A stretch of 64,000 nucleotides of DNA from IMG/VR virus record IMGVR_UViG_3300037258_000590, positions 1 through 64,000 of that record. One strand, written 5' to 3'. The notes beneath the pieces were generated by a model. That model was not told where the DNA came from and made no database searches. It worked only from the letters and a program-made list of their open reading frames with translations. Made by a program: the position numbers and the translations under genes. Positions 1 to 64,000 of the stretch are shown piece after piece. Within the stretch, counting starts at the first letter, position 1; each line of letters begins with the position of its first letter.

Positions 1-256
1 GAGGACCGTAGCCCTGCCCCTGGGGAGGACCGTAGCCCTGCCCCTGGGGAGGACCGTAGCCCTGCCCCTGGGGAGGACCGTAGCCCTGCCCCTGGGGAGG
101 ACCGTAGCCCTGCCCCTGGGGAGGACCCGGGGGCGGCGCGTATCCCTGCCCCTGGGGAGGACCGTAGCCCTGCCCCTGGGGAGGACCGTAGCCCTGCCCC
201 TGGGGAGGACCGTAGCCCTGCCCCTGGGGAGGACCCGGGGGCGGCGCGTATCCCTG
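1..256 (+). repeat. Coding tandem repeat: eight 24-bp units (GAGGACCGTAGCCCTGCCCCTGGG) interrupted by two 36-bp variant units
   Basis: Perfect units at 1-120 (x5) and 157-228 (x3); variants start at 121 and 229 (second one partial); reads PQGQGYGP on the minus strand. Confidence 0.95.
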
Positions 257-337
257 CGCTGGCGGTCCGTAACCGGGCTGGGCAGGCGCGTAACTCTGGC
301 CGGGCGGCGGGCCGTAGCCCTGCTGCGGGTAGTTCAC
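1..337 (-). CDS. Partial CDS (runs off window) with long Pro/Gln/Gly/Tyr low-complexity N-terminus
   Basis: GTG at 337 with AGGAGGAG at 343-350; open to the window edge: MNYPQQGYGPPPGQSYAPAQPGYGPPAQGYAPPPGP(PQGQGYGP)n; absent from the ORF track because no stop lies in the window. Confidence 0.85.
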   Translation of the reverse strand, partial: MNYPQQGYGPPPGQSYAPAQPGYGPPAQGYAPPPGPPQGQGYGPPQGQGYGPPQGQGYGPPQGQGYAPPPGPPQGQGYGPPQGQGYGPPQGQGYGPPQGQGYGPPQGQGYGP

Positions 338-354
338 GTGTACTCCTCCTGAGA

Positions 355-456
355 ACTGAGACTGAGACTGAGACTGAGACTGAGACTGAGACTGAGACTG
401 AGACTGAGACTGAGACTGAGACTGAGACTGAGACTGAGACTGAGACTGAGACTGAG
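355..456 (+). repeat. Perfect hexanucleotide microsatellite (ACTGAG)17
   Basis: 17 identical units counted, ending 5 nt from the SD of the 337 gene on the minus strand. Confidence 0.95.
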
Positions 457-568
457 ACTAAGAAATGACCTCTCCGCGCTCCGGGGTCGCCCGCGGTGCA
501 CGTAGGACCCTAACGATACATCACCGCTGTGTTATTTCAGACTGCGTGGTACAGCGTAGGACTTGACG

Positions 569-3451
569 TCAGCGCTGGACCGGTGAGTGACCAGGGCAGC
601 CCGGGTTGTAGTCCCGGGCAGATTCAGGCCGGAAAAACGGGCAGAAGTAACAAATGTCATCTCCCGGGGCAATCGGGACATTCCCGATGTTGATCTGGCC
701 GGCCAGCACCCGCCGGGCGACCTCGCGCCGGAACGCCGTCTGGTCCAGTACGTCCGCGATCAGCGCGTCATCGCCGGGGCCGCAGTCGTGCGTCCACAGG
801 TACATCGAGTCCAGTGAGGATGCTGTCCGCGGCAGGGCGGCCAGGACGACGCGCCGGACCGGAAACCCGAGGTTGCGGTACCCGGCCGCGTACAGCAGCA
901 GCTGGACCTGGTAATGCCTCGGCGGCCCGGCGGCCGACATGACCTTGGCCATCGATGTCGGGCCGAGGCAGTTGTGCACCGGGATCAGCTGCTCGCCGGC
1001 CAGGTACAGATGGTCCGGGCTGTCGACGTCGATGCACCGGGTCGGCACGGACAGAACTGGCTTGATGTTCCGGACGATCCGGAACCTGGACCGTGCTGAG
1101 CCTTCCGCCCGGACCTGGGCCGCCTTGCGCTGGAGCCGGAACGGGTTCGCTCCGTGCGGCGTGAACTCTACGTAATACCCGGTCACGGGCAGGCCGGATT
1201 CCGTGGACTGGTGCGGGGCGATGTGCGCCTTCCAGCCGAGCGTGGCTGCTAGTTCAGCGACCGAGACGGCCAGGTGCTTGCTCGTTGTGCTGAATACTGC
1301 ACGCTTCCGCGGCTTGTTCCAGTTCCCGTCTGTATCCATCAGCCCTTGCAGCAGGGCCAGCCGTTGCTCGTAAGATCCGCGCAGGTATTCCGGCGGTACC
1401 TGCTTGACCCCGGTCAGGCGTCCGTGGCTGCCAGGCCATGCAGGATCACGCCACTGCAAGCCGGTTACGCGGAGTTGCCCGCTGAGCCCGTAGATGGTGC
1501 GCACGGATTTCCGCTTGCCATGGGGAGGGCTGACTGTGTAGCCGCAGGCCCGGATCTGGCCGGACAGGTCTTCTGCGTCTTTGATGCCGGCACCGATCGT
1601 GCCGCTGTGCACGCTGCCGTCTCCGAGCCAGCAGCCCAGGACGTACGGGTGCACGATCAGGTCCCGGGGAGCCAGCTCAAGCGCGCTGCCGTTGCGGAGC
1701 CGGAGCTGTCGTTGCGGTCTAGCCGTGGCGGACCATACGCGATCAGCCGCGTGTGCCGTGGGCAGCAGCATGACCGGCCATTGCGGCTTCCCGGCGGCCT
1801 CATACGGGATTTCCTGCACGTCATCGGTGATCAGCTCGCTGCCGTCATCGAACGTGATCCGGTAGCAGTCCCGGTACTGGGCGGGGTACGTCCGGGTGAC
1901 CTGGCACGGGCGCCCGTCCGTGCCGAACACGGTGTCCCCGGGCTGGAGCTGCCCCATGGTCGTCCAGCCGTCCGGCGTGGCGACCGGAGTGGAGACGAAA
2001 ATTCCTTTCCAGTCACATACTAGTTCTTCCACCCCGTCGTACAGGTCAGCCGTTCCCGGGTAGAGCGGATGGGGGGAGACGCGCTTCTCGGTGATCCACC
2101 GGTCGTAGCCGTTGAGGCCGTTCTCCAGGGAGAAGTGCTCGGCCAGCCACGCGTGCACCGCGGTCCCGACGATCGACGGCCACGGGTCTGCCACGTGATT
2201 CGTGACCGGCTCGCCCGCGAACTTTCCGACGACCTGGCGATCGCAATTTCCTGTCATCAGGTCGTCGGCCAGAGCGAAGGCTCCGGCTTCTCCGGTTATC
2301 GCGCAATACACGGATTCCGTGCGTCCTGTAGCCCGGACAGACTCCACGATCCAGAAAGGGTCACGTTCAGGGGCGAGCGAGGCGGTCTGGGCACGCTGAG
2401 CGTGCCGCGTTGTCAGGAAGAACCAGTCTGGCAGGTCGCGGCGGCGCAGGCTCAGCTTGTATAGCGGGGTTTCGGCTGTCGCCGGCCTGGTTCCGGAGAT
2501 GCCGAGCCTCATGTTTTCCTGTATCAGGCCGTACCCGATCCCGCAGACCGCCGCCGCCTCCCGGACGAACTCCAGGTGTCCCCGGTACGCTGAGGAGATT
2601 GAGCAGTGCCCGTCGTCGGTGACACACCCGTCCGCGGCAAAGTAGCCTGCGAGCCAGCTCATGAGGAACGATGCGGATTCATCAATGGGCGGAAGCCTCT
2701 TCCAGAAACGCGGCAGCCTCTCCACCATGGAATGTGCATGAGCGTGAGAAGGATCGTGACGCACCTTGTGCTCACCTGGGAAGAATCGCAGCATCGCCTC
2801 ATCCTTACCGTTGTGGTAGAGGATGAGCCTCGCGGCGCGATGCGTGCTGCCATTACTGCCTTTCGTGCCATCTCCGAACACGAAGCCCTGGGCTACGGCG
2901 AAAGACATCATCGTGGCGCTCTTAGGCTTGGCCTGACGTAGCTGCGCCAGGCGGTGACCAGGGCGCAGATCGCGAGTCTCCAGTTTCTGCTGCTTGCGGT
3001 TTTTCTGGCCCTGACCTGACCAGTACGAGCGGTACCAGTGGTGCTCAGCTGTAGCGAACACGATTTTGCTGTCCCTGTTCCGGCGCAGGGTGATCTCGTA
3101 AAGTTCCTGCTCGCCGAAATACTCGACTGGCACTTGGCAGAATTTGCCCCATCGTTTACGGATGTCGCTGCCCTTGTAGCGCAGGGGAACGAGGAGTTCG
3201 GCGCTGCCATTTTTAGCCAGTTCACGGATTGCCCGGATGCCCTGGCGGGTAACTACTTCCGTCTCCCCGCTGAGGCACGCGCTCCCGATCTCGGACGGCC
3301 CGAGGGTGCGCTGCACGCTGCGGGGCATCCGGTGCGCCTGGCGGATGATGATCTCGCGCAGCTCACGGGCGTACCGGGCCCCGAACGCGGTATTGCTGCC
3401 CGCGATGGCCGGAGTGGTACCCATGAACTGCCCTGGTGTCATGGTGGTCAT
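569..3451 (-). CDS. Cas4/RecB-like PD-(D/E)XK exonuclease with 4Fe-4S cysteines, interrupted by two inteins (spliced product about 271 aa)
   Basis: Exteins rejoin as GPSEIGSA-CDRQ, GTAVH, GTADL..D, DWK-CLG, YQVQLLLYAAG and C-terminal CYFCPF..C. Confidence 0.88.
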   Translation of the reverse strand: MTTMTPGQFMGTTPAIAGSNTAFGARYARELREIIIRQAHRMPRSVQRTLGPSEIGSACLSGETEVVTRQGIRAIRELAKNGSAELLVPLRYKGSDIRKRWGKFCQVPVEYFGEQELYEITLRRNRDSKIVFATAEHHWYRSYWSGQGQKNRKQQKLETRDLRPGHRLAQLRQAKPKSATMMSFAVAQGFVFGDGTKGSNGSTHRAARLILYHNGKDEAMLRFFPGEHKVRHDPSHAHAHSMVERLPRFWKRLPPIDESASFLMSWLAGYFAADGCVTDDGHCSISSAYRGHLEFVREAAAVCGIGYGLIQENMRLGISGTRPATAETPLYKLSLRRRDLPDWFFLTTRHAQRAQTASLAPERDPFWIVESVRATGRTESVYCAITGEAGAFALADDLMTGNCDRQVVGKFAGEPVTNHVADPWPSIVGTAVHAWLAEHFSLENGLNGYDRWITEKRVSPHPLYPGTADLYDGVEELVCDWKGIFVSTPVATPDGWTTMGQLQPGDTVFGTDGRPCQVTRTYPAQYRDCYRITFDDGSELITDDVQEIPYEAAGKPQWPVMLLPTAHAADRVWSATARPQRQLRLRNGSALELAPRDLIVHPYVLGCWLGDGSVHSGTIGAGIKDAEDLSGQIRACGYTVSPPHGKRKSVRTIYGLSGQLRVTGLQWRDPAWPGSHGRLTGVKQVPPEYLRGSYEQRLALLQGLMDTDGNWNKPRKRAVFSTTSKHLAVSVAELAATLGWKAHIAPHQSTESGLPVTGYYVEFTPHGANPFRLQRKAAQVRAEGSARSRFRIVRNIKPVLSVPTRCIDVDSPDHLYLAGEQLIPVHNCLGPTSMAKVMSAAGPPRHYQVQLLLYAAGYRNLGFPVRRVVLAALPRTASSLDSMYLWTHDCGPGDDALIADVLDQTAFRREVARRVLAGQINIGNVPIAPGDDICYFCPFFRPESARDYNPGCPGHSPVQR
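971..2005 (-). mobile_element. Intein 2 (345 aa), class-3-like, Gly at position 1, with LAGLIDADG endonuclease
   Basis: GIFVSTPVATPDGWTTMG aligns with block A; LGCWLGDG and QGLMDTDG motifs; block F TRCIDVDSPDHLYLAG; ends IPVHN followed by Cys+1. Confidence 0.88.
2246..3277 (-). mobile_element. Intein 1 (344 aa) with LAGLIDADG homing endonuclease
   Basis: Starts CLSGETEVVT; block B TAEHHW; GFVFGDG and AGYFAADG motifs; ends TGN followed by Cys+1. Confidence 0.9.
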
Positions 3452-3675
3452 GAGCTGATCCTGTCATCGGGCAGTGACATTTTCCGGCGGGACCGCCGCA
3501 GCCGCCACGCTCGCGGCCAGTCTTGCGGCCACGCTCGCGGCCAGAGCAGGAGCGGGTGGCGGCGCAGCCCGGCCGCGAAAGCCGGCCAGCCGTGCACGCC
3601 TGGCCACGCGGCCAGGGCGGTGCGTACCGCGACGGGTACCGCGATGACAGCCAGGAGACGCCGCCGGGCCTTCAT
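3448..3675 (-). CDS. Hypothetical protein, Trp/Arg-rich with hydrophobic N-terminus
   Basis: ATGA overlaps at both ends (3672-3675, 3448-3451). Confidence 0.6.
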   Translation of the reverse strand: MKARRRLLAVIAVPVAVRTALAAWPGVHGWPAFAAGLRRHPLLLWPRAWPQDWPRAWRLRRSRRKMSLPDDRISS

Positions 3676-3878
3676 GCGGCTGCCGCCAGGGAGCGCGGCC
3701 TGGCGCGGCACCTGCGCCGGTTGCGTTCTTGCAGCTTGCGGATGGCGTACTCCGACAGGTGCCTGCCCCCCGGGTGCCCGGCTGGGCGCCAGCACACCGG
3801 GAACACGTCCGTGCGTGACTGGCCAGCCAGTTCGCGGTACCTGACCGGATGGCGGCAGCGGGTGTCCGGGTCGATCAT
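3672..3878 (-). CDS. Hypothetical protein (MIDPDTRC...)
   Basis: ATGA overlaps with both neighbours. Confidence 0.6.
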   Translation of the reverse strand: MIDPDTRCRHPVRYRELAGQSRTDVFPVCWRPAGHPGGRHLSEYAIRKLQERNRRRCRARPRSLAAAA

Positions 3879-4243
3879 CCCAGGCCTCCCCGGACCGGGC
3901 TGAGTACCCAGTGACCGCCGAATCTCGCGTATTTCACGTACAGCACCGGGTCCTCGCGTCTCATCAGCCTGGTATCCAGCCGGGCGGTCTCCACCCAGGT
4001 CAGGTGCATCGCGGGCCGGTGCTGGCTGCCCGCGATGTCGAATGCGGCAACGCCCGGATGCGCCTGGGTCAGTTCGGCTTTGATCCGGTCGCCGATGGAT
4101 TTCACCCGTTCTTCGGCTTCGTCGGCGGCGGCCTTGGCTGCTCGCTGCTGGTCCAGCAGCTGTTCGAGCAGCCCTCCCGGCGCCGGCGTGATGGCCATCC
4201 GGATAGGTGCGGGCGCGGTGGCGGTGGCGGGCTGAGCGTCCAT
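3875..4243 (-). CDS. Hypothetical phage protein with N-terminal coiled coil
   Basis: AGGAGA SD before ATG 4243; helical LLEQLLDQQRAAKAAADEAEERVK segment. Confidence 0.8.
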   Translation of the reverse strand: MDAQPATATAPAPIRMAITPAPGGLLEQLLDQQRAAKAAADEAEERVKSIGDRIKAELTQAHPGVAAFDIAGSQHRPAMHLTWVETARLDTRLMRREDPVLYVKYARFGGHWVLSPVRGGLG

Positions 4244-4350
4244 GCGTGTCTCCTGATCGTCGGTCTTGCCCCTCCTCCGGTGAGGATAACTCCTCTGCCG
4301 GTACGCTGTCAGATGCGGGACCAAGACCAGGAGAGACGGAGAGAGACGAC

Positions 4351-4905
4351 GTGCTGATGCGCATCGAAGACGATTCCGTGGTGTACGAGTTCAGTGGCGT
4401 GAGTATCGCGGGGCCGGTCAGCACCCGGCTGGACCCGAAGCAGCGTCAGCGCGCCCGCTGGATGGAAGCCGAGCTGTACCGGCGGGCGGACGGCGACGGG
4501 TACATGTTTTACCAGGCCAGCATCAGCACGGTATGGCATTTGCCGGCTGGCGCGGCACACGTGCACAAACCGCTGGAGGTGACCCCGGACGGGCTGCCGG
4601 AACGGCCTGTGTACTGCGGGGTACTGCCCGTGCGGCCCGGCCGGGAGCACTGCCCGCTCATGACCCTGGCTGAGGCCCGGGAGATGAAGCTGCCCGCGGT
4701 TATGATCGCCGAGGCGCCGCAGCGCCGGGTCTGGCATTTCCCGGACCGGGATGCGGTCGTGCGGCAGGTTACCGTCGCTACGCACCGCGGCGGTGACCGC
4801 GTGTCCAGTGCGGCGGTCTCCAGCCCGATGCACGAGCTGCTGGCCCAGGCGGCGCGCAACGACCCGGCGTTCCGCGACGGGCCCAAGCCTGTGGTGGCGA
4901 TGTAG
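4351..4905 (+). CDS. Hypothetical protein
   Basis: GGAGAG-type SD before GTG 4351; GC3-rich codons; first gene of the rightward block. Confidence 0.8.
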   Translation: MLMRIEDDSVVYEFSGVSIAGPVSTRLDPKQRQRARWMEAELYRRADGDGYMFYQASISTVWHLPAGAAHVHKPLEVTPDGLPERPVYCGVLPVRPGREHCPLMTLAEAREMKLPAVMIAEAPQRRVWHFPDRDAVVRQVTVATHRGGDRVSSAAVSSPMHELLAQAARNDPAFRDGPKPVVAM

Positions 4906-5121
4906 GTGGCCCCGGCGCAAGCTGCCCCGGCCGGGACAGGCCGAGCGGAGCGTTCCCTTCCACCGGAACGCCCCGCCAGCACGACCACGGCAAGCAGAGG
5001 TGCTGCCCGCAGGCTACCGGATCCGTGCCCGCAATGCGGCCAGGCGGACCTGCATCCGTACGGCGGCAAGCACCGCTGCCCGGCTTGCGGGTATCTCGCG
5101 CCGTGCTGCGACCCGTGCTGA
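4906..5121 (+). CDS. Small zinc-ribbon protein
   Basis: CPQC...CPACG...CCDPC. Confidence 0.6.
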   Translation: MAPAQAAPAGTGRAERSLPPERPASTTTASRGAARRLPDPCPQCGQADLHPYGGKHRCPACGYLAPCCDPC

Positions 5122-5139
5122 GGAATAACGCCTGCCAGT

Positions 5140-5166
5140 CATGCGTCTTGTATACTCCATAGGACA
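5140..5166 (+). promoter_or_regulatory. Phage-specific intergenic motif, copy 1 (CATGC-NN-CTTGTATAC-NN-CATAGGACA)
   Basis: 23 of 27 positions identical to 17146-17172; both are intergenic and precede rightward gene runs. Confidence 0.65.
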
Positions 5167-5195
5167 CGATCAGCTGAAGATCAGGAGCCAGGGAT

Positions 5196-5381
5196 ATGCC
5201 CGACCGAATCGTCAGCCCGCAACTCACGCTGGATGAGGCCAACCTGATCCGCGAGGGGCTGAGTTTGCTGCAGGCCCGCCTGCAGGCACCTGAAGGCGAG
5301 GCGCCGGAGAACGAGCGTGCGCATGCCACCCGGCTGGGTAAGTACAGGCAGGTCCTGCGCTTGCGGGAGGAGCAGTTCTGA
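5196..5381 (+). CDS. Hypothetical protein
   Basis: AGGAG upstream; TGATG coupling to next gene. Confidence 0.75.
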   Translation: MPDRIVSPQLTLDEANLIREGLSLLQARLQAPEGEAPENERAHATRLGKYRQVLRLREEQF

Positions 5382-5917
5382 TGACACAGGCCACCAGGAC
5401 CGGGCACGCCCGGATCAGGAACGTAGCCGCGGAGGCGGGGCGGGTCACCGAGCCCGCGGTTACGCCTGCCAGGAGCCACGTGCCCACCCGCAGGATGCTG
5501 ACCGCACGCCTCGGCGCCGCTGTCGTCGCGTACCTGGACGGGCTCTCCCTCGCCCAGCTGGTCTGCCTGGCCTACGGGCATACCTGGCCCGTTCTCATCC
5601 CCGGCCGCGGCAGGCCGGCAGGCTGGCGGGCCAATCTGGCCCCCGAACGGGAAGGCGCGTTCCTGATCACCGAGGAGTGCACCCGTGACGCCGCCGGGTT
5701 CGGCTGCGAGACCCTGCGCACCACGTACACCGCCGAGCATGGCATCTTCATGGATCGCGGCCGGCACCGCCAGTACCGTTACGACAAGAACGCGTGGGAG
5801 GTCCGGCCGGAAGGCGCGCGGATCACCCGGCTGGACGTCACCGATTACATCATGGCCCGGATGGGCGACGAGCTGTTCGCTGAGCCCGCGGCGGCCGAAG
5901 GAGCGCTGCCGGGATGA
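5381..5917 (+). CDS. Hypothetical protein, possible metal-binding (C..GH.W; C.R....C)
   Basis: Coupled ORF; CLAYGHTWP and ECTRDAAGFGCET motifs. Confidence 0.75.
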   Translation: MTQATRTGHARIRNVAAEAGRVTEPAVTPARSHVPTRRMLTARLGAAVVAYLDGLSLAQLVCLAYGHTWPVLIPGRGRPAGWRANLAPEREGAFLITEECTRDAAGFGCETLRTTYTAEHGIFMDRGRHRQYRYDKNAWEVRPEGARITRLDVTDYIMARMGDELFAEPAAAEGALPG

Positions 5918-6189
5918 CCGCCGCTGAAGACCTGGCTGCCGTGCTGGACGTGCTCGTGCAGGGAATAGCTGCCGCTGACGGGGAAACCAGCCGTTTGCTG
6001 GCCAGCTGCCAGCGCTGCCGTAACCGCCTGCTGTACCTGCTGGACCATCCGGCCGCCGCAGCCGGCTACCGGATGCTCGTCCAGGCGATCGCCGCGCTGC
6101 GCCTGAACCACGACGTCTGCCGTCGCGGCAGCCAGCACGTCACCGGGCAGGACCGGAACCGCCCGCGGATCAGGAGGGTCATGCCGTGA
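5914..6189 (+). CDS. Hypothetical protein
   Basis: ATGA/GTGA coupling. Confidence 0.7.
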   Translation: MTAAEDLAAVLDVLVQGIAAADGETSRLLASCQRCRNRLLYLLDHPAAAAGYRMLVQAIAALRLNHDVCRRGSQHVTGQDRNRPRIRRVMP

Positions 6190-6518
6190 ACACTCTCGCC
6201 GAGCTGGAAGCACGTGTCGCGAAGCTGCTGCGCTCGATCATCCCCCGGCCTGAATTCCGCGTCCCGGAAGCCCGGCTGGTAATCACCGAAGCCTGGCAAG
6301 GCGGCCGGGAGGAACTGGCCCGGGAATTCCTGCCATTGCTCAGGAAGGCCCGGGACGGCGATCGCGCGGCCTTGCTTGACGCGACGAGCCTGGCGTATTC
6401 AGTCCTGCCCTCGCCTGTCGGCGGCCCGGCAGCACGCCACGCCGCTAAGCGGGCCCGGTTCGCCGAGCTGCGGGGCGGACCTGCCGCGAATTCAGCGCAG
6501 CCGGACGGGCACCTGTGA
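6186..6518 (+). CDS. Hypothetical protein
   Basis: GTGA coupling. Confidence 0.7.
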   Translation: MNTLAELEARVAKLLRSIIPRPEFRVPEARLVITEAWQGGREELAREFLPLLRKARDGDRAALLDATSLAYSVLPSPVGGPAARHAAKRARFAELRGGPAANSAQPDGHL

Positions 6519-6967
6519 CCCCGCCTCCCGTTCCGCTGCCCGCCGACCTGCAGCGCAGGCTGGACACCCTCACCGCCAAGCCGCTGCTGCGCCGTGCCCC
6601 GCTGCTCGTCCAGGCGATCGCCACGCTCATCCGGGATGCCGCGGGCCGCCGCGGGCCGGTCATCCAGGCGGCGCTGTCCCTGGCCGAACGGCACCGCCCG
6701 GTGAACCTGGACGGTATCCAGGAGTGCGTGCGGTGCGCCCAGGACCGCCCGCACTGGCCGTGCCGCGAAGCGGTGATCGCCGCGGAGATCCTGCACGCGC
6801 TCGGGCACAAGCCGCCGTACAAGCTGCCGTGGGCGGGCGGCCCGGCGTACAGCCCGGAGCCGTCCGCCGAAGGTGAAGGCGCGGGCGGCCCGGCGAACTC
6901 GTACAACCAGGCACCGGACTGGGTGAGCGGTCCGCGCGCTCAGGTCAGCGGGAGAGGTGCGCCGTGA
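6515..6967 (+). CDS. Hypothetical protein with H..V....C..C....WPC motif
   Basis: RHRPVNLDGIQECVRCAQDRPHWPC; GTGA coupling. Confidence 0.75.
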   Translation: MTPPPVPLPADLQRRLDTLTAKPLLRRAPLLVQAIATLIRDAAGRRGPVIQAALSLAERHRPVNLDGIQECVRCAQDRPHWPCREAVIAAEILHALGHKPPYKLPWAGGPAYSPEPSAEGEGAGGPANSYNQAPDWVSGPRAQVSGRGAP

Positions 6968-7128
6968 GCATCACTGAGTACCTGGATGAGCACCCGGGCG
7001 AAACGCTCACCGAGCAGCAGATCGCGGACGGGACAGGCCAGGGCAGCCAGTTCGTCGGCGCGTTCATGCGCGCGGCGGCTGACCGGGACTGGGCTGAGCG
7101 CGTGCCCGGCGGCTGGCGGCTGCCGTGA
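6964..7128 (+). CDS. Small winged-helix-like protein
   Basis: MSITEYLDEHPGETLTEQQIADGTG...WRLP; GTGA overlaps both sides; below the ORF-track cutoff. Confidence 0.65.
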   Translation: MSITEYLDEHPGETLTEQQIADGTGQGSQFVGAFMRAAADRDWAERVPGGWRLP

Positions 7129-7280
7129 ATGCTGGCCGGGGCCACCGCCTCTTTTCCTGCTCCGCCTGGATCCGGTGCCGGCGTGACGGCAGCCTGCGGG
7201 TGCATCACGGGTACTGGCCGCGGTCAGGCATCGCGGCCTGTACCCGGGTCAGGAAAGTGATTGCGGAGACCGCGCCGTGA
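7125..7280 (+). CDS. Small hypothetical Cys/His protein
   Basis: GTGA overlaps both sides; 51 aa. Confidence 0.5.
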   Translation: MNAGRGHRLFSCSAWIRCRRDGSLRVHHGYWPRSGIAACTRVRKVIAETAP

Positions 7281-7777
7281 CCCTGCGCATGCGGCTCATG
7301 ATCACCGATGACCTGGACGAGCGCGAGAAGGACCAGTTCAACGAGGCTACGGTGACCACGGTGGTCTCGCTGGACGGGATCATCCGGGAGCTGCACCTGA
7401 CCCAGGCGCATTACGACGAGCTGGCCCGGCTCATGGGCCGGTACGTCCAGGCAGGCCACGAGCCCGGTGCCGGGCCGGTAACCGATCCGGCACCGGAGTC
7501 TCCGCGCGGCGGCCAGGGCTCCCGGCGGGAGATCCCCGGCACCCGGGAGTTCCTGGCCCGGGTCCGCGCGTACGCCGCGGCGCACGGTATCGAGGTGCCC
7601 ACAGCCGGCGGCAGGCGCGCGACGTACAAATATTCCGCGGAGTTGCAGGTGAGCATCGCTCAGGACCTGAGGCGCCGGGCGGAAGGCGGGGACCCGCAGG
7701 CTGCCGCGGACCTGGTGATGGCGCGCCGGATCAGCTTCTTGCCCGCTGAGCCCGGCGGGGCGCCTCCGGATGCGTGA
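7277..7777 (+). CDS. lsr2: Lsr2-like nucleoid-associated/xenogeneic-silencer protein
   Basis: N-terminal LMITDDLD...VSLDG..RELHLTQAHYDELARLMGRYVQAG matches the Lsr2 dimerisation domain; C-terminal RAYAAAHGIEV matches helix 1 of the Lsr2 DNA-binding domain. Confidence 0.8.
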   Translation: MTLRMRLMITDDLDEREKDQFNEATVTTVVSLDGIIRELHLTQAHYDELARLMGRYVQAGHEPGAGPVTDPAPESPRGGQGSRREIPGTREFLARVRAYAAAHGIEVPTAGGRRATYKYSAELQVSIAQDLRRRAEGGDPQAAADLVMARRISFLPAEPGGAPPDA

Positions 7778-7898
7778 TCTTGTCTCTGCGCGCCCGGTTC
7801 AGAATACTGGGACCAGGATGGTTGTTGATACGCTTGGAGACTAGAGAAGACGCAGGAGCAGTGCCCTCGGGTGCCGTCTCCGGATAACGGAGCGAGAT

Positions 7899-8807
7899 GT
7901 GGCGGAGGAAAGGCAGGAACGGCCCGCGCAGGCGGCTATCAGGCGCCCTGCGTCGGGCATCTCCATCGATCCTGGCCGGCTGGCCTGGTGGCGGGAAAGC
8001 CGTGGATGGTCTCGCCAGGACCTCTCTGATGCGGTCACCGCGCTCAGCCTCACCGATGAAGACGACGCCCCGCTGACCGTGACACGCGATGCGATCGCCA
8101 AGATCGAGAACGGCGAGCGCAAACCCAAGGCGCGCACTGTCCGGGCGCTGTGCGCTGCGCTGAGCAGGGTCCTGGCGCCGCAGTATGATGCTGCCGGCAC
8201 GTACACCGGGGACACCTGGGAACCGGCGCAAGCGCCCGTCAGCCCGCTGGATCTCATGCCGAGCACGACTCCGCTGACCCCGCATGAGGACGCGATGGCC
8301 CGTCGTCTCCGGCTTTCGCACAATCGTGACCTGCGCGCTTTCGCCCGCGAATACGGAATTCAGTACAAGAACCCGGTGTCGCAGCGCGTGTACTACTCCC
8401 GTCCGCTTCGCATCGCGTATAACCTGCTCATCGCCGGGGCGTCAGCAGAAGCGCTGGCCGCTGCCGTAGCGGGCGCTGTGGCGGCCAGCGCGGGCGGCCC
8501 TGCAGCCGGAGACAGCCTGGACCTGGATGACCTGGACGAACGAGACAGCATTACTGAACTGGACCTGTCTGCCCGTACGCATAACGCGCTCATCCGCGGC
8601 GAGCTGCCCGGCGGTCACTGGCAGCCCGTCCGCACGATCGGAGAGCTGACCGTCTGTACCGCCGCCGAGCTGTCCGCCATCCGGAATTTCGGCCTCACCT
8701 CGCTAGCGGAAGTCCGGGAAAACCTGGCCGCCGCCGGGTTCGCGCTCAAAGGCGAGGAACCGGCTAGCCGCGGGACGTCACCGGACCCTGCGCTGCTGGC
8801 CTCGTAA
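7899..8807 (+). CDS. XRE-family HTH regulator fused to an Lsr2-like domain and an RNA polymerase alpha C-terminal domain
   Basis: LAWWRESRGWSRQDL...IAKIENGERKP (XRE); SITELDLSARTHNALIR...TIGEL....AAELSAIRNFGLTSLAEVRENLAAAG (alpha-CTD). Confidence 0.88.
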   Translation: MAEERQERPAQAAIRRPASGISIDPGRLAWWRESRGWSRQDLSDAVTALSLTDEDDAPLTVTRDAIAKIENGERKPKARTVRALCAALSRVLAPQYDAAGTYTGDTWEPAQAPVSPLDLMPSTTPLTPHEDAMARRLRLSHNRDLRAFAREYGIQYKNPVSQRVYYSRPLRIAYNLLIAGASAEALAAAVAGAVAASAGGPAAGDSLDLDDLDERDSITELDLSARTHNALIRGELPGGHWQPVRTIGELTVCTAAELSAIRNFGLTSLAEVRENLAAAGFALKGEEPASRGTSPDPALLAS

Positions 8808-8819
8808 GAGCGGCTTGCG

Positions 8820-10340
8820 ATGGCGGCTGTCATCACCGGAACGCGGTGGCTCATCGCAGGTGCACTCATCGTCATGCTCGTGCTCCGGCTGGCCGGAGGC
8901 CGCGTCAGCGCGATGGCTGGCTGGGCACTGATAATCGCGGCTGCGGCGTGCGCAGCTGCCGGAGAAATCAGGAGGACCTATGGGATTCATCGGAGAGCGT
9001 ACGATCCGGCGTGTGTACGAGCCGCTGCCGGACGAGCGGGATGTGCCAGCGGAGGAGCCGGTTTCTGTTCCTGCGCCATCTGTGCCGGCAGTTCCTGTCT
9101 CAGCTTGACCTACGGGCTCTGGCAGCTGATGCCCAGAACTTTGCTCCAGCCGTCCGCTCCGGTAACAGGCCAGTTTCCGCTGCGTTTCGTGCCTGCGCGC
9201 ATCATGCGCTCTGGTGGCAGCGGGTTCGTCGCAGGAGCTGCCGGCCGTCTGCCGCCCGCCCTCAACCTGGCTGCCGGCGGGGGTTCTGGTGCTGGCAGTT
9301 ACTCCGCAGGGGCTGCTGGCGGGGGTTCTGGTGCCGGCGGCAGTTACTCCGCAGGGGCTGCTGGCGGGGGTTCTGGTGCCGGCGGGTCCGTCGCAGGGGC
9401 TGCCGGCGGCTCAGGAAGCGGGTATGCGTACGGGGGTCTCGTCAACGCCGGCGGGTCAGCGGGTGGCGGCCGTTATCCCGCGGGCAGCGTGAAACAAGGC
9501 CTGAACGACTTCGACGGCGCGGAGTTCGTGGCCGGAACCGTGCGCGGCTACCGGTGGTGGTCGCTGGTTGCCCCGCCGCTGCACCTGAGCCCGGCCAAAG
9601 CGGCGGATAGCTGGTATCCGGGGTTGCTGAACGGCATGCGCGGGCCGTGGCAGCCGGGCCTCAATCACGCGAGGTGCAACAGCGCCCGCCAGCACCAGCC
9701 CGCGGAGATCCCTGCCTCCGGCTGCGGCTGCGGGTGGTGGGCGTACTGGCAGATCCAGCACCACGACCTGAGCCTGTCCGGCGTCCAGATCCCGGTTGTC
9801 GGCGTGATCGAAGGCCGCGGCCAGGTCCTGATCGGGGAGCGGGGCTTCCGCGCGCAGCAAGCCACGGTCGTCGCCCTGCACCTGCCGTTCCGGATCGTCC
9901 CCGACCTGCCCGCGGACTGCGAGCCCGCACGGGACGCAGTACTGCTGAACTTCCGGGAGCAGCCGGAATACGGGCGGCACAATCCGTGGTGGAATCACCC
10001 GCTGTTTACCGGCGCCGTGCATAACCTCAGCACGGGCCGGCCATCAGGGCCCCCCGGCCGGGTGCAGCCACCAGAAGCCGGCCCTCGCAGGCAGCCTACC
10101 GCGGCTGAGGTCATCGGAGCGCAGGACCAGGCTGAAGCATGGATGGCGGTTATCGGGGATTACCTGGACCAGGCGTACCCGGACGCCCGGATGTTCGAGA
10201 CCCTGGACGCCATGCTGGCCGTATTCCCGCCCGCCCCGCAGAGCGTGCCCCGGGAAACGCAATGTTACATGTGCCAGGAATGGTTCCCCGACATACACGA
10301 TCACTACATGTCGTGCGGTAAGTTCCGTTTCGGCGCCTGA
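8820..10340 (+). CDS. Hypothetical protein: possible N-terminal TM helices, Gly-rich repeats, conserved RGYRWW...C.CG.WAY...G.RA domain, C-terminal Zn finger; true start may be 9129
   Basis: Open frame of 506 codons; a nested ORF with a strong SD at 8980 argues that the start is ambiguous. Confidence 0.75.
   Translation: MAAVITGTRWLIAGALIVMLVLRLAGGRVSAMAGWALIIAAAACAAAGEIRRTYGIHRRAYDPACVRAAAGRAGCASGGAGFCSCAICAGSSCLSLTYGLWQLMPRTLLQPSAPVTGQFPLRFVPARIMRSGGSGFVAGAAGRLPPALNLAAGGGSGAGSYSAGAAGGGSGAGGSYSAGAAGGGSGAGGSVAGAAGGSGSGYAYGGLVNAGGSAGGGRYPAGSVKQGLNDFDGAEFVAGTVRGYRWWSLVAPPLHLSPAKAADSWYPGLLNGMRGPWQPGLNHARCNSARQHQPAEIPASGCGCGWWAYWQIQHHDLSLSGVQIPVVGVIEGRGQVLIGERGFRAQQATVVALHLPFRIVPDLPADCEPARDAVLLNFREQPEYGRHNPWWNHPLFTGAVHNLSTGRPSGPPGRVQPPEAGPRRQPTAAEVIGAQDQAEAWMAVIGDYLDQAYPDARMFETLDAMLAVFPPAPQSVPRETQCYMCQEWFPDIHDHYMSCGKFRFGA
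8980..9108 (+). CDS. 42-aa acidic Pro-rich peptide (MGFIGERTIRRVYEPLPDERDVPAEEPVSVPAPSVPAVPVSA)
   Basis: AGGAGG directly upstream of ATG 8980; lies in the +1 frame inside the 8820 ORF. Confidence 0.6.
   Translation: MGFIGERTIRRVYEPLPDERDVPAEEPVSVPAPSVPAVPVSA
9276..9420 (+). repeat. Three imperfect 42-45-bp coding repeats (GGGSGAG(G)SYSAGAA)
   Basis: Direct repeats visible in both DNA and translation. Confidence 0.8.
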
Positions 10341-10343
10341 GCC

Positions 10344-10402
10344 AGCCCGGCCCGCGTCAGCTAGTCTCCGCCCTTAGCCTGACCTGGGCCGGGCTCCTTT
10401 TT
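10344..10402 (+). terminator. Intrinsic terminator
   Basis: AGCCCGGCCC/GGGCCGGGCT outer stem, inner GTCAG/CTGAC pairing, followed by CCTTTTT. Confidence 0.75.
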
Positions 10403-10433
10403 ACCTATATAAAATGTAGCTGCACAGCCAGTT

Positions 10434-10463
10434 TTGACAAATCCTTCAACGTCATTGTAGACT
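10434..10463 (+). promoter_or_regulatory. SigA/HrdB-type promoter
   Basis: TTGACA-N18-TAGACT, 47 nt upstream of ATG 10511. Confidence 0.8.
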
Positions 10464-10510
10464 GGTAAGGACGGCAGAGATACACGCGGCACCCACCCGG
10501 AAGGACCTCC

Positions 10511-11833
10511 ATGGGAACCATCACCACCCAGGCTAGGAACGCCGAGCTTCCCGACATCCTCACCATCTTGCAGGAGCAGCGAGCCCGGCGGCTGGATGTC
10601 GTGGTGCGTCACGGCATGATCGATGCTTACGGCGGCCACCTGCTCGTCCGCGAGGGCGACTCCACGCAGTGGATGAGCGACGAAGAAGGCGTCACCTCGG
10701 CAGCCGGGCTCTACGTGCCCACCGCGGTCGGCGACGAAGGACTGGCAGGTCTCCTCGGCGTTGACGGCGGTTTCCTCAAGAAACTGCGCCGGCTCGATCC
10801 CGCACGCACCGACCTGTGGGATGCCCTGATCAACGGGTTCCTGCACGGCGGCAGCGAGACCATCGACGGCGAGACGCTGAACTACCCGCCCTACGACGGC
10901 GCTATCCTGCTGCGCCTGCTCAAGGGCGATGACACCACGGACGGCGTGCTGCGCGCGGCGCTGTCGCCCCGGTACAAGATCATCGACAACCTCGATGTCT
11001 TGCTCGCGGTCATGGACGGGCTCCGCAAGGCCGGCGTCAGCGCCATCCCTGACGTGTCCGACCTGACCGACCGCCGGATGCATGTCCGGTTCTCCGTCCC
11101 TGAGATCGCAGCGCTCGCGCCCGTGCTGCTGGACAGCTACCGGTCCCCGTTCGACGGGCCTGGCGGCGTGCAGCGGGCCGGCCAGGACGGCAGTCCTGGA
11201 ATGCGGCTCGACGTCGGCCGTTTCGGCCAGGGCGCTGAGGGCCTGCAGCGTGTCCTGGCGCTAGCCCGGCGCGAAGGCCAGGAGTACCCGCCTGGCCAGG
11301 AACCGGTGGTCTTCGCGGGCATCAAGGTCACCAACTCTGACGTGGGCGAGGGCGCCCGTTCTATCGCACCAGAGATCGTGGTGCAGATCTGCGGTAACCG
11401 GTTCACGCTCACCGCCGCCGCCGACCGGGCCGTGCATCTCGGCTCTCAGAAGGACGAAGGTGTCATCAAGTGGTCCGCGGAGACCGCGGAGCGCGAACTG
11501 GCACTGATTACCTCTCAGGCCGCCGATGCGGTACGGACTTTCCTCACTCCTGAGTGGTTCACCGGCAAGGTGGCCGAGATCGAGGCCCTGGCCGGCGTAC
11601 CGGTGAGCAAGCCCGAAGCCGTCATCAAGGACGTTTCCAAGGCTGCCGGGTTCACCCAGGGCGAGACTGCTGACATCCTGGCGCACTTCTTCCGGGGGGG
11701 CGCGTTTACCTCTGGTGGCGTGGCCAGCGCAGTCACCTCGGTCAGCCAGACCCTGGACAGCGCCGACCGCGCGGCCGAGCTGGACGCCAAGGCGGTTGAC
11801 GTCATGGCTCACGCGGCACATCTCGCTCGCTGA
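10511..11833 (+). CDS. DUF932-family phage/plasmid protein
   Basis: RAALSPRYKIIDNLDVL, LTDRRMHVRF and GIKVTNSDVG.GA..I...I...ICGN motifs; GGAAGGA SD. Confidence 0.75.
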   Translation: MGTITTQARNAELPDILTILQEQRARRLDVVVRHGMIDAYGGHLLVREGDSTQWMSDEEGVTSAAGLYVPTAVGDEGLAGLLGVDGGFLKKLRRLDPARTDLWDALINGFLHGGSETIDGETLNYPPYDGAILLRLLKGDDTTDGVLRAALSPRYKIIDNLDVLLAVMDGLRKAGVSAIPDVSDLTDRRMHVRFSVPEIAALAPVLLDSYRSPFDGPGGVQRAGQDGSPGMRLDVGRFGQGAEGLQRVLALARREGQEYPPGQEPVVFAGIKVTNSDVGEGARSIAPEIVVQICGNRFTLTAAADRAVHLGSQKDEGVIKWSAETAERELALITSQAADAVRTFLTPEWFTGKVAEIEALAGVPVSKPEAVIKDVSKAAGFTQGETADILAHFFRGGAFTSGGVASAVTSVSQTLDSADRAAELDAKAVDVMAHAAHLAR

Positions 11834-11840
11834 AACGGCC

Positions 11841-11873
11841 CGCCCGGCCCCTGCCTGAACCAGGGGCCGGGCG
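11841..11873 (+). terminator. GC-rich hairpin after DUF932 gene
   Basis: Perfect 13-bp stem CGCCCGGCCCCTG/CAGGGGCCGGGCG, 7-nt loop, no U tract. Confidence 0.7.
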
Positions 11874-11910
11874 GCGCTCCACATGCCCTGTAGCGATGAA
11901 AGGAATGCCC

Positions 11911-12165
11911 GTGAATGACAAAGGGCTGCTGACCGGCTGGACCGCGCTCCTGGTCGTGGCCGGGTTCGGGCTGGTTGTAGCAGGCGGAGCGCTGGCCCCG
12001 GATGGCAAGCTGTACGTCTGGCTGCTCATCGGAGCGTGGTGCCTGACGCTGACCGCGTTCAGCAACGTCTACCGGAAGGTCCGGGACAAGGTAACGGAGC
12101 GCGCGATCCGCGACGACGAGCGGCGCCGGCTGAGCGGCCTGCCTGCCCAGGACAAGAGCCCGTGA
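11911..12165 (+). CDS. Small two-TM membrane protein
   Basis: AAAGGA SD; two hydrophobic segments. Confidence 0.7.
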   Translation: MNDKGLLTGWTALLVVAGFGLVVAGGALAPDGKLYVWLLIGAWCLTLTAFSNVYRKVRDKVTERAIRDDERRRLSGLPAQDKSP

Positions 12166-12449
12166 GCCGGGGCAGACTCCGGGACCTGGCTGACATCGCG
12201 CATGAGGTGCGCTGGGCCGCCCTGGTCGTCGGCGCCGCCATCCCGCTGGCTGCTCCCGCTGGGCCAGGGCCGTCCGGACACGCGGCTGCTGACCGGACGG
12301 CCCTGCGCGCGGGCGCGTTCAAGCTGGTTCTCGCTGAGCTGATGGACTGCGAGATCATCTGCAGCGCGGCCAGCATGGACGAGTTGCTGGCGGGCCGCCT
12401 GCCTTCCGGGATGAACGAAGCTGACGAGCCCGCCGGACCGGTGACCTGA
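12162..12449 (+). CDS. Hypothetical protein
   Basis: GTGA coupling. Confidence 0.6.
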   Translation: MSRGRLRDLADIAHEVRWAALVVGAAIPLAAPAGPGPSGHAAADRTALRAGAFKLVLAELMDCEIICSAASMDELLAGRLPSGMNEADEPAGPVT

Positions 12450-12450
12450 C

Positions 12451-12846
12451 GTGACCGCGCCGAAGGTCGTCAGCACTGCGGCTAAGGCTTACCTGGTGTG
12501 CTCGCTGGACGTGCACGTTGAGCCGGGCAGCGTACCGGACAGGCCTGTGCCGTATGACGTGCACGCCACGTTCCGGCCGGACCGGCTCCGGCTTTCGTTC
12601 CAGGTCAGTGCTGAGCATGACCAGCTGGGCATGCTCAGTGCTGCCGCAGTCAGGCCTGATTTTGCCGCCCGCGGGGAGGCTGCCGCATCCGGGGTCGTCC
12701 TGTACGGCCTGCGGCTGCACGATGACGGGCACCCGGGTGACCGCAAGGTGACCGAGCATTTCCGCGTCCCTGCGGAGCGTGCTCCAGGATGGGTGCAGGA
12801 GATTATCGCGAGCACGCTGGCCGGCCTGACCGGAGGGCCGTCATGA
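12451..12846 (+). CDS. Hypothetical protein
   Basis: Abuts previous stop; ATGA coupling downstream. Confidence 0.7.
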   Translation: MTAPKVVSTAAKAYLVCSLDVHVEPGSVPDRPVPYDVHATFRPDRLRLSFQVSAEHDQLGMLSAAAVRPDFAARGEAAASGVVLYGLRLHDDGHPGDRKVTEHFRVPAERAPGWVQEIIASTLAGLTGGPS

Positions 12847-13229
12847 GCATCCCGGTCATGGTGACCATGAAGGACGGCACGAAGATCACGCTTTACCGCC
12901 GGGATGGTACGGGAACCATGGAAGGCTTGCGGGAGCCGCTGTTCTTCCGGGCCTGGCAAGCCACCGCGGAGGGCGCCAGCGCATTCGGCACGACCGAAGA
13001 CGCCGCGATCGCCGCCCTGCTGGACAAGCTGTACCTGCTGCGCCCCGCCCTGGCCCCGGAACCGCGGCGTTTCCTGCAGCCGGAGGAGGAAGTCCTGGAG
13101 TGCCCGCAGTGCCCGGCCACGCCCGGCGAGCCATGCGAGAACGTAACCGCGGGCGGGCACAAGCCGCTTGTCCGCCCGCACAAGAGCCGCACCGCTGCCT
13201 GGCAGGCACGAGGGAGCGCTGACCAATGA
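12843..13229 (+). CDS. Protein with C-terminal phage zinc finger (CPQC.A.PGEPC...H..R)
   Basis: GGAGGG SD; zinc-finger motif. Confidence 0.75.
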   Translation: MSIPVMVTMKDGTKITLYRRDGTGTMEGLREPLFFRAWQATAEGASAFGTTEDAAIAALLDKLYLLRPALAPEPRRFLQPEEEVLECPQCPATPGEPCENVTAGGHKPLVRPHKSRTAAWQARGSADQ

Positions 13230-13453
13230 CGGCTGATGAGGGGTACTGGTACCTGGTAACCGCTGATAACTCCGCGGACTCGCAGGTCCGGAAGGTGTAC
13301 GACGGCATTGACGGGGCTGACGCCATGGGCGCGCTGAGCCACGCGATCGCTGGCCGGGCCGAGCACGTCATGCTGGAAGCGATGCTCCTGATCCAGCCGG
13401 TGCCCGCACCCGAGCGAGCTGGGCTAGCTGAGACCGAGAGGCAGCAGGCATGA
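13226..13453 (+). CDS. Hypothetical protein
   Basis: ATGA coupling. Confidence 0.7.
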   Translation: MTADEGYWYLVTADNSADSQVRKVYDGIDGADAMGALSHAIAGRAEHVMLEAMLLIQPVPAPERAGLAETERQQA

Positions 13454-13644
13454 CTGCCAGCATCGGGCACCTGCAGGACATCCACTCTGGTGACCGGGGG
13501 CTTTTCGATGGAGGCGATTGCCGCAGCACCCACGAGCGTTCCGCGTGGGTGCTGCGGGACGTCATGACCGGCGAGCGCAAGGACCGTGAGTACCCGGGCC
13601 GCCGCCAGTCCCGGTTGATCCGGCCGGGGGCAGGCCAGCTGTGA
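13450..13644 (+). CDS. Hypothetical protein
   Basis: ATGA/GTGA coupling. Confidence 0.65.
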   Translation: MTASIGHLQDIHSGDRGLFDGGDCRSTHERSAWVLRDVMTGERKDREYPGRRQSRLIRPGAGQL

Positions 13645-14117
13645 ACACTCCGGGCGGGGTCGCGTCAGCTCGTAAGAACCCGTGCGCGAGCTGCCCGTAC
13701 CGGCGTGACTGCCCGTCCGGGGTCTGGCATGCCGATGAGTACGCGATCCTGCTTCATTTCGACGGCCCGGTCGCGCAGCAAGCCCTGTCCGCGCACGGGT
13801 GCGGGATTTTCTACTGCCATCAGTCAGACGGCATGCTCTGCGCGGGCTGGGCCGGGCACCGCGAGCCGTACGACATCCTGGCTATCCGTCTCGGTGTCGC
13901 CAGCGGCCGGGTCAGCCCGTCCGTCCTGGGCTACCGCACCAGCGTGCCGCTGTTCGCCACCGGGGCGCAGGCGGCTGCGCACGGCATGCGCGATTACGTG
14001 CAGCCTCCCCTGGAGACAGTGCGCGCCGTTGCCAAGATCATCCGGGTCCGGGCGCTGTGCGGGAGCCCGGTAGACAGCGACAACCTGGAGGGAGGCGCTC
14101 ATGAGCAGGAGACGTAA
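13641..14117 (+). CDS. DUF6283-like Cys-rich protein
   Basis: PCASCPYRRD.PSG.W..DEY..L; FYCHQ...LCAGW; LAIRL. Confidence 0.75.
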   Translation: MNTPGGVASARKNPCASCPYRRDCPSGVWHADEYAILLHFDGPVAQQALSAHGCGIFYCHQSDGMLCAGWAGHREPYDILAIRLGVASGRVSPSVLGYRTSVPLFATGAQAAAHGMRDYVQPPLETVRAVAKIIRVRALCGSPVDSDNLEGGAHEQET

Positions 14118-16443
14118 GGTCCCGCCTAAGAACCCCGGGCAGCAGCCAGCCCGCGGAGAGCTGCGCACGCCCGCGAGTTTCCCGCTGACGCCTGGCCAGC
14201 AGTCAGCGGTCAATGACGCGCTTTCCCGCCAGGGCGGCCCTGCCTCTGAGTTCAGCGTGCCCGGATTGCCGGGAAAACTGCGTGAACGCGTGCTTGATTC
14301 TGTGGCTCCGCGCCCTGGGCGTCCGCCTGGTAGCCGGGAAGGTTCCTGGCGGTTTCCGCAGCAAGGGAGACCGGGCGATCCTGATGATACCCTCGGAGCC
14401 CGCCTGGAGGCGATCTCCCCGGGACTGGCCGCCAGGCTGCGCGACGGGCTCGGGCCGGAAGAACTGCGCGAGCTGAGCCCGGCGATAGCCAAGGCGATGC
14501 GTGATGCGGGCGCTGCTGCCGGCGCGTACTCATTCAGCCATGGCGATCCGGGATACGGGACGAAGATTCACGTCACGGAGCCTGGTGTGCTGGCGACGGC
14601 GCAAGCCTGTCCAGAAGATTCGCGTTCAGGCCGGGTCACGCCTTCCGGCCAGGTGCCGGCTGCGTTCCGCCGCCCGGGAGGCACAGTGCTGGCTAAGGCT
14701 GTCATCGGAGGTAAGCGCACGGACGGAGGCGAAGGCCTTCCTTACGGCATCCAGCCAGGTGACATCATCGCTGTTGAGCAACCTCTGGACTACGCGGATA
14801 CCGGGATCGCCCTGCCTCCCGAAGACGGCCATGAGCCTGGCTCGAAGGTCTGGCGCCCGGCCGGAGAACAGCTGGAAGGCCTGGATGAGCTGCTGCGCCG
14901 GGGGCGCGCGATGCTGGACAGCGGGATGTCCTCGGAAGATGTCGCCGCGGAGCTGGCCACCGGATATGCGGAGTCAGCTGGCGCAGGTTCCGGCAACGCT
15001 GGAGAAGCGCGCCTGGTAGCCGCCGTCCAGGTCCGGGCAGGCGCGCCGCTTGACGAGACGCGGCTGCACCCGGAACTGCGCGGCACGGATCCCGACACGA
15101 TGATCCCGGTGATCATCAGCAACGCGGAAGACAAGCCGGAAGGCGCCGGCGCGTTTTTTGGCCGCCTGACCCGGGACGTGCATACCGAATCAGGCGCGGT
15201 CTGGCCCGCTGGGGCGCTGGTCTGGCGGGATACCAGCCTGGACGCCGGAGAAATGCCGGCTGACCGGCTCATGTACGACGAGGATAGCGGCCCGGTCATT
15301 GCCCGCGGACGGCCTGCGCGGACGTCGTGGACCGCCGGGGACGTCCTGAACCAGCACGTGCGGCTGGCTGCGCGCTTCGCTGCCGCAGGGCCGGAGATCG
15401 CCAGTTACCTCGCGCACCTGATGAACGCGTCGCTGAAGGATGACGCGGATCAGGCTGGCCGGGGGCACTGGCCGGTGCAAGCCGAGCGCGAGCGCAGCGC
15501 TGAGGACGGGCTGAAAATGACGCGCTTGATCGGCCGCCAGCTGCGTGACGCGCTGACCTACCAGGTGACCGCGCCGATGCTGGAGCGCATGCGCCAGTCT
15601 GAGGAACTGCTGCCTGGCGTCCAGCGGCTCAGCGCCTCAGATCTTCCGGCCGCGACCGGGTTCGCGTGGCTGGAAGACCCGTGGCTGATCCCGGTCGCTG
15701 ACGGGCTGCTGCCGGTACGCGCGCTCGGCTGGGAGAAGATCGCGGTGCCGGCCACGGTATTCATGCCCGGTACCCGGCACGCGACCGCCGACGCGGTGCG
15801 GTTCGTCTTCTGGGTGTACCTGCCCGATATCGTTGCGGCCGGGTACTTCAACGATAAAGACCTGCAATTGCGCAGCATCACCGAAGACCTCGGCGAACTG
15901 ATCGCGCATCACGTGACCGTCTTGCCGTTCCAGTACGCGTTCACCCTCAGGAACACGCACCGGGCCGAGTCGATGTCGATGATCGCGCTCATCCACAGCC
16001 TGTGGACGTACCTGGGGATGGAGCTGTCGGTCTCGCGGAAGGTGCGCCCGGCCAGCGCCGGCCACAGCAAGCGCGTCCTGCGTTCCCTGCGGCACGACGC
16101 GGTGCACGTGGTCACCCTGCGGCACGTCAGCTACATCGGCGACGGCCCCGGCGGCCACCGCGTGGTCAACCGGACCTGCAAATGGTGGGTGGATGACTTC
16201 TACCGGCACCTTGACTCTTACCGGGACGAGGATGAGAACGGCCGCCCGCGCCGCCATTCGGCTGTTCCGTCCGGGCAGGAACGCACTGACCCCGAGCCGG
16301 GGGACTTCGACGTCTGCGGCGTCTGCCTGGCCCGCGGGCAGACGGTCCGCATTACTCAGGTTCACGGCCATCGTCGCGGCCCCGCGCACCTGCCCTGGAG
16401 AGCCCCGGCCAAGGGCCGTACCGTTTACCGGCTAGCCAGGTAG
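14101..16443 (+). CDS. Large uncharacterised protein (780 aa)
   Basis: GGAGG SD; long GC3-rich frame; C-terminal VHVVTLRH...W.V...RH...HGHRRGP..LP motif. Confidence 0.85.
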   Translation: MSRRRKVPPKNPGQQPARGELRTPASFPLTPGQQSAVNDALSRQGGPASEFSVPGLPGKLRERVLDSVAPRPGRPPGSREGSWRFPQQGRPGDPDDTLGARLEAISPGLAARLRDGLGPEELRELSPAIAKAMRDAGAAAGAYSFSHGDPGYGTKIHVTEPGVLATAQACPEDSRSGRVTPSGQVPAAFRRPGGTVLAKAVIGGKRTDGGEGLPYGIQPGDIIAVEQPLDYADTGIALPPEDGHEPGSKVWRPAGEQLEGLDELLRRGRAMLDSGMSSEDVAAELATGYAESAGAGSGNAGEARLVAAVQVRAGAPLDETRLHPELRGTDPDTMIPVIISNAEDKPEGAGAFFGRLTRDVHTESGAVWPAGALVWRDTSLDAGEMPADRLMYDEDSGPVIARGRPARTSWTAGDVLNQHVRLAARFAAAGPEIASYLAHLMNASLKDDADQAGRGHWPVQAERERSAEDGLKMTRLIGRQLRDALTYQVTAPMLERMRQSEELLPGVQRLSASDLPAATGFAWLEDPWLIPVADGLLPVRALGWEKIAVPATVFMPGTRHATADAVRFVFWVYLPDIVAAGYFNDKDLQLRSITEDLGELIAHHVTVLPFQYAFTLRNTHRAESMSMIALIHSLWTYLGMELSVSRKVRPASAGHSKRVLRSLRHDAVHVVTLRHVSYIGDGPGGHRVVNRTCKWWVDDFYRHLDSYRDEDENGRPRRHSAVPSGQERTDPEPGDFDVCGVCLARGQTVRITQVHGHRRGPAHLPWRAPAKGRTVYRLAR

Positions 16444-16452
16444 GAGCAGATC

Positions 16453-16707
16453 ATGAGCCGCTGCGATCACGCCATATCCGGTAACCAGCCTGACCATTAT
16501 GACCGCGTGATGAGTTTCCTCGCTGCGCACTCCCCGGCGACGGCTACCGATATCGGCGTTGCTCTCGGGCTCACGCAGGCGCGCGTTTTCCTTGTCCTGC
16601 ACGCCGCCGAGCGGAATGGTGCTGTGCAGCACCAGGACCGGGGCCCGCACACTGTCTATCCGCTGCTGTGGTCGATGACCCCGGCGTACCAACCAGGAGG
16701 TAAATGA
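16453..16707 (+). CDS. Winged-HTH protein
   Basis: AGGAG SD; VMSFLAAHSPATATDIGVALGLTQARVFLVL..AE..G.V. Confidence 0.75.
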   Translation: MSRCDHAISGNQPDHYDRVMSFLAAHSPATATDIGVALGLTQARVFLVLHAAERNGAVQHQDRGPHTVYPLLWSMTPAYQPGGK

Positions 16708-17120
16708 TGCCCGCAACCCCGGCCGCCAAGGCCCGGACCAAGAACGTAGCCGCCGCGAAGCGGTTGCTCAAGCTGATCGAGACGGAAGCTGCCCGCCACG
16801 GGGCCCTGCTCGCCGAGGGCCAGGTACCCGAAGGCAGTTTCCTGGCCAGCGTCATCAAGTACGACCAGGCCCTGTCCGCAGCAGCCCTGCTTGATTCGCT
16901 CAATGGCGAGCCCGCAGCAGACGGCGCGGTACTGGCCGACGATGTACGGCTGGATGACCTGGCCGCTCTTGTCCTGCTCGTCCAGGACATCACAGGTACG
17001 CCGCCGCCAGGTCAGGATATGCCGCTCACCCGGCTGATGGCTTCCGCGTTCCCGGACAGGCTGCCCGCGCCTGTGGCTGCCACTGCTGCCACGCCTGCCG
17101 CCGCCCAGAACGGGGCGTGA
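16704..17120 (+). CDS. Hypothetical protein
   Basis: AGGAGG SD; ATGA coupling. Confidence 0.8.
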   Translation: MMPATPAAKARTKNVAAAKRLLKLIETEAARHGALLAEGQVPEGSFLASVIKYDQALSAAALLDSLNGEPAADGAVLADDVRLDDLAALVLLVQDITGTPPPGQDMPLTRLMASAFPDRLPAPVAATAATPAAAQNGA

Positions 17121-17145
17121 CAGCGCCCGGGAATGCCAGGGCAGC

Positions 17146-17172
17146 CATGCAGCTTGTATACCGCATAGGACA
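17146..17172 (+). promoter_or_regulatory. Phage-specific intergenic motif, copy 2
   Basis: CATGCAGCTTGTATACCGCATAGGACA versus CATGCGTCTTGTATACTCCATAGGACA at 5140. Confidence 0.65.
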
Positions 17173-17463
17173 ATGAAGGGCAGGGGCGGGAAACGCATGA
17201 ACGTCCAGCCGGTGGAGCACACAGGCGACAGCGCGAACCTCGCCTTCTACACCGAGCGCGGCCAGCCAGCCGGGTACCTGTGGGCTGAGGTGGTCCGCGA
17301 CGATTACCAGCGTGCCGTGCCGCGATTCAGCGTCCGCGTGTACCGGCACCGGGCCGGCATCATCGGCAGGTTTACCTGTGCGCCGCTCTCCTGCTCAGTG
17401 CCCGGCCCGCTGGCCGCGGACACGGTGGCGCAGCTCATCTGGGATCAGGCGGGACTGACGTGA
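17173..17463 (+). CDS. Hypothetical protein (alternative start 17197)
   Basis: GTGA coupling downstream. Confidence 0.65.
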   Translation: MKGRGGKRMNVQPVEHTGDSANLAFYTERGQPAGYLWAEVVRDDYQRAVPRFSVRVYRHRAGIIGRFTCAPLSCSVPGPLAADTVAQLIWDQAGLT

Positions 17464-18116
17464 ATACCACCGAGATCCGGGTACGCCAGCGGGTACGCAT
17501 CCTTGCGCCGCCTGGGCACCCGCTGCACCAGGCAGCCGGCGTCGTCATAGGCGTCACGACTGCTGGGCAGTTGTGGTCCAGGCAGCCGCAGCGCATGATG
17601 ACCGAACCGCTGGCGTGGTTGACCGGCCAGGTAGAAGTCCGGCTAGACGAGTGCCCGGCACGAAATGGCCGCGCAGCTTCAGGCTCGTGGCCTCTTGCTG
17701 TCACCGTGCAACCGGGACAGCTGGAAAACGAGCCGGTCATGAGCACGACAAGCCCAGCAGGCCTGGCTCCCCGGAAGCTGGCCAAGCTGGCCGCCCGGCT
17801 GCCCTGGGTGATCCGGCTGGAGGAGACACAGGGCTGCGACGCGCACCGGTACGGGCACATGCCGGGTAAGGCACTGCGTGACCCGGTGCTGTTCGCGACG
17901 TACGCGTGCAAGAACAGCGCTCGCTGGCAGTTCACTGCGTTGCTCGCGAGCGACGGGCTCCGCGGCCCGGGGCTGGCAGCTACATCCGGCGTGTACTGCT
18001 GGACGCACCTGTTCTGCCAGATCCGGGGCTATCCGGCCGAAGAGGAACGATACCGCCGTGAGCTAGCCCGGCTCCGCGAGCCGGACGGGCAGATCCTGGA
18101 GGCGCATGATGGCTGA
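17460..18116 (+). CDS. Hypothetical protein
   Basis: Coupled ORF in a gene run. Confidence 0.7.
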   Translation: MNTTEIRVRQRVRILAPPGHPLHQAAGVVIGVTTAGQLWSRQPQRMMTEPLAWLTGQVEVRLDECPARNGRAASGSWPLAVTVQPGQLENEPVMSTTSPAGLAPRKLAKLAARLPWVIRLEETQGCDAHRYGHMPGKALRDPVLFATYACKNSARWQFTALLASDGLRGPGLAATSGVYCWTHLFCQIRGYPAEEERYRRELARLREPDGQILEAHDG

Positions 18117-18456
18117 CCTGCTGACCGAGGCGCAGCTGACAGCGGTCGCGCTCATCCGCGGTGCCGCGCACCTGAGAGGTAACCCGGGCGGGGAAGCCGG
18201 CACGATCGTGACAGAGTACCTGACCCGGGTGACCGCCCCCGGCGGCCCGTCTGAAGACGCTGACTACGCACTGCCCCTGGGTGCGCTATGCGCGGCGCTG
18301 AGTAACCTGGCCGGCGGCATGGTGCGCGTCTGGCTCGCTCAGCTGCTGGACATAGACGCGGAGGACGTACCTGCCGAGGCTATCGACACGCGGCTGGATT
18401 CACTGGAATTCGGGTTCATGGATACCGGGGAACAGGCAGGAGGCAGCCCGGCATGA
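18106..18456 (+). CDS. Hypothetical protein
   Basis: GGAGG SD; ATGA coupling. Confidence 0.75.
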   Translation: MMADLLTEAQLTAVALIRGAAHLRGNPGGEAGTIVTEYLTRVTAPGGPSEDADYALPLGALCAALSNLAGGMVRVWLAQLLDIDAEDVPAEAIDTRLDSLEFGFMDTGEQAGGSPA

Positions 18457-19079
18457 TGGAAGCACAACCGCGGTACGTAGCCGGGTTCGGTATCCGGCGC
18501 GGCAAGCTCCGCGGGGTGGCCCGGGAGTTCGCACCGGGCGGCGGCCTGGAGCTGTGGTACTGCGATCACGACCACGCCCCTGGCGTTCGTCGCTGCCCGG
18601 ACCTGACGCCAGCTCAGCGCGCCGGGGCCCAGCAGTGCGCACTGAGCTGGCTGGTCACGCAGATCCAGGACGGCTGGCTGCAGTCGCTGCCGGCACGCAC
18701 CGAAGACGAGGACGAGGCACAGCAGGCTGCTGCAGCTATCGTGCTTCCGCAGCCTGCTGTGCCGCAGGTTGCCGGGGATCCGCCCGCCTGTGCTGCGGTA
18801 ACCGATCAGGACAAGGCCGTTCTTCGCAGGTACAGCGATTCTCACTGGCGGGCGCTCATGGCAGACCTGGTTGCCCTTGACGCGGCCGGCACGCTCGGCG
18901 GGATCCGCGCCGTGGTAGCTGAGCGGCTGCGCCAGGTACGGAGCGGCAAGACAACCCGGGAGCTGACCGAGACCGTGTGGAGCGATCGGCCGCACCCGGC
19001 CGTGGCTCATGCGCGGTCTGCCGCTTTGCTGGCAGCGGAGATCGACTGGTGGAAAGCAAGCGAGGTACCCGGTGACTGA
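18453..19079 (+). CDS. Hypothetical protein
   Basis: AGGAGG SD; coupled. Confidence 0.75.
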   Translation: MMEAQPRYVAGFGIRRGKLRGVAREFAPGGGLELWYCDHDHAPGVRRCPDLTPAQRAGAQQCALSWLVTQIQDGWLQSLPARTEDEDEAQQAAAAIVLPQPAVPQVAGDPPACAAVTDQDKAVLRRYSDSHWRALMADLVALDAAGTLGGIRAVVAERLRQVRSGKTTRELTETVWSDRPHPAVAHARSAALLAAEIDWWKASEVPGD

Positions 19080-19779
19080 CCAGGACACAGCTGCTCTCCG
19101 CGCGGAAGCGGAGCGCTTGTTCGACCAGAAGTTCCGCGCAGCCGGCTGGACTGACGCGGATTTCCGCTCGTACAGCGGGTGGTCCATCCGGCAGGCGGTT
19201 ACCGGTATCGCGGCCGGCGGGGAAGTAGCCGCTGTGCAGCAGGTCCTTGGCGCATGGCGGCTGCCTCACCGCCCGCCCGGTGCCCTGTTCGACGGGTGCA
19301 TGGCCGTTATCCAGGAAGCCCGGCACGCTCAGTTCCCGGGTAATTCCGGCTGGACCTGGGATGAGAAAAGCAGCCGGTGGACAGCCCGCCGGGGCACTGT
19401 CCTGGTTACCGCCGCGTGGCCGCGCGATCAGATGCCGCCGGTCCGGGCTGATCAGTTCGCTGTTCAGCTGACCGGTACGGACTGGCACGGGGCTGTCACG
19501 CGGGCCATGGAGAATCCTGGCCTCGCGAATCTGCCGTGGGGCAAGCCGGTGCTCGCCGCGATCCCTGAGAGGTTCTGGACCCAGGACTGGTGCTGGGGTG
19601 TCAGGTACAAGATCGTCCTCGGCGGCCTGTGCTCGCACAGCGACCTGTCGCAAAGCCCGGCCTGCATCCAGCCGCGCCGGGAAAGCCAGGCTGAAGGCAT
19701 GGAACCGCCATGCGTCCCGTTTGACCCGGATAACGTGCGGCTCATGCTCCTGGACGGGAAGCTGAGCGATTATGCGTAA
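19072..19779 (+). CDS. Hypothetical protein
   Basis: GAGG SD before GTG 19072; 8-nt overlap with previous gene. Confidence 0.7.
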   Translation: MTDQDTAALRAEAERLFDQKFRAAGWTDADFRSYSGWSIRQAVTGIAAGGEVAAVQQVLGAWRLPHRPPGALFDGCMAVIQEARHAQFPGNSGWTWDEKSSRWTARRGTVLVTAAWPRDQMPPVRADQFAVQLTGTDWHGAVTRAMENPGLANLPWGKPVLAAIPERFWTQDWCWGVRYKIVLGGLCSHSDLSQSPACIQPRRESQAEGMEPPCVPFDPDNVRLMLLDGKLSDYA

Positions 19780-19824
19780 ATCCTGGTCGCTACCTCCGGA
19801 AACCAGCTGGCAGGATGGTATCAC

Positions 19825-20112
19825 GTGACAACTAGCGCGCAGCTGGCCGACCAGGCCGGGATCACCTACCGGCAGCTGGATCACTGGGCCAGGACCGGGT
19901 GGCTGCACCCGGCCGGCGGAACGGGCAGCGGCCGGGAACGCGACTGGCCCCCGGCGGAGCAAGCCGTGGCCCGCGCCATGGGAGCCTTGTGCCAGTACGG
20001 CATCAGCCCCGCCCTGGCCCATTCGCTGGCCCGGAACCAGCTGGCCAGCGATGTACTGGCTGTGCTGGCCAAGCTGCCGGAAATCCCGAAATCCGCTAAG
20101 GCCGCACCATGA
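19825..20112 (+). CDS. MerR-family HTH DNA-binding protein
   Basis: TSAQLADQAGITYRQLDHWARTGWL.P...GSG..R.W. Confidence 0.85.
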   Translation: MTTSAQLADQAGITYRQLDHWARTGWLHPAGGTGSGRERDWPPAEQAVARAMGALCQYGISPALAHSLARNQLASDVLAVLAKLPEIPKSAKAAP

Positions 20113-20294
20113 CCCGCGATGGCTGGCTGGAGCGCTGGCTGGCTGGCTGGACCGGCTTGAGCAGCATCCTGGCCACCGGAGTGCTAGTCGGCGTCATCAC
20201 CTGGCTCATCGCCAGCTCAGCTGCAGCACCGCAGCCGTGCCACCTGGTGCTGGCTCCGGTCGGCCGCGCGCACTACATCAGAATCTGCCCCTGA
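20109..20294 (+). CDS. Small membrane protein
   Basis: One TM segment; ATGA coupling. Confidence 0.6.
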   Translation: MTRDGWLERWLAGWTGLSSILATGVLVGVITWLIASSAAAPQPCHLVLAPVGRAHYIRICP

Positions 20295-20320
20295 CCATCC
20301 GGTTCGCATACAGGAGACCC

Positions 20321-20857
20321 ATGATGAGGAAAATCCCCGCCGCCGTGGCCGCGGGCGCAGTACTCGTGCTCATGCTCGTACTCGGCGCGTGCGGCTCCGC
20401 CAGCTCCGGTCACGCCGCCGCTGCGGCTAGCTCAGCCGAGGCCAATCCGGCTGTCAGCGCTGACATCACCCAGGCCAAGGCCGACGTCGCCCGGTGCGTC
20501 ACCGGCACGCCGCTGCAGCAGATCCATACCCTCCGCGTGCTATTCCTGGAGTCCGCGACAGGCAAGAACGGCCTGGAAGTCGCCGCCACCCGGGCCCGCG
20601 TATTCAGCTGCATGGGTGTCGCGCCTGCTCAGCAGACCGCATTCAAGAACGACGCGCTGACCGCTGCCGAGCGCGGCAAGGTCTACACCAAGGCAGGCGC
20701 CCGGACATACCTGGAAGGAACGCTCCCCGCCCTGCTGGCTAAGTACCAGGCTGCTGGCGGCATGTCACCCACGGGAACACCGGGCACCGCCGCCACCGCC
20801 ACCGCTCCGGCGGGCTCTCCTGCGCCGAGCCCGGGCAAGACCGGGACTAACTCATGA
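20321..20857 (+). CDS. Lipoprotein
   Basis: AGGAG SD; basic N-terminus, hydrophobic stretch and lipobox LGAC. Confidence 0.8.
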   Translation: MMRKIPAAVAAGAVLVLMLVLGACGSASSGHAAAAASSAEANPAVSADITQAKADVARCVTGTPLQQIHTLRVLFLESATGKNGLEVAATRARVFSCMGVAPAQQTAFKNDALTAAERGKVYTKAGARTYLEGTLPALLAKYQAAGGMSPTGTPGTAATATAPAGSPAPSPGKTGTNS

Positions 20858-21516
20858 CCGCCGCTCAGACCATGCGTGCCCGGTTCCTGGCCGCCGCGGA
20901 AGAAATCGCCGCCGTCTACCGGGACGCCTCCGGTCCGATCTGGTATGACGGCCGCCACCGCATCCGCGACGCGTACAAGGCTCTGCTGGAACTAGCCGCC
21001 TGGATCCCGGACACTGAGCCCGGCTGGCTGCCCTATGGTGATATGCCAGCAGCCGGCATCGCTGCAGCTCGCCGTAACGCGGAGAAGGGACTGGCTTCGC
21101 CGGAAGTCACCTTGCAGCTGATCCGCCAGGTGCAGGCGCTGCGCGAGCAGCTGACCGCGATCGGCGGCGCGCACGGGGTCACCGACTCTGACATCGGGTC
21201 CATGATCGCTGAGGGCTTCGCCACTGCCTGGCGCAAAGCTGTCGACAGCCCCGAATCGGTCGTCATCTGGAAGCTGATCAAGGACATGGACCGTAAAGAG
21301 TGGGGCTCGGTCATCGACTTCGTGGCCGATCCGCTTATCGCCATGCTGCGCGAAGCTGAGCGCCGCCCGGCGGCAGAAGCAGAGGGCCGCCACCACCTGA
21401 CACCAGGTGAGCTGGAGCGCCTGCTCGCCGACCCGGCGGTGCAGGCCCGGCTCCGGGAGCTGTCCGGGCAGCCCGCCGGACTGCCGGCTGAGGCTGGAGA
21501 GGATGTAACGCTATGA
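20854..21516 (+). CDS. Hypothetical protein
   Basis: ATGA coupling both sides. Confidence 0.75.
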   Translation: MTAAQTMRARFLAAAEEIAAVYRDASGPIWYDGRHRIRDAYKALLELAAWIPDTEPGWLPYGDMPAAGIAAARRNAEKGLASPEVTLQLIRQVQALREQLTAIGGAHGVTDSDIGSMIAEGFATAWRKAVDSPESVVIWKLIKDMDRKEWGSVIDFVADPLIAMLREAERRPAAEAEGRHHLTPGELERLLADPAVQARLRELSGQPAGLPAEAGEDVTL

Positions 21517-22415
21517 CCACCGTAGAACGCGCACCGAGGCATGCCAGCCCGGACATCCCCAAGATCGCCCTGATCTCCTGGCTCGGCCTGGAATCTGTCC
21601 TCTGGTCGGTAGGCATCGGTCACCTGGCCAAATGGGCTGGCAACTTCGCTTACTTCGCTAGCGTCCAGGTTCGCTACGCGGTCGGTTACGGTAACGGGCT
21701 GTGGACAGTCTGGTATCTCAAAGACGCCTGGGACCGGCTGCCCGTGCATATCGGGAACCTGCTCGGCGAGCACTGGTTCGCCAGCCAGGCCGCGCCGGAG
21801 TGGTGGTTCACCTGGCGCCACGATATTCGTGACGTCGGCATCGCGCTGGCTGCCACCATCGCCGTCCAGTTCCTGTTCACCAAGCCGCGGCACCCAGCTG
21901 ATGACCGGCTGACCGTCCGCCAGTACGTCACGGCTGTCCCGGTAGCTCTTGGTGCTGCCCTGATCCCGATCGCGATCATCGGCGTGCTGGCCTGGAAGCT
22001 GCCGTGGCTGCAGCAGCATGGCTGGCAGGTTCCGGCCAGCTTCGGCGCACTTGCGTCTGAGGTTAACGGCTTCATCGCCGCCGGTACCTGGATCACCGCG
22101 GTCATGGGCATCGCGGGTGGTATCGCGGCTAAGCCGTTCATCCGGCGTGTCGCCGACGACATCCAGTGGTTCTTCGCCGAGCGGTCGGCAGGCCGGATCC
22201 GCAGCAGCTCCGCGCTGGGTAAGCTGCGCGGCACGCGGGTGATCGGCACGCCTGCTCACCGGCGCCGGGTGCGCTGGCTGCTCGATAACCGCCCCGGCCT
22301 GCCTGCCCGTAATCCGTGGCTGGTCCGCGGATTGCTTGCCGCCGGGTTCATCGTGCTGGCGTTCGCCGCGGCGGGCGCGTGGCTGACCCTGGCCGGCCCG
22401 GCGGCGGTGCACTGA
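21513..22415 (+). CDS. Multi-pass membrane protein
   Basis: About five hydrophobic segments; GGAGAGG SD. Confidence 0.8.
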   Translation: MTTVERAPRHASPDIPKIALISWLGLESVLWSVGIGHLAKWAGNFAYFASVQVRYAVGYGNGLWTVWYLKDAWDRLPVHIGNLLGEHWFASQAAPEWWFTWRHDIRDVGIALAATIAVQFLFTKPRHPADDRLTVRQYVTAVPVALGAALIPIAIIGVLAWKLPWLQQHGWQVPASFGALASEVNGFIAAGTWITAVMGIAGGIAAKPFIRRVADDIQWFFAERSAGRIRSSSALGKLRGTRVIGTPAHRRRVRWLLDNRPGLPARNPWLVRGLLAAGFIVLAFAAAGAWLTLAGPAAVH

Positions 22416-22717
22416 TGACCGGCTTGAACTGGCGGCAGATTCCCGGCGGCGAGCAGGCGCACGGCACCGACTGGACGTACCTCATCACGCATGACGACTG
22501 GATCGCGGTGCTGACCCGGTTCCAGCAGGGGCCTGACTACTGGGAAATCGCCCGGCAGGCCGCGCTGAACGCCATCCAGCTCGGCGGTGGGTACAGAGCG
22601 GTTCCGGAGGTTGCCGCCGATGTTGTCACCCACCTCAAGCAGACCGCGCAGCTGTACGAGGCCGGGACCGGCATCACCGGCTACCCGGCCTGGTGGCCTG
22701 CGGCGGTGCCCAGATGA
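22415..22717 (+). CDS. Hypothetical protein
   Basis: TGATG coupling; MTGLNWRQ... Confidence 0.7.
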   Translation: MTGLNWRQIPGGEQAHGTDWTYLITHDDWIAVLTRFQQGPDYWEIARQAALNAIQLGGGYRAVPEVAADVVTHLKQTAQLYEAGTGITGYPAWWPAAVPR

Positions 22718-23178
22718 GCATCGAGCATCGCCGTGGCGACCTGTTCGCTTCCGGACTGCCCGCGCTCGCGCACGGCGTCAACTGCCGCGGGGCGATGGGC
22801 GCCGGTATTGCCCGCGGCTTCCGCGACCGGTGGCCGGACATGTACATGACGTACCGCGAAGCGTGCGCCAAGGGCGCCCTTCAGCCTGGGCAGGTCCTGA
22901 CCTGGGAGGACGAGCGCACCGGAACTGTCATATTCAATCTCGCGACCCAGCGGCTCACCGGCCCGGACGTGCAGCCCTGGGCTATCGTCACGGCTACCGG
23001 CCAGATGATCCTGGCCGCCCGGAACCGGGGCATCAAGCAGGTCGGCATGCCCATGATCGGCTGCGGGATCGGCGGCCTGAGGCCCGGCGTGCTCTGGGCC
23101 TGCCTGGAGCCGTTTTATGGCGCTCCCGTGGACCTGATCGTCTGCGAGTACGTACCCGCGGAGGGGGCCCGGCCATGA
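22714..23178 (+). CDS. Macrodomain (ADP-ribose glycohydrolase, ALC1/TARG1/DarG-like class)
   Basis: GDLF...ALAHGVNC.GAMGAGIA..F...WP.MY; IFNLATQ; MPMIGCGIGGL. Confidence 0.9.
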   Translation: MSIEHRRGDLFASGLPALAHGVNCRGAMGAGIARGFRDRWPDMYMTYREACAKGALQPGQVLTWEDERTGTVIFNLATQRLTGPDVQPWAIVTATGQMILAARNRGIKQVGMPMIGCGIGGLRPGVLWACLEPFYGAPVDLIVCEYVPAEGARP

Positions 23179-23513
23179 CCGGCAGCCGCAGTGCTGGCTC
23201 CCTGCTCGTGATCATCGCCGCCATCGTGATCTTCGCGGTCTTGTGGGCCAGCGGCGCGTTCAAAGCGGCGGCCGGCAATATCACCTGCAAGAAACAGGCC
23301 GGCCAGCAGTACGAGCTGTGCATCACCGGGCAGCAGTACCCGGTTTACGTGCCGTACAGCACCTGGCGGGCCGCCCGGGTCGGCGGCTACTACGACGAAA
23401 GTACGCATCACGTGTTCGGCAGCGTCGATGATGACCCGCATGCGCCGCGCGGTGTCTTCGGCGGCGGCGATGACCCGCACGGATTCAGCGGTGGCGGAGA
23501 TGGCGGCCGGTGA
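23175..23513 (+). CDS. Single-pass membrane protein
   Basis: N-terminal TM helix; ATGA/GTGA coupling. Confidence 0.7.
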   Translation: MTGSRSAGSLLVIIAAIVIFAVLWASGAFKAAAGNITCKKQAGQQYELCITGQQYPVYVPYSTWRAARVGGYYDESTHHVFGSVDDDPHAPRGVFGGGDDPHGFSGGGDGGR

Positions 23514-23722
23514 GCAGCAAAGCTCTCACTGACGAGGAACGCCGGGCCATCGCATCCCTGGAGCGGCTGGCAAAGCGCTGGCCGAAATCGCTCAAGCTGT
23601 TCAGCTGGTCCGGGACGCTGTGCGTTGTGCAGTCGGAGGCAGATCTCCTGGACGGGCCTGATCCGGACGCCGCCGTGATCACGACGATCCAAGGCATCCC
23701 GAACGGCGGAGGAGACCCGTGA
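23510..23722 (+). CDS. Hypothetical protein
   Basis: GTGA coupling. Confidence 0.7.
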   Translation: MSSKALTDEERRAIASLERLAKRWPKSLKLFSWSGTLCVVQSEADLLDGPDPDAAVITTIQGIPNGGGDP

Positions 23723-24030
23723 GCAGTGAAGCCGCCTGGTACCAGCCTGTCGCCTCCGCGGTGCAGGCCCGGCAGTGGGACGACCGGACTGATCTTACGG
23801 AAGAACTGGCCGACTGGTGTGATGGCTGGGCGTACACCGGGGACCGCCACGGCCATACCCGGCCGCCCTGGCAGCACCACACGTGCATCACGCCGGGTAC
23901 CCAGGCTGACGGCGGCAAAGGTCATGCTGACCCGGGGGACTGGATTATCCGGATCGCGCCCGGCGTCTACGAGATCCTGGAGCCGCCGGAATTCCAGGCC
24001 CGGTACCGCCGGATCCCGGCACCGTCATGA
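23719..24030 (+). CDS. Hypothetical phage protein with PGDWII motif
   Basis: ADPGDWIIR...YEIL.P.EF.ARY. Confidence 0.75.
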   Translation: MSSEAAWYQPVASAVQARQWDDRTDLTEELADWCDGWAYTGDRHGHTRPPWQHHTCITPGTQADGGKGHADPGDWIIRIAPGVYEILEPPEFQARYRRIPAPS

Positions 24031-24350
24031 TCACCATCGAACGGCACTGGAAACGGCTGCGGCGTCCGGAGAACGGCGACGACGGATTCGAGGCCTGCGT
24101 GGCAATAACCGTACCGGGCCGGCGGCTGCGGCTCGGCGCGTTCTACGGCGAGGCGCCCGGCTCGCACATGGCCGGGAAACACGTTGCTGCCTGGCGTACC
24201 CGGATGGGCAGCTTCCGCGGTATCAATATCCGGTTCGGCTGGTGGCCGCGGCCGTGCGTCACGCTGCTGGCCCATACACGGCCGGAACGCTTCTACGACC
24301 GGCAGGACCCGCGCCTGGTCTGGGCGGAAGCTGTTACTGAGGAGGCATGA
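24027..24350 (+). CDS. Hypothetical protein
   Basis: ATGA coupling. Confidence 0.65.
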   Translation: MITIERHWKRLRRPENGDDGFEACVAITVPGRRLRLGAFYGEAPGSHMAGKHVAAWRTRMGSFRGINIRFGWWPRPCVTLLAHTRPERFYDRQDPRLVWAEAVTEEA

Positions 24351-24643
24351 TGGCCCAGGAAGACGGAGATGTGCTCAGCGTGCCGTACAGTCCTGGTACG
24401 CGCCGCGCCGCTTCTGGCCTGGGCTACCTGACGTGCGGGCCCTGTGCTGCCGCAGGCGACAGTAACCCGAAAGGGCCGGTGCACCGGCAGAGCCGCGAGC
24501 TGTGGGTACGGCGGCGAGACCGGGCCCTGCACCATAACGGCGTAGATCCGGTGTCCGGGGCTTCGGCGGCCCTGGCCATGTGGCACCTGGACTTGCTCGG
24601 AACACCTGTCGCTGGGCTCAGCCCCGCACCCAGCACGTCATAG
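24347..24643 (+). CDS. Hypothetical protein
   Basis: GAGGAGG SD; ATGA coupling. Confidence 0.65.
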   Translation: MMAQEDGDVLSVPYSPGTRRAASGLGYLTCGPCAAAGDSNPKGPVHRQSRELWVRRRDRALHHNGVDPVSGASAALAMWHLDLLGTPVAGLSPAPSTS

Positions 24644-24747
24644 TCAGTCCGGCCGCACGCTCTGCAGAGGACATCATGAACCCTGTTACCAGAGACCTGA
24701 TCGTCCGCGCGGCCGAGGTGACCGCGACGAGCCCGAAGGGGACGTAA

Positions 24748-25104
24748 GTGATGAAGGCCTTCCCCTGCAAGCCCTGCGGCGGCAGCCATGAGACCGACGT
24801 GCCCAAGTCGGCCGCCGACTGGCCCGTTGACGACTGGGGTGCGTTCATGGACGCTCAGTCTGAGCATGTCGCCGCACACGGTCGCACGGCTGACGCAGGC
24901 TCGCACATCAGGAAGCAGATGGCGCCGAGCAAGCGCGGTGATGGCTTCTACAAGGTCAAGTACGGCAGCAGCGAGAACGGCTCGCAGACCTTGTGCGGCG
25001 CGGCGGCGACCGACCGTGACATGGGCTGGGGCGACGCGAGGTTCGCCAAGAACCGCCAGTACGTGACGTGTGAGCGGTGCCTGGAACTGAGGCCGGCGCA
25101 GTGA
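24748..25104 (+). CDS. Hypothetical Cys-containing protein
   Basis: CKPC..H, TLCG, VTCERC. Confidence 0.7.
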   Translation: MMKAFPCKPCGGSHETDVPKSAADWPVDDWGAFMDAQSEHVAAHGRTADAGSHIRKQMAPSKRGDGFYKVKYGSSENGSQTLCGAAATDRDMGWGDARFAKNRQYVTCERCLELRPAQ

Positions 25105-25499
25105 GCGCGGCCCGGCTGACTCAGCGCGAACTGAGAGCCATCAGCGAAGCTCTTGCCGCTCGTCTCGCTGCCGAGATTGAGGACGTCGGCGACCTCACCT
25201 GCGAGGACTACGAGTCGGCCCAGCGGAAGATCGGCGGCCGGGTCAAGTGGCGCGCAGACGAGTTGGAGGACTGGCCCATGACCCCCAAGACCCCCTCAAG
25301 GCGCTGGCGCATCGCCACCGCCGTCAGCGCGGTCGATCTCCGCAGCGAGCGAGAGGCTTACGACGCCCTGAACGATCTCGCCGCGGACAAGACCATCGCC
25401 GGCCCCGGCACGCGCGTCACCGTCCACCACTGGGAAAACGGCCGCTGGGTGCTGTACGAGCGCGTCGTGATCACTGAGAACAGATGGGAACCGGCATGA
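25101..25499 (+). CDS. Hypothetical protein
   Basis: GTGA coupling. Confidence 0.7.
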   Translation: MSAARLTQRELRAISEALAARLAAEIEDVGDLTCEDYESAQRKIGGRVKWRADELEDWPMTPKTPSRRWRIATAVSAVDLRSEREAYDALNDLAADKTIAGPGTRVTVHHWENGRWVLYERVVITENRWEPA

Positions 25500-25690
25500 C
25501 CCCCAAGCCCAAGACCCCCGCCCCGACGACCATCAAGTGCGCTTGGTGGGAGAACGCGGAGAGCCGCCGCCTGCGAGCCGGGCGATGGGAGTTCTACCGC
25601 GACCGCCGCGACTGGTGGATCGGCGTGTTCTTCGCGGGCGAGCGAGGGACATACTTCTGCTTCTTGACGCTAGTGGCAAAACGAGGCTGA
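25496..25690 (+). CDS. Hypothetical Trp-rich protein
   Basis: ATGA coupling. Confidence 0.65.
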   Translation: MTPKPKTPAPTTIKCAWWENAESRRLRAGRWEFYRDRRDWWIGVFFAGERGTYFCFLTLVAKRG

Positions 25691-25729
25691 CCCATGACCC
25701 CCACCCCTGCTACCGGAGAGGTGTAAGCG

Positions 25730-26047
25730 ATGAGCCCCACCGGAAACTGCGAAGCCTGCTGGCACCTGTGGTCCGTGCACGGCCCGGACGGATGCACGGG
25801 GAAGGTCTACCCGTCGTACTCGCTGACGGGCGAGCCGTGCACGTGCGAGCACACCGGGGCCGCCGTGGTGACTGGTACCTGCACCGGGTGCGACGGCACC
25901 GGCATGGTCTGGGTCGAGACCTGCACCTGCGGATCGGGCATGGACTTCCCGCACGAGCGCTACTGCGGTGCAGAGCAGTGCCCGAACGGCTGCCCGTTCA
26001 ACCCGCCGTCCCTCCTCGCTGCCAAGAACGGTGACGACGACCGATGA
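25730..26047 (+). CDS. Cys-rich multi-zinc-finger protein
   Basis: CEACWH..H..DGC, CTCEH, CTGCDGTG, CTCG, C..EQCPNGC; GGAGAGG SD. Confidence 0.75.
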   Translation: MSPTGNCEACWHLWSVHGPDGCTGKVYPSYSLTGEPCTCEHTGAAVVTGTCTGCDGTGMVWVETCTCGSGMDFPHERYCGAEQCPNGCPFNPPSLLAAKNGDDDR

Positions 26048-26172
26048 CCCCCCTAGACGGCCCCTTCATGACCGCAACCCAGCTCACCGACTACAGCGAC
26101 GAGCCGGGATACGCCATCCCCCCGGCCCCGGTTGCTGACGTTGAGCACGCCGACTACGAAGGAGAGGTGTGA
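26044..26172 (+). CDS. Small acidic protein
   Basis: ATGA coupling; 42 aa. Confidence 0.5.
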   Translation: MTPLDGPFMTATQLTDYSDEPGYAIPPAPVADVEHADYEGEV

Positions 26173-26175
26173 CCG

Positions 26176-26481
26176 GTGCCGATTGACCCGAACCACCCGG
26201 CCGACCCGAACCTGGTTGTTCCGCCCGGCCAGATCAACGAGACCGTCCTCACCTTCAACGAAGGCGGCCAGGACTTCGACATTGACCACCTGGGCATCGG
26301 CTACCCCGACTCGCAGTGGGGCAACTTTGCCGTCTATCGCGGCGCGGAGATGGTGGCCGAGTTCTGCCTGCCCGAGCACGGCCTCAATCCCGAATACCAG
26401 GACCGGTCCCGGTTCTCCGTCACCGATGACGAGTTGGCCGAGCTTGCCCGCGAAGCGGTCGCGGACATGGAACGCGAGTGA
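26176..26481 (+). CDS. Hypothetical acidic protein
   Basis: GGAGAGG SD; a paralogous fragment lies at 27569. Confidence 0.75.
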   Translation: MPIDPNHPADPNLVVPPGQINETVLTFNEGGQDFDIDHLGIGYPDSQWGNFAVYRGAEMVAEFCLPEHGLNPEYQDRSRFSVTDDELAELAREAVADMERE

Positions 26482-26530
26482 GCGCAATGCCCACCCTGGA
26501 GCGCGCAGACTACGAGGAAGGCCCGAACCG

Positions 26531-26857
26531 ATGACCATCCGCATGATCCGCGACCGCCGCGACAATGACGGCCAGATCCGCTACGTCGTCGCCGGGCCCT
26601 GCGGCGCGGTCGAGTACCACGCGCTCCGCAGCGGCGGCCCGCTGGGTATCGAGTATCACTCCCCGCGCCCCCTGCATGATGAGGACCAGGAGCCGTCCCG
26701 GTGCGACATCCTCGAAGGCCCCTGCTACCCGGGCGGGACCAGCACAGGCGCGTCGGTCCTGCACCGCGAGTTCGAGGCGGCCGGAGGCGACGATGAGGTG
26801 ATCTGGCGCGAGCTGGAAGCCCGCTGCCGGGCCTGGGCGCAGAAGGCAGGACAGTGA
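26531..26857 (+). CDS. Hypothetical protein (G.EYHSP.P....C..L..PCY..G)
   Basis: GAGGAAGG SD; GTGA coupling. Confidence 0.75.
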   Translation: MTIRMIRDRRDNDGQIRYVVAGPCGAVEYHALRSGGPLGIEYHSPRPLHDEDQEPSRCDILEGPCYPGGTSTGASVLHREFEAAGGDDEVIWRELEARCRAWAQKAGQ

Positions 26858-27012
26858 CCGGCAGCGGCGGATTCGTCAGGGTGTCACAGCGCGAAGCCGC
26901 CGCGAGCAGCGTGGCGTGGCTAAGTGACGGCCAGCTCAACCACCTGATCTTCGCCTGCCACCAGCTAGCCGACGCGGCATCTGCCGAACTGAACGGGAGA
27001 CAGCCGCGATGA
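26854..27012 (+). CDS. Small hypothetical protein
   Basis: Coupled on both sides. Confidence 0.55.
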   Translation: MTGSGGFVRVSQREAAASSVAWLSDGQLNHLIFACHQLADAASAELNGRQPR

Positions 27013-27443
27013 CTGAGCGCATCCGCTGGGCCGACGAGATCGTAAACGGCCACCCCGTCACCGCTGGCTACGTCGGCACTCTCACCGAGGCGGCGTTCCG
27101 GCTCTACGGGCCCGAGGGCGCTGACCGTCAGTGGCTCCTCGCGACCCGGCTCATCGCGGGCACTGAATTCCTCCCCGCCGACAAACCGGACGAGCTAAAG
27201 GCCGAGGCCGAACGCTTGCTGGCCGCGCTCGTCTCTTCCCTCGGTGCGATCTTCCCGACCGAGCCCGATGAGTCGACGGCATTCCAGGTGAGCGAGGCTC
27301 GCGACGTGCTGGCCCACTGGGACGCGATGCGCCACGACGACGACGGCAGGATCTACGACCGGGAGCGGGTGCTCGCGGATCAGGTACGCGGACTGCTCGC
27401 CATCATCGACCAGGCCGGCCCGCTCAAGGAGACTGACCGATGA
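27009..27443 (+). CDS. Hypothetical protein
   Basis: GGGAG SD; ATGA coupling. Confidence 0.75.
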   Translation: MTERIRWADEIVNGHPVTAGYVGTLTEAAFRLYGPEGADRQWLLATRLIAGTEFLPADKPDELKAEAERLLAALVSSLGAIFPTEPDESTAFQVSEARDVLAHWDAMRHDDDGRIYDRERVLADQVRGLLAIIDQAGPLKETDR

Positions 27444-27565
27444 CCGGAACCCGCTTCACCCAGCACCAGGACGTGCGCGAGACGGGGCACCCGGTGGAAG
27501 TCAAGACCATCTCAGCGACGGTGTACGCCTTGGAGCCCGCCCCCACGGCGGCTGGAGAGGAATAG
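27440..27565 (+). CDS. Small hypothetical protein
   Basis: AAGGAG SD; ATGA coupling; 41 aa. Confidence 0.45.
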   Translation: MTGTRFTQHQDVRETGHPVEVKTISATVYALEPAPTAAGEE

Positions 27566-27568
27566 AGC

Positions 27569-27682
27569 ATGCCTGACGAGACGATCGCCACCTACACCAA
27601 CGGCGGCCAGGCCTTCGAGATCGACCACCAAGGTCCGCGAGGCCATCACCCGCATCCTGACCGGAAAGGGTGGCGACGATGA
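27569..27682 (+). pseudogene. Truncated paralogue of the 26176 gene fused to an out-of-frame 3' end
   Basis: ETIATYTNGGQAFEIDH versus ETVLTFNEGGQDFDIDH; similarity stops abruptly. Confidence 0.55.
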
Positions 27683-27969
27683 GCACTGACGAACCTGCCG
27701 CCATCTTGGCCGGGATCAAGGAACGCTACGCCAAGACCGGGGGCGGCTACTCGTCCAACCCCGGCGATTACATCCGCAGCGCCGAAGACGTGCCGTATCT
27801 CCTCGCTGCCGTTAAGGCCGCGCTGGCTCACCACGTCGAAGCCGTGATCGACGTCGCCCGGCCCAGGTTCCATTACTGCCAGACCTGCTCCGGCCATCCC
27901 GCGTGGCCGTGTCCTGAAGTCCGGGACATCCGGGCGGCACTAGCCGGGGAGGAGGCTGGCGATGCCTAG
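27679..27969 (+). CDS. Hypothetical protein with C..C....WPC motif
   Basis: ATGA coupling; YCQTCSGHPAWPCPE. Confidence 0.75.
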   Translation: MSTDEPAAILAGIKERYAKTGGGYSSNPGDYIRSAEDVPYLLAAVKAALAHHVEAVIDVARPRFHYCQTCSGHPAWPCPEVRDIRAALAGEEAGDA

Positions 27970-28252
27970 ATGGCGCGACAAATTCACCACTGAGGGGATC
28001 CACCTGCGCACCCTCAGCGAGGTGAAGGGCGGCGATCCCGTGATCGTCCGCGATGCAGGGGGCGAGTTCCTTCCCCGTGTCGCCACGACCGGCGTCATCA
28101 GGGGCGGCAGCTTCCTTGTGGTCTGGGTAGCCCGCAGCGAGGAGATAGCCGGGGCGCTGCGCGAGGGGGATGTGCCCGAGCAGGTCCCGTGGCCTGCCAC
28201 TGACGTCTGGGTGCCGGGCGAGGAGCCGAAGAAGGACAGTAGCGATGAGTAA
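27962..28252 (+). CDS. Hypothetical protein
   Basis: GGAGGAGG SD. Confidence 0.7.
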   Translation: MPRWRDKFTTEGIHLRTLSEVKGGDPVIVRDAGGEFLPRVATTGVIRGGSFLVVWVARSEEIAGALREGDVPEQVPWPATDVWVPGEEPKKDSSDE

Positions 28253-28302
28253 GACCGAGGAGGCTGGGGACGGGTGAGCTTCGTCCGGCTCAACGCCCTG
28301 GT

Positions 28303-28890
28303 TCACCAGTTGACGTGCAGGTAGAAACTGGGCGCGGACCAGGCGTCATCATGCCACCCGACCCGCGTACCCGTGTGCTGGGCGCCGAATGTGGTTGCCC
28401 GCCATTTCGTCACGATCTCCACGTGGTAGGGCGCGGATACCGGGCCCCACAACGCCAGGTCGCCGCGCCGCGGGTGATAGGTGATGGTGAACCGGGTGCC
28501 GATCTCGGCTGCGATGTCATAGGTGTCCCGCGGCCAGTTCTTCAGCCCGATCGACGTGGCCGACCAGGCGACCAGGCCCGAGCAGTCAAAATACGACGGG
28601 CCGGCCGCGCCGTAGACGTACCAGTCCCCGGTCCGGGTCTCGGCCCGGTCCAGGATCCGCTGGCCCACCGAGATCGCAGTGGCTTTCGAGTCCGCGGTGG
28701 CCATGGTTTTCGCGCTCATGGCGGCTATGGCCTGCGTACTCGTGGCGGCTATGATCTGCGTACTCGTGGCGGCTATGGTCTGCGTACTCGTAGCGGCCAG
28801 GGCCGGCAGAGCAGACAGCGCTGAGCCAGCGGCGAGCAGTGCGGCCAGGATCACGATGAATGCGCCGAGACGGCGCAAGGCGGCGGCCAT
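28303..28890 (-). CDS. Secreted NlpC/P60 (C40) cell-wall peptidase
   Basis: Signal peptide; YVYGAAGPSYFDCSGLV, PRDT, RRGDL, HVEI; TGATG coupling. Confidence 0.9.
   Translation of the reverse strand: MAAALRRLGAFIVILAALLAAGSALSALPALAATSTQTIAATSTQIIAATSTQAIAAMSAKTMATADSKATAISVGQRILDRAETRTGDWYVYGAAGPSYFDCSGLVAWSATSIGLKNWPRDTYDIAAEIGTRFTITYHPRRGDLALWGPVSAPYHVEIVTKWRATTFGAQHTGTRVGWHDDAWSAPSFYLHVNW
28721..28797 (-). repeat. Three 24-bp coding repeats (AATSTQxI) in the NlpC/P60 linker
   Basis: Direct repeat GCGGCTATGxxCTGCGTACTCGTR. Confidence 0.85.
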
Positions 28891-29765
28891 CACACGCAGT
28901 CGTACTTGGTGGACCACGGATTCCAGTTGGTGCCGTCGCTGCTCATCGCGACTGCGCGGCGCACGTTGGCGTACGGGTTGAGCATCGCGTAGCCGCCCGC
29001 GTGGATCTGCCACAGTCCCCAGTCATCGGTGGGGGAGATCGCCGCCGGGTTCCCGCCCGACTCGTGCTCGGCGATGCAGGCAGCGACCGCTGCGGTTGAC
29101 CGCGAACCGCCCGCGCTCTCCCACAAGGCTTCCAGGCCCGTGTAGGAGAAGACGCCACCGTGGTACGCGGCCGGATTCTCCGACCGGTGGGAAGAACGAG
29201 CAGCGGCGCTCACGTGCGCAGCGAGCTGGACGGCTGGCGCCCGTTTCGGCAGCGGAGCCCGGTCCAGCATCCCGGGCACGTACGCGCACGCGAGGTACAG
29301 ATGCTGTCCGGCGGTCAGGTCGTTCGCGTTCCAGGCCGTCCACCCGCGGGCCCGGCTGGCGGCGTAGATGCCGGTCCAGTCCCGGGATGCCCCGCAGTAG
29401 CGTGCAGCGATCGCGCTGGCCGAATCGCCGGCTCGCACGGTGTAGACCCTGGCCGCGGCAGCTTCCCGGGCCTTCATGACGGTCAGGGCCGTGCGCGCGA
29501 GGACGCTCTTGTCCTGGCTGGCTCCTCCGGTGGCCGCCGAGGCGCCCGCAGCCGCGACCGCGGCGTCCTGGCTGGTCAGCGCAAATGTGAGCGGCTGCGC
29601 TGATGCTGAGGTAAACGCCCCCAGCAATCCCGCCAGCGCGATGGCGACAGCGGCAAGTGCGGTACCCGCGATGACGTAGGACACCCGGCGGGGCCCGGTC
29701 AGGGGCTGTATGTGACGGCCGTGACGGAGGGCGTGCAGAGGGCGTCTAGGAGCGCGATGGCGCAT
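28890..29765 (-). CDS. Exported LysM plus lysozyme-like (SLT/Rpf-type) transglycosylase
   Basis: TM/signal segment; YTVRAGDSASAIA...L..GQ.L (LysM); IAEHESGGNPAA..P...GLWQI (catalytic Glu). Confidence 0.88.
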   Translation of the reverse strand: MRHRAPRRPLHALRHGRHIQPLTGPRRVSYVIAGTALAAVAIALAGLLGAFTSASAQPLTFALTSQDAAVAAAGASAATGGASQDKSVLARTALTVMKAREAAAARVYTVRAGDSASAIAARYCGASRDWTGIYAASRARGWTAWNANDLTAGQHLYLACAYVPGMLDRAPLPKRAPAVQLAAHVSAAARSSHRSENPAAYHGGVFSYTGLEALWESAGGSRSTAAVAACIAEHESGGNPAAISPTDDWGLWQIHAGGYAMLNPYANVRRAVAMSSDGTNWNPWSTKYDCV

Positions 29766-29871
29766 GTGATCTCCCGGCAGTGGCGGCGGACCAGGGAATC
29801 CTGGCATCGCCGGGGATCACCGGACAATAACTGGGGCGCGCCAGTTCCGCTCATGAGCGCGTCACGGCGCG

Positions 29872-30150
29872 TCACCCGCCCCAGGCTTGCGTTGCCATGG
29901 CAGCGGCAATAACGACGGCCGACGCCGTGAGCAGGGTAAACATGACGGCTGTGCTGATGCGGCGCCACCGCGCCGAGATCTCCGCTTCGCTGGCCTCCCG
30001 GAGCCGCCGGAGCACGGTTGACTTGCTCAGACTCAGGAGCTTGGCGATCTCGCCTGTCGCGAAGCCAGCCCTTTTGAGGTAGAGGACGCGCAGCGGCTCG
30101 GTAACCGCTTCAGCGGAAGGGTCGGTACGAGGGTCCGTGGCAGTGGTCAT
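29872..30150 (-). CDS. HTH protein with C-terminal TM helix
   Basis: GFATGEIAKLLSLSKSTVLRRL followed by a hydrophobic helix. Confidence 0.7.
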   Translation of the reverse strand: MTTATDPRTDPSAEAVTEPLRVLYLKRAGFATGEIAKLLSLSKSTVLRRLREASEAEISARWRRISTAVMFTLLTASAVVIAAAMATQAWGG

Positions 30151-30220
30151 GCAGACAGTATTGCCGTACCGCCCGTGAATCTTCCAGCTGTCCGGATTCA
30201 GCCGGGGATGCGCACCGAGG

Positions 30221-30784
30221 TCAGGGCGCCCACAGGTGCTGGTCGTTCCAGGCCCACCAGTCAGCGGGCGTACTGGCCCGTTCGGTGCCTGGGTCAGGGT
30301 GCGGCCAGCCGGCGTTCTCGTACTGCCAGGCGGCCAGCGAACTGCACACCATCTCACCGGGCATCTGCCCGTGAGCAGCAGGCCACGCGTAGATGAGGTT
30401 CAGCGCGTCAGACAGATCGCGCAGGTGAAGGGTGCTGGCGGCGTCTTCGGCGATGCCTGCCCAGTCATAGCCGACGCCGATTGACTTCGCGCAGCTGGCC
30501 AGGAAAGTACTCATGGCCAGCTGGCCGCCTGGCCGCGGCTGAGCGTAATTCCCGCGGGTCCACGGGTTCGCCAGGTACGGGGTGCAGTCCGCGAGACCGA
30601 CGCCGCCAGGCTGCCCCTGGATGCCGGTCCACCGCCCGCGGCTGTCCTGGTGCGTGATGATGATCACATGGTTGGCGACCGCTTCCTGGCCTTCCAGCGC
30701 TTCTCCGGCCCGGATCAGGTTCCCTATCCAGGCTGGCCCGGCCCGGACCGCCAGCACGACTCCAGGTGCGGCTTGCACGATCAT
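30221..30784 (-). CDS. Permuted papain-like amidase (YiiX/YaeF-type NlpC/P60)
   Basis: His before Cys: NHVII...G.GYDW...VCSSLAAW.Y..AG...TPADW. Confidence 0.8.
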   Translation of the reverse strand: MIVQAAPGVVLAVRAGPAWIGNLIRAGEALEGQEAVANHVIIITHQDSRGRWTGIQGQPGGVGLADCTPYLANPWTRGNYAQPRPGGQLAMSTFLASCAKSIGVGYDWAGIAEDAASTLHLRDLSDALNLIYAWPAAHGQMPGEMVCSSLAAWQYENAGWPHPDPGTERASTPADWWAWNDQHLWAP

Positions 30785-31327
30785 GACGCCTCTGCTTCCA
30801 GGATCAGCGCGACAGGCAATACTGCCATCCGGGCCAGGTTGCCTGCCTCGTTCAGCGCGCCGTTATCCGTGTTCCGCAGCGGCCCGGCAGGATCCTCGCA
30901 GGGATCGCACGACGCCCGCTGGGCCCGGGTTCTTGCGCGTGATGAACGCCTGGCCGCCCTGCGGTCACCGGCCACGCTCCTGCCATCAGTGCCGGGCCAG
31001 GCCAGCGCCGCCCCCGCCGCCGCGAGCCATTGGGAGAGCTGGGGCAGCGGGGGCGGGCGCCGCCGCCGGGCGAGGGGACACCCGTGCGGCAGTCAGGCGG
31101 CCCGGCCAGCGGAAGGCGCCCGGGAGATGACGGGCTGGCTGCGGAGCACCGCTGCGGCGCGCTGTCACGCATGCGGTCACCGTGATTCCCTCCCCTGGAA
31201 CTCCAGGCTCTCACCTGGTTCCCGATCATACGCCAGGTCCCCGCGGTTATGCTGGAACTACGGAGCGCCCTGGTTTCCCGGAGCGGGGAGACGTGCGGCC
31301 GGCCACCCAGGTCTCGTACCAGAGGCG

Positions 31328-31627
31328 GTGAAGGTGGGGCGGTGGCGTTGGACCGGCGTCGCGGCGTTCCTCGATCAGTGGATCATAATCAAGGACATCA
31401 TCCTCACCGCGGGCGGCCTGACCCTGATCATGGTCGAGGTTTTCGCGATTCAGGAACCATCGGACGCGGTTATTATCACCGGGCTCGCTATGAGCGGAAT
31501 TGGCGCAAGCTTTCACGTGGGCGCAATTCTTGGCGGGTTTATTGGGAAATCTTCTGGATCTTCTCCGCCACATGGATCTGGGGCATCGCAGCCTTCTACT
31601 TCGCAGGAGCATTCCGGTGACAGATGA
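31328..31627 (+). CDS. Two-TM membrane protein, holin-like
   Basis: Two hydrophobic helices and a polar Ser-rich tail; the upstream part of the 30650 ORF looks like shadow frame. Confidence 0.65.
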   Translation: MKVGRWRWTGVAAFLDQWIIIKDIILTAGGLTLIMVEVFAIQEPSDAVIITGLAMSGIGASFHVGAILGGFIGKSSGSSPPHGSGASQPSTSQEHSGDR

Positions 31628-32084
31628 GGTGGAGAGCAGCGATGCGGCACCACAGGATACCAGAAGTGCTGCGCCCAGGCCTGCGGTTACGGATGGTGCG
31701 CGCCAGGCTATCCGCCGGGTTCTCGGGGCTCTTGTCGTGCTGTTCGTCGTCAGTTTCGCGATTGGCGCCGGCAACGTGCTGTTCACGACGAGCCAGGTCC
31801 ACCAGGCCGGGCAGAACACCCTGGGCGTTCAGCGAGCTAATGCCCGGCTGCAGATGATCATCGCCCGGCAGGAGCAGCAGATCCGCGCGGACTGCGATTT
31901 CTACGGGGACCTGGCTGGCCTGCCGCTGGCTGACGCCGCGAACGGGTATCCGTCAGAACTCGGGGTCAAGATCATCTCTGACACCCGGGCGGCCTGGCAC
32001 GGTCATGGCTGCGCGGGAAAACTGGCGCCGCCCGATCCGACCTTCGTTGCCGGAGCGCACCATTACCGCTTGCCGGTGAACTGA
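31617..32084 (+). CDS. Single-TM protein with coiled coil and Cys pair
   Basis: AGGAG SD before GTG 31617; TM then QRANARLQMIIARQEQQ; C...C. Confidence 0.7.
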   Translation: MTDEVESSDAAPQDTRSAAPRPAVTDGARQAIRRVLGALVVLFVVSFAIGAGNVLFTTSQVHQAGQNTLGVQRANARLQMIIARQEQQIRADCDFYGDLAGLPLADAANGYPSELGVKIISDTRAAWHGHGCAGKLAPPDPTFVAGAHHYRLPVN

Positions 32085-32134
32085 GCTGCCCGCTGGGCTT
32101 ATACCGTGAATTCTAACGGCAACACACAGCTTAG

Positions 32135-32593
32135 CTACCAACTAGAAGCGTTTACTCCGACCGAGCCCGTAGCGAACTGTACCGTGTCGCCGTTAGCCAC
32201 CCCGGTGATGCTGGACGTGAGCGCGCCCTGCAGGCGGCGCAGCGGGGTCCCGGCGGTGTCCCAGATCTCGATTGCGGTGATGGTGGCCCAGTTTCCGGTG
32301 GCGCTCCAGCTGACCGCGTTGGTATTGGTCTGCTGACCGCCAGACGGGGCGCCGCAGAACTGCGAGCCGAGCGAGGAGCCGCCCGCGGTGTACCCGGGGC
32401 AGTTCCCGGACGTCGCCTCGGTGCCATTGGAGGTATTACTGCCCTGGCTGGTCATCAGCCGCAGGTGATACGGCGGCGTGAACGCGAACGCCGAGCCGCC
32501 GGAAGTCCCCGGCGTGACGGTGAATGTGGTGGTAGAGGAGAACATGGCCTGCAGCAGCGCGTTAACCAGGTTCTGGTCCGTCATGTTCGCCAT
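32135..32593 (-). CDS. Small beta-rich virion structural protein (paralogue of 62716)
   Basis: HLRLMT...GTE...GYTAGG...N.NA.SW...TI.AIEIWD...LRR..GAL...I..V.NGDT.QF. Confidence 0.8.
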   Translation of the reverse strand: MANMTDQNLVNALLQAMFSSTTTFTVTPGTSGGSAFAFTPPYHLRLMTSQGSNTSNGTEATSGNCPGYTAGGSSLGSQFCGAPSGGQQTNTNAVSWSATGNWATITAIEIWDTAGTPLRRLQGALTSSITGVANGDTVQFATGSVGVNASSW

Positions 32594-32594
32594 G

Positions 32595-32855
32595 TCAGTT
32601 CAGCCCTGACAGCGCGGCCGGGATGACGAAAGTGATGTTGCCGAGGAAGGTAACCGGCCGGCAGACCGTGCAGCCCGGCGGTTTCGGCCGCGGCGGCCCG
32701 GTCCAGCAGGGCTCGTCGTGCTCGCGCAGGCACGTGTTGGCGTTCTCGCCGTGGTGATGGTCCCCGTCGCAGCACCGGCACCGCAGGGCGGAGTGCGGGT
32801 CCTGGCCTTCCGGGACGTCCAGCATGAGCTGGCACTGGTTGCACCTGACGACCAT
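32595..32855 (-). CDS. Cys/His-rich metal-binding protein (paralogue of 63159)
   Basis: V.C..C...CRCCDGDHHH...AN.C..EH.EPC...CTVCRP. Confidence 0.8.
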   Translation of the reverse strand: MVVRCNQCQLMLDVPEGQDPHSALRCRCCDGDHHHGENANTCLREHDEPCWTGPPRPKPPGCTVCRPVTFLGNITFVIPAALSGLN

Positions 32856-32863
32856 CAGCGCGA

Positions 32864-32899
32864 GGCCTTCCGGGAGAATTCCTCCCGGCTCATCCGCTC
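32864..32899 (-). promoter_or_regulatory. Conserved leader hairpin, copy 1
   Basis: GAGCGGATGAGCCGGGAG-GAATT-CTCCCGGAAGGCC; same element at 63613-63651. Confidence 0.7.
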
Positions 32900-32950
32900 A
32901 GCTCGCGCGCCTGGATGCCTCGGCTACGGTCAAGATTACCCTGCACCCGG

Positions 32951-33442
32951 TCACAAGATGCTGGCTGAGACCAGTGCGGCGTGCATGGTGTTGCACTGAC
33001 TGGCCAGGCTGTTGAACTGGGCGACGAAGTTGTTGTAGTCGCCGGACACCTGGCTGAAATGGAAGTGCGCCTGCAGGTTGTGCTGGTGGTTGTTCAGGCC
33101 GTGCGTGTGCGCGGTGCCGGCACTGGCGGGCCCGGTCGTGTTGTTGTTCGGGTCCCCGGTTGAGTCAGGCTGCGGGCTGCCGGTCTGGGTCTGGGACAAG
33201 TTGCTCGCGGACTGGGAGAAGGGGGCTGTCGTGCCCTGCTGGCTTTGCATCTTGCCGGCCCGGGTCTCCAGGTTGGCGGTGCGCTTCTCGGTGGAGTACG
33301 CCTTGGATGTATTCGCCGCGCTGACCGCGAGGGCCTGGAGCAGCGTGGTGAACAGCTCCAGCGTGCGGGCTTCGCGGCGTAGTGCCCGGGGCAGCAGCCG
33401 GATGGCGGCCAGCGCGATGAGGACCAGGATTACCCTGCGCAT
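32951..33442 (-). CDS. Minor tail-region protein with coiled-coil C-terminus
   Basis: AGGAG SD; in the tail operon. Confidence 0.75.
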   Translation of the reverse strand: MRRVILVLIALAAIRLLPRALRREARTLELFTTLLQALAVSAANTSKAYSTEKRTANLETRAGKMQSQQGTTAPFSQSASNLSQTQTGSPQPDSTGDPNNNTTGPASAGTAHTHGLNNHQHNLQAHFHFSQVSGDYNNFVAQFNSLASQCNTMHAALVSASIL

Positions 33443-33454
33443 GTCAGTGGCTCC

Positions 33455-35608
33455 TTACTGCTGCGTGGTGATGGGGGTGAGCAGCGTGCTTTCCAGGCTG
33501 AGCAAGCCCGACAGGCTCTGGTTCAGGGTCTGGTACGGGGTGATGGATGCCTTCTGGGCGAAGTCGTCCCAGGAGTACGCCCCGGCAATGAAGGTCAGCG
33601 GGAACTGCGGGGTGACCTCGCCGCCGTAGCCGTAGTCGGTCAGGATCGGCCGGATGACGGTGCCGGCCTGGTCCGTGCCCGGGTCGATGGGCACGCCGCC
33701 GGCGTTGAGCAGCTGCCCGTACGCGGCGGATAGCGCGCCGGTGAATGACGCCCGCTGGTAGATGGCCAGGATGTAGTTCCCGACCGCCTGCGCCTGTGCC
33801 AGGCTCATCACGTCGGCGCTGGTCAGGTCGATGTAGGTTTCCAGTGGCCCGTGCAGTGCCACTGAGGCCGCGTCGGTGACGCTGGTGGTGCCGTAGGTTG
33901 CGGGCGCTCCGCTGCCGCTGCTGCTGGCGTCGGTGATCTGGTAGCGGATCCAGATGATGTTGAGGTCGCCGCCGAGCGTGCGGGCTACCGGGTCGGTGAC
34001 GATCAGCAGCCGGTTCACCGCGGTCGGCAGCGGGGCGACGGACAGGTCGGTGCCTAGTGAGCCGCCGGGCTGGCTGTTGGCGTACCAGCCTAGGCCGCCG
34101 CGGGTGCAGGCCAGGTTGAGCAGGTCGGAGATGGCCAGGCTGCCGGAGTCCTGCGGCTGGCCGAGCCAGATCCCCGAGGGCGTGCCTATACCCGGATTCG
34201 TCCAGGGCAGCCCGCGGGCAATGGCGGCATTGACGGACTCGTCGGGTTCCCCGGCGGGCCAGGTGCTGGTGTAGATAGCGCGGAAGTCCTGGCCGCGGTT
34301 ACCGTCGCCGACCGCGGTGACCTGGTAACCCGCGGAGGACGGGACCGGCTCGTCCATTTTCCCGGACCAGCACACGTGGCCGCCGCGGATCACCCGGACC
34401 TGCCACCCGGGGTTGAGAACCTGCGTCCGGTACGTCGCCGGGATCATCACGGTGGCCGTCAGCTGGTCCGCGCCGCCGGGATAGATGAAACTGTAGGTCA
34501 GGGCGGTGACGATTCCGAGCGTGCCAAGATACTGCCAGGACTTCGACCCCGGGGGTGCGGTCTGCACCTGGCTGCTGCCCGGATACGCGTACGGGCTGCC
34601 TATGCCGGCCGACCCCTGGACGGTGCCCCCGGTTCCGATGATCGACAAGGTGCCGGATCCGGACAGCGCCGCAGGCACCTTGAGGATGTAACCGGGGATG
34701 ATGAGGCTGCCCGTGCCTGACAGCGCTACTGACCTGAACCGCGTCGTAGTCCTGGCGCCGGTCAGGGTGCCCTCGCCGTCCAGGGTGGCGGATTCGCTGA
34801 TCGTGCCGATGACGCTGCCGGTCAGGATGCCGGTGCCCGACAGGACCGTAGCCTTGATGATCCGCGAGCCGGACCAGATCAGTGATCCGGATCCGGACAG
34901 GATGACGGCGCCGGCGAACGCCCCGGTTGCGGTGAGCGAGCCAGTTCCGCTCAGGGTCGCGGTACCGCTGTGCGTGGTGCTCGCCGTATACGTGAGGATG
35001 ATCTGGCCGGGGCCGCCGTTGCCCCCGATGTGGTTGACGGAACCGCCGGAGCCGCCGCCGCCGCCGCCGGAACCCGGTGAGCTGCCGTTGCTGCCCGAGG
35101 CCAGGCTGGTGCCGCCTGCTGCGCCAGTCGCTCCGTCCGGTGACCCGGCGGTGCCCCCCGTCGCGCCGCTGCCCGCGCCGCCCGCTCCCCCGCTGCCCGC
35201 TGACCCGCCGCCGCCGCCGCCCGCGACAGACGAACCGCCGCTGCCCGATGCGCCGGCGCCCCCGTTGAAATGCACGGCATTCGAGCTGCCCGTGCCGCCA
35301 GTCCCGCCGCTCTGGCCGGCGACGTCCTGGCCCGCATGCGCAGTGACAGACTGCGTGTCCCCGGTGAAGATCGATGCTGTACCCGTACCGCCGGCGCCGA
35401 TGCTGAATACGTAGTTGCTGCCGCCGGTCACCCCGACCGCTGTTTCCTGGGCGAACTCACCGCCCCCGCCGCCGCCGCCAGAATGCGAACCATGCTGGGA
35501 AGACCCGCCGCCGCCGCCTTCACCCCAGCATTGCACCTGAACGGAGGTGACGCCGGCTGGCGCGGTCCACGGGCTGGTGCTGGCCGGAGTGAGGGTGACG
35601 GTAGTCAT
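33455..35608 (-). CDS. Minor tail protein: Gly-rich N-terminal domain plus baseplate-hub-like C-terminal domain
   Basis: WTAPAGVTSVQVQCWGEGGGGG; LTYSF.YPGG..QL...; W.V...RG...W.G.MDEP. Confidence 0.8.
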   Translation of the reverse strand: MTTVTLTPASTSPWTAPAGVTSVQVQCWGEGGGGGSSQHGSHSGGGGGGGEFAQETAVGVTGGSNYVFSIGAGGTGTASIFTGDTQSVTAHAGQDVAGQSGGTGGTGSSNAVHFNGGAGASGSGGSSVAGGGGGGSAGSGGAGGAGSGATGGTAGSPDGATGAAGGTSLASGSNGSSPGSGGGGGGSGGSVNHIGGNGGPGQIILTYTASTTHSGTATLSGTGSLTATGAFAGAVILSGSGSLIWSGSRIIKATVLSGTGILTGSVIGTISESATLDGEGTLTGARTTTRFRSVALSGTGSLIIPGYILKVPAALSGSGTLSIIGTGGTVQGSAGIGSPYAYPGSSQVQTAPPGSKSWQYLGTLGIVTALTYSFIYPGGADQLTATVMIPATYRTQVLNPGWQVRVIRGGHVCWSGKMDEPVPSSAGYQVTAVGDGNRGQDFRAIYTSTWPAGEPDESVNAAIARGLPWTNPGIGTPSGIWLGQPQDSGSLAISDLLNLACTRGGLGWYANSQPGGSLGTDLSVAPLPTAVNRLLIVTDPVARTLGGDLNIIWIRYQITDASSSGSGAPATYGTTSVTDAASVALHGPLETYIDLTSADVMSLAQAQAVGNYILAIYQRASFTGALSAAYGQLLNAGGVPIDPGTDQAGTVIRPILTDYGYGGEVTPQFPLTFIAGAYSWDDFAQKASITPYQTLNQSLSGLLSLESTLLTPITTQQ

Positions 35609-35655
35609 CAGGGGCGCCCTGCAGGCAGTTCATGATCGTCTTCTAGGCTCTGGGC

Positions 35656-35901
35656 ATGAATGACCTGGACCGGCTGGAGGCGCTGCTTGAACGCCGGGGT
35701 GTCTTGCTCGGGGCGGCCACCGGGTTGCTGCGGGCGGCGATACGAGATGGCCGGCCGTTCACCCGCCGTGAGCAGGAAGCCTGGGATTACGCTTGCGGCA
35801 AGATTGACGAGCTGGGGCGCCAGTTCAGCGTGCTGGCGGCCGGTCTTGCTGCACGCAGGTACTGCCCGCGTCCTTCGTTCACTGAGCGCGCGCCCCGGTG
35901 A
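35656..35901 (+). CDS. Small hypothetical protein, antisense within the tail operon
   Basis: 81 aa helical ORF filling the gap between two minus-strand tail genes. Confidence 0.55.
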   Translation: MNDLDRLEALLERRGVLLGAATGLLRAAIRDGRPFTRREQEAWDYACGKIDELGRQFSVLAAGLAARRYCPRPSFTERAPR

Positions 35902-35905
35902 CCTG

Positions 35906-35945
35906 CTAGGCGAAGCGATCATAGAACCGCAGTCGGCGAGTACGC
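35906..35945 (-). other. Relic duplicate of the 3' end of the 35991 gene (..FYDRFA*)
   Basis: TTC TAT GAT CGC TTC GCC TAG versus functional TTT TAT GAT AGA TTC CAG TAG. Confidence 0.55.
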
Positions 35946-35990
35946 GTATCTGGGCGTAGACCTAGTTCAAGCTTTCGAATTATGGGCTGC

Positions 35991-38900
35991 CTACTGGAAT
36001 CTATCATAAAACCATCTTGGATAGTAGCTGACGGCGATGACCGGGGCGCTGCCGTCCGCCGAGTAAGCGAACAGCTGGTTGTCGCCGTCCGCAGGCTCGA
36101 CCGCCAACGGGCCGCCAGAGACCAGCGAGTTGTCCAGCACGCTGATCGCGTCCGGACGGCCGCCGTTGCTGCCGAGGATGTAACCCAGGGACAGGTTGGG
36201 CTGCGGCTCGTCAATGAAGTAATTGATGTAGCCGGTCGTCGGTTCGTTCACCACGACCGTCTGACCCTGCGTGTCCAGGAAAACACAATCGGAAAATCGG
36301 TCTGACGTGCTGGTATCTAGTGGAGTAACTGTATAGTAGCTACCGGTGTTATCGGGAGCGACGGCCTTGACCGGGAGCGTGAGGACGCCCGCGGTGATCA
36401 CGCCGTTGGTGATCTGGGCTGGCGTGACCGTGACCGGGAGCGTGCTGACGCTGTATTTCGGGCCGCCGCTGTACTCGTACTGGTTGACGGTGAGGGTGAT
36501 CGTCCGCGTTCCGCTGCCTGAAAGCGAGGACGCGATCAGGTAGATGGTGTAGGTGCCGCCGAAGTCGGCGTTGAGCCCCGTCACCGGCTGCGGCATCCGG
36601 TACTCGTGCGTGCCGTCCGGAGCGTCGCTGCCGCCGCCGACACTGACCAGCGGCTGGAAGGTCTTGACCGCGCCGAGCGGCGGCCGGTGCGCGATGAGGT
36701 TCTTGAACGGCGCGGACGCGAACGGGGTGATGATGATCTGCCCGGCGCCGCCCGCCCCGCCCGCCTGGGAGACGGTGCTCATGTCCGCGCCGCCGCCGCC
36801 GCCGCCCGGCTGCGAGCCGGCTGAACCGGTCGTGTTCCCCGATGCGCCGCCCGCGCCGCCCGCGCCGCCTCCTGCTACCGCCGCCGCGCCGTTGTTGGTC
36901 GGCGACCCGCCCGGGTAGGTCAGGCGTACCCGGCCGGCTGCCCCCGCGCCGCTGTCGACCGAGGAGAACGTGCCGCCGCCGCCGCCGCCCGGGGCCTGCC
37001 CGGCGGTGCCGGCCGAGCTGCTGACCCCTGATCCGGCGCCGCCGCCGCCGCCGTCTGCCGGGGGTGAGCCGGGCGACCCGTAACCGTTGCCGGCGTTACC
37101 GCGGGTGGCTGACCCGGCCGACGAGCCGCCGCCGCCGCTGTACGGGTAGGCTGAGCCGCCTTGGCCGCCATCGAAGTGCGTGCTCGATGAGCTGCCTGTA
37201 CCGCCGGCGCCGTTGCCGCCGGAGAACGCGGCGTGCCCGGCCTGGCCGCCGTGCGCGGTGACCGTTACGCTGTCCCCGGCGAACACGGAGCTGGCGCCCG
37301 CGTTCCCGCTGGAGTTTCCCGATGACGTGCCCGCCCCGCCGGCGCCGACGACCGGTGCGTAGGTGTTCCCGGGCGTGACCGCGACGAGCGCCGCCGCGTA
37401 CTCGCCGCCGCCGCCGCCCGCGCCGTTGGTGGAGACCCCGCCGGATCCTCCTGAGCCGCCTGCGCCCCAGCATTCGGCGAGGACCTGGGTGACCCCGGCC
37501 GGGCACACCCAGCTATCGGTGCCAGCCGCGGTGAACAGGACCGCCGCGGTGCCCATGGGTGACTGGCCAGGGCTGCCCGTGCCGCCGGAGGAGCCGCCCC
37601 CGCCGCCGACCGAGCCTGAGGCAGTCCGCCCGGCACCGCCCGGATTGGACACGCTGTTCACGCTTCCGCCGCCGGCGGCGCCGCCCGTGATGCTGTTCTG
37701 GGCCGCCGACTTGCCGCCGTTGGCCTGCACCACCAGGGAGCCGGCCGGACCCGGGCCGAAGGTAGTGCCGCCGCCGTCTGCGGGTGCCGCCCCGGGCGTG
37801 CCGCCAGGCCCGACGTTGTACGGGACGACCTGGCCGGCCTGCGCCGGGAAGATGTCCTCACGGGCGTACTCGCCGCCGCCCCCGCCCCCGCCGTCGCCCG
37901 CGGTGGTCCGGGACGCTCCGGCCCCCCCTGCGCCCCAGGTCTCTACCTTGAGCCACGCGGTGGCGGCCGGGACGGTGTAGTTCCCGGCTCCGGTCGCGGT
38001 GATCGTGGTCGGCGTGCCAGGGCTGGGCGGCTGCTGGAAGGACATGCTGACCGGGGCCCGCGCGGTACCGAGCAGCCCGTACAAGGTGTACAGGTTCCCC
38101 CGGGTAACCGGCGTGACGGTCTGGGTGGACGGCTGTGCGGTCAGCGAGTCGAGGTAGGCCGTCACCCAGGACAGCCGCGAGATCCCGCGGTCCTGCCGGT
38201 TGGTGATGGTCAGCGTGTAGCTGGCGACCGCGTTGTATGAGAACAGCGGGTTGAACGCCGGGAACGGGACGCTGATCCGGCTGAATACCGGGGCTTGCGC
38301 GACCGGGGTGACCGACATGCGCAGGTAATCCCGCGACAGTGAGAGCGTGGCGCCGCTGGTGTCGGTCAGGGTGATCGCGATGCCGGTGCCGTGGATCCGG
38401 CCGGGGTATTCCAGCTGCGGGTAATACCGGCTGCCGAGGCCGAACCAGAATTGCAGCGAGGCCATCGAGGCCAGGTTCAGCGGGGTGGTGAACTTGGCGG
38501 TGTAGCTCAGCGGGGTGACCTGGCCGCCGGGATCCCCGAAGCTGTCCGGGTCCCACAAGGCGGTGAACGGCCCGACGACGCACTGCGTAGACTGGCTGAA
38601 CTGCGGCCCGGAGATGGTGGCGTAGGTGTCCAGGGTGACCGGTGCGGGCGGCGGCGGCGGGGTCGGAGTCTGCGGTACGGCCCCGGTGAACGCGGGCGTG
38701 AACTGGGTGTCGCTGCGCCCGTAGGGCAGCGCGGGGATCGTCAGCGTGATGCGCATGACGCCGCCGTGCTGCTCGCTGAGCGGGTCATAGACCGGCTTGC
38801 TCGGCTGGGCCCGGAAGCAGTCCAGCAGCAGCGGCAGCCGGGTTCCCGCACCCGGGTCGCGAGTCCAGGTCAGTGTCCACACGTCCTGGTCGATGACCTG

Positions 38901-39194
38901 GGCGAGAACTTCTCGCGCCGCGGCCAGCAGCTGACGCTGAGCGGTCCCCGCCACGCCTGGCGTGGTAATCTGCACGGGTAGAACTACAGTTCGATTTGAG
39001 GCCCTGCGCCCGAAAGGCCTCTCTCCGTCCAACAGTAGTGACGCTACGTAATCAGAGGTGGGCTGCCCGGCTCCCAGGTCCATCCCGGGGGCGTAGTCGA
39101 TCTTGAACATCGCCCCGGCGCACGCGGGGATCTGCGAGATGACACCGCCGCCCATCAGTTCAATGAGGTTGCCGAGTACGAGAGAATCGGCCAT
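35991..39194 (-). CDS. Distal-tail-like minor tail protein with inserted Gly-rich domains (1067 aa)
   Basis: Directly after TMP; SNRTVVLPVQI, LLLDCFRAQP, L..PALPYGRS; two copies of the W..PA..T.L..E.WGAGG.G Gly-rich domain. Confidence 0.8.
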   Translation of the reverse strand: MADSLVLGNLIELMGGGVISQIPACAGAMFKIDYAPGMDLGAGQPTSDYVASLLLDGERPFGRRASNRTVVLPVQITTPGVAGTAQRQLLAAAREVLAQVIDQDVWTLTWTRDPGAGTRLPLLLDCFRAQPSKPVYDPLSEQHGGVMRITLTIPALPYGRSDTQFTPAFTGAVPQTPTPPPPPAPVTLDTYATISGPQFSQSTQCVVGPFTALWDPDSFGDPGGQVTPLSYTAKFTTPLNLASMASLQFWFGLGSRYYPQLEYPGRIHGTGIAITLTDTSGATLSLSRDYLRMSVTPVAQAPVFSRISVPFPAFNPLFSYNAVASYTLTITNRQDRGISRLSWVTAYLDSLTAQPSTQTVTPVTRGNLYTLYGLLGTARAPVSMSFQQPPSPGTPTTITATGAGNYTVPAATAWLKVETWGAGGAGASRTTAGDGGGGGGGEYAREDIFPAQAGQVVPYNVGPGGTPGAAPADGGGTTFGPGPAGSLVVQANGGKSAAQNSITGGAAGGGSVNSVSNPGGAGRTASGSVGGGGGSSGGTGSPGQSPMGTAAVLFTAAGTDSWVCPAGVTQVLAECWGAGGSGGSGGVSTNGAGGGGGEYAAALVAVTPGNTYAPVVGAGGAGTSSGNSSGNAGASSVFAGDSVTVTAHGGQAGHAAFSGGNGAGGTGSSSSTHFDGGQGGSAYPYSGGGGSSAGSATRGNAGNGYGSPGSPPADGGGGGAGSGVSSSAGTAGQAPGGGGGGTFSSVDSGAGAAGRVRLTYPGGSPTNNGAAAVAGGGAGGAGGASGNTTGSAGSQPGGGGGGADMSTVSQAGGAGGAGQIIITPFASAPFKNLIAHRPPLGAVKTFQPLVSVGGGSDAPDGTHEYRMPQPVTGLNADFGGTYTIYLIASSLSGSGTRTITLTVNQYEYSGGPKYSVSTLPVTVTPAQITNGVITAGVLTLPVKAVAPDNTGSYYTVTPLDTSTSDRFSDCVFLDTQGQTVVVNEPTTGYINYFIDEPQPNLSLGYILGSNGGRPDAISVLDNSLVSGGPLAVEPADGDNQLFAYSADGSAPVIAVSYYPRWFYDRFQ

Positions 39195-42100
39195 CAGAAG
39201 CCGCCTCGCGGGTAGCGCGCCCGGAACGACGCGCCGGCGGCAGCCCCGTTTACCGCTTCGGCGACGTGCGCCCCGGTCCGGGCCGGGCCCGCGGCAGTGA
39301 CGTTGGTCAGGTTGCTCAGCTGGCTGCGCAGGGCGCGCAGCTCGGCCACGATGTCCGCGGAACCTGCGGCGGTGCTGTCCTTGATAGCAGGGCCGACCGG
39401 CTCAGGGCGCCCGGTGCCGTTCCAGATCGGCGGGTTCCAGCCGGGCGCCAGGTATCCGCCCCGGTCCATGACCAGGCCGCCTTGAGCCTTTGACAGGCTG
39501 GCCAGCGTGTTGAGCTTGCTTACCAGCGTGCTGACCGGGACGGGTTCGCCCTTGGTCAGCGCCTGATCGTGGGCGGTCACCAGCTCCTGGCGGACCTTCG
39601 TATTCAGCTTGGACTTGTTCGCGCTGGTCAGGCTGCCTGCGGCCACGTGATACGAAGCCACTTCAGCCGCCTGGCGCGCCGCGAGCGTGCTCAGTTCACC
39701 GGTGATCGACGTCTTGTCGTTGGCCAGGAAGCTGCCTTTGGCCGGATTGGCCAGTGCTGACTTGTAGATCCTGGTCAGCGTGCTGTACGCGTTCACCATG
39801 CTGGCTTGTGCGGCAGCCAGGGTGCGCGCGCTGCCGGACCCCGCTCCTGATCCGGCTCCTGATCCGGATCCGCCGGAGCTGCCGCTGCCCGACGTGGCGC
39901 CCGCGAGATCTGCTGCGGTGATCGAGAAGTTCCGGACGCCGAGCTGCTTGAGCAGGGTCTCGGTAGCCGCGATGTCGGTGGTGTCCTTGGCCTTCTGGTA
40001 CGTCAGCAGCAGCTGGTCCAGGTGCGTGATCGTGCCTAGCCGGGAGGTCCAGGAGTTGTCACCCCAGTGCGTGAGCAGTGAGTTCGCCTGAGTAGCTGTC
40101 GCCATGCTGTTCTTGGTGACATAGGTCTTCATCAGCTGCTCGACCTTGGTGCGGGCCGCGGCGCGGGCAGAATCGCCCTTGGCCGCGGTCTGGACCTTCC
40201 ATTCTTTGACCCCGTAGTGCGACAGCAGTTTCTCGGCCGCCTTCTCGCCCGGCTTGTCCTTTTTCTTCTGTGCCGTGACCAGCAGGTTGTCCAGGAACAT
40301 GATCTGGCTCAGCGTGCTGTCGTATGATTTGTCGCCGAGGTAGTCCAAGGTGGTGACGGCCTGCCCCATCTGCACCAGGTCGTTGTGCGCGATGTAGCTG
40401 CGCATCAGCCGTTCCACGACAGCCGCCGCGGCCTTCTGCACGACATTCGGCCCGGCTGGCTTGGCGGGCGCCGTCGTGCCGGTCCCGGTACCCGTGCCGG
40501 ACCCGGCACCGGAAGTGCCCGTGTCTGAGGTGCCCGCGCTCGTGCCGGATGTGTCGATGGTGGCGGGCAGCCCCAGGTCGGACCGGGTGAGCCCGAAACC
40601 TCCGCCGGATGGCTGCAGGCTGCCTGTGCTGCCGGTGCCGCCTGCGCCAGCGGTTCCCAGGAGCTGGGTGAGCAGCTGCTGGAGCCAGCCTGTTCCGCCC
40701 AGCAGGAGGAAGGACAGCAGGTTCTCCCATGAGAAACCCCCGGCGCCCGGGAAGCTGCTGGCAGGACCTTGCGTGTTGCCGCCTCCGTGGTCTGACGGCG
40801 GCCCTGGTACCGGGCCGGAACCAGGAGGGCCCGGCACCGGTCCGCCGTACGGCTGCATCATTCCGGCCGGGAAGCCCAGCCCTCGGGTGACCGGCCCGAT
40901 CAGGCCGCCGTCGCGGTACCAGCCGTAAGCCTGCTCGTGCTGCTCAGCAGCGATCGGATCCCCGTATCTCGCGGCGATGTAGTTGCACATGGCCGTGGCC
41001 TGGCCGGCGTAGGTATCAGCGCTGCCGCCCCATTGCGCGTACTCGCTCGCCCCTTGGATGAATTGCGCCATGCCATAGGCCCCTGAACTGGGGTTTGTCG
41101 CCGTCAGGCTGTAACCGGCCTCACGTAGTTCGACAGCGTTCAGCGCGTTCCACTCCGCGGTGCTGGTCCAGCCGTGCTTCGCCGCCGCCGCCTTCAGCGC
41201 TGCCACGCCGCTGGCGTTCGACACTCCGGCGGCTGTTGCCGCTGCTGCGGACGCCGCTGCGGAGGATTCCGCTGATTTCAGCGCTGACTTCATGGCTGTG
41301 GTCATGGCTGTGGTCATGGCGGACTGGAACTGGTTATAGGAACTGACGGCGTACTGGCCGGACAGCACCGAGGTGTCCCCGGCCTGGACCAGGCCCCCGC
41401 TTGCGAACCCGGGCATCCCGCCCGCGGCGAACGCGCCGGCGTTGATCCGGTCCAGGACCGGCTTGCCGTACTTGGCCACCGAACTGGCTTTGACGATGTA
41501 CTCGCCTCGGGAGACCATCACCGGCACATCGTCAGCAGTCCCGGACGTCCCGCTGGATATCATGCCGCCGGCCGCGTTGCCGGGCCGGCCGCCGGTCGGG
41601 GTGCCGCCCGCATGCCCGGAAGTCCCCTGGGTGATGGTGAACGACCCGGTGCCCTCCATCACGATTTCCAGGGCGGCCTTGGCCGGGATGCCCGCGACCT
41701 TGGCGATCATCGCGGCGATCTGGCTGGTGGTGTCCCCGGCGGCCCGGCCGGTCTGGATCAGGTCGTTGATAAGCGTCGTCCGGGCAGCCTGGGCGTTATC
41801 AGAATCACGGCCGGACTGAGCGATGGCGTTACCGTAATTGGTAGCCGCGGTCTGGACGTTGCTGTATTTCAGGATGGCCTGGTTGATGTCACCGATCAGG
41901 GTGCTGGAAATGTAATCGCCCTGAGCGTGCATCGCCCCGGTCAGCAGCGCTTCCTGGGTGGTGGCGTCGTTGGTGACGTTCTTGACCCCCTGGATGGCGT
42001 TCTTGGTGTTACCCAGCCAGCCGACCAGGGCCTTCATCGAGACCGGCCCCTGGTAGCCGGCCTGCTCAGCGAGCGCGACCAGCTGGGCGGTGGCCTCCTG

Positions 42101-45100
42101 GGACCCGGCGGCGTACTTGGTCAGCGGCGCGATCGAGTCCTTGACCCCTTGCGTGAACTCGTTTCCGGCGATGCCCGCGGTGCGCCAGGTCTCGTACAGC
42201 GCGCTGGTGTTGGAGACCTGCTGCGTGAAGGCCTGGTTCAGGTTGAGCCCGCTCACGGACAGGGAGTCGATCGCGGCCTTGACCTGAGTGCCCTTGACGG
42301 ACAGGTCACCCAGCCGCAGGGTAAATTTGGCGCCGTCCGTGCCCAGGGTCTGCAGTCCCTGATCGAAGGTGTCGAAAGCGCCCTGGCTGCCCGTGACGTC
42401 GGAGATGAACTGGCTCCACGCCGTGTTCAGTTTCTGCGTCGCGGAGTACTGCGCTGTCTCGGTGCGGCCGAGCGCGTCCAGGTCATTGCCGAGCGTCCCG
42501 GTCTGGCTGCCCAGCAGCCTGTAAGCCTGGGTCGTGGCGCTGACCTGGATCAGGGTCGTCGCCCAGTGCTGGCTGTTCGTGTCCAGCAGCTGGGCGGTCG
42601 TGATCCCGGCTGCGTTGAGGGCACCCAGCGCCGCGGTGTTGCTGCCGTAAGTCTGAGCGAGCCCGGCGATCCGGTCACTGACCATCTGGGCCTGAGTATT
42701 GAGCTTCTGCTGTCCGGTCGTGTACTGCGCGACATTACTGGTGGCGGACTGCAGAGCCTGGCTGGTAACCGCGATACCTCGCTGGTAAGTCACGGTCATC
42801 GACGTGCCCTGGTTCGTCACCTGATTGAGCTTCGCCTGCGCTGTAGCCAGCTGAGCAGCGGTAGCGGCCTGGGACTTCTGGATAGTGGTGGCGACATTGG
42901 ACAGCTGAGCATTAGCAATGGTTTGCTGCATGCTCGCGTTGAACTGCTGCGCCGCACTCCTGGAAGAATTAAGCCAGTACACGAGAGCGCCGAGAGCAAT
43001 CGCGGCAGCTCCGACCCATACAAGCGGGTCAATAGCCGCCAGCGGGGCTACCGCCGCCCCGAAGGTCGCCGCGGCTCCGTCCGCAGCCAGCATTGATTCC
43101 GCCCACGCAGCGATAGCCAGCCCGATGTCAGCCAGCTTGGACCCGAATTTGGATAGCGCGCCCAAAGCGCCGACCAGAGAGCTGGTGCCGAACGTGATAA
43201 AAGCCTTGCCGAGATTGATGACCCCGGCGGCTAGCCCGATCATGGCCGACACGGCCAGCCCGGAATACAGGATGGCACCGTGCAGTTTCAGGCCGAAGTT
43301 GATGATCGGCTCTGCGGCCTGAGTGAACACTTCGATAACGTGCAGGATGCTGTCACCGACAGACAGCAGGATCTGCGCGTACCCGGGGACGGCCTTGAGC
43401 AGGTTACCGAGAATGCCGAAGAAATTGCCGACTGAATCACCCAGCTTGGCGAAATCAGGGGCCAGTCCCTGGGCGAACTTTGAGATTCCCTGACCCTGGG
43501 TGGTGGCGTAGACGAACCGCGCGCCGAGCTGGTCCAGCGCGGCACCGGTTGCCTTTGCTACGACCTGGAAAGCTCCGGTGTTGTGTTCCATTTCCACCAG
43601 GCCCTCACCGAACAGCTGGAATACCTCCGGCTTGACGGCGGCTTCCAGCTGCTGGAAATCGTTAGTCAGCGGGGCAATGGACTGCCCGGTGGCGTGGCTG
43701 ACGATCTCGATATTCTGGAATTGCGTGGCGATCTGCTTGGCCGTGACCGCCGCCGCCAGCCCGAAAGCACTCAGCGCGATGGCTGCCGGGATCCAGACCG
43801 CAGCGATCTCGATGCCCGCATCGGCCAGGACGTGCAGCGCGCCGACCTCAGCCAGGGCTTTGGGCAAGATACCGTCCAGCGCGCCGCCGAACAGCCGGAT
43901 GTTACCGGTCAGCAGCCCGTATACGCCGGCGTAGTTCCGCTCGCCCCGGGCGAACAGGCTGAAAGCATCGTCAGCGTTCCTGGCGGCGGGGACCAGGTTT
44001 TTCGTTGCGGCTTCCAGGCCCAGCAGTTGCGCTTCGGCGGTCGCAACCCCGGCGGTGCTGACGTTGACCCGCAGCCGGCTCAGGGACGCGTTCAGCCTGG
44101 CCGCGCTGGCCTGCAGGGCCGCTATTTTCGCTACTGCGTCAGCGGTGTCCGCGTTAGCCCGCATGGAACTGAGCCGCCCGGCCAGCGCGGCGACCTGATC
44201 TCGCAGGTAGGCCAGCTGCAGCAGTGCCTCGCGGTCATCCGCGGAAACCGGGATCGTAACGGGGGTCCTGGTCAGTTTCTCCGTTGCGGCCGCTACCCCG
44301 AGAAACTGTGCCTCGGCACGTGCAACGCCAGAGGAATCTATGTTGACCTGAAGATTGGCCATCATCTTGGCCAGCGCGGCCATCCGGGCTTGCAGTGCGG
44401 CTACGCTTGCCTGCGCGGCTGTGGTATTCGCATTCGCGCGCAAGTTTCTCAGCGTCGCGGACAAGGCACCTGCGCTTACCTGCAGCCTGGCCAGATCGGC
44501 TAGTGCCGCCTGGTCCCCCGCGGAAACCGGAACCTTGACCTGGGCAGCGTTCAGCCTCTCGGTCACTGCTTCCAGGCCGAGCAGCTGCGCGTCAGCAGCG
44601 GCCAGTTTCGCCAGGTCGACACCAGAACCGAGCTTGATGTCGGAAGCCTGCTGTTTCAAGGCGGCCAGTCTTGCGATAGACGCATCGATCGCGGCATTGA
44701 ACGCCTTAGAATCAGCGGCCAGCTTGACCGCCTGCGCATTGCTGCCCAGGACTTTGAGCTGTGCCTCGATTGCGTAAATCTTGGTCAGGGCGGCCGTTAT
44801 ATCGACATCCGCGTCAAGCGTGTCCAGCCGGACGTACAGATCTGCCGCTTGCTTCTGCAGGCCGGCGATCCTGGCAGCGGCGGCCGTGGTGTCAGCGTCG
44901 GCCTGCAGGCTGGACATGCGCTGCCGCAACGTAGTCAGCTTGGCGTTCTCGGCGGCGATCGCCGCGTCCAGCTGGCTGGTATCCGCGTTCATCCGCACCG
45001 ATGCGCTGCTGCGGGCCAGCGCAGTCAGCTTGGCCTGCAGCCGGGCAACAGCCGCTTCAGCAGCTTTGTCGTCAGCCCCGAACCGCAGCTTCGACAGGGT

Positions 45101-45289
45101 GTCAGACAGGATCTTCATCCGGGCCTGGAATGCAGAAACAGCTGCGTCCGCGTCTTTGGTGTCCGCACCGACGCGTACTTTGGGATTCAGGCCGCTGATT
45201 GCCTTGCGGACCTGGACATCAGTCAGCGGGCCGAACCCGCTGGTCTCCGGGCTGATGACGATGAACGCGTCGCCGAGCATGCGGGGCAT
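39194..45289 (-). CDS. Tape measure protein (2031 aa) with SLT-like transglycosylase domain
   Basis: Long Ala-rich helical protein after TAC genes; AGG.I...SG..D.VP.M.S.GEYIV; E.G....A.NPSSGAYG..QF...YI..RYG.P; terminal D.GG.L..G...NGTGRPE. Confidence 0.92.
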   Translation of the reverse strand: MPRMLGDAFIVISPETSGFGPLTDVQVRKAISGLNPKVRVGADTKDADAAVSAFQARMKILSDTLSKLRFGADDKAAEAAVARLQAKLTALARSSASVRMNADTSQLDAAIAAENAKLTTLRQRMSSLQADADTTAAAARIAGLQKQAADLYVRLDTLDADVDITAALTKIYAIEAQLKVLGSNAQAVKLAADSKAFNAAIDASIARLAALKQQASDIKLGSGVDLAKLAAADAQLLGLEAVTERLNAAQVKVPVSAGDQAALADLARLQVSAGALSATLRNLRANANTTAAQASVAALQARMAALAKMMANLQVNIDSSGVARAEAQFLGVAAATEKLTRTPVTIPVSADDREALLQLAYLRDQVAALAGRLSSMRANADTADAVAKIAALQASAARLNASLSRLRVNVSTAGVATAEAQLLGLEAATKNLVPAARNADDAFSLFARGERNYAGVYGLLTGNIRLFGGALDGILPKALAEVGALHVLADAGIEIAAVWIPAAIALSAFGLAAAVTAKQIATQFQNIEIVSHATGQSIAPLTNDFQQLEAAVKPEVFQLFGEGLVEMEHNTGAFQVVAKATGAALDQLGARFVYATTQGQGISKFAQGLAPDFAKLGDSVGNFFGILGNLLKAVPGYAQILLSVGDSILHVIEVFTQAAEPIINFGLKLHGAILYSGLAVSAMIGLAAGVINLGKAFITFGTSSLVGALGALSKFGSKLADIGLAIAAWAESMLAADGAAATFGAAVAPLAAIDPLVWVGAAAIALGALVYWLNSSRSAAQQFNASMQQTIANAQLSNVATTIQKSQAATAAQLATAQAKLNQVTNQGTSMTVTYQRGIAVTSQALQSATSNVAQYTTGQQKLNTQAQMVSDRIAGLAQTYGSNTAALGALNAAGITTAQLLDTNSQHWATTLIQVSATTQAYRLLGSQTGTLGNDLDALGRTETAQYSATQKLNTAWSQFISDVTGSQGAFDTFDQGLQTLGTDGAKFTLRLGDLSVKGTQVKAAIDSLSVSGLNLNQAFTQQVSNTSALYETWRTAGIAGNEFTQGVKDSIAPLTKYAAGSQEATAQLVALAEQAGYQGPVSMKALVGWLGNTKNAIQGVKNVTNDATTQEALLTGAMHAQGDYISSTLIGDINQAILKYSNVQTAATNYGNAIAQSGRDSDNAQAARTTLINDLIQTGRAAGDTTSQIAAMIAKVAGIPAKAALEIVMEGTGSFTITQGTSGHAGGTPTGGRPGNAAGGMISSGTSGTADDVPVMVSRGEYIVKASSVAKYGKPVLDRINAGAFAAGGMPGFASGGLVQAGDTSVLSGQYAVSSYNQFQSAMTTAMTTAMKSALKSAESSAAASAAAATAAGVSNASGVAALKAAAAKHGWTSTAEWNALNAVELREAGYSLTATNPSSGAYGMAQFIQGASEYAQWGGSADTYAGQATAMCNYIAARYGDPIAAEQHEQAYGWYRDGGLIGPVTRGLGFPAGMMQPYGGPVPGPPGSGPVPGPPSDHGGGNTQGPASSFPGAGGFSWENLLSFLLLGGTGWLQQLLTQLLGTAGAGGTGSTGSLQPSGGGFGLTRSDLGLPATIDTSGTSAGTSDTGTSGAGSGTGTGTGTTAPAKPAGPNVVQKAAAAVVERLMRSYIAHNDLVQMGQAVTTLDYLGDKSYDSTLSQIMFLDNLLVTAQKKKDKPGEKAAEKLLSHYGVKEWKVQTAAKGDSARAAARTKVEQLMKTYVTKNSMATATQANSLLTHWGDNSWTSRLGTITHLDQLLLTYQKAKDTTDIAATETLLKQLGVRNFSITAADLAGATSGSGSSGGSGSGAGSGAGSGSARTLAAAQASMVNAYSTLTRIYKSALANPAKGSFLANDKTSITGELSTLAARQAAEVASYHVAAGSLTSANKSKLNTKVRQELVTAHDQALTKGEPVPVSTLVSKLNTLASLSKAQGGLVMDRGGYLAPGWNPPIWNGTGRPEPVGPAIKDSTAAGSADIVAELRALRSQLSNLTNVTAAGPARTGAHVAEAVNGAAAGASFRARYPRGGF

Positions 45290-45315
45290 CTACGTCTCGC
45301 CCTCGACCAGTGACG

Positions 45316-45693
45316 TCATAACAGCTCACCTGCCAGCGACTCCAGGCCGGTGGTCAGGAACGGGTACGAGCGGTCCATCTGCTCGGCCGGGTACTCCAGG
45401 AAGACCGTGGGGTCGGCAGCCGCGTTGACGCCGCCGTACACACCGCCGAGCGATCCGCGCAACGGTCCGTGCACGTGAATGCTGGCCTTGGTGAACCCGG
45501 GCGGCCGGGCGTTGCTAGTGCGTCCGGCCCGGCGCCTGCGATCCCGCACTGATCCGTCGCGTACCGGCACCACCGTGCGGGCCACGGCCGCCGCCTGGGC
45601 GCTCAGTTCGGCGACCATCTGCCCGACCGGGCCGTCGACCGAGTTCAGCAGGTCATCGATCGCTGCGTGGTCCCAGTCGATGTGCGTGCTCAC
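45316..45693 (-). CDS. HK97 gp10-like tail completion protein
   Basis: AR...PVR.G..PG.TKASI...FLEY....YPFL..GL. Confidence 0.75.
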   Translation of the reverse strand: MSTHIDWDHAAIDDLLNSVDGPVGQMVAELSAQAAAVARTVVPVRDGSVRDRRRRAGRTSNARPPGFTKASIHVHGPLRGSLGGVYGGVNAAADPTVFLEYPAEQMDRSYPFLTTGLESLAGELL

Positions 45694-46021
45694 CGGAACT
45701 CCTCGTCCGGGCCGTAACCGGGCATCGCGGGTACGGGAGCGCCGGGCTGCTCGAATGTCATCCCCAGCTCCTCCTGGTGCTTGCGCAGCGCGGTCAGCGC
45801 GATCTCCTGCGGGTCATCGATCATGCCGATCTGGATGTCCAGCTCCTCCAGGTCTTCGTCGGTCTTGCAGTGCTCGGCCAAGAACGCGTACGCGACGTTG
45901 CAGCACTGCCGCGGGGTCAGTGCCTCGATCCCCTGGCCCGCCGTGCGGAGGAGCGTGCCATCGACCCGTCCCGCGTAGCGCGCCGTCCAGCGGAGGAGGT
46001 AGGAGGCGGCTCGGTAGGGCG
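45690..46021 (-). CDS. Probable -1 frameshift extension of the tail assembly chaperone (gpGT-like)
   Basis: The -1 frame is open from 46073 to 45690 with no start codon before TTG 45881; natural-looking PYRAASYLLRW...CNVAYAFL; GTGA coupling to the gp10-like gene. Confidence 0.7.
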
Positions 46022-46558
46022 TGCTGAGATCAGCTCGATCGTCTTGGAGAGCACATCCATCAGGTCGTCGGCGTCAGCCTTGGTGTCGATGGCGTGGTCT
46101 TCGAAGGCCTGCCAGTCACCGCGGTCGTACTGCGCGCACCGGGTCTCGTCGGCCGGATTCACCTGGCAGGACGGTTTGAGGTCATCGTCCTCGGTAATCG
46201 CTGCGCGTTCGCAGGCCCGGCAGTCGCCGCACCGCCCTGGAGCGCAGTGCTCGCACTCCCCGCAACCCGGCTGCCCGGGATGGATGCAGTCGCGGAGCAT
46301 GGCGTACATGGCGCCGAGTGCCCGCGGGTCCTGCACGTCAAGGTTGGCGAATGCGGAGAACTTGAGCAGGGGCATCAAGCCGATCCGGTCGGCGATCCGG
46401 AACCGGGCCCCCAGGAACTCCACCGTGCGCGAGCTGGTGATCACCTTCCCGGCCACCACGAGCTGCGCAGGTTCAGGTGCGGGCAGGCCGGCGGCCGTGC
46501 CCTGGATCGAGGCCAGCTCCTGGTCGAAATCGATGTCGATCCCTGCGTCGTCGGGCAT
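45917..46558 (-). CDS. Tail assembly chaperone (gpG-like) with Cys-rich insertion
   Basis: AAGGAG SD; between tail tube and TMP; ends RPTEPPPTSS... Confidence 0.8.
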   Translation of the reverse strand: MPDDAGIDIDFDQELASIQGTAAGLPAPEPAQLVVAGKVITSSRTVEFLGARFRIADRIGLMPLLKFSAFANLDVQDPRALGAMYAMLRDCIHPGQPGCGECEHCAPGRCGDCRACERAAITEDDDLKPSCQVNPADETRCAQYDRGDWQAFEDHAIDTKADADDLMDVLSKTIELISARPTEPPPTSSAGRRATRDGSMARSSARRARGSRH

Positions 46559-46619
46559 GGCTGACTCCTTCTGGAGAATCGGAGGCAGCTCCCGTGACGG
46601 CGGGCCGTGCGCAGCGGGC

Positions 46620-46659
46620 AAAACCCGGGACGCCGGTGGTTTTCGTCAGGCGTCCCGGG
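46620..46659 (-). terminator. Intrinsic terminator after tail tube gene
   Basis: 11-bp stem CCCGGGACGCC/GGCGTCCCGGG followed by TTTT. Confidence 0.8.
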
Positions 46660-46665
46660 CCCGGA

Positions 46666-47112
46666 TCAGGTACCCGGCAGCCCGTACGTCGGGTACCTGG
46701 AGATGCGGCTGGCCGCGTTCCAGGTGCTCTTGAGCGATACCGCCGCGGTAACGCCGCCGGTCAGGGCGTAGTCAGGCAGGATCGTACCGAAGAAGTACTG
46801 CGGGATCGGCGTGATCTGCGCGCCCAGGTTGGACGGGTACAGGTAGAAGTTCCGGGCCAGCCCGTCTGTGGCGGCAACGTACGTCTGCGCCGTGGCAGTG
46901 TCATAGAAACCGGTGAAGTCTCCTGATGCATCTGGGAGACCTGCGACGTAGATGAGGTTAGTATCACCCATGGCGGTCACGTCAACTTTGGCCACCGTGA
47001 AGTTGATGGACCAGTCTGACAGGAAGGCCATGGGGGAGGCGGCCGGGTTGGCGCCGCCCACGCCGTCGACCGCGACATAGGCGACACCGTTGCGGCCATG
47101 AATTCGTGACAC
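46666..47112 (-). CDS. Major tail (tube) protein
   Basis: RIHGRNG..Y...WSIN...KVDVT.MGD....V.GL.DASG.F.GFYD. Confidence 0.85.
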   Translation of the reverse strand: MSRIHGRNGVAYVAVDGVGGANPAASPMAFLSDWSINFTVAKVDVTAMGDTNLIYVAGLPDASGDFTGFYDTATAQTYVAATDGLARNFYLYPSNLGAQITPIPQYFFGTILPDYALTGGVTAAVSLKSTWNAASRISRYPTYGLPGT

Positions 47113-47205
47113 TGCGTAACCACATCCTTACAATTTTAGTGGCCGTCGCATGCCAGGATGCATGGTTTCGGTCCGTGTATATAGGTTTTGGTGTACACTA
47201 GAAAT

Positions 47206-48117
47206 ATGACAGTCGTGCGCGCCATATGCCCAGTCGGGGACCACCCGTTTGAGTTCACGGTCAAGCAAGGTAAACGGCCGATGTACTGCACTCCGGAACA
47301 CGCGTGGAAGGCTGGCGCTGAGCGAGCGAAGATCCGTAACACAGCATTGGACCGGAGAACATGCTCGCGATGCGGAGTGGAGAAGCCGAGTAGTGAGTTC
47401 GGCAGCCCCACAGCGCCTTACTGCCGTCCGTGCCATACCGAATATGAACGAGAGCGCAGGTGCACCCGGGGCAAGCAGGACCCGGCCTACACCAGGATGC
47501 TCAACCTGCGCCGGTACGGCCTGACCCCGGAACAGTTCGCCGACCTGCTGACAGCTCAAGGCAGTCAGTGCGCGATCTGCCGGACACAGACGCCTGGGGG
47601 TCAGGGCTGGCATGTCGATCACGATCATTCGTGCTGCAACACCAGGAAGCAGAGCTGCGGAAAGTGCTTTCGAGGAATCCTGTGCTCGCGGTGCGATATC
47701 GCGATCTGGAATCTGCGCGATGACCCGGTGATCATCCAGGCTGCGCTCAGGTACGTGCTGACGCACCTGAAAAAGCAGTCGGGTACCGAGGGGCTCCTGG
47801 CTTACTTCGGAATGCCGGATAACCGGGGCGAAGGCAGCTCCAGTGCGAAGATGACTGCTGAGATCGTCGCAAGCTGCCGGCGCCGTTTCGTAACGGGGGA
47901 GACTCAGGCTGCCCTCGCCGCTGAGTGCGGGGTGACTACCGGCGCGATGAGTAACGCGATCCGCGGCAAGACCTGGCCAGGGGAGGTAAACGGGGTAGCG
48001 CCCGTCTCGCGGAACCTGAAGCCCAGCCAGGGAACGAACGAGTTCCGGGCGCAGATGGTTGCGGCTGGCCGCAAAGGTGCTGCCGCGCGCTGGCATCCGG
48101 AGTCCTCGCAGATTTAG
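47206..48117 (+). CDS. Endonuclease VII-family nuclease with N-terminal Zn fingers and C-terminal HTH; possibly inactive
   Basis: YGLT..QF...Q...CAIC...WHVDHDH.CC...C.KC.RG.LC..C; CD instead of CN; probably leaderless (TACACT 6 nt before ATG). Confidence 0.85.
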   Translation: MTVVRAICPVGDHPFEFTVKQGKRPMYCTPEHAWKAGAERAKIRNTALDRRTCSRCGVEKPSSEFGSPTAPYCRPCHTEYERERRCTRGKQDPAYTRMLNLRRYGLTPEQFADLLTAQGSQCAICRTQTPGGQGWHVDHDHSCCNTRKQSCGKCFRGILCSRCDIAIWNLRDDPVIIQAALRYVLTHLKKQSGTEGLLAYFGMPDNRGEGSSSAKMTAEIVASCRRRFVTGETQAALAAECGVTTGAMSNAIRGKTWPGEVNGVAPVSRNLKPSQGTNEFRAQMVAAGRKGAAARWHPESSQI

Positions 48118-48280
48118 CGGGAGCCGGCTCCATCCGTGCGCCCGGTCAGGCGGCTACGGCCACGGCAACGTCAAGGACCAGGTTACAGCGTTAGCGTATG
48201 AACTAGGGCTATCCTGGAAGTCACAGGCCCGGCCCGTGCTGGAGCGGCGACACTCAATTCGCAGCCGCACGGTACGGGCT

Positions 48281-48580
48281 TTGTGCACGGATGAGGAACG
48301 CTGGCTTCCGGTACCCGGGTATGCCGGGTTCTATGAGGTGTCCTGCTGCGGGAACGTGTACTCGCTGCCGCGGGCGGCCACAGCCGGGGGCCTGCTGGCG
48401 CCGCAGCTGAACTCCCGCGGGTACCGCGTCGTGATCCTGAGCAAGTACGGGCGCCGCTGGACCGTCCCGGTAGCCCGGCTCGTGCTAGGCGCGTTCCGCG
48501 GCCCGGCAGCTGGCCGGAGAGCCAGGCACGGACCTGGCGGCAAGCGTGATGACCGCCTGGTGAACCTATGCTGGAAATGA
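48281..48580 (+). pseudogene. NUMOD4-HNH endonuclease, truncated
   Basis: ERWLPVPGYAG.YEVS..G.V.S (NUMOD4); V.RLV..AF.GP...RH....DD...NL.W followed by K and stop; start uncertain. Confidence 0.7.
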
Positions 48581-48626
48581 GCGCGGGGGAGGCGATCAGC
48601 ATGGCCGTTACGCGAAAGCAGGACAC

Positions 48627-48911
48627 GTGGACCTAGACCCCGGTGGCCGGGTCCCGCTGCGGGTCGTCCTGGACCCGATCGCACTGCCGCCTGATCCTGG
48701 CCAGGAGCGGGTAATGCTGCAGCTGGGTACCACGCGCTTGATCATGACAGCAGCGGCTGCGCACGAACTGGGGCGGCTTTTCAGCGAGCTGACTGCGCCG
48801 ATGGGCACGCTCAGCACCTACCTCGACGCCGACGATATCAGCACCTTGTGCCTGCAGGCCGGGAATACGCTCCAGATAGCCGGCGGCACGATCCAGGTGT
48901 CAGCCTGGTGA
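48627..48911 (+). CDS. Hypothetical protein
   Basis: AGGA SD; shares VPLRVVLDPIALPP with next gene. Confidence 0.65.
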   Translation: MDLDPGGRVPLRVVLDPIALPPDPGQERVMLQLGTTRLIMTAAAAHELGRLFSELTAPMGTLSTYLDADDISTLCLQAGNTLQIAGGTIQVSAW

Positions 48912-49093
48912 CTGCGGTACCGCTGCGAGTTGTCCTGGACCCGATCGCGCTGCCGCCGGAACCGGTCATGCCCGTGATGGTCACGTGCAGCCGCAGAACC
49001 GGGCGCCGCCGCCAGCAGGAGCTGTGGCTGCCAGGCCAGTTGCGGACGGGAATCCCGGTACGGCTGGCCGTGCCGTCATTGACCGCACCCTAG
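48908..49093 (+). CDS. Hypothetical protein, partial paralogue of previous gene
   Basis: GTGA coupling; 42-bp near-identical 5' segment. Confidence 0.6.
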   Translation: MTAVPLRVVLDPIALPPEPVMPVMVTCSRRTGRRRQQELWLPGQLRTGIPVRLAVPSLTAP

Positions 49094-49178
49094 CTGTCAG
49101 GTACCGGACATCCGGGCGTCATGTTTTTGCCGGATCTTCCTGGCCCGGACCCGGCTGCACGCGGTATACGCTTGCCCC

Positions 49179-49703
49179 GTGGATAACGCCACTGCCAGGT
49201 CCGTCTCGCTGCTCGCGGCTGTCATCGCCCGGATAGGCACCGGTACTGCCCCGGCGCAGCTGATGGCTGAAGCCGCACAGTACGTCCCGTGGATCACGCG
49301 GCCCCCGGCGCACATGTCTCTCGCCATCAAAGGAGATCTTCCCATGCCCCTCAACGTCGACTCTCTCAACGCTGTCGCCGTCCTGTCGTTCACCGATGAC
49401 CACGAGGATGCTGTCGCCCCCCCGGACGGCACGCTCTCCACGGCTGTCTCCGACAACACTGACGTCCTCATGGTCGGCCCCGCCACGGCAGGCACGGACG
49501 CGAATGGCGTGCCGGTCATCACGTTCGCGCTGACTGAGGGCATCGCCGGTGCGGCCAATCTTTCGGTGACGTCGACTGACGCCAACGGCAACGCGCTGCT
49601 CGGCCCGGACGGGGTTACCCCGATCCCGGATCCGTCGCCGGTTGCCGTCACCGTCAATCCTGGTGCGGCGGCAGCCGAGAAGTTCACCGTCGCGGGTAAC
49701 TGA
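49179..49703 (+). CDS. Ig-like beta-sandwich protein with second in-frame start at 49344
   Basis: AAAGGAG SD before internal ATG 49344; beta-strand-rich Thr/Val/Gly/Pro sequence. Confidence 0.75.
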   Translation: MDNATARSVSLLAAVIARIGTGTAPAQLMAEAAQYVPWITRPPAHMSLAIKGDLPMPLNVDSLNAVAVLSFTDDHEDAVAPPDGTLSTAVSDNTDVLMVGPATAGTDANGVPVITFALTEGIAGAANLSVTSTDANGNALLGPDGVTPIPDPSPVAVTVNPGAAAAEKFTVAGN

Positions 49704-49716
49704 CCCGCGGCAGCGG

Positions 49717-49763
49717 GAGAACCCGCCAGCAACGTTGGTCCTTGCTGGCGGGTTCTCTGTTTT
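49717..49763. terminator. Terminator between convergent genes
   Basis: 16-bp perfect stem GAGAACCCGCCAGCAA/TTGCTGGCGGGTTCTC plus T-run on the + strand. Confidence 0.85.
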
Positions 49764-49773
49764 CCCCCGGCGG

Positions 49774-50836
49774 CTAAATCCGTTCCAGCAGTTTAAGGAA
49801 CCGCTTGGCGTTGTTCTCGAAGGTCCGGTCTGCTACAGCTAGCCGTGCCTTCTCGGCGGCAGCCTCACGTTCCTGATCATGCTTGAGCCACCACCGCAGC
49901 TTCTCGCTGGCGTCTCCGGGCCCGGCAAATGCTGGCAGCATCGGGAACAGCTCGTCCCCTTCGGGCCGGGGATCACGCAGGAAGAACAGCCCGCAGGCGG
50001 CCATCTCCACTTCGCGCGGGCCAAGGGCCGAACCGTGCCAGGAGCCCCCGTCCTCGGTCTCGCGCCGGTAGAAATTCAGGCCCGCCCGAGCGTTCCGGTA
50101 GACCTCGGCGGCTTCGTCGTTGTTCACGCAGTCGGGGTTGCCGAGCCCGGTCCCGACGAACCCGGCCAGCGGTGAGCCCGGCGGTACCGAGCCCCAGTCG
50201 TTGCCGCCGAGCAGCACGTCAAGCCCGTGCAGGTCCATCGCCTCGAAGAACTCGACCCTGCTCTTGAACGCGGTGCCGATGAACGCCAGGTCGGCGGCTA
50301 GCTCCTGGTTCAGCGGCCCGGTCCGCGGGTGGTGGACGGCTGGCCGGTAGGCGTGCGGCATGTACTCACTGACCGCGTACTGCCGGAACCGGTCCAGGTT
50401 GGCCGGATCGTTGAGCAGGTTCAGGTGCGCGAGCTGGCCGCGGGTCAGCTGCTCCTCGTCTTGGTAGGGCGATTCCGTGTGCAAGATGACGATCGTGTGC
50501 CGCCGGTCGCGCAGCAGCTGCATGGTCCCGGCGTTAAGGAAGAACCCCGAGATGAACAAGATGACGTCCGGCCAGAACGTGTAGCACGCATGGCTCAGCC
50601 CTTGCATGGCCGCCGCGAACGCCTGCTGCGGGGTCATCGCCGCCCGGCAGATCGGGTGCCCGGCTTCGTCCTTTTCACCGGTATCAATCATGGCCATGTT
50701 ATAGAAAATAAGCCGGTCGTAAATTCAGGTTGTACACGGCAACTTCACAGCCCAGATCGTTCAGTGCCTCCGTCCAACCCGCGTATACGTCATGTACGGA
50801 AAAGTCCGGGCCAGGGTGCACGACTAGAATACGCAT
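49774..50836 (-). CDS. CgeB-type (GT-B) glycosyltransferase, split by a frameshift near 50700-50725
   Basis: 5' piece MRILVVHPGPDFSVHDVYAGW..AL..LG.EV..YNLN (stop at 50699) continues in the +1 frame as DRLIFYNMAM...; ADLAFIGT, Y....GLN, REVEMAACG. Confidence 0.8.
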
Positions 50837-51037
50837 TCAAGCATCACCCCCTCCGCGGTCAGCCAGATAGATTCGTGCTTGTACTTTACCGTTGCAGCTG
50901 AGTGCTCGTTGACGTCCCCGCCCGGGCAGAACGCGACGCGCCAACAGCTGCCCGTCCCTTCTGGTGCCGCAATGCTGCGGGATCTGGCCGGTAAAGCCGT
51001 CGATCAGCGGAGTAGAACCGCAGCTCTACCATAGGTT

Positions 51038-52906
51038 TCACGTGAAACCCTTGGCGCTTTGCCACGCAGCCAGCGCCCTGGCCACGCGCTCGTTCGCGCC
51101 GACGTGACCTCGTTCCGGCCAGTCTCCTATCACGGCGTTGAGCGCCTGGTCCGCAGGGTCCGCTACCGGGCCCGGGGGTGCCGGCACTGGTGCTGGTGGT
51201 ACCGGAACCGGCACCGGAGCGGGTGCCGGTGCTGGCGGTACCGGAACCGGGAACGGCTTTCCGGTGATCGCCTGGAACTCCGCGGCGAACGCGGTCAGGT
51301 CGACGCCCGCCTGGAATTCGGCGGTATTAAGCTGCTCCTCCCAGACCGGGAACCACAGTTCCTCCGCCTCGTGCGCCCAGAATGCGTCGGTGAAGCTGGT
51401 CTCCTCCGAATTGTGGGAGGCAAGACCCTCAGCAAAGAATGTCCTTGTGTCGGTCTGCAAGGCAATTACTTCCTGCTCGCCAACGAAAACTTTGCTAGTC
51501 AGCTGTACAGTGCGACTAATGTTGAGTCGTCCGAGAAGTTCTGGGTGGAACTTGTCGAGCAGCCGGGCGGGCCGCACAGAACCGAGGAATCGCAGAATCT
51601 CTGGCTTACGATAGATGTGCAGGCGGTGGATGTCCTTCCGCCCGGGGTGGCGGACCCCCTTAGAGGCTGCCCGTGAATCAACGTAATGTTTCGGGTTGAA
51701 TTCAAGTTCTTTCAGGCAGCGCTCTGTCTCGGCGAGCATGGCATTATTCGCCTGCGTAAATCCCAGCGTGGACGCAACAATGCCCTTTGCCTTGCCGCTG
51801 AGGTCCTGCTGCCGGAAATCCCCTTTACCGTCGAACGCGGCAGCGAGATAACCAGCTTCCCGGGATGTTCCGGTATCCCACACGTCAAGCGGCTTAATGA
51901 TCCGGGAAGCCCGCTTGCCAGTAAGCCGCAGATCCTCAGTTGCTAGCCAGTAGACTCTGTTTCCGAGGGTATGAACCAGCCATTTGTGCTCAGCCGAGCA
52001 TCGCACTTTCGTACCGTCGTTAAACTCCAGGTCATAGCAGGGCCTGACGATTTTCTGTGCAGATTCCACGCATGCTCGCCGGTAAAGCCGGCCACCCGAT
52101 CTGCCCCTGTAATTTTCTTCATCAAAGGCAAGAAGCCCGTCGCCTTCCTGAAGATCCCCCGCTGGAATCCAGTGCAAGTTAGATGTGAGTATGCGCATAC
52201 TTGAGTCTACGCACCAGGTGACGAACTTCTCATCACCGGCCATGGCCGGAGAGCCGCCCGCCACCTCGGCACCGTAGCCGCCGCACACGATCGAATGGCC
52301 GCCTTCGACCGGGCTGCCTTTCACGTAGTCCCACGGCCGCCCGGCGTCGAACTGGCTCTCCTGGACTTCCTGCACGTTGATGCCGAGCCACAGCACGCCG
52401 CCAGCAGCGATCGCCGCCTGAACCTCCCTGGCGTTCGCATGGTCGACCGCGGCGAACCCGACGAGCTTGCTGCCATCCGGGCCCGGGTTCTTGACCAGGT
52501 ATTCCAGCAGCGTCTGAATATCCATGCCGTTGTCCGCAGGCGACCCGGGTCCGGTTGTACCGGGGTCCCCAGAGGGATCGAATTGCGGGTTCTGTGTCCG
52601 GTATATTGCTAGTACGTCCGCCCAGCCCGGATAGACCTCATGCCCGCCGATCGCCTTAGAAATGACCCGGCGGATGTTCGCGAAAGTCACGGCAACACAA
52701 TCGCCGCATCCCGGAAAGCCTGGGTGAACACTATCATCGGGGCCGTTTCCGAGCATGAGCCAGCCGCCGTTCATGGCAGTAAGATAATCGACAGCCGCCG
52801 GGACAGCGAGAGCTGAGTGGCGGATGGCCGAGAACCGGATAGCCGGAGCACGCTTGGGCGGACGGCGGCCGTACGTGCCAGCGATGCGGGGAGCGGGCAT
52901 GGTCAT
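51038..52906 (-). CDS. Papain-like (C1/C39-related) cysteine peptidase with an intein and Pro-rich C-terminal extension
   Basis: AGGAG SD, TGATG coupling; LGN...GDCV.V..AN, DNG, GGHSI..GGY, FVTW|. Confidence 0.8.
   Translation of the reverse strand: MTMPAPRIAGTYGRRPPKRAPAIRFSAIRHSALAVPAAVDYLTAMNGGWLMLGNGPDDSVHPGFPGCGDCVAVTFANIRRVISKAIGGHEVYPGWADVLAIYRTQNPQFDPSGDPGTTGPGSPADNGMDIQTLLEYLVKNPGPDGSKLVGFAAVDHANAREVQAAIAAGGVLWLGINVQEVQESQFDAGRPWDYVKGSPVEGGHSIVCGGYGAEVAGGSPAMAGDEKFVTWCVDSSMRILTSNLHWIPAGDLQEGDGLLAFDEENYRGRSGGRLYRRACVESAQKIVRPCYDLEFNDGTKVRCSAEHKWLVHTLGNRVYWLATEDLRLTGKRASRIIKPLDVWDTGTSREAGYLAAAFDGKGDFRQQDLSGKAKGIVASTLGFTQANNAMLAETERCLKELEFNPKHYVDSRAASKGVRHPGRKDIHRLHIYRKPEILRFLGSVRPARLLDKFHPELLGRLNISRTVQLTSKVFVGEQEVIALQTDTRTFFAEGLASHNSEETSFTDAFWAHEAEELWFPVWEEQLNTAEFQAGVDLTAFAAEFQAITGKPFPVPVPPAPAPAPVPVPVPPAPVPAPPGPVADPADQALNAVIGDWPERGHVGANERVARALAAWQSAKGFT
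51410..52213 (-). mobile_element. Intein 3 (268 aa), degenerate LAGLIDADG
   Basis: CVDSSMRILT; block B SAEHKW; GYLAAAFDGKG; ends ASHN followed by Ser+1. Confidence 0.9.
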
Positions 52907-53325
52907 CAGGTAGCTCCTACCGTGAGGTTCAGCCGGGCACCGAAGTACGTGACGCCCGCGTATTCGATCCGGCTGTAGTTTCCTGCCGAGACCGGTTCGC
53001 AGAAATCTACTGCGCCGCCGAGCGTGGGGTCGATCATGATGCCGCCCGGGACAGACTGCCCCTCGCCATCGCCGACGCCGAGATACGTATCCAGGGCGCG
53101 CTGGGTTTTCTCGGCCGGAGCCGCGTCGGAGATGATGATCAAGACGATCAAGCTCAGGTTCACCGCGCCGTCCATGGTGACCCCGTAGGTGATGAGCGGC
53201 TGGCCGGGCAGCACGACCGAGCACGGCGGTGACACCTGGTCCCGGGCCTGAGCGTCGCAGCGCAGCCCGGTCTGCGCGGTGATCTGCGTGGCCAGCGCGT
53301 TGCGGATCGCGGTCAGGTTAGCCAT
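52906..53325 (-). CDS. Tail terminator protein
   Basis: LTAIRNALA..I.......V.PPC.VV.P...LD.Y...G..S....I..D.TLGG. Confidence 0.8.
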   Translation of the reverse strand: MANLTAIRNALATQITAQTGLRCDAQARDQVSPPCSVVLPGQPLITYGVTMDGAVNLSLIVLIIISDAAPAEKTQRALDTYLGVGDGEGQSVPGGIMIDPTLGGAVDFCEPVSAGNYSRIEYAGVTYFGARLNLTVGAT

Positions 53326-53329
53326 GAAG

Positions 53330-53488
53330 TCACCACATCCCGCATATTTTCCACAACCAGACAGCCGCCGTACAGTGATCATGGCAGACGAGCGCGTACG
53401 CCGCGTCATCTACGCAGCTGGTGAACCATAGCCGCAAGCGGGTCCGGCGGGGCAGCGCAGTGCGCAGGCGTACGAGATGGTCAGCCAT
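53330..53488 (-). CDS. Small hypothetical protein
   Basis: Overlaps previous stop; 52 aa. Confidence 0.55.
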   Translation of the reverse strand: MADHLVRLRTALPRRTRLRLWFTSCVDDAAYALVCHDHCTAAVWLWKICGMW

Positions 53489-53708
53489 GCGCATCATCCA
53501 GGCGGACCTTGACCCGCAGCTGCCTTGCGATACCGGTGAGCACCCGTTCCCGGTCCTCGTTCCGGACAGCGTGATCGCAGCCTTCACCGTCGAATCCGGC
53601 GCAAGTCCACGTATCACAGGCGAAGTTCTCATGCATCTGGCCGTGCACCGGGCAGTGCGGTTCCGGGAAGATCCCGGCTGGCCCTGAGCCGAGCAGCAGG
53701 TCAGCCAC
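53481..53708 (-). CDS. Small Cys/His protein
   Basis: HCPVHG.M....CDTWTC.GFDGEGC.H. Confidence 0.7.
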   Translation of the reverse strand: MADLLLGSGPAGIFPEPHCPVHGQMHENFACDTWTCAGFDGEGCDHAVRNEDRERVLTGIARQLRVKVRLDDAHG

Positions 53709-54096
53709 GGGTGTTCCCGGCAGCCTGCCATCCGGCTGCGATCTCCTGAGCACGCGCCAGGCTGACCGGTTCGCCGTTGAACGTGCATACGGTCAGCCCG
53801 GGAATGTACTTGACACCAGGTCCGGTGCTGCCCGGGACGACCTGCTCCGCGCACTGGCGGCATGCCAGGTGGGCCTCTTCGTGTTCATCGTTACAGCTCC
53901 CGCACCAGTACGCCTCATCGGTGACCCGGATCAGGGTGGGGTAGTGGTCAGCGGCCTCGTATTCGCAATGGTGCCGGTGCCCGGCCGCGTCAGTGTACGT
54001 CCAGTGCGCGTCGATATCGCTCAGGTAGTGCACCGCGATCATCTCGCGCTCGATCTCCAGCACGCCGCGCGACCCGGACAGTACAGTCTTAGCCAT
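53701..54096 (-). CDS. Hypothetical Zn-binding protein
   Basis: AAGGA SD; YWCGSCNDEH...CRQC. Confidence 0.75.
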   Translation of the reverse strand: MAKTVLSGSRGVLEIEREMIAVHYLSDIDAHWTYTDAAGHRHHCEYEAADHYPTLIRVTDEAYWCGSCNDEHEEAHLACRQCAEQVVPGSTGPGVKYIPGLTVCTFNGEPVSLARAQEIAAGWQAAGNTRG

Positions 54097-54099
54097 CGG

Positions 54100-54288
54100 T
54101 CAGTCCTTCCACCTGCGCGCTGGCCGCTGGACGTGCGGCGGGGGCGCGCTTACCCACTGGCCCTGCGGCTTGCCGGCATTCGGGCAGAACCCGCCATGGC
54201 CGCCGCCGCCGCGAGCGTAACAGCACGGGCATTCCGGGATCGAGGAGTCCCAGCCGTCACCGCCATGGCCCATGAAGATGCTAGCCAC
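54100..54288 (-). CDS. Small Cys protein (CPCC..GGGGHG..CPN)
   Basis: GGAGG SD. Confidence 0.65.
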   Translation of the reverse strand: MASIFMGHGGDGWDSSIPECPCCYARGGGGHGGFCPNAGKPQGQWVSAPPPHVQRPARRWKD

Positions 54289-54745
54289 CTGACGCCTCCG
54301 GATTGTTCTTCGCCTGAACCTGCTCCAGTGGTATTTCAGGCGGCAGCTGCATTCCCGAAGCCGCCATTGCTGAACTCATGGCGCCATAGTCCGTGCTGAA
54401 GTTCGCGTATATGCTGTAGATAAGCGTGATGAAAATTCCCAGCTTGAGCCACAGCGCCGGCTCGGTGAAGAACAGCAGCGTGATCAGCGGGAAGTTGACC
54501 AGCCAGTAAACAGCGCCGTACAGGTGCACTTTGTACTGGGTCTTCGGGTTCGTTTCCAGGTCCTTGACGACATACTTGAGCCAGCCATGCCGGACTGGGA
54601 GCGAGGTCATCCGCCGCAGGTGCAGGTGCACAAGCTGGGTCTGCAGCCGGGAGTCTGTGACCAGCTGTTTCAGTGCTTGGATCTCGGCGCGGAGCTGGCG
54701 CAGCTCGGCATCAGTCCGGGACGGAGGTGACGTGGGCACGGGCAC
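54281..54745 (-). CDS. Membrane protein with coiled coil and two TM helices
   Basis: HLYGAVYWLVNFPLI...ITLIYSIYANF. Confidence 0.7.
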   Translation of the reverse strand: MPVPTSPPSRTDAELRQLRAEIQALKQLVTDSRLQTQLVHLHLRRMTSLPVRHGWLKYVVKDLETNPKTQYKVHLYGAVYWLVNFPLITLLFFTEPALWLKLGIFITLIYSIYANFSTDYGAMSSAMAASGMQLPPEIPLEQVQAKNNPEASGG

Positions 54746-55187
54746 GCGAGAACTCCGCTATCTCGCGCCCTGGGGCCGGGCCGTCCGTCCCGCTGCCTAG
54801 CCAGGATAACTCCAGTGCGTGCAAGCCGCCGCTCGATACGGCAACCAGGATGCGGACCAGCTCGAAGCACTGGCTGTCGGTGAACTCACCGGTCTCGCGC
54901 CAGGCCCGGTGCCAGCGTGCATGGATCTCCGCCATGGTGCCGACCAGCTCCTCGCCGGCGGCATCGATACCCTGAACCTGGCTGAGCAGCTGTTCCAGGT
55001 CTGGCAGCCCGGAATCCGGCGGCTCGGCATCCGGCCGCGGAGTGTCTGGGCCTGCCTGCGCATCCGGCCGCGGAGTGCCTGGGCCTGCCTGTGCATCCGG
55101 CCGCGGAGTGCCTGGGCCTGCCTGCGCATCCGGCGGGCGCCATGAGCGCGGCTCAGGCTCATACTCAGGCTCAGGGGCGCCATTCAC
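54711..55187 (-). CDS. Hypothetical protein with PDAQAGPGTPR repeats
   Basis: GGAGG SD, GTGA coupling; three 33-bp repeats at 55027-55134. Confidence 0.6.
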   Translation of the reverse strand: MNGAPEPEYEPEPRSWRPPDAQAGPGTPRPDAQAGPGTPRPDAQAGPDTPRPDAEPPDSGLPDLEQLLSQVQGIDAAGEELVGTMAEIHARWHRAWRETGEFTDSQCFELVRILVAVSSGGLHALELSWLGSGTDGPAPGREIAEFSRARAHVTSVPD

Positions 55188-55846
55188 CTCAGGTCCTCCC
55201 ATTCCAGGTGCCACGCTTCGGCTGGCGCGCCCGGCCAGGGCATGACCATGCCCCACGTGAGCACCCCGGCTGGATGCGCCAGGACCGCATGGTATCCCGC
55301 GGGCGTCTGCAGTCCGCACAGCATCCCCGGCAACGCCCGTTCCGGGTCACACCGCTGGAAGATCTTCAGCCGGTGCCCGGAAAACCCTTCCACGGCAGCG
55401 TATTCCAGCAGATCGCCAATAGGGCCACGCTGGACTAGCTTGTACCAGGCCGCGACGTCCTCGTCTGGCAGCCAGAGCCCGGTGAACGCGTGCAGGTGGG
55501 CCGCCAGCGCAACCGGGACGCAGGCGGGCAGAAAGTGCAATGGAATAGCCGTTTTACCTGGTAGTTCACCCGTAACGCTCAAGTTCGCTTGAGGGATCCC
55601 AGCCGTGGCCGCCTTGGGCTTGACCGGGGTCTTGCCTGCGCGCGTAGCGGCCTGGGCGGCCCGGCCGGCCGCAGCCCACGCTTTTGACGCGGCGGCCTGT
55701 TTCTTGGACCGCGGCGGCGGCTTGCCCGTCTTGGCAATCGCCGCGGCCCGGGTTGCCTTCTGCACCGCGCGGCCTTTCGCGGCTGAAGCCTGATCGGCCT
55801 TGAGCTGCTTGGCGGTAACCCTCGGGTGTTTCGGCGCAGCGGCCAT
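55184..55846 (-). CDS. Lys/Ala-rich basic N-terminus fused to a minimal papain-like domain
   Basis: AKQLKA..AAK..AAIAKTGK.. then ACVPVALAAHL...YHAVL...VLTWG. Confidence 0.75.
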   Translation of the reverse strand: MAAAPKHPRVTAKQLKADQASAAKGRAVQKATRAAAIAKTGKPPPRSKKQAAASKAWAAAGRAAQAATRAGKTPVKPKAATAGIPQANLSVTGELPGKTAIPLHFLPACVPVALAAHLHAFTGLWLPDEDVAAWYKLVQRGPIGDLLEYAAVEGFSGHRLKIFQRCDPERALPGMLCGLQTPAGYHAVLAHPAGVLTWGMVMPWPGAPAEAWHLEWEDLR

Positions 55847-55848
55847 CG

Positions 55849-56064
55849 TCAGCCGCCGTCGCGTGCCTTGATCACCGGGGCGAAGCCGAACGGGTGGTGC
55901 ACGCCATCATCGGCTTGCGTGATGTGCGCCGCGGTGGTCGAATGCGTGTCGTAAGCCGGCGGCGGTGGCGGTGACGCTGGTGCCGCCGGGCTGCTGGTAT
56001 GCAGCGGGACCAGCAGCTCCAGGTCCATGAGCTTGCGGCCCCAGCCCTCGATGACGACCCTCAC
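55849..56064 (-). CDS. Small hypothetical protein
   Basis: Fills gap in operon. Confidence 0.55.
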   Translation of the reverse strand: MRVVIEGWGRKLMDLELLVPLHTSSPAAPASPPPPPAYDTHSTTAAHITQADDGVHHPFGFAPVIKARDGG

Positions 56065-56176
56065 CGGCCACGGCTTCCGTGACCTGTACCGCCGCGAGCG
56101 CCGGCACCCGCTTTGGGGATGACGGCCGGTACCAGGCTGCTGCAGTTAACTGTCGTGAGCACGTTTCTTACGGTCA

Positions 56177-56320
56177 TCAGACTTCCCCTTTCAACCGGAT
56201 GACCACGCCGGGCAGGTGCAGCCATGCACTGTGGTCTTTGACCCAGAACAAGCCGAAGCGCAAGTCATGAGAATCGACCAGGATCCGGCGCGTGCGTGAG
56301 TGTTTCCGGATATGCCTCAT
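56177..56320 (-). CDS. Small hypothetical protein
   Basis: ATGA coupling to head-tail adaptor stop. Confidence 0.55.
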   Translation of the reverse strand: MRHIRKHSRTRRILVDSHDLRFGLFWVKDHSAWLHLPGVVIRLKGEV

Positions 56321-57258
56321 ACGCCTACCTTTTTCCGCCCGCGGATAAACGGCCGCAGCAATTCTACCAGCCACGGGTTACTTTGTATTCTTGCGATGCC
56401 GATATCGGAAACCCCGGCCACGCCGAACGGGGCATCCTTGGATTTGAACACGTCGGCGGACAGGATCCGGCAGGCTTCGGGTACCTGCCAGGGCACCGCG
56501 GGCCAGCCCCATGTAGCGGCTATCTGCACCCTGTTAACCGGTGCGAGCGGCCACAGGTACGGGAACGTGACCCCGGAGTTGATGACCCGGACGTGCTCAT
56601 ACGGCCGGGGCTGCCCGGTAGACCCGGTGTTGAACGTGTCTTTTCCCAGGTAAAGCTGATAGTCAGTGTTCTGCACCCAGGGCTGCTCATAAGTTCCGTC
56701 ACCGTCGAAGTCGACCTTGAACGTGCTGACCGACACGACGTCATCGATCCGCAGTTCGTAGATGTCCTGAGGTACGAAAGTCCGGGTTTCGGTGATCCGG
56801 TTGAAATGGCGTCCGCAATATGAGTTCAGCCACCCGCTGGATGCCGCAATGGCGAACTGCATGTTGCTGTTGTCCGTGGCGTCAGTAATCCCGAGCCGGT
56901 CGTTCATCTCCTCCAGGCCGACGTACCACAGCTGGGAAGCGGCTGCCGGGAGAACCCGCCAGGTACCCGGCTGGACGTCGGAGACGGCTCCGGTGCCGAC
57001 CCACGCGAAACCCCACAGCCCGTCCGCTCCTGGTACGGACGGGGAGCACGCCACGGACAGCGTGTACTTGCCGGTGCCTACCTTGATGACATCAGCCGGA
57101 GAGAGCCCGGCGTAAGTGTGCGTAACCGCGACGTTAGCCGGGTCGGTGATGATGCATGAAACCGCTGTGGGGTCAGCAGGAACGCCGCCGGCATCGGTGA
57201 ACGTATTGGAGATCAGCGCGATTTCGTTTACGTCATCGTAGAAAACCGTGGCCGTCAT
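56317..57258 (-). CDS. Head-to-tail adaptor (gp6/gp15-like) with N-terminal Ig-like domain
   Basis: GAGGAG SD; F.D..G.P.DP...G.Y.......G.W...W.GTG (Ig-like); Y....E...LGI.D......AI.A.S..L..YCGR.F...W..VP..V..A..I. Confidence 0.82.
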   Translation of the reverse strand: MTATVFYDDVNEIALISNTFTDAGGVPADPTAVSCIITDPANVAVTHTYAGLSPADVIKVGTGKYTLSVACSPSVPGADGLWGFAWVGTGAVSDVQPGTWRVLPAAASQLWYVGLEEMNDRLGITDATDNSNMQFAIAASSGWLNSYCGRHFNRITETRTFVPQDIYELRIDDVVSVSTFKVDFDGDGTYEQPWVQNTDYQLYLGKDTFNTGSTGQPRPYEHVRVINSGVTFPYLWPLAPVNRVQIAATWGWPAVPWQVPEACRILSADVFKSKDAPFGVAGVSDIGIARIQSNPWLVELLRPFIRGRKKVGV

Positions 57259-57309
57259 CCGGGGCTCCTCACGTCGGAGACCCCGCACGCCCGGTGGCTG
57301 GCCTGGTCT

Positions 57310-60300
57310 TCAGGATACGCCGGGGAAGGTCTGGAACGGCTGGGTCACGCCAGCTACCGCGGTGCCGCGTGCGGTAACTGAAGCCGCTGACACAGAAATC
57401 TTCGTGACACCGTAAGCGGTGCTGAAGCCCTTCACCTGCGGCGGATGAGTCAGGCCCGTCGCGGTCAGCCTCGCGGTGCCGGCCAGTGCTCCGGCGCCTT
57501 GCTGCGCAGCCAGCGTAATCAGGGCTGCGATCCCGCCCAGAGCTGCCGCAGATCGCAGTACAGTGCCGGAGCCGAGTGACCCGGCAGCCCCGAGCACGGC
57601 TCCGGCACCGCCGGCGGCAGCCCCGGCCGCGGTCAGCGCTCCGGCTGCACCGAGCAGGCCGGCGCCCGCGATGCCGCCTCCGGATGCGAGCGAAGCTGTC
57701 GCGCTCAACGAGGTAACCGCCCCGGGCACGGCAGCGCTCGCGAGCGATCCCGCGGCAGCAAGCGCCGACCCGCTGGACGGGATCGCCCCGAGCGATCCTG
57801 CGGCGCCGATCGTCGTAACGACGCCGAGGGCGGCTGCGCTCGCGAGCGATCCCGCACTGCTGAGGATTCCACCCGGGCCCTGAACGGAAACGCTGCCAAG
57901 CGATCCGGCCGCGGCCAAGGCCGCCGGAGCTGCGATCGCGGATACCGCTGCCAGCGAGCCAGCGGCAGCCAGGCCGGAACCGCTGGCCGGATTGGCGCTG
58001 AGCGACCCGGCTGCAGTCAGTGTCGTGATAGCACTGAGCACCGCCGCCGCGGTCAGCGAGCCCGCTGCGGCTAGAGCAGCCGGGGCCGCCACGGCTGAGG
58101 AAGCAGCCAGGAGCCCGGCCGCGGCCAGCACAGCGGGTACCCCGGCGATTACCGCGGGCGCGGCCAGCGAGCCAGCCCCGCTGAGCACCGCGCCGCCCGC
58201 CGGGGTTCCGGTCAGTGACCCGGCCGCGGCCAGGGCGGTAATCGCGCCGAGGACACCGGCGGCCGACAGCGCTCCCGCACCCCCGAGCGAACCAGCTGCG
58301 CCCTGTGTCGCGACGTCACCCAGAGAACCTGTCGCGCTCAGCGTGACAAGCGCTGCCTGGACCGCCATGACGCCCAGTGATGCCGCACCGCCGAGCGTGA
58401 CACCAGCGCTCAGGATAACCGCGGTACTCAGTGATCCGGCTGCCGCCAAGGCTGCAGGCGCGGCCAGAGCCGCTGCGGTACCCAGCGAACCCCCGCCGCT
58501 GAGCACGGAACCCATGACCGAAGCTGCCGCCAGCGATCCCGCGGCCCCGGTCGTTGCCCCCGCGCCCTGGCCGGCGCCGTTGCCCGCAGACCCTGCCGCC
58601 ATCAGGACCGCAGGCGCGCTGAGGACGCCCGCTGTAGCCAGCATCCCCGCCGCGCCGAGCGTGCCGCCCGCACCCTGGATCGTGACCGTACCGAGCGACC
58701 CAGCCGCGCCGAGCGTGCCGCCCGCACCCTGGATCGTGACCGTACCGAGCGACCCAGCCGCGCCGAGCGTAACGCCTGCACCCTGGATCGTGACAGCATT
58801 CAGCGATCCCGTCGCGCTGAGCGTGACAATTGCGTTCTGGGCTGCCGTGGCTGCCAGTGAGCCAGCCGCGCCAAGCGTGACGCCCGCACTCTGGGCTGCT
58901 GCGGCGGCCAGTGATCCGGCAGCCGCCAGTCCTGCGGGCGCGCCGAGCATTTCTGCGCTGGCTAGTGACCCGGCCGCGCCCAGGGCAGTGATCGCGCCGA
59001 GCATTTCTGTGCTGGCTAGTGACCCGGCCGCGGCCAGGGCGGTAACGGCGCCCTGCAGGGCAGCCGGGGCTAGCGATCCAGCGCCGCCGAGCAGGCCTCC
59101 GGCATCCTGGACGGCGGCATTACCAAGCGAAGCTGCCGCACCGAAGGCCGTGCCCGCACCCTGGGTGGCGGCTGTGGCAGCCGATCCGGCGGCGCTGAGA
59201 GCCGCGCCCGCGCTCTGAGTGGCTGCCGTGGCAACCGACCCCCGGGCGGGCAGCGTGGCGATGCCCTGCAGGGCAGTCGGGGCAGCGAGGATGAGCACCC
59301 AGTCCGGGTCGCCCTGGCTGTTGTTTCCCCAGGTGCTGGAGTTGTACGACGAACCGGCCGTGACTGAGGTTTTCGCCCCGGTGATCGGGTCCCCCCGGTA
59401 CGCCTGGTATCCGGAGACCATCTTGGCCTGGTCAATGCCGATGGTCGTGGCGTGCGACAGGTAGATCAGTGCCAGGCTGGAACCCGAGCCGCTGTCCGGG
59501 GTCCGGCTCGCGGTGACGAACGAATCGGTCGTCGCGGCTTCGTACTGGCCGGAACCGCCGCCCGAGACGAACGTGGCCGCCCGCGAGCCCCGGCCGCTGG
59601 TGACCAGCGCCGATGCGGTGTCCGGCATCAGGGCCTGCCAGCCGGGCAGCGATTCGACCAGCGTGCGGATGTTCGCGGCGTTGTTGGCGTAGAACCAGTC
59701 GGTAGAGGAAGCAGCCAGCGCGGTAGCGGCCCATTGCCAGGTTGACTCAGAACCTTGCACGACACCGCGGGCGCCCGACGTGATCGCGTGCCAGGCGTCC
59801 TGCCTGAAAGCCCGGTCAAAAGCTGTAGAACCAGTGCCGCCTGCGTAAAGCGGGCCGCCCTGGTAAAAATACCCGTCGAGCTGGATAACCGGAATAGGAT
59901 CAGGCTCGCCCCAGGCGTCCTCTATACCTAGGTACGTGAGGTTATATGTGTAATTCCCGTTAAAGGCGGCATGGTTATTCCCCCAGTACTGGACCGTGCC
60001 GGTGGTACCCGTACCGAGGTCTTCACGGGAATCAGATTCCGCGTAATTGTGGATGCTGATGATGTGCGTATCGCCGCCGCCGCGCAGCCCGGTCAGCAGC
60101 GATTCATATAGCGTGTCCGTTGCTCCGGGGCTTCCGCCCCCGCTTCCGAGCGTGCCGCCAGAATTGCCGAAATAGTCATTCCCGACCATCCAGATTATGT
60201 TCTTGGTGGTCGCGTACCGGGCAGCGAGAGCGGCGCCGTACTGGCCGAACTGGGTTGCGGTCAGTGAGGTTAGCGCTCCGCCCGTGGCGAAATCTCCGGG

Positions 60301-62640
60301 GCCGTTGTAGCCGATATTGAGCATGGCCGTCATGCCGTTACGTGCGCATGCGGTCAGGAAGTAATCGACCCTGGCCCAGAATGTGCTGTTCAGCCCGATC
60401 GCCGCCGAGCCCGCTACCCCGGCGGTCGTGGCTGCAGTGCCGTTGACCGTGAACGGGAACACGCCGTCCCAGGTGCGGCCGTCCGCGAAAGCGCCGCCGT
60501 TTTCTGAGTTGCCGAGCGGGTCAAGGTAGATGGCGGTGAAACCCTGACCGCCGCGGGCGTTGCAGTACGTGTCGATGTCGGTCTGGTACGTGCCCGCCCA
60601 CCGGCCCGCGTTGGGGATCAGCCCCCACGGGTTGTCGCCCAGCAAGAACCGCGGGCTGCCGTTCTGGTCAGCGAAATACCCGGTGCCGCCGCCAGCGAGG
60701 CCGGTGATGACCAGCGGGCCTTGCGTGGCGGTCAGTGACCCGGCCGCGGTCAGGGTCGCGCCCGCTGCTTGAGCCGCGGCGGTACTCAGCGATGCGGTTC
60801 CGGCGATAGCCGCGCCTGCGCCGGTCACTGCCACGCCCTGGATGGCGATGATGAGGCCCGCGCCTAGAGCGGTGCCCTGCGTTGACCAGTGCCCGGCATC
60901 GGCAAGCGCGGCGGGCCCGGCTGAGGCCTGGCTGTTGGACTGGGTGAACAGGACAGCTGCTCCGGAGGCGGGCAGCTTGCCCTGGCTTGTCCATCCAGAG
61001 CCGGTCTCAGTCCAGGTGAGCGTGGCGCTAGCGCGTTCCTGGGCGAAGACGGAAACCGCGAACTCGCCGTAGGCACCCAGGATTCCGGTGGTGATAGAGA
61101 ACGCGACGGTTCCCGTGCCGCTGCCGGTCTGCTGAACGGCAGAGACGTCAAGCGGAGACGTCAGGTTCGCGCCGGCCAGTTCATACATGAAGCAGGTCAG
61201 TACCGGGGTACCGGAGAGCGTCTGGGTGAACGTGGGCGCGGCATCGCTCCCTGCGGCGGTCTTGACCCAGGCGTCAACTACAGCCTTGGACGTGCCGGAC
61301 GGATTGTTCCCGACGCTGCCTGAAATGAGCCGGGACCAGCCTGTAGCGCTGGTGGAGATATTCGGCGTCTCCGCAGTCGTTGACCCGGCTGAGACGATAG
61401 CCAGCAGCAAGCTGCCTGCGGTCGGGGCCTGGCCGTAGACGGCGGTAAGCGGGCTCGACGTACCGCTGGCTTTGCCGGCACTGCCGACCAGTGTCACCGG
61501 CAGGTGCACAGCCAGGGTAAGCGGCTGGGTAGCCGTGGCCGCCACGCTGTCGGTCACTTCGACGGTGAACGCAGAGCCGCCTTGGCCGGAGGACGGGGTG
61601 CCGGTGACGGCTCCAGTCGATGAGTTTAGCGATGCCCAGGACGGCAGTGCCCCGGACGATACCGACCAGGTGTACGGGGGGGCCCCGCCGGAAGCGGCCA
61701 GCGTCTGGGAGTAGGTGATGCTCGTGGCTGCCGCGGGGAGCGCCGTAGTGGCTACGGCCAGCGCTGACGGAGCCTGGACTTCGAAAGCGATAGCGCCGTA
61801 GAAGTCGTTGGCCTGGGTCCAGACCAGGCTGGTGGTGCCAGCCGAGGAAGGGTTGGTGCCGGCGGCGGTGTTGCCGGCGGCGGAGTTCGTGCCGGCGTCC
61901 TTTTCGTACCGTTTGGTGCCGGTGGTGAACGCGACGCCGCCCGCTCCGCATGTCATGAACGCCAGGCACAGGTTCCCTGACGTAGTGCTGGGCACGGTGA
62001 TCGTCGCGCCGGCGACGAACTGAGCGAAGCCGGTGACGGTGGCGCTTTCTCCGCCAGACCCGGTGACGGACACCGACCCGCCGGTGATCACGTCAAACGT
62101 GGCGCCGGTCACGGTGATCGTGACGGTCTGCGCACCGGCCGCCGGGGCGTCGATCCTGAAGACTTCAACGAACCCGGCGGTGCCGGTCAGCCCGGTGAAC
62201 CCGCTGGACTGCTTGCCCATCGAGGTCATCGCCGTGCCGCCGTACGTGGCGGCTGTGGCATAGGCGGTGTCGGCAGCGCCTCCGTTGTTGCTGACGGCGA
62301 GGCCCGCGTATACCGCTGACGGCGTTCCGGCGGGGGTATGGGTCCACGTCAGCGGACTGGTGGCGCTGGAGGTGCCCGCTGAGGACGGCCCGGCGGCGTC
62401 GAACGCGACGCCTGCGCCGCCGGCGATAAGCCGGACCGGGCGCCCGGAGCGCAAATATCCGATGATCATGCCAGGGTGGCGTTCGCCGCGCCCCCAGGTC
62501 TTCAGGTAACGCCGGGTCAGCACCCAGGGAAGGACAGCAGGCGGCGGTGGCGGCCGGAACCGCCGCGGGCACGCCAAAGCCAGCATGAGGGCCAGCGAGA
62601 AGCGAAGGAGAACCCAGGCGGCTCGCGCCGGAGCAGCCAT
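57310..62640 (-). CDS. 1776-aa fibre-like protein: beta-sandwich domains, He_PIG Ig repeat, DUF4038/GH140 apiosidase-like hydrolase with C-terminal beta domain, long Ala/Gly repeat stalk
   Basis: GGAGG SD; YF....G.P.FLLGD.PW, G..GF.AI, FW.RVD......G, Y...LA.RY....IIW..GND, P.PV......Y, R...W..I.SGA.G...G, W..L.PD, DP.TG, DWVL.L; TTALP......YSQTL.ASGG.PPYTW. Confidence 0.85.
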   Translation of the reverse strand: MAAPARAAWVLLRFSLALMLALACPRRFRPPPPPAVLPWVLTRRYLKTWGRGERHPGMIIGYLRSGRPVRLIAGGAGVAFDAAGPSSAGTSSATSPLTWTHTPAGTPSAVYAGLAVSNNGGAADTAYATAATYGGTAMTSMGKQSSGFTGLTGTAGFVEVFRIDAPAAGAQTVTITVTGATFDVITGGSVSVTGSGGESATVTGFAQFVAGATITVPSTTSGNLCLAFMTCGAGGVAFTTGTKRYEKDAGTNSAAGNTAAGTNPSSAGTTSLVWTQANDFYGAIAFEVQAPSALAVATTALPAAATSITYSQTLAASGGAPPYTWSVSSGALPSWASLNSSTGAVTGTPSSGQGGSAFTVEVTDSVAATATQPLTLAVHLPVTLVGSAGKASGTSSPLTAVYGQAPTAGSLLLAIVSAGSTTAETPNISTSATGWSRLISGSVGNNPSGTSKAVVDAWVKTAAGSDAAPTFTQTLSGTPVLTCFMYELAGANLTSPLDVSAVQQTGSGTGTVAFSITTGILGAYGEFAVSVFAQERASATLTWTETGSGWTSQGKLPASGAAVLFTQSNSQASAGPAALADAGHWSTQGTALGAGLIIAIQGVAVTGAGAAIAGTASLSTAAAQAAGATLTAAGSLTATQGPLVITGLAGGGTGYFADQNGSPRFLLGDNPWGLIPNAGRWAGTYQTDIDTYCNARGGQGFTAIYLDPLGNSENGGAFADGRTWDGVFPFTVNGTAATTAGVAGSAAIGLNSTFWARVDYFLTACARNGMTAMLNIGYNGPGDFATGGALTSLTATQFGQYGAALAARYATTKNIIWMVGNDYFGNSGGTLGSGGGSPGATDTLYESLLTGLRGGGDTHIISIHNYAESDSREDLGTGTTGTVQYWGNNHAAFNGNYTYNLTYLGIEDAWGEPDPIPVIQLDGYFYQGGPLYAGGTGSTAFDRAFRQDAWHAITSGARGVVQGSESTWQWAATALAASSTDWFYANNAANIRTLVESLPGWQALMPDTASALVTSGRGSRAATFVSGGGSGQYEAATTDSFVTASRTPDSGSGSSLALIYLSHATTIGIDQAKMVSGYQAYRGDPITGAKTSVTAGSSYNSSTWGNNSQGDPDWVLILAAPTALQGIATLPARGSVATAATQSAGAALSAAGSAATAATQGAGTAFGAAASLGNAAVQDAGGLLGGAGSLAPAALQGAVTALAAAGSLASTEMLGAITALGAAGSLASAEMLGAPAGLAAAGSLAAAAAQSAGVTLGAAGSLAATAAQNAIVTLSATGSLNAVTIQGAGVTLGAAGSLGTVTIQGAGGTLGAAGSLGTVTIQGAGGTLGAAGMLATAGVLSAPAVLMAAGSAGNGAGQGAGATTGAAGSLAAASVMGSVLSGGGSLGTAAALAAPAALAAAGSLSTAVILSAGVTLGGAASLGVMAVQAALVTLSATGSLGDVATQGAAGSLGGAGALSAAGVLGAITALAAAGSLTGTPAGGAVLSGAGSLAAPAVIAGVPAVLAAAGLLAASSAVAAPAALAAAGSLTAAAVLSAITTLTAAGSLSANPASGSGLAAAGSLAAVSAIAAPAALAAAGSLGSVSVQGPGGILSSAGSLASAAALGVVTTIGAAGSLGAIPSSGSALAAAGSLASAAVPGAVTSLSATASLASGGGIAGAGLLGAAGALTAAGAAAGGAGAVLGAAGSLGSGTVLRSAAALGGIAALITLAAQQGAGALAGTARLTATGLTHPPQVKGFSTAYGVTKISVSAASVTARGTAVAGVTQPFQTFPGVS
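58649..58800 (-). repeat. Near-perfect 54-bp coding repeats (TIQGAGGTLGAAGSLGTV) within a longer degenerate 18-aa repeat region
   Basis: Direct repeats seen in DNA; degenerate copies span about 57470-59280. Confidence 0.8.
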
Positions 62641-62715
62641 TGACTTACCTCCGGTCCCGGGCAGCCTCCTGGCTAATCAAGGTCGGCGCCATCAGCCAGC
62701 TAGCCACTGCCCCGG

Positions 62716-63153
62716 TCACATACCGCCAGCAGAAATCGCCTCAGCCGCCACCTGGAATGTGTTGCCGTTGGCCACGGTGATCGGCTGTCCGTTCCAGGCG
62801 CCGAACCAGACCCGCAGCGGGGTGGAGTCCACGATCTCCAGTGACACGATGGTCCACGAGGACCCGGAGCCGTTGGTCCAGGAGATGGCGGTGGTGTGCG
62901 GGCACGTGACGTTCGACCCGGCTGAGCTGGCTGCCGACTGGGTGGAGAAGGCGGTGCCGCCTGTGGTGTACCCGGTGCCGGTCAGCTCGGTGCCTGCCGA
63001 GGAGCCGGTACTGGCCGTGGAGAACAGCTTCAGCTTCATCGCCGAGCCGCCGAGAGCGGCGAATGAGGTGCCAGGCACGCCCGAGGCGCCGGTCGGCAGG
63101 GTGGCGTTGAGGATCTTGGTCGACATGGCCGCATCCCAGGCTGTCTGCGCCAT
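62716..63153 (-). CDS. Small beta-rich virion structural protein (paralogue of 32135)
   Basis: KLKLF...GTEL...GYT.GG...AISW...TIV.LEI.D...LR.W.GA....I.V.NG.T.Q. Confidence 0.8.
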   Translation of the reverse strand: MAQTAWDAAMSTKILNATLPTGASGVPGTSFAALGGSAMKLKLFSTASTGSSAGTELTGTGYTTGGTAFSTQSAASSAGSNVTCPHTTAISWTNGSGSSWTIVSLEIVDSTPLRVWFGAWNGQPITVANGNTFQVAAEAISAGGM

Positions 63154-63158
63154 CTAGA

Positions 63159-63605
63159 TCACGCCCCCGCCGGCTGGATCACGGTACTGCCGCGCATGAC
63201 GGTGATGATCAGCGGCCTGCAGACGGTGCAGTTCCTGACGCCCTTGGCGCAGTGCGCACCTGGGCAGTCCGGCACCGTCGCGCCGGAGAACAGCGGGTGG
63301 GTGCCGGGTTCGAACAGCGGGTGATGCGCGTCGGCGGTGGCGCCCTGCCAGGTCCGGCAGCTGCCCGGTTCCGGGCACGGCTCGTCATCATGCGCGCCGG
63401 AGCAGGCGTTCGCCGCCGCGGCGTGATCATGGTCCTGGTGGCAGCAGCCGGGGTTCGTGCTGGCCGGATTGCAGGTGATGGCGGCGTCGATGCCAGCATG
63501 CGAGCAGCCGTCTTGGTGCTGGCCCGCGACGGCGAGGTAATCCGGCGGGCATGTGCACTCCAGGAATGCCTGGGTCATGCAGCCGGCACACTGAACGTGA
63601 AGCAC
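63159..63605 (-). CDS. Cys/His-rich metal-binding protein (paralogue of 32595)
   Basis: VQC..C...CCHQDHDH...ANAC...H.EPC...CTVCRP. Confidence 0.8.
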   Translation of the reverse strand: MLHVQCAGCMTQAFLECTCPPDYLAVAGQHQDGCSHAGIDAAITCNPASTNPGCCHQDHDHAAAANACSGAHDDEPCPEPGSCRTWQGATADAHHPLFEPGTHPLFSGATVPDCPGAHCAKGVRNCTVCRPLIITVMRGSTVIQPAGA

Positions 63606-63612
63606 GAGAGCG

Positions 63613-63651
63613 GGCCTTCCGGGGGGTGGATACCTCCCGGCTCACCCGCTC
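63613..63651 (-). promoter_or_regulatory. Conserved leader hairpin, copy 2
   Basis: GAGCGGGTGAGCCGGGAGG-TATCCA-CCCCCCGGAAGGCC. Confidence 0.7.
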
Positions 63652-63806
63652 GACATGCGCCAGGGTGCCTCGGCTAGCACCAGGTTACCGCAGGCCGGGC
63701 ACGGACGTCAGGCCACGCCAGCGATAGATCCCGGGCAGTGGGCGGGACCATCTCCGGTTCCGTCCGTGCCCGGTAAGGCAGCTACGTCCTGGCTGCGGCC
63801 AGGCTA

Positions 63807-64000
63807 TCAGCTGGCGCCGGGCCCGAACGGCTTCTGCCAGATCCCGTGCCGCTCGGAACTCCAGGCGTCCAGGATCGGGTACCACCCCATCGGCGGCCGG
63901 CATTCCAGGTTCGCGCACATGATCACCGCGCCCGGGTCAGCGGTGTTCCAGACCAGGGCCTCCAGCTTCGCCTGCAATGCTGTGTCGCGGAACGCGCGGT
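63807..64000 (-). CDS. 3' end of a hypothetical protein (runs off window)
   Basis: RAFRDTALQAKLEGLVW...WQKPFGPGAS then TGA TAG. Confidence 0.65.
   Translation of the reverse strand, partial: RAFRDTALQAKLEALVWNTADPGAVIMCANLECRPPMGWYPILDAWSSERHGIWQKPFGPGAS

What the first reader, a model, noticed from the sequence alone, without database searches (positions are those of the whole stretch)
51038..52906. Intein in a papain-like peptidase of the morphogenesis region
Seen: a 268-aa intein inserted at FVTW|S, just after the GGH catalytic-His strand and at the position equivalent to the papain N-S-W-G motif. Established: inteins concentrate in replication, recombination and nucleotide-metabolism proteins and terminases; cell-wall or maturation peptidases are rare hosts. 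The endonuclease looks degenerate, so retention may reflect a regulatory role, such as keeping a lytic or processing protease inactive until splicing.
Basis: partly seen in the sequence, partly recalled or inferred. Interest (0 to 1): 0.7.

Follow-up and report, generated by a model that had tools for sequence, protein, structure and literature searches.

The report
Intein splitting a phage papain-like peptidase
A soil phage gene for a papain-type cysteine peptidase is interrupted, right in its catalytic core, by a self-splicing intein. The intein sits at a site not seen occupied anywhere else and its homing nuclease has just lost its key catalytic residue, which looks like an ordinary selfish element at the end of its invasion cycle rather than a regulatory switch.

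Summary
Gene 51038..52906 (-) encodes a 622-aa precursor, and residues 232-499 (window 51410..52213) form a canonical class-1 intein (Cys1, SxxH, His-Asn, Ser+1). Uninterrupted homologues have no residue there. The extein has no Pfam or NCBIfam hit, but it folds as a C1 papain-like peptidase (Z 18.5 to xylellain) with invariant Asn, Cys, His and Trp.

This peptidase superfamily is not a rare intein host in metagenomes. I found at least 71 other intein-bearing members, all carrying the same intein family, at four other core sites. These sites lie before the catalytic Cys, after the catalytic His, and in two strands.

The window's site (Trp231|Ser232) is unique among everything searched. 111 of 112 empty alleles have a +1 residue that cannot support splicing. 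The endonuclease domain is intact except for Glu130 to Lys in the LAGLIDADG motif (Glu or Asp in 115 of 115 relatives), and this change is fixed in four soil samples.

Intein GC is 11 points below the extein. The nearest extein relatives (73-76% identity) lack the intein. This fits a selfish intein whose nuclease has recently died. Nothing found supports conditional splicing, which remains untested.

The parts
51038..52906 (-). Precursor gene: papain-like peptidase interrupted by an intein (622 aa plus stop)
52214..52906 (-). N-extein (aa 1-231). It holds the conserved N-terminal segment (aa 10-24), Asn54, the CGDC motif with the invariant Cys70, GGH with the invariant His204, GYG, and the invariant Trp231 at intein position -1.
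52697..52708 (-). CGDC motif. Cys70 is the predicted catalytic nucleophile (112/112 in homologues) and opens the long helix, as papain Cys25 does.
52295..52303 (-). GGH motif. His204 is the predicted catalytic His (112/112) and aligns to the catalytic His of cathepsin K and fibroinase.
51410..52213 (-). Class-1 intein, 268 aa. It has Cys1, block B S73-A-E-H76, T254, T258, and H267-N268. GC is 55%.
51548..51877 (-). Endonuclease-like insert of the intein (intein residues ~113-222): one alpha-beta-beta-alpha-beta-beta-alpha LAGLIDADG unit only
51821..51853 (-). LAGLIDADG-type motif GYLAAAFDGKG. Codon AAA at 51824-51826 gives Lys130 where 114 of 115 relatives have Glu and one has Asp.
51038..51409 (-). 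C-extein (aa 500-622) plus stop. It holds Ser+1 (51407-51409), the last strands and helices of the peptidase fold, a Pro-rich linker (51167-51256), and a 42-aa C-terminal helical tail (51041-51166).
52906..53409 (-). Upstream neighbour: tail-terminator-like protein (phrog_17840). Its stop overlaps the peptidase start.
49774..50836 (-). Downstream neighbour: glycosyltransferase (PF13524). It is syntenic with the peptidase in related phage contigs. Here it is split over two frames near 50705-50718.

Best explanation
A selfish class-1 intein has invaded the catalytic core of a phage papain-like (C1-type) cysteine peptidase at a site not otherwise seen occupied: after the invariant Trp231, 27 residues past the catalytic His. 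It belongs to a large family of ~260-270-aa phage inteins that carry a single LAGLIDADG unit.

**Shown**
- The insertion is exact.
- All splicing residues are intact.
- The intein has a HINT fold.
- The host has a papain fold with invariant Asn, Cys, His and Trp.
- The same intein family occupies four other core sites of the same peptidase superfamily.
- This intein branches on its own, inside the clade that holds the inteins sitting before the catalytic Cys.
- The catalytic Glu of its LAGLIDADG motif is Lys here and nowhere else.

**Inferred**
- The precursor is translated as one chain.
- The intein excises itself by the standard four-step pathway: N-S acyl shift at Cys1, trans-esterification to Ser+1, Asn268 cyclisation, then O-N shift.
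- The product is a 354-aa peptidase with Ser in place of the usual Ala after Trp231.
- The intein reached this site by an ectopic jump from a related intein, with Ser at +1 either pre-existing or co-converted.
- The intein came from a lower-GC donor.
- Its endonuclease has since been inactivated, which is the late stage of the homing cycle.
- Splicing is constitutive and has no adaptive role.
- The substrate of the peptidase is unknown; a lysis or cell-wall role is the best guess.
For: - **Insertion:** precise and absent from 112 homologues.
- **Splicing residues:** Cys1, S73xxH76, T254, T258, H267 and N268 match family invariants, and Ser+1 also occurs in relatives.
- **Intein structure:** model pLDDT 95.4, with top PDB matches all inteins.
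- **Extein fold:** VIA-align Z 18.5 to xylellain and 13-15 to about 50 C1 peptidases, covering the whole mature enzyme.
- **Extein residues:** N, C, H and W are invariant in 112/112.
- **Other occupied alleles:** 71 further intein-bearing members of the superfamily. By site: before the catalytic Cys 33, after the catalytic His 17, before the EEAW strand 18, in the W|LGIN strand 3, and none at Trp231.
- **Phylogeny:** inteins cluster by insertion site. The window's intein is a lone branch (length 0.43) within the peptidase-Cys clade (SH-aLRT 92; quick tree only).
- **Nuclease:** E130 is E in 114 and D in 1 of 115 relatives, and K here. The AAA codon is identical in contigs from four soil runs.
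- **Composition:** intein GC is 11 points below the extein, against 2.5-5 points in three relatives.
- **Empty alleles:** the closest exteins (73-76% identity) are empty. +1 in empty alleles is A 99, G 9, M 2, C 1, E 1. A related phage with the empty site ERFITW|AA co-occurs in the same sample.
Against: - Splicing has not been observed. The intein deviates from at least 85% consensus at Pro4 to Ser and Asp12 to Asn in block A, and its effect there is unknown.
- The intein is at most 55% identical to any sampled relative, so no donor is identified and 'recent' rests on composition and on the otherwise intact nuclease domain.
- The intein tree is a quick search, because the careful search did not finish.
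- Only the best 120 of 266 and 150 of 3355 database hits were inspected.
- The pattern scans for further alleles at this site required exact extein motifs.
- The peptidase assignment rests on fold and conserved residues. There is no Pfam hit, and no Asn at the position that by spacing corresponds to papain Asn175.
Confidence: 0.72

Rival explanations
1. Conditional protein splicing as a zymogen-type switch. The intein is retained because it keeps a lytic or processing peptidase inactive until a cue such as redox state, temperature, metal or time after infection allows splicing.
For: - The insertion lies in the beta-sheet next to the catalytic His strand, so the precursor is probably inactive.
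- The nuclease is dead, yet the intein is fixed in four soil samples.
- The intein has five Cys (1, 48, 59, 72, 166), and the N-extein has a CGDC motif that could in principle form redox traps.
- Conditional splicing is documented for other inteins, for example mycobacterial DnaB (PMC6195587, listed).
- A homologue sits in a lysis cassette, where timing matters.
Against: - No second allele occupies this site in any collection searched.
- The closest extein relatives work without an intein.
- The family already has a conserved N-terminal segment that aligns to pro-regions of C1 zymogens, which is a more ordinary means of latency.
- The nuclease domain shows one lesion rather than the decay or deletion expected after long domestication.
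- The foreign GC argues for recent arrival.
- Inteins at catalytic motifs are the rule for selfish inteins in general, and here for four other sites of the same fold.
Confidence: 0.1
2. The intein no longer splices (or splices poorly) and the peptidase gene is effectively inactivated. The gene is dispensable cargo in a region under relaxed selection.
For: - Block A deviates from the family consensus (Pro4 to Ser, Asp12 to Asn).
- Trp at -1 with Ser at +1 is a combination not seen in the relatives listed.
- The adjacent glycosyltransferase gene is split by a frameshift.
- The gene family is patchy among phages and has no match in about 50,000 cultured phage genomes.
Against: - A 1.87-kb ORF is fully open.
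- All invariant splicing residues, and all four invariant peptidase residues, are retained.
- The gene is translationally coupled to the tail-terminator gene.
- It is near-identical across four samples, with a mix of synonymous and non-synonymous SNPs too few to judge selection.
Confidence: 0.12
3. The endonuclease is still active despite Lys130, for instance as a dimer with another intein copy or with altered chemistry, and the intein is still homing.
For: - The rest of the nuclease domain is conserved.
- The family has only one LAGLIDADG unit and would have to act as a dimer in any case.
Against: - The acidic residue at this position is the metal ligand in LAGLIDADG enzymes (established knowledge) and is E or D in 115 of 115 relatives.
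- Empty alleles of related phages coexist in the same sample.
- No other occupied allele was found.
Confidence: 0.04

Closest known systems
Inteins of cluster C1 mycobacteriophage terminase-like proteins (e.g. phages Alice, ET08), and of Gordonia and Ralstonia phages
   Same: The architecture is collinear over all 268 residues at 34% identity, with a class-1 HINT domain plus a short LAGLIDADG-type insert. They are phage-borne and sit in conserved motifs (Kelley et al. 2016, PMC5050341).
   Different: The host protein is a terminase-like ATPase rather than a peptidase. They are only distantly related, and their nuclease motif was not examined here.
Metagenomic inteins of the same family at other sites of the same papain-like peptidase superfamily (e.g. 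P0124, P0135, P0241, P0128)
   Same: They are 45-55% identical inteins in the same host fold, inserted at catalytic-core motifs. Most use a Cys at +1, and for the commonest site that Cys is the catalytic one.
   Different: Their sites are GD|C, GGH|C, Y|C[DE]EA and AY|CGVN, never Trp231|Ser. All keep Glu or Asp in the LAGLIDADG motif. Their GC is close to that of their exteins.
Two-motif LAGLIDADG inteins with solved structures (PI-SceI, PI-PfuI, TliVMA and PhoVMA inteins)
   Same: They are the best structural matches. They share the HINT splicing domain with an inserted LAGLIDADG endonuclease.
   Different: Those enzymes have two LAGLIDADG units (blocks C and E) and 360-540 residues. This family has one unit and about 268 residues.
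Papain-family (MEROPS C1) peptidases, closest being xylellain of Xylella fastidiosa (PDB 3OIS)
   Same: They share the fold (Z 18.5), a nucleophile Cys at a helix N-terminus, a His followed by GYG, a Trp after the next strand, and an N-terminal segment that aligns to the pro-region.
   Different: Sequence identity is about 12-16%. There is no PF00112 hit. Asn replaces Gln as the putative oxyanion residue. No Asn is found at the Asn175-equivalent spacing. The protein also has an extra Pro-rich linker and a C-terminal tail.
Conditional (stress-sensing) inteins such as Mycobacterium smegmatis DnaB intein 1
   Same: It is an intein in an essential motif of its host, so splicing gates host activity.
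   Different: No evidence of conditionality exists here, and no conserved vertical inheritance of this allele was found.

Membership tests
Intein (class 1) | In-frame insertion absent from orthologues, with seamless extein flanks | tested here: met
   No homologue residue falls in the 268 intein columns. 112 empty homologues were found.
Intein (class 1) | Nucleophile at position 1 (Cys/Ser) and block B TxxH | tested here: met
   Cys1 is present in 115/115 relatives. Block B is S73-A-E-H76, with Ser the family norm (107/115) and His invariant.
Intein (class 1) | C-terminal His-Asn followed by Cys, Ser or Thr at +1 | tested here: met
   The C-terminal junction is ASHN|S.
Intein (class 1) | HINT fold | tested here: met
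   The AF2 model has pLDDT 95.4. Foldseek probability is 1.0 to PI-PfuI, PI-SceI and the DnaB, DnaE and RecA mini-inteins.
Intein (class 1) | Protein splicing actually occurs | not testable with these tools
   This needs expression and detection of the ligated exteins.
LAGLIDADG homing endonuclease | LAGLIDADG helix within an alpha-beta-beta-alpha-beta-beta-alpha core | tested here: met
   The PF14528 hit is below its cut-off (E 0.002). The model shows one such unit at intein residues 118-212.
LAGLIDADG homing endonuclease | Two units in one chain, as in known intein endonucleases, or a homodimer | tested here: inconclusive
   Only one unit is present. Dimerisation was not tested. No significant dyad symmetry was found at the target site.
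LAGLIDADG homing endonuclease | Acidic metal-binding residue at the end of the motif | tested here: not met
   Lys130 (codon AAA) stands where 114 relatives have Glu and one has Asp. The codon is confirmed in four runs.
Papain-like cysteine peptidase (clan CA, C1-like) | Papain fold (L helical domain plus R beta domain) | tested here: met
   This was tested on the intein-free homologue P0003 (about 74% identical over the N-extein). Z is 18.5 to 3OIS, and 13-15 to cathepsins, falcipains and papain, over the whole mature enzyme.
Papain-like cysteine peptidase (clan CA, C1-like) | Catalytic Cys and His | tested here: met
   Cys70 and His204 are invariant in 112/112. The His aligns to the catalytic His of cathepsin K and fibroinase in profile hits.
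Papain-like cysteine peptidase (clan CA, C1-like) | Oxyanion-hole Gln and the third triad residue (Asn175 equivalent) | tested here: inconclusive
   An invariant Asn lies 6 residues before the Cys in the family consensus, and 16 before it in the window's subgroup. The position two residues before the Trp is I, V, E or L. Glu at +3 is 109/112. No residue-level structural superposition was available.
Papain-like cysteine peptidase (clan CA, C1-like) | Match to curated family models (PF00112 etc.) | tested here: not met
   There is no Pfam or NCBIfam hit, and the window's own precursor matches no PHROG. Only the homologues P0077 (E 3e-17) and P0003 (E 0.0014) match phrog_19005, unknown function.
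Papain-like cysteine peptidase (clan CA, C1-like) | Proteolytic activity | not testable with these tools
   This needs an enzyme assay.
Phage lysis-cassette enzyme (endolysin-type peptidase) | Adjacent to holin or endolysin; carries a cell-wall-binding module | tested here: inconclusive
   The homologue P0077 lies directly before an endolysin (phrog_17214) and a holin (phrog_9752) in a Streptomyces prophage. In the window the gene lies between the tail terminator and a glycosyltransferase, while SLT and NlpC/P60 enzymes lie at 28.3-29.8 kb. No known wall-binding domain was found in the C-terminal tail.

The most novel reading that the evidence does not exclude
The intein is kept as a timing or redox-controlled latch on a lysis or processing cysteine peptidase. 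On this reading the phage has domesticated a nuclease-dead intein to produce its protease as an inert precursor, and the five recurrent core sites in this peptidase superfamily reflect repeated selection for such latches rather than mere tolerance of selfish elements.
Probability: 0.08. Interest if true: 0.75.

Novelty: new member of a known kind. Interest (0 to 1): 0.4.

Why it matters
This adds a protease to the list of natural intein hosts. Neither survey of actinophage inteins that I read lists any peptidase. It also shows that one uncharacterised family of phage papain-like peptidases is a major reservoir for a widespread family of short, single-LAGLIDADG inteins, with five separate insertion points bracketing the catalytic Cys, His and Trp.

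This gives intein biologists a natural series for studying site switching within one fold. It also provides a snapshot of the homing cycle: a nuclease killed by one substitution while the rest of the domain stays intact.

For protein engineers, it offers naturally validated split points in the papain fold. It does not, on present evidence, reveal a new regulatory mechanism.

Tried and rejected
- **Family models.** Pfam, PHROGs and NCBIfam on the precursor and its pieces gave no extein family. The only hits were sub-threshold LAGLIDADG_3 and Intein_splicing, plus a weak match to an intein-containing radical-SAM model.
- **Cultured phages.** tblastn of the N-extein against about 50,700 phage genomes gave no match.
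- **A second allele at Trp231|Ser232.**
  - I mapped junctions in 119 plus 89 related intein hosts.
  - The search for related loci in IMG/VR returned only a truncated copy of the same phage and one empty homologue.
  - DNA pattern scans for TW|C..P[DE]TR and GDE[KR]F[IV]TW|C in viral and metagenome contigs returned only chance hits outside ORFs.
- **Terminase-like hosts.** Proteins with an intein at F|SDETAF looked as if they might share the site (C-flank S-[DE]-E-T-[AS]-F). They are not papain-like (A1 profile E about 1; they look like terminase-type ATPases), and their inteins fall in the other half of the tree.
- **Dyad symmetry.** A homodimeric nuclease would predict dyad symmetry at the empty target site. 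The best result was 7 of 11 within 6 nt of the junction, which is not unusual for this gene.
- **Literature.** Searches for inteins in papain-like or cysteine proteases found nothing relevant.
- **Intein tree.** The careful maximum-likelihood search did not finish in the time allowed, so only the quick tree is reported.
- **Active-site superposition.** A residue-level superposition on papain could not be made, because model coordinates are not exposed to scripts.
Full report
**What is there**

The minus-strand ORF 51038..52906 encodes 622 residues. Its ATG shares a base with the TGA of the preceding gene and follows a GGAG by 7 nt. Residues 232-499 (window 51410..52213) begin with Cys and end with His-Asn, followed by Ser.

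A search with the N-extein alone found 336 proteins of about 240-400 aa. None had a Pfam domain and nearly all were unnamed. Aligned with the precursor, none of the 40 best has a residue in any intein column. Their sequences run straight through as ..F[IV]TW|A.E[TS]SF...

The intein is 55.3% GC against 66.4% for the exteins (GC3 60% against 75%).

**The insert is a true class-1 intein**

- It matches 266 proteins, with E down to 1e-123, collinear over all 268 residues in nearly all of the 120 listed.
- I extracted 116 family members from those hits. In these, Cys1, His76 (block B, preceded by Ser73 in 107 of 115), Thr254, Thr258, His267 and Asn268 are invariant or nearly so. The window's copy has all of them.
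- An AlphaFold model built on 90 sequences has pLDDT 95.4. Its best PDB matches are PI-PfuI, TliVMA, PI-SceI and many mini-inteins.
- Between the two halves of the HINT domain lies a single alpha-beta-beta-alpha-beta-beta-alpha unit headed by the motif GYLAAAFDG-x-G.
- Characterised actinophage and archaeal intein nucleases have two such units: blocks C and E in Kelley et al. 2016 (PMC5050341), and the structures matched.

**State of the endonuclease**

The acidic residue that ends the LAGLIDADG motif is the metal ligand in this enzyme class (established knowledge). It is Glu in 114 and Asp in 1 of 115 relatives. The window has Lys, codon AAA at 51824-51826.

At positions conserved in at least 85% of the family, the window's copy deviates at only three other places: Pro4 to Ser, Asp12 to Asn, and Arg203 to Lys. 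So the domain is not decayed. It carries one lesion of the inactivating kind.

Contigs from three further soil-metagenome runs cover this codon without a difference and cross both intein junctions. The allele and the substitution are therefore real and fixed in the four samples.

**The host protein**

Neither the precursor nor its extein pieces match any family in Pfam, PHROGs or NCBIfam. Among its homologues, P0077 matches phrog_19005 (function unknown) at E 3e-17 and P0003 only weakly at E 0.0014.

I modelled the intein-free homologue P0003 (about 74% identical over the N-extein) from 112 sequences, giving pLDDT 84. The model's matches were:

- Foldseek hits in PDB, Swiss-Prot models, AFDB clusters and viral models are almost all C1 peptidases.
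- VIA-align gives Z 18.5 to xylellain and 13-15 to about 50 cathepsins, falcipains and papain, spanning the whole mature enzyme.
- The family profile's only PDB sequence hits, though weak, are cathepsin K, fibroinase and silicatein. They align the family's GGH to the catalytic His and its GYG to the cathepsin GYG.

Asn (six residues before the Cys in the family consensus), Cys, His and the Trp at the insertion site are invariant in 112 of 112. The Cys opens the long helix, as papain Cys25 does. By spacing from GYG, the Trp corresponds to papain Trp177.

The residue two positions earlier, where papain has Asn175, is Ile, Val, Glu or Leu. The N-S-W-G analogy therefore holds only for the Trp (plus my recollection of the papain motif). 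The model's first ~40 residues, which include the conserved Y-G-R-R-x-P-K-R-A-P segment, align to the pro-regions of C1 zymogens.

I conclude that the extein is a papain-like cysteine peptidase by fold and catalytic dyad, but it is not a member of any curated family.

**Genomic setting**

The window is the first 64 kb of a 210,383-bp, 67.6% GC contig. Its ends overlap by 127 bp within 24-bp tandem repeats, so it is probably a complete phage genome. It occurs in four soil metagenomes.

| Window position (minus strand) | Gene |
|---|---|
| 56320-57288 | head-tail adaptor |
| 52909-53409 | tail terminator |
| 51038-52906 | the peptidase |
| 49777-50697 | PF13524 glycosyltransferase |
| 39197-45289 | 2031-aa tape-measure protein |
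| further downstream | glycine-rich tail proteins |

Lysozyme-like and NlpC/P60 proteins lie at 28.3-29.8 kb.

The peptidase-glycosyltransferase pairing recurs in related contigs. In a Streptomyces kaempferi prophage, however, the homologue sits after the minor tail genes and immediately before an endolysin and a holin. Atlas and BFVD neighbours include C1 domains fused to peptidoglycan-binding, muramidase or GH19 modules.

A cell-wall or lysis role is therefore the best guess. It is not shown, and a virion-processing role is not excluded.

**This peptidase family is a common intein host, but this site is unique**

After removing the intein in silico, 52 of the 119 listed hosts of related inteins match the extein-family profile at E below 1e-3. 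An exhaustive HMMER search of 1.84 billion cluster representatives added 19 more. Mapped onto the window's numbering, the occupied sites are:

| Site (window numbering) | Location | Occupied alleles |
|---|---|---|
| Asp69\|Cys70 | immediately before the catalytic Cys, which serves as the +1 nucleophile | 33 |
| His204\|+1 | immediately after the catalytic His | 17 |
| ~Glu245\|Ala246 | before the conserved EEAW strand | 18 |
| Trp173\|Leu174 | in the W\|LGIN strand | 3 |
| Trp231\|Ser232 | after the invariant Trp | 1 (the window only) |

Targeted DNA pattern scans of IMG/VR and of the JGI metagenome contigs for a Cys-initiated insert after ..GDE[KR]F[IV]TW found only chance matches.

The same intein family also sits in other host proteins:

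- DinG-type helicases;
- terminases;
- DUF6424 proteins;
- PF16473 exonucleases;
- a protein with the flank motif DCG|CGFWAY.

At 34% identity, it also occurs in the terminase-like proteins of cluster C1 mycobacteriophages and in Gordonia and Ralstonia phages.

Neither the 2016 mycobacteriophage survey (13 host groups) nor the 2025 PhagesDB survey (784 inteins, 19 host proteins) lists a peptidase. Full-text searches found no report of an intein in a papain-like protease.

**How it probably got there, and why the site is rare**

In a quick maximum-likelihood tree, inteins group by insertion site, as expected if nuclease specificity defines lineages. The window's intein is a lone, fairly long branch (0.43). 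It lies inside the clade (SH-aLRT 92) that holds the peptidase Cys-site inteins, the DCG|CGFW inteins and a few EEAW-site inteins. This points to an ectopic move from a related intein. No donor closer than 55% identity was sampled.

In 112 empty alleles the residue after the Trp is Ala 99, Gly 9, Met 2, Cys 1 and Glu 1. All but one could not support splicing. The window has Ser (TCG against GCG in the closest phage), one base from the insertion point. Invasion therefore needs either a rare pre-existing Ser, Thr or Cys, or co-conversion of that codon.

A lower-coverage contig in the same soil sample carries a related peptidase gene with the empty site ERFITW|AA.

The GC deficit of the intein is 11 points. 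In three relatives at other sites it is 2.5-5 points. This suggests arrival from a lower-GC genome without time to ameliorate.

**Assessment of the regulatory idea**

An insert in the beta-sheet beside the catalytic His strand very probably makes the precursor inactive. That is true of every intein in a catalytic motif, and it is equally true of the 71 alleles at the other four sites. Several observations fit the standard homing cycle of a selfish element whose nuclease has recently been lost:

- this occupied site is a singleton;
- the nearest relatives are empty;
- the intein is compositionally foreign;
- the nuclease domain is almost intact.

Long-term retention for function would predict vertically inherited copies in diverged phages and erosion of the nuclease domain. 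Neither is seen. The idea is not excluded, because splicing kinetics cannot be computed. I give it about one chance in ten.

**Limits**

- Splicing, proteolysis and DNA cleavage are all inferred.
- Only the top 120 and top 150 hits of the two large searches were inspected.
- The tree is a quick search.
- The equivalence of Trp231 to papain Trp177 rests on motif spacing and whole-domain structural alignment, not on a residue-level superposition.

Noticed in passing
window 569..3463 (-): A 960-aa exonuclease-like ORF (phrog_1674) appears to carry two more inteins. One starts C-L-S-G-E-T, has its own LAGLIDADG motif and ends ..T-G-N|C. The second ends ..P-V-H-N|C, has a PF14528 hit at aa 695-747 and an internal ..R-C-I-D.. 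block reminiscent of class-3 inteins. I read the boundaries by eye only.
   Followed up: partly
genome contig C1 107012..109855 (-) and 130353..133052 (-), outside the window: There are two further intein-like inserts. One is in a terminase-large-subunit-like ORF. The other is a mini-intein in the P-loop (GSGK|A-L-A-L-D...T-H-N|S) of an FtsK/HerA-like ATPase. Both have the ..V-P-V-R-C-I.. block typical of class-3 phage inteins. The 210-kb phage thus seems to hold at least five inteins.
   Followed up: partly
window 49774..50836 (-): The glycosyltransferase next to the peptidase is split over two reading frames. Residues 1-46 and 41-364 of the uninterrupted 364-aa homologue in L001 match frames -1 and -2, overlapping near 50705-50718 in an A/T-rich stretch. 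This could be a frameshift mutation, an assembly error or programmed slippage. I did not check it in the reads.
   Followed up: partly
intein family as a whole (A2; window 51548..51877): The whole family (more than 200 members) has only one LAGLIDADG alpha-beta-beta-alpha-beta-beta-alpha unit with a conserved catalytic Glu, unlike the two-unit nucleases of characterised inteins. If active, it would have to work as a dimer of inteins. I found no report of this, and no clear dyad symmetry at this target site.
   Followed up: partly
P0177, P0207, P0224, P0300 (terminase-like ATPases from metagenomes): Inteins of the same family sit at ..F|S-D-E-T-A-F in what looks like a Walker-B motif. That C-flank closely resembles the window's W|S-E-E-T-S-F, yet the hosts are unrelated and the inteins fall in a different clade. 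It may be coincidence, or a hint of target-sequence mimicry behind site switching.
   Followed up: partly
window 1..130 and genome end (210256..210383): The contig begins and ends in 24-bp tandem repeats (unit GAGGACCGTAGCCCTGCCCCTGGG), and the first 100 bases recur at 210256. This could be a circular assembly overlap or a terminal repeat array.
   Followed up: no
window 57310..62640 (-): A 1776-aa protein with an apiosidase-like/GH5 glycosidase domain and an Ig-like (He_PIG) domain lies just upstream of the head-tail adaptor gene. This is an unusually large glycosidase within the structural module.
   Followed up: no
window 52835..52879 (-), aa 10-24 of the peptidase: The conserved N-terminal segment (Y-G-R-R-x-P-K-R-A-P) is modelled with high confidence and aligns to the pro-regions of C1 zymogens and xylellain. 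This suggests the family has its own built-in latency peptide, independent of any intein.
   Followed up: partly
L007 (IMG/VR contig, 10.5 kb): A contig from another metagenome is 100% identical over residues 1-106 of the peptidase but ends before the intein site. The same phage is therefore present in IMG/VR only as a fragment.
   Followed up: no

What the first reader, a model, noticed from the sequence alone, without database searches (positions are those of the whole stretch)
57310..62640. Giant fibre-like protein displaying a GH140/DUF4038 apiosidase-like hydrolase, encoded among head/neck genes
Seen: beta-sandwich domains, a He_PIG Ig repeat (about 61505-61755), a complete DUF4038-type TIM barrel plus C-terminal beta domain (about 59285-60715), about 600 aa of 18-residue Ala/Gly repeats, and a short C-terminal anchor-like segment. 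The gene sits upstream of the head-tail adaptor, far from the tail tip genes. Established: the characterised GH140 enzyme cleaves apiose linkages in plant rhamnogalacturonan-II, and phage depolymerases are usually beta-helix or other GH families at the tail tip. Inference: a head- or neck-mounted glycanase or lectin on a long stalk, acting on a host surface glycan or tethering virions to plant-derived polysaccharide. This may be an undescribed virion appendage system together with the 63159/62716 module.
Basis: partly seen in the sequence, partly recalled or inferred. Interest (0 to 1): 0.78.

Follow-up and report, generated by a model that had tools for sequence, protein, structure and literature searches.

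The report
Phage fibre protein carrying GH140-like glycosidase
A 1,776-residue gene of an uncultivated high-GC phage really does encode a complete GH140-type sugar-cutting enzyme fused to Ig-like domains and a long 18-residue repeat stalk. It belongs to a large, undescribed phage-only branch of that enzyme family, usually encoded between a small fibre-subunit gene and the head-to-tail adaptor gene.

Summary
ORF 57310..62640(-) carries He_PIG (E 2e-12), a complete GH140/DUF4038 barrel plus beta-sandwich (Pfam E 2.7e-26; AF2 pLDDT 96; Foldseek top hits are all solved GH140s, E 6e-22) and about 33 copies of an 18-residue repeat.

New findings:
- The window is the first 64 kb of a 210-kb IMG/VR viral contig, probably from an actinobacterial phage.
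- The enzyme belongs to a phage-specific GH140 clade: 33 IMG/VR contigs, at least 160 clusters at 50% identity, none in 50,697 isolated phages.
- The beta-4 Asp is kept, but the beta-7 carboxylate is Asp where cellular GH140s have Glu.
- The upstream 145-aa gene is a Gp80-family fibre subunit. The 63159 ORF is not.
- A Gp80-like gene lies upstream in 18 lineages. The adaptor gene lies directly downstream in about 11.
- The closest sequence relatives nevertheless sit in tail-fibre clusters.
- C-terminal 18/20/22-residue arrays are family-wide. AF2 models ours as a thin three-sided beta-solenoid with only moderate confidence.

Verdict: most likely a virion appendage with an active glycosidase against a host surface glycan. 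Neck-proximal mounting is plausible but unproven. A link to plant RG-II is unsupported. This is a new variant of a known kind.

The parts
57310..62640 (-). Whole ORF, 1,776 aa from ATG 62640 (stop included). Alternative starts: GTG 62523 (database call, 1,737 aa), ATG 62469, TTG 62454
   Evidence: GGAGG lies 7 nt upstream of ATG 62640
62413..62640 (-). N-terminal extension (residues 1-76) absent from homologues. It contains a hydrophobic stretch, and whether it is translated is uncertain
   Evidence: homologues P0003, P0024, L014, L023 and L035 start at the motif equivalent to residues 78-88; GC3 is inconclusive
61756..62412 (-). Domain D1 (residues ~77-295), the typical N-terminal module of the family; beta-rich, fold not modelled here
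   Evidence: jackhmmer finds D1 at the N-terminus of the GH140 ORFs of L002, L012, L014, L018, L019 and L035, and as separate ORFs beside stand-alone GH140 genes; Atlas look-alikes are mostly viral proteins of 190-230 aa
61507..61749 (-). He_PIG Ig-like domain (residues 298-378)
   Evidence: PF05345 E 2e-12, 47.8 bits against a cut-off of 24
60721..61503 (-). Domain D2 (residues 380-640). The He_PIG-D2 block is 83% identical to L001. D2 is also the N-terminal domain of other 1,000-1,270-aa repeat proteins encoded next to stand-alone GH140 genes
   Evidence: blastp; repeat content of those neighbours
59641..60720 (-). GH140-like (beta/alpha)8 barrel (residues 641-1000)
   Evidence: Pfam PF13204; family profile against solved GH140s: 8t9w 2e-35, 3kzs/5msy 2e-29, 4qfu 3e-28; AF2 pLDDT 96.3, pTM 0.94; Foldseek ranks 1-16 are all GH140, E 6e-22 to 1.5e-18, TM 0.63-0.75
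60175..60177 (-). Asp822, C-terminal end of barrel strand beta-4: putative acid/base
   Evidence: 127 of 129 clade members have Asp. Aligns with the Asp of the GGD motif of 8t9w and BT1012. Asp in 23 of 24 cellular and 34 of 34 viral loci. The strand position comes from DSSP of the model
59875..59877 (-). Asp922, C-terminal end of strand beta-7: putative nucleophile. This position is Glu in cellular GH140
   Evidence: 105 Asp, 13 Glu, 10 Asn (and 1 Pro) among 129 members; Glu in 23 of 24 cellular loci, against Asp 27, Glu 5, Asn 2 in viral loci
59275..59640 (-). C-terminal beta-sandwich of the GH140 module (residues 1001-1122)
   Evidence: AF2 strands; second matched stretch to residues 356-425 of 8t9w; precomputed PF12904 hits in homologues
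57481..59253 (-). About 33 tandem 18-residue Ala/Gly/Leu/Ser/Thr units (residues ~1130-1720) with a hydrophobic residue every sixth position
   Evidence: autocorrelation; register; 54-nt DNA repeats; AF2 gives three short strands per 18 residues for residues ~1229-1462, pLDDT 70-86, pTM 0.40; no significant PDB fold match, though the list is dominated by beta-solenoids
57313..57480 (-). Non-repeat C-terminal tail (residues 1721-1776), modelled as disordered and not conserved
   Evidence: pLDDT below 50; the closest homologues end differently
62716..63153 (-). 145-aa Gp80-family fibre subunit gene, 75 nt upstream of the giant ORF
   Evidence: PF23140 hits in 8 of 32 homologues, best 1.3e-8; Atlas features 0.96 with 220 shared, 96 of 100 hits PF23140, structure TM 0.76/0.82; 576 homologous clusters
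56317..57288 (-). 323-aa head-to-tail adaptor-like gene, 21 nt downstream; about 120 aa longer at the N-terminus than the adaptors of isolated relatives
   Evidence: phrog_442 E 4e-20; tblastn; the Shagrat and phiPsal1 adaptors are 188-190 aa
32135..32593 (-). [quoted passage not shown]
   Evidence: A3 profile E 3e-20

Best explanation
The ORF encodes a modular surface appendage of an uncultivated, high-GC, long-tailed phage that probably infects an actinobacterium. From N to C it has: a family-typical N-terminal module (D1) that probably docks it to the particle; an Ig-like He_PIG domain; a second beta-rich domain (D2); a complete and probably active GH140-like glycosidase (barrel plus beta-sandwich); and a long thin stalk of about 33 eighteen-residue units. 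It is made together with the Gp80-family fibre subunit encoded just upstream and the adaptor encoded just downstream. Its most likely place is at or near the head-tail junction, though relatives may carry it at the tail end. The enzyme cleaves a host cell-surface glycan, acting as a depolymerase or receptor-destroying activity. Its specificity need not be apiose. Shown: the domain identities, the conserved catalytic-type residues, the phage-only clade and the conserved gene neighbourhood. Inferred: presence in the virion, mounting site, catalytic activity and substrate.
For: GH140 identity. Active-site conservation within the clade: Asp822 in 127 of 129 members, Tyr897 in 129 of 129, Asp or Glu at 922 in 118 of 129, with positions at the ends of beta-4, beta-6 and beta-7 of the model. 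This points to selection for catalysis rather than binding alone. Viral origin: the contig is IMGVR_UViG_3300037258_000590, 210,383 bp, and 32 further IMG/VR loci carry the clade. Among 185,579 species genomes there is one close hit (50%), on a 3.4-kb MAG contig; all others are at most 33% identical. Structural context: a Gp80-family gene lies upstream on the same strand (0.5-3.4 kb upstream in most) in 18 lineages (hhalign between the two Gp80-like subfamilies, probability 91%, E 1e-6). Adaptor homologues lie within 300 nt downstream in about 11 lineages. L013 runs portal-protease-capsid-...-GH140-adaptor-...-tail. L001 places it after tape measure, Dit, a Gp80-like gene and a K1-lyase_C protein. 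Gp80 proteins are proven fibre subunits in GP4, VP1 and A1002 (PMC13730344). Modularity: D1 or D2 plus repeat arrays also occur in separate 1,000-1,270-aa proteins next to stand-alone GH140 genes. Host: adaptor hits to Rhodococcus and Pontimonas phages, Gly_rich_2 minor tail proteins, GC 62-74%, and a Rugosimonospora MAG contig.
Against: There are no proteomic or imaging data, and no relative in any isolated phage. Gene position conflicts between lineages: next to the adaptor in some, at the tail end in L001, at the end of the structural block in L002, and upstream of the portal in L005. In phiPsal1 the capsid-adaptor slot holds non-structural glycosyltransferases. Asp replaces Glu at beta-7, and this may alter or weaken catalysis. 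The catalytic residues of GH140 could not be checked in the literature available here. The stalk model is only moderately confident, and AF2 renders the same repeat as helix in the first ~100 residues. With a tail of roughly 300 nm, a neck-mounted enzyme would be far from the cell at adsorption.
Confidence: 0.5

Rival explanations
1. Chain-like fibre. The C-terminal 18-residue array is not a self-folding stalk but a 'rope'. Each unit, or pair of units, binds a dimer of the Gp80-family protein by beta-strand augmentation, as in podophages GP4 and A1002. This would give a long beaded fibre with a glycosidase at its base.
For: The Gp80-family gene is immediately upstream and there is a second paralogue in the window; A1002 likewise uses two fibre proteins. 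In the A1002 relative KPP25 the rope's docking domain has quasi-repeats of about 18-23 residues, close to the 18/20/22-residue periods seen across this family. The units share a hairpin-like motif. The A3-type partner goes with period 18 in 4 of 4 loci, and the distant c2-type partner with periods 20, 22 or other. AF2 gives no confident single fold (pTM 0.40).
Against: AF2 folds about 13 turns alone as a regular three-strand solenoid at pLDDT 70-86. The hexad periodicity fits a solenoid core. Gp80-like genes also accompany stand-alone GH140 genes that have no array (L020, L027, L029, L037). The pairing of partner type with period is confounded by shared ancestry. There is no sequence similarity to known ropes. 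Known chain-like fibres belong to podophages with nozzles, whereas this phage has a tape measure.
Confidence: 0.18
2. Ordinary distal tail fibre or depolymerase. The protein is mounted at the tail tip or baseplate like other receptor-binding depolymerases, and its gene merely sits away from the other tail genes in this lineage.
For: The closest homologue (62% identity over 78% of the query region searched; He_PIG-D2 block 83% identical) is encoded after tape measure, Dit and other tail genes. Mosaic exchange is evident: the syntenic relative L006 is only 42% identical in the enzyme. Phage glycosidases normally act at the tail tip (established knowledge). A Gp80-like paralogue sits at the tail-distal end of this window.
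Against: Adjacency to the adaptor is conserved in about 11 lineages, even where capsid genes are not nearby. L001 has a different N-terminal module in place of D1, and the N-terminal module is the part expected to set the docking site. The window already has two large Gly_rich_2 minor tail proteins after the tape measure.
Confidence: 0.17
3. Non-structural glycan-processing enzyme. The gene belongs to a phage glycan cassette (glycosyltransferases, methyltransferase, sugar-nucleotide dehydratase). It trims phage-made or host wall glycans during infection or lysis and is not part of the particle.
For: Glycosyltransferase and dehydratase-like genes lie nearby in the window and in relatives. phiPsal1 has glycosyltransferase and methyltransferase genes in the same slot. 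A hydrophobic N-terminal extension follows a good ribosome-binding site.
Against: The 1,776-aa size, the Ig-like domain and the long repeat array are typical of particle surface proteins. The gene is paired with a proven fibre-subunit family, and L001 places it within a tail-fibre cluster. The N-terminal extension is absent from homologues.
Confidence: 0.1
4. Catalytically dead lectin. The barrel only binds a glycan and serves as the receptor-binding head.
For: Asp replaces the Glu that cellular GH140s have at beta-7, and 10 of 129 clade members have Asn there.
Against: The window's protein keeps both carboxylates. Asp822, Tyr897 and Arg946 are nearly invariant across 129 members at only 33% mean column identity. 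That pattern fits an active site under selection.
Confidence: 0.05

Closest known systems
GH140 apiosidases: BT1012 of Bacteroides thetaiotaomicron (PDB 5MSY/3KZS), the mangrove-metagenome GH140 (8T9W) and BVU_2644 (4QFU)
   Same: Same two-domain fold, a (beta/alpha)8 barrel plus a C-terminal beta-sandwich (Foldseek E 6e-22 to 1.5e-18, TM 0.63-0.75; profile E 2e-35 to 3e-28). Same Asp at the end of beta-4 and the same conserved Arg.
   Different: 16-19% identity in the structural alignments. The beta-7 carboxylate is Asp, not Glu. The module is embedded in a 1,776-aa phage protein with Ig-like domains and a repeat array. It is not in a polysaccharide-utilisation locus. Substrate unknown; BT1012 cleaves D-Apif-beta-1,2-D-GalA of RG-II (10.64898/2026.03.13.711244).
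Chain-like fibres of podophages GP4, VP1 and A1002: Gp80-type fibre dimers on a rope protein (PMC13730344; Zheng et al. 2023 as cited there)
   Same: A Gp80-family subunit gene lies next to a long protein with docking-size repeats of about 18-22 residues. There are two Gp80-like paralogues, as with A1002 gp40 and gp41.
   Different: The host phage has a tape measure, so it is long-tailed and has no nozzle. The repeat protein also carries an enzyme. The repeats are Ala/Gly-rich and modelled as a solenoid. No binding has been shown. Neither tblastn nor profile search finds similarity to the podophage proteins themselves.
Phage glycan depolymerases, including GH5-like TIM-barrel phage proteins (BFVD hits such as Erwinia phage phiEaP8, Klebsiella phage SopranoGao, Pseudomonas phage Skulduggery)
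   Same: A glycoside hydrolase domain inside a large phage structural-type protein, with a GH-A-type barrel.
   Different: Those hits are only fold-level (TM 0.3-0.56, at most 16% identity, E no better than 9e-9). None is GH140. Most characterised depolymerases are trimeric beta-helix tailspikes (established knowledge).
Neck or collar appendages: phi29 gp12 collar appendages, lactococcal neck passage structures, T4 whiskers (from my own knowledge, not tested here)
   Same: Accessory fibres mounted at the head-tail junction; some bind or degrade wall polymers. The gene here lies next to connector genes.
   Different: No sequence or fold relationship was found or tested. The mounting site here is inferred from gene order only.
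Left-handed beta-helix (hexapeptide-repeat) proteins
   Same: 18 residues per turn made of three hexads, each with an inward aliphatic residue followed by a small residue. AF2 gives three short strands per turn.
   Different: No Pfam Hexapep hit at E up to 0.1. No significant PDB fold match. Relatives have periods of 20 and 22. Handedness and oligomeric state are unknown.

Membership tests
GH140 / Pfam PF13204 (Apiosidase, DUF4038) | Sequence match above the curated family threshold | tested here: met
   93.4 bits against a cut-off of 26.5, E 2.7e-26. The clade profile hits all three solved GH140 sequences at E 2e-35 to 3e-28.
GH140 / Pfam PF13204 (Apiosidase, DUF4038) | (beta/alpha)8 barrel followed by a C-terminal beta-sandwich, superposable on solved GH140 structures | tested here: met
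   AF2 pLDDT 96.3, pTM 0.94. Foldseek ranks 1-16 are GH140 chains, TM 0.63-0.75; the next hits are BVU_0362 and then GH5 and GH35.
GH140 / Pfam PF13204 (Apiosidase, DUF4038) | Family-typical carboxylates at the ends of beta-4 (Asp) and beta-7 (Glu) | tested here: inconclusive
   The beta-4 Asp is present (Asp822). The beta-7 position holds Asp922, whereas 23 of 24 cellular GH140 loci have Glu. The published catalytic assignment could not be read, so the roles are inferred from GH-A topology.
GH140 / Pfam PF13204 (Apiosidase, DUF4038) | Beta-D-apiofuranosidase activity | not testable with these tools
   Needs an enzyme assay.
He_PIG Ig-like domain (PF05345) | Sequence match above threshold | tested here: met
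   47.8 bits against a cut-off of 24.
Gp80 fibre-subunit family (PF23140), for the neighbour 62716..63153 | Sequence or profile membership and the same fold | tested here: met
   The window's own hit is below threshold (18.5 bits against 27). However, 8 of 32 close homologues hit only this family, best 1.3e-8. Atlas features 0.96 with 220 shared, 96 of 100 neighbours PF23140, structure TM 0.76/0.82.
Chain-like fibre (GP4/VP1/A1002 type) | A rope segment whose repeated sites each bind a Gp80-type dimer by beta-augmentation | tested here: inconclusive
   The repeat period is compatible. AF2 alone folds part of the array as a solenoid. No complex prediction was possible.
Chain-like fibre (GP4/VP1/A1002 type) | Podophage tail with an adaptor-collar or nozzle as docking platform | tested here: not met
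   The window encodes a 2,031-aa tape-measure-like protein, a major-tail-like protein and Gly_rich_2 minor tail proteins. No nozzle was found.
Hexapeptide-repeat left-handed beta-helix (PF00132) | Match to the hexapeptide profile | tested here: not met
   No Hexapep hit at E up to 0.1. Only the periodicity and the AF2 strand pattern resemble it.
Beta-helix tailspike depolymerases | Right-handed parallel beta-helix catalytic domain | tested here: not met
   The catalytic module is a TIM barrel.
Virion structural protein | Presence in purified particles | not testable with these tools
   No cultured relative exists in 50,697 phage records.

The most novel reading that the evidence does not exclude
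A long-tailed phage builds a chain-like fibre. The 33-unit array of the giant protein acts as a rope threaded through dozens of Gp80-family dimers. It is anchored at the head-tail junction through D1 and the enlarged adaptor, with a GH140-derived enzyme at its base. The switch of the beta-7 carboxylate from Glu to Asp marks a new substrate specificity, for example an actinobacterial furanoside-containing wall polymer. That would extend the rope-and-bead fibre beyond podophages and define a new functional subfamily of GH140.
Probability: 0.15. Interest if true: 0.85.

Novelty: new variant of a known kind. Interest (0 to 1): 0.6.

Why it matters
GH140 has a single characterised activity, cleavage of apiose linkages in plant RG-II by gut and soil bacteria. 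This work finds a large phage-only branch: at least 160 clusters at 50% identity and 33 IMG/VR contigs. It has a distinctive active-site change and a conserved three-gene setting (Gp80-like subunit, GH140 protein, adaptor). No cultured phage and no paper in the searched library carries it.

If the enzyme is active, it is a new source of glycosidases aimed at bacterial, probably actinobacterial, surface glycans. It would also be a candidate for a depolymerase mounted at an unusual place on the particle.

The family-wide 18/20/22-residue arrays, together with a Gp80-type partner, make a concrete and testable case. Either the rope-and-bead fibre recently seen in podophages also exists in long-tailed phages, or these arrays are a new thin beta-solenoid stalk.

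Tried and rejected
- Megablast of the gene and tblastn of the GH140 module, the 145-aa protein and its L001 homologue against 50,697 isolated phages: no match.
- PHROGs and NCBIfam on the giant protein: nothing.
- phmmer of the N-terminal 590 aa and of the C-terminal array against PDB sequences: nothing usable.
- The Gp80-like profile against PDB sequences did not reach GP4 gp80 itself.
- Atlas search with the array: score 0.83, uninformative.
- The upstream SDR as a UDP-apiose/xylose synthase, which would have tied the locus to apiose: rejected. Its best match is dTDP-glucose 4,6-dehydratase, below threshold.
- ORF 63159..63605 as a second Gp80-like gene: rejected. It is Cys/His-rich and does not align.
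- The N-terminal extension as a lipoprotein signal: the residues before the Cys fit the lipobox poorly and homologues lack the extension, so this is left open.
- Internal duplication D1 = D2: not detectable by BLASTP.
- The search for related loci with the 129-sequence alignment failed for lack of conserved stretches and was repeated with 15 sequences.
- The Ndeh et al. 2017 paper and the 8T9W paper were not available, so published catalytic residues could not be checked.
- Model coordinates are not exposed, so the distance between the carboxylates could not be measured.
- My crude gene caller picked wrong-strand ORFs in high-GC loci. The synteny statements therefore rest on the profile searches of six-frame ORFs and on the database gene calls.
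Full report
**1. The observation**

ORF 57310..62640 on the minus strand is a single uninterrupted reading frame of 1,776 codons. Third-position GC is about 0.8 throughout. An identical copy sits on a second metagenome contig from another sample.

Pfam finds He_PIG at residues 298-378 (E 2e-12) and PF13204 'Apiosidase-like catalytic domain' at residues 655-983 (E 2.7e-26, 93 bits against a cut-off of 26.5). There is also a weak GH5 echo.

The C-terminal third is a true tandem repeat. Identity autocorrelation peaks at 18 residues (0.41), 36 and 54, with a sub-period of 6. About 33 units can be laid in register. TRF finds 54-nt repeats, some 95% identical.

The next gene downstream, 21 nt away, matches head-tail adaptor families. 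It also matches the annotated adaptor or neck genes of Rhodococcus and Pontimonas phages.

**2. The enzyme module**

A search of 1.84 billion representative proteins with residues 641-1122 gave 743 hits at E up to 1e-3 and 160 at E up to 1e-30. Most are 1,000-1,400 aa long, with the enzyme starting near residue 270-300.

A profile of 129 of them hits the three solved GH140 sequences and little else: 8t9w 2e-35, 3kzs/5msy (BT1012) 2e-29, 4qfu 3e-28. GH5 endoglucanases follow near E 0.003-0.009.

AlphaFold2 with this alignment gives a barrel plus C-terminal beta-sandwich at pLDDT 96.3 and pTM 0.94. Foldseek against the PDB returns GH140 chains at ranks 1-16 (E 6e-22 to 1.5e-18, TM 0.63-0.75). 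Next come BVU_0362, GH5 mannanases and GH35 enzymes.

In the model, Asp822 ends strand beta-4, the invariant Tyr897 ends beta-6, and Asp922 ends beta-7. These are the canonical places for the acid/base, the Tyr that supports the nucleophile, and the nucleophile in clan GH-A (established knowledge).

| Position | Clade alignment (129) | Cellular GH140 loci (24) | Viral loci (34) |
|---|---|---|---|
| Asp822 (beta-4) | Asp 127 | Asp 23 | Asp 34 |
| Asp922 (beta-7) | Asp 105, Glu 13, Asn 10 | Glu 23 | Asp 27, Glu 5, Asn 2 |

The single cellular exception at beta-7 is a 3.4-kb MAG contig that is really of the phage type.

The window's protein thus keeps a complete carboxylate pair, but the clade has shortened the putative nucleophile. 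I could not read the published catalytic assignment for GH140. The roles above are therefore inferences.

**3. Where it comes from**

The window is positions 1-64000 of a 210,383-bp JGI contig that IMG/VR lists as a viral genome. Sampled ORFs across the window are nearly all without family. There are a few phage-type hits:
- a LAGLIDADG protein;
- an SLT lysozyme-like protein;
- a 2,031-aa tape-measure-like protein and a major-tail-like protein;
- Gly_rich_2 minor tail proteins.

The host is probably an actinobacterium. The evidence is GC of 62-74%, adaptor relatives in Rhodococcus and Pontimonas phages, Gly_rich_2 tail proteins, and the only close genomic hit, which is in a Rugosimonospora MAG.

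The clade occurs on 33 IMG/VR loci at 27-56% identity. It is absent from 50,697 isolated phage records. Among 185,579 species genomes all other GH140 hits are at most 33% identical. In BFVD the best viral structures are only generic GH5-like barrels (TM up to 0.56, E no better than 9e-9). No paper in the library links DUF4038 or GH140 to a phage protein.

**4. The neighbourhood**

*Upstream.* The 145-aa ORF 62716..63153 is a member of the Gp80 family (PF23140):
- its own hit is sub-threshold;
- 8 of 32 close homologues hit that family and no other, best 1.3e-8;
- the Atlas gives feature score 0.96 with 96 of 100 neighbours in PF23140, and structural TM 0.76/0.82.

The family is abundant and highly conserved (576 clusters). 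A second Gp80-like paralogue lies at 32135..32593, just after the minor tail genes.

A more distant subfamily of 153-176 aa proteins ('c2') is related to it (hhalign probability 91%, E 1e-6). With both profiles, a Gp80-like gene is found on the same strand upstream of the GH140 gene in 18 lineages. In most it lies 0.5-3.4 kb upstream.

*Downstream.* Homologues of the 323-aa adaptor follow the GH140 gene within 300 nt in about 11 lineages, and within 4 kb in five more. In L013 the order is: portal, prohead protease, major head protein, five small genes including a Gp80-like one, GH140 protein, adaptor-like, two small genes, tail protein. The syntenic relative L006 keeps the giant-adaptor order although its enzyme is only 42% identical.

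*Against this.* The closest sequence relatives, L001 and L002 (62-73% identity), place the gene elsewhere. In L001 it follows tape measure, Dit, a Gp80-like gene and a K1-lyase_C protein. In L002 it is at the end of the structural block. L005 has it 7 kb upstream of the portal.

L001 shares He_PIG and D2 at 83% identity but has a different N-terminal module in place of D1. This fits the usual rule that the N-terminal module sets the docking site.

The adaptor here is about 120-135 aa longer at its N-terminus than those of Shagrat and phiPsal1. That extension could be a docking domain, but this is inference only. Finally, in phiPsal1 the capsid-adaptor slot holds glycosyltransferases and a methyltransferase. 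Glycosyltransferases also recur near the GH140 genes. The slot may therefore be a general site for accessory glycan genes.

**5. The repeat array**

C-terminal arrays are a family trait. Of the 75 members whose C-terminal regions (at least 150 aa) were analysed, 68 show clear periodicity:

| Dominant period (residues) | Members |
|---|---|
| 18 | 18 |
| 20 | 26 |
| 22 | 9 |
| Mostly multiples of these | 15 |

The units share a hairpin-like core motif. Similar arrays occur in separate 1,000-1,270-aa proteins that carry D1 or D2 and are encoded next to stand-alone GH140 genes. The enzyme is thus an optional insert in a fibre scaffold.

AlphaFold2 on residues 1123-1776 gives mean pLDDT 62 and pTM 0.40:
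- residues ~1229-1462 form about 13 turns of three short strands per 18 residues, at pLDDT 70-86;
- the first ~100 residues are drawn as helices;
- the last ~90 residues are disordered.

The PDB fold search has no significant hit, but the list consists largely of beta-solenoids. The hexad pattern, an aliphatic residue followed by a small residue every six positions, resembles left-handed beta-helices. However, there is no Hexapep profile hit.

*The alternative reading.* In podophages GP4, VP1 and A1002, Gp80-type dimers are strung on a rope protein by beta-augmentation (PMC13730344). In the A1002 relative KPP25 the rope's docking domain has quasi-repeats of about 18-23 residues. The array here could be such a rope.

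For it: the partner type co-varies with the period. The A3 type goes with period 18 in 4 of 4 loci. Against it: that co-variation is confounded by ancestry, and Gp80-like genes also accompany GH140 genes that have no array. I could not run a complex prediction.

**6. How it most likely works**

- *Shown:* a modular protein with a bona fide GH140-type module, an active-site pattern conserved across a phage-only clade, a conserved pairing with a fibre-subunit family and with the adaptor gene, and a repeat array shared with other fibre-like proteins.
- *Inferred:* it is a particle appendage. D1, perhaps together with the enlarged adaptor, docks it. The enzyme hydrolyses a host surface glycan. The array forms a stalk about 16 nm long if it is a 4.8 Å-per-turn solenoid, or a much longer beaded fibre if it is a rope.
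- *Mounting site:* I favour the head-tail junction over the tail end, but only moderately.
- *Substrate:* nothing supports a plant RG-II target. Given the host guess and the fact that the only known GH140 activity is on a furanoside, an actinobacterial wall polymer is a reasonable speculation.

**7. Comparison and verdict**

The module is a member of GH140 by sequence and fold, with one family feature changed (the beta-7 Glu). The partner is a member of the Gp80 family. The assembly resembles both depolymerase-bearing fibres and chain-like fibres but meets the definition of neither.

It is a new variant of a known kind: a phage structural glycosidase. What is new is the enzyme family, the phage-specific clade with its Glu-to-Asp switch, the conserved position before the adaptor, and the repeat array. 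Interest is moderate to high, and would rise sharply if the rope reading or a neck location were confirmed.

Noticed in passing
window 32135-32593 (-): A second Gp80-family paralogue (profile E 3e-20) lies just 3' of the two Gly_rich_2 minor tail genes. The phage therefore has two Gp80-type subunits, one beside the giant gene and one at the tail-distal end.
   Followed up: partly
window 63159-63605 (-): A Cys/His-rich ORF of 139-148 aa directly upstream of the Gp80-like gene. It has no family hit and is not conserved in L001, L002, L005 or L006. It could be a small zinc-binding protein.
   Followed up: partly
window 49774-50697 (-); contig 65650-66735 (L003:5789-6874), just outside the window: A Glyco_trans_1_2 glycosyltransferase, plus an SDR closest to dTDP-glucose 4,6-dehydratase (below threshold), flank the structural block. 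Relatives carry GT1/4 and GT+FkbM methyltransferase genes near their GH140 genes. Pontimonas phage phiPsal1 has GT-MT-GT2 between capsid and neck genes. This suggests phage-directed glycosylation of the particle or host surface.
   Followed up: partly
window 56317-57288 (-): The adaptor-like protein is 323 aa, against 188-190 aa in Rhodococcus phage Shagrat and phiPsal1. Only residues ~122-316 match those adaptors, so there is an extra N-terminal domain of about 120 aa. The extra domain is shared by the adaptor-like genes that follow GH140 genes in other contigs.
   Followed up: partly
window about 47497-48117 (+), overlapping minus-strand ORF 47128-48096: The database gene call places an Endonuclease_7 (PF02945) gene on the opposite strand inside the tail module. 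The 322-aa minus-strand ORF, which had no family hit, is probably spurious.
   Followed up: no
window 39194-45289 (-): A 2,031-aa tape-measure-like protein with a transglycosylase-like stretch (residues ~1342-1458). It implies a very long tail, roughly 300 nm at 1.5 Å per residue.
   Followed up: no
window 569-3451 (-) and 7899-8807 (+): A 960-aa protein with a LAGLIDADG_3 domain (possibly intein-bearing; L002 has a similar 1,051-aa protein), and a 302-aa protein combining an HTH with an RNA polymerase alpha C-terminal-domain-like region.
   Followed up: no
window 51038-53224 (-): A 578-728-aa protein with no family hit. It is conserved with L006 (50% identity) and L005 (41%) and lies in the same block as the adaptor. 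Function unknown.
   Followed up: no
L022, L026, L027, L030 (genes next to stand-alone GH140 genes): Proteins of about 1,000-1,270 aa with D1- or D2-type N-termini and repeats of about 36-38 residues sit next to stand-alone GH140 genes (directly 3' of them in L022 and L026). The enzyme and the fibre scaffold are therefore fused in some phages and separate in others.
   Followed up: partly
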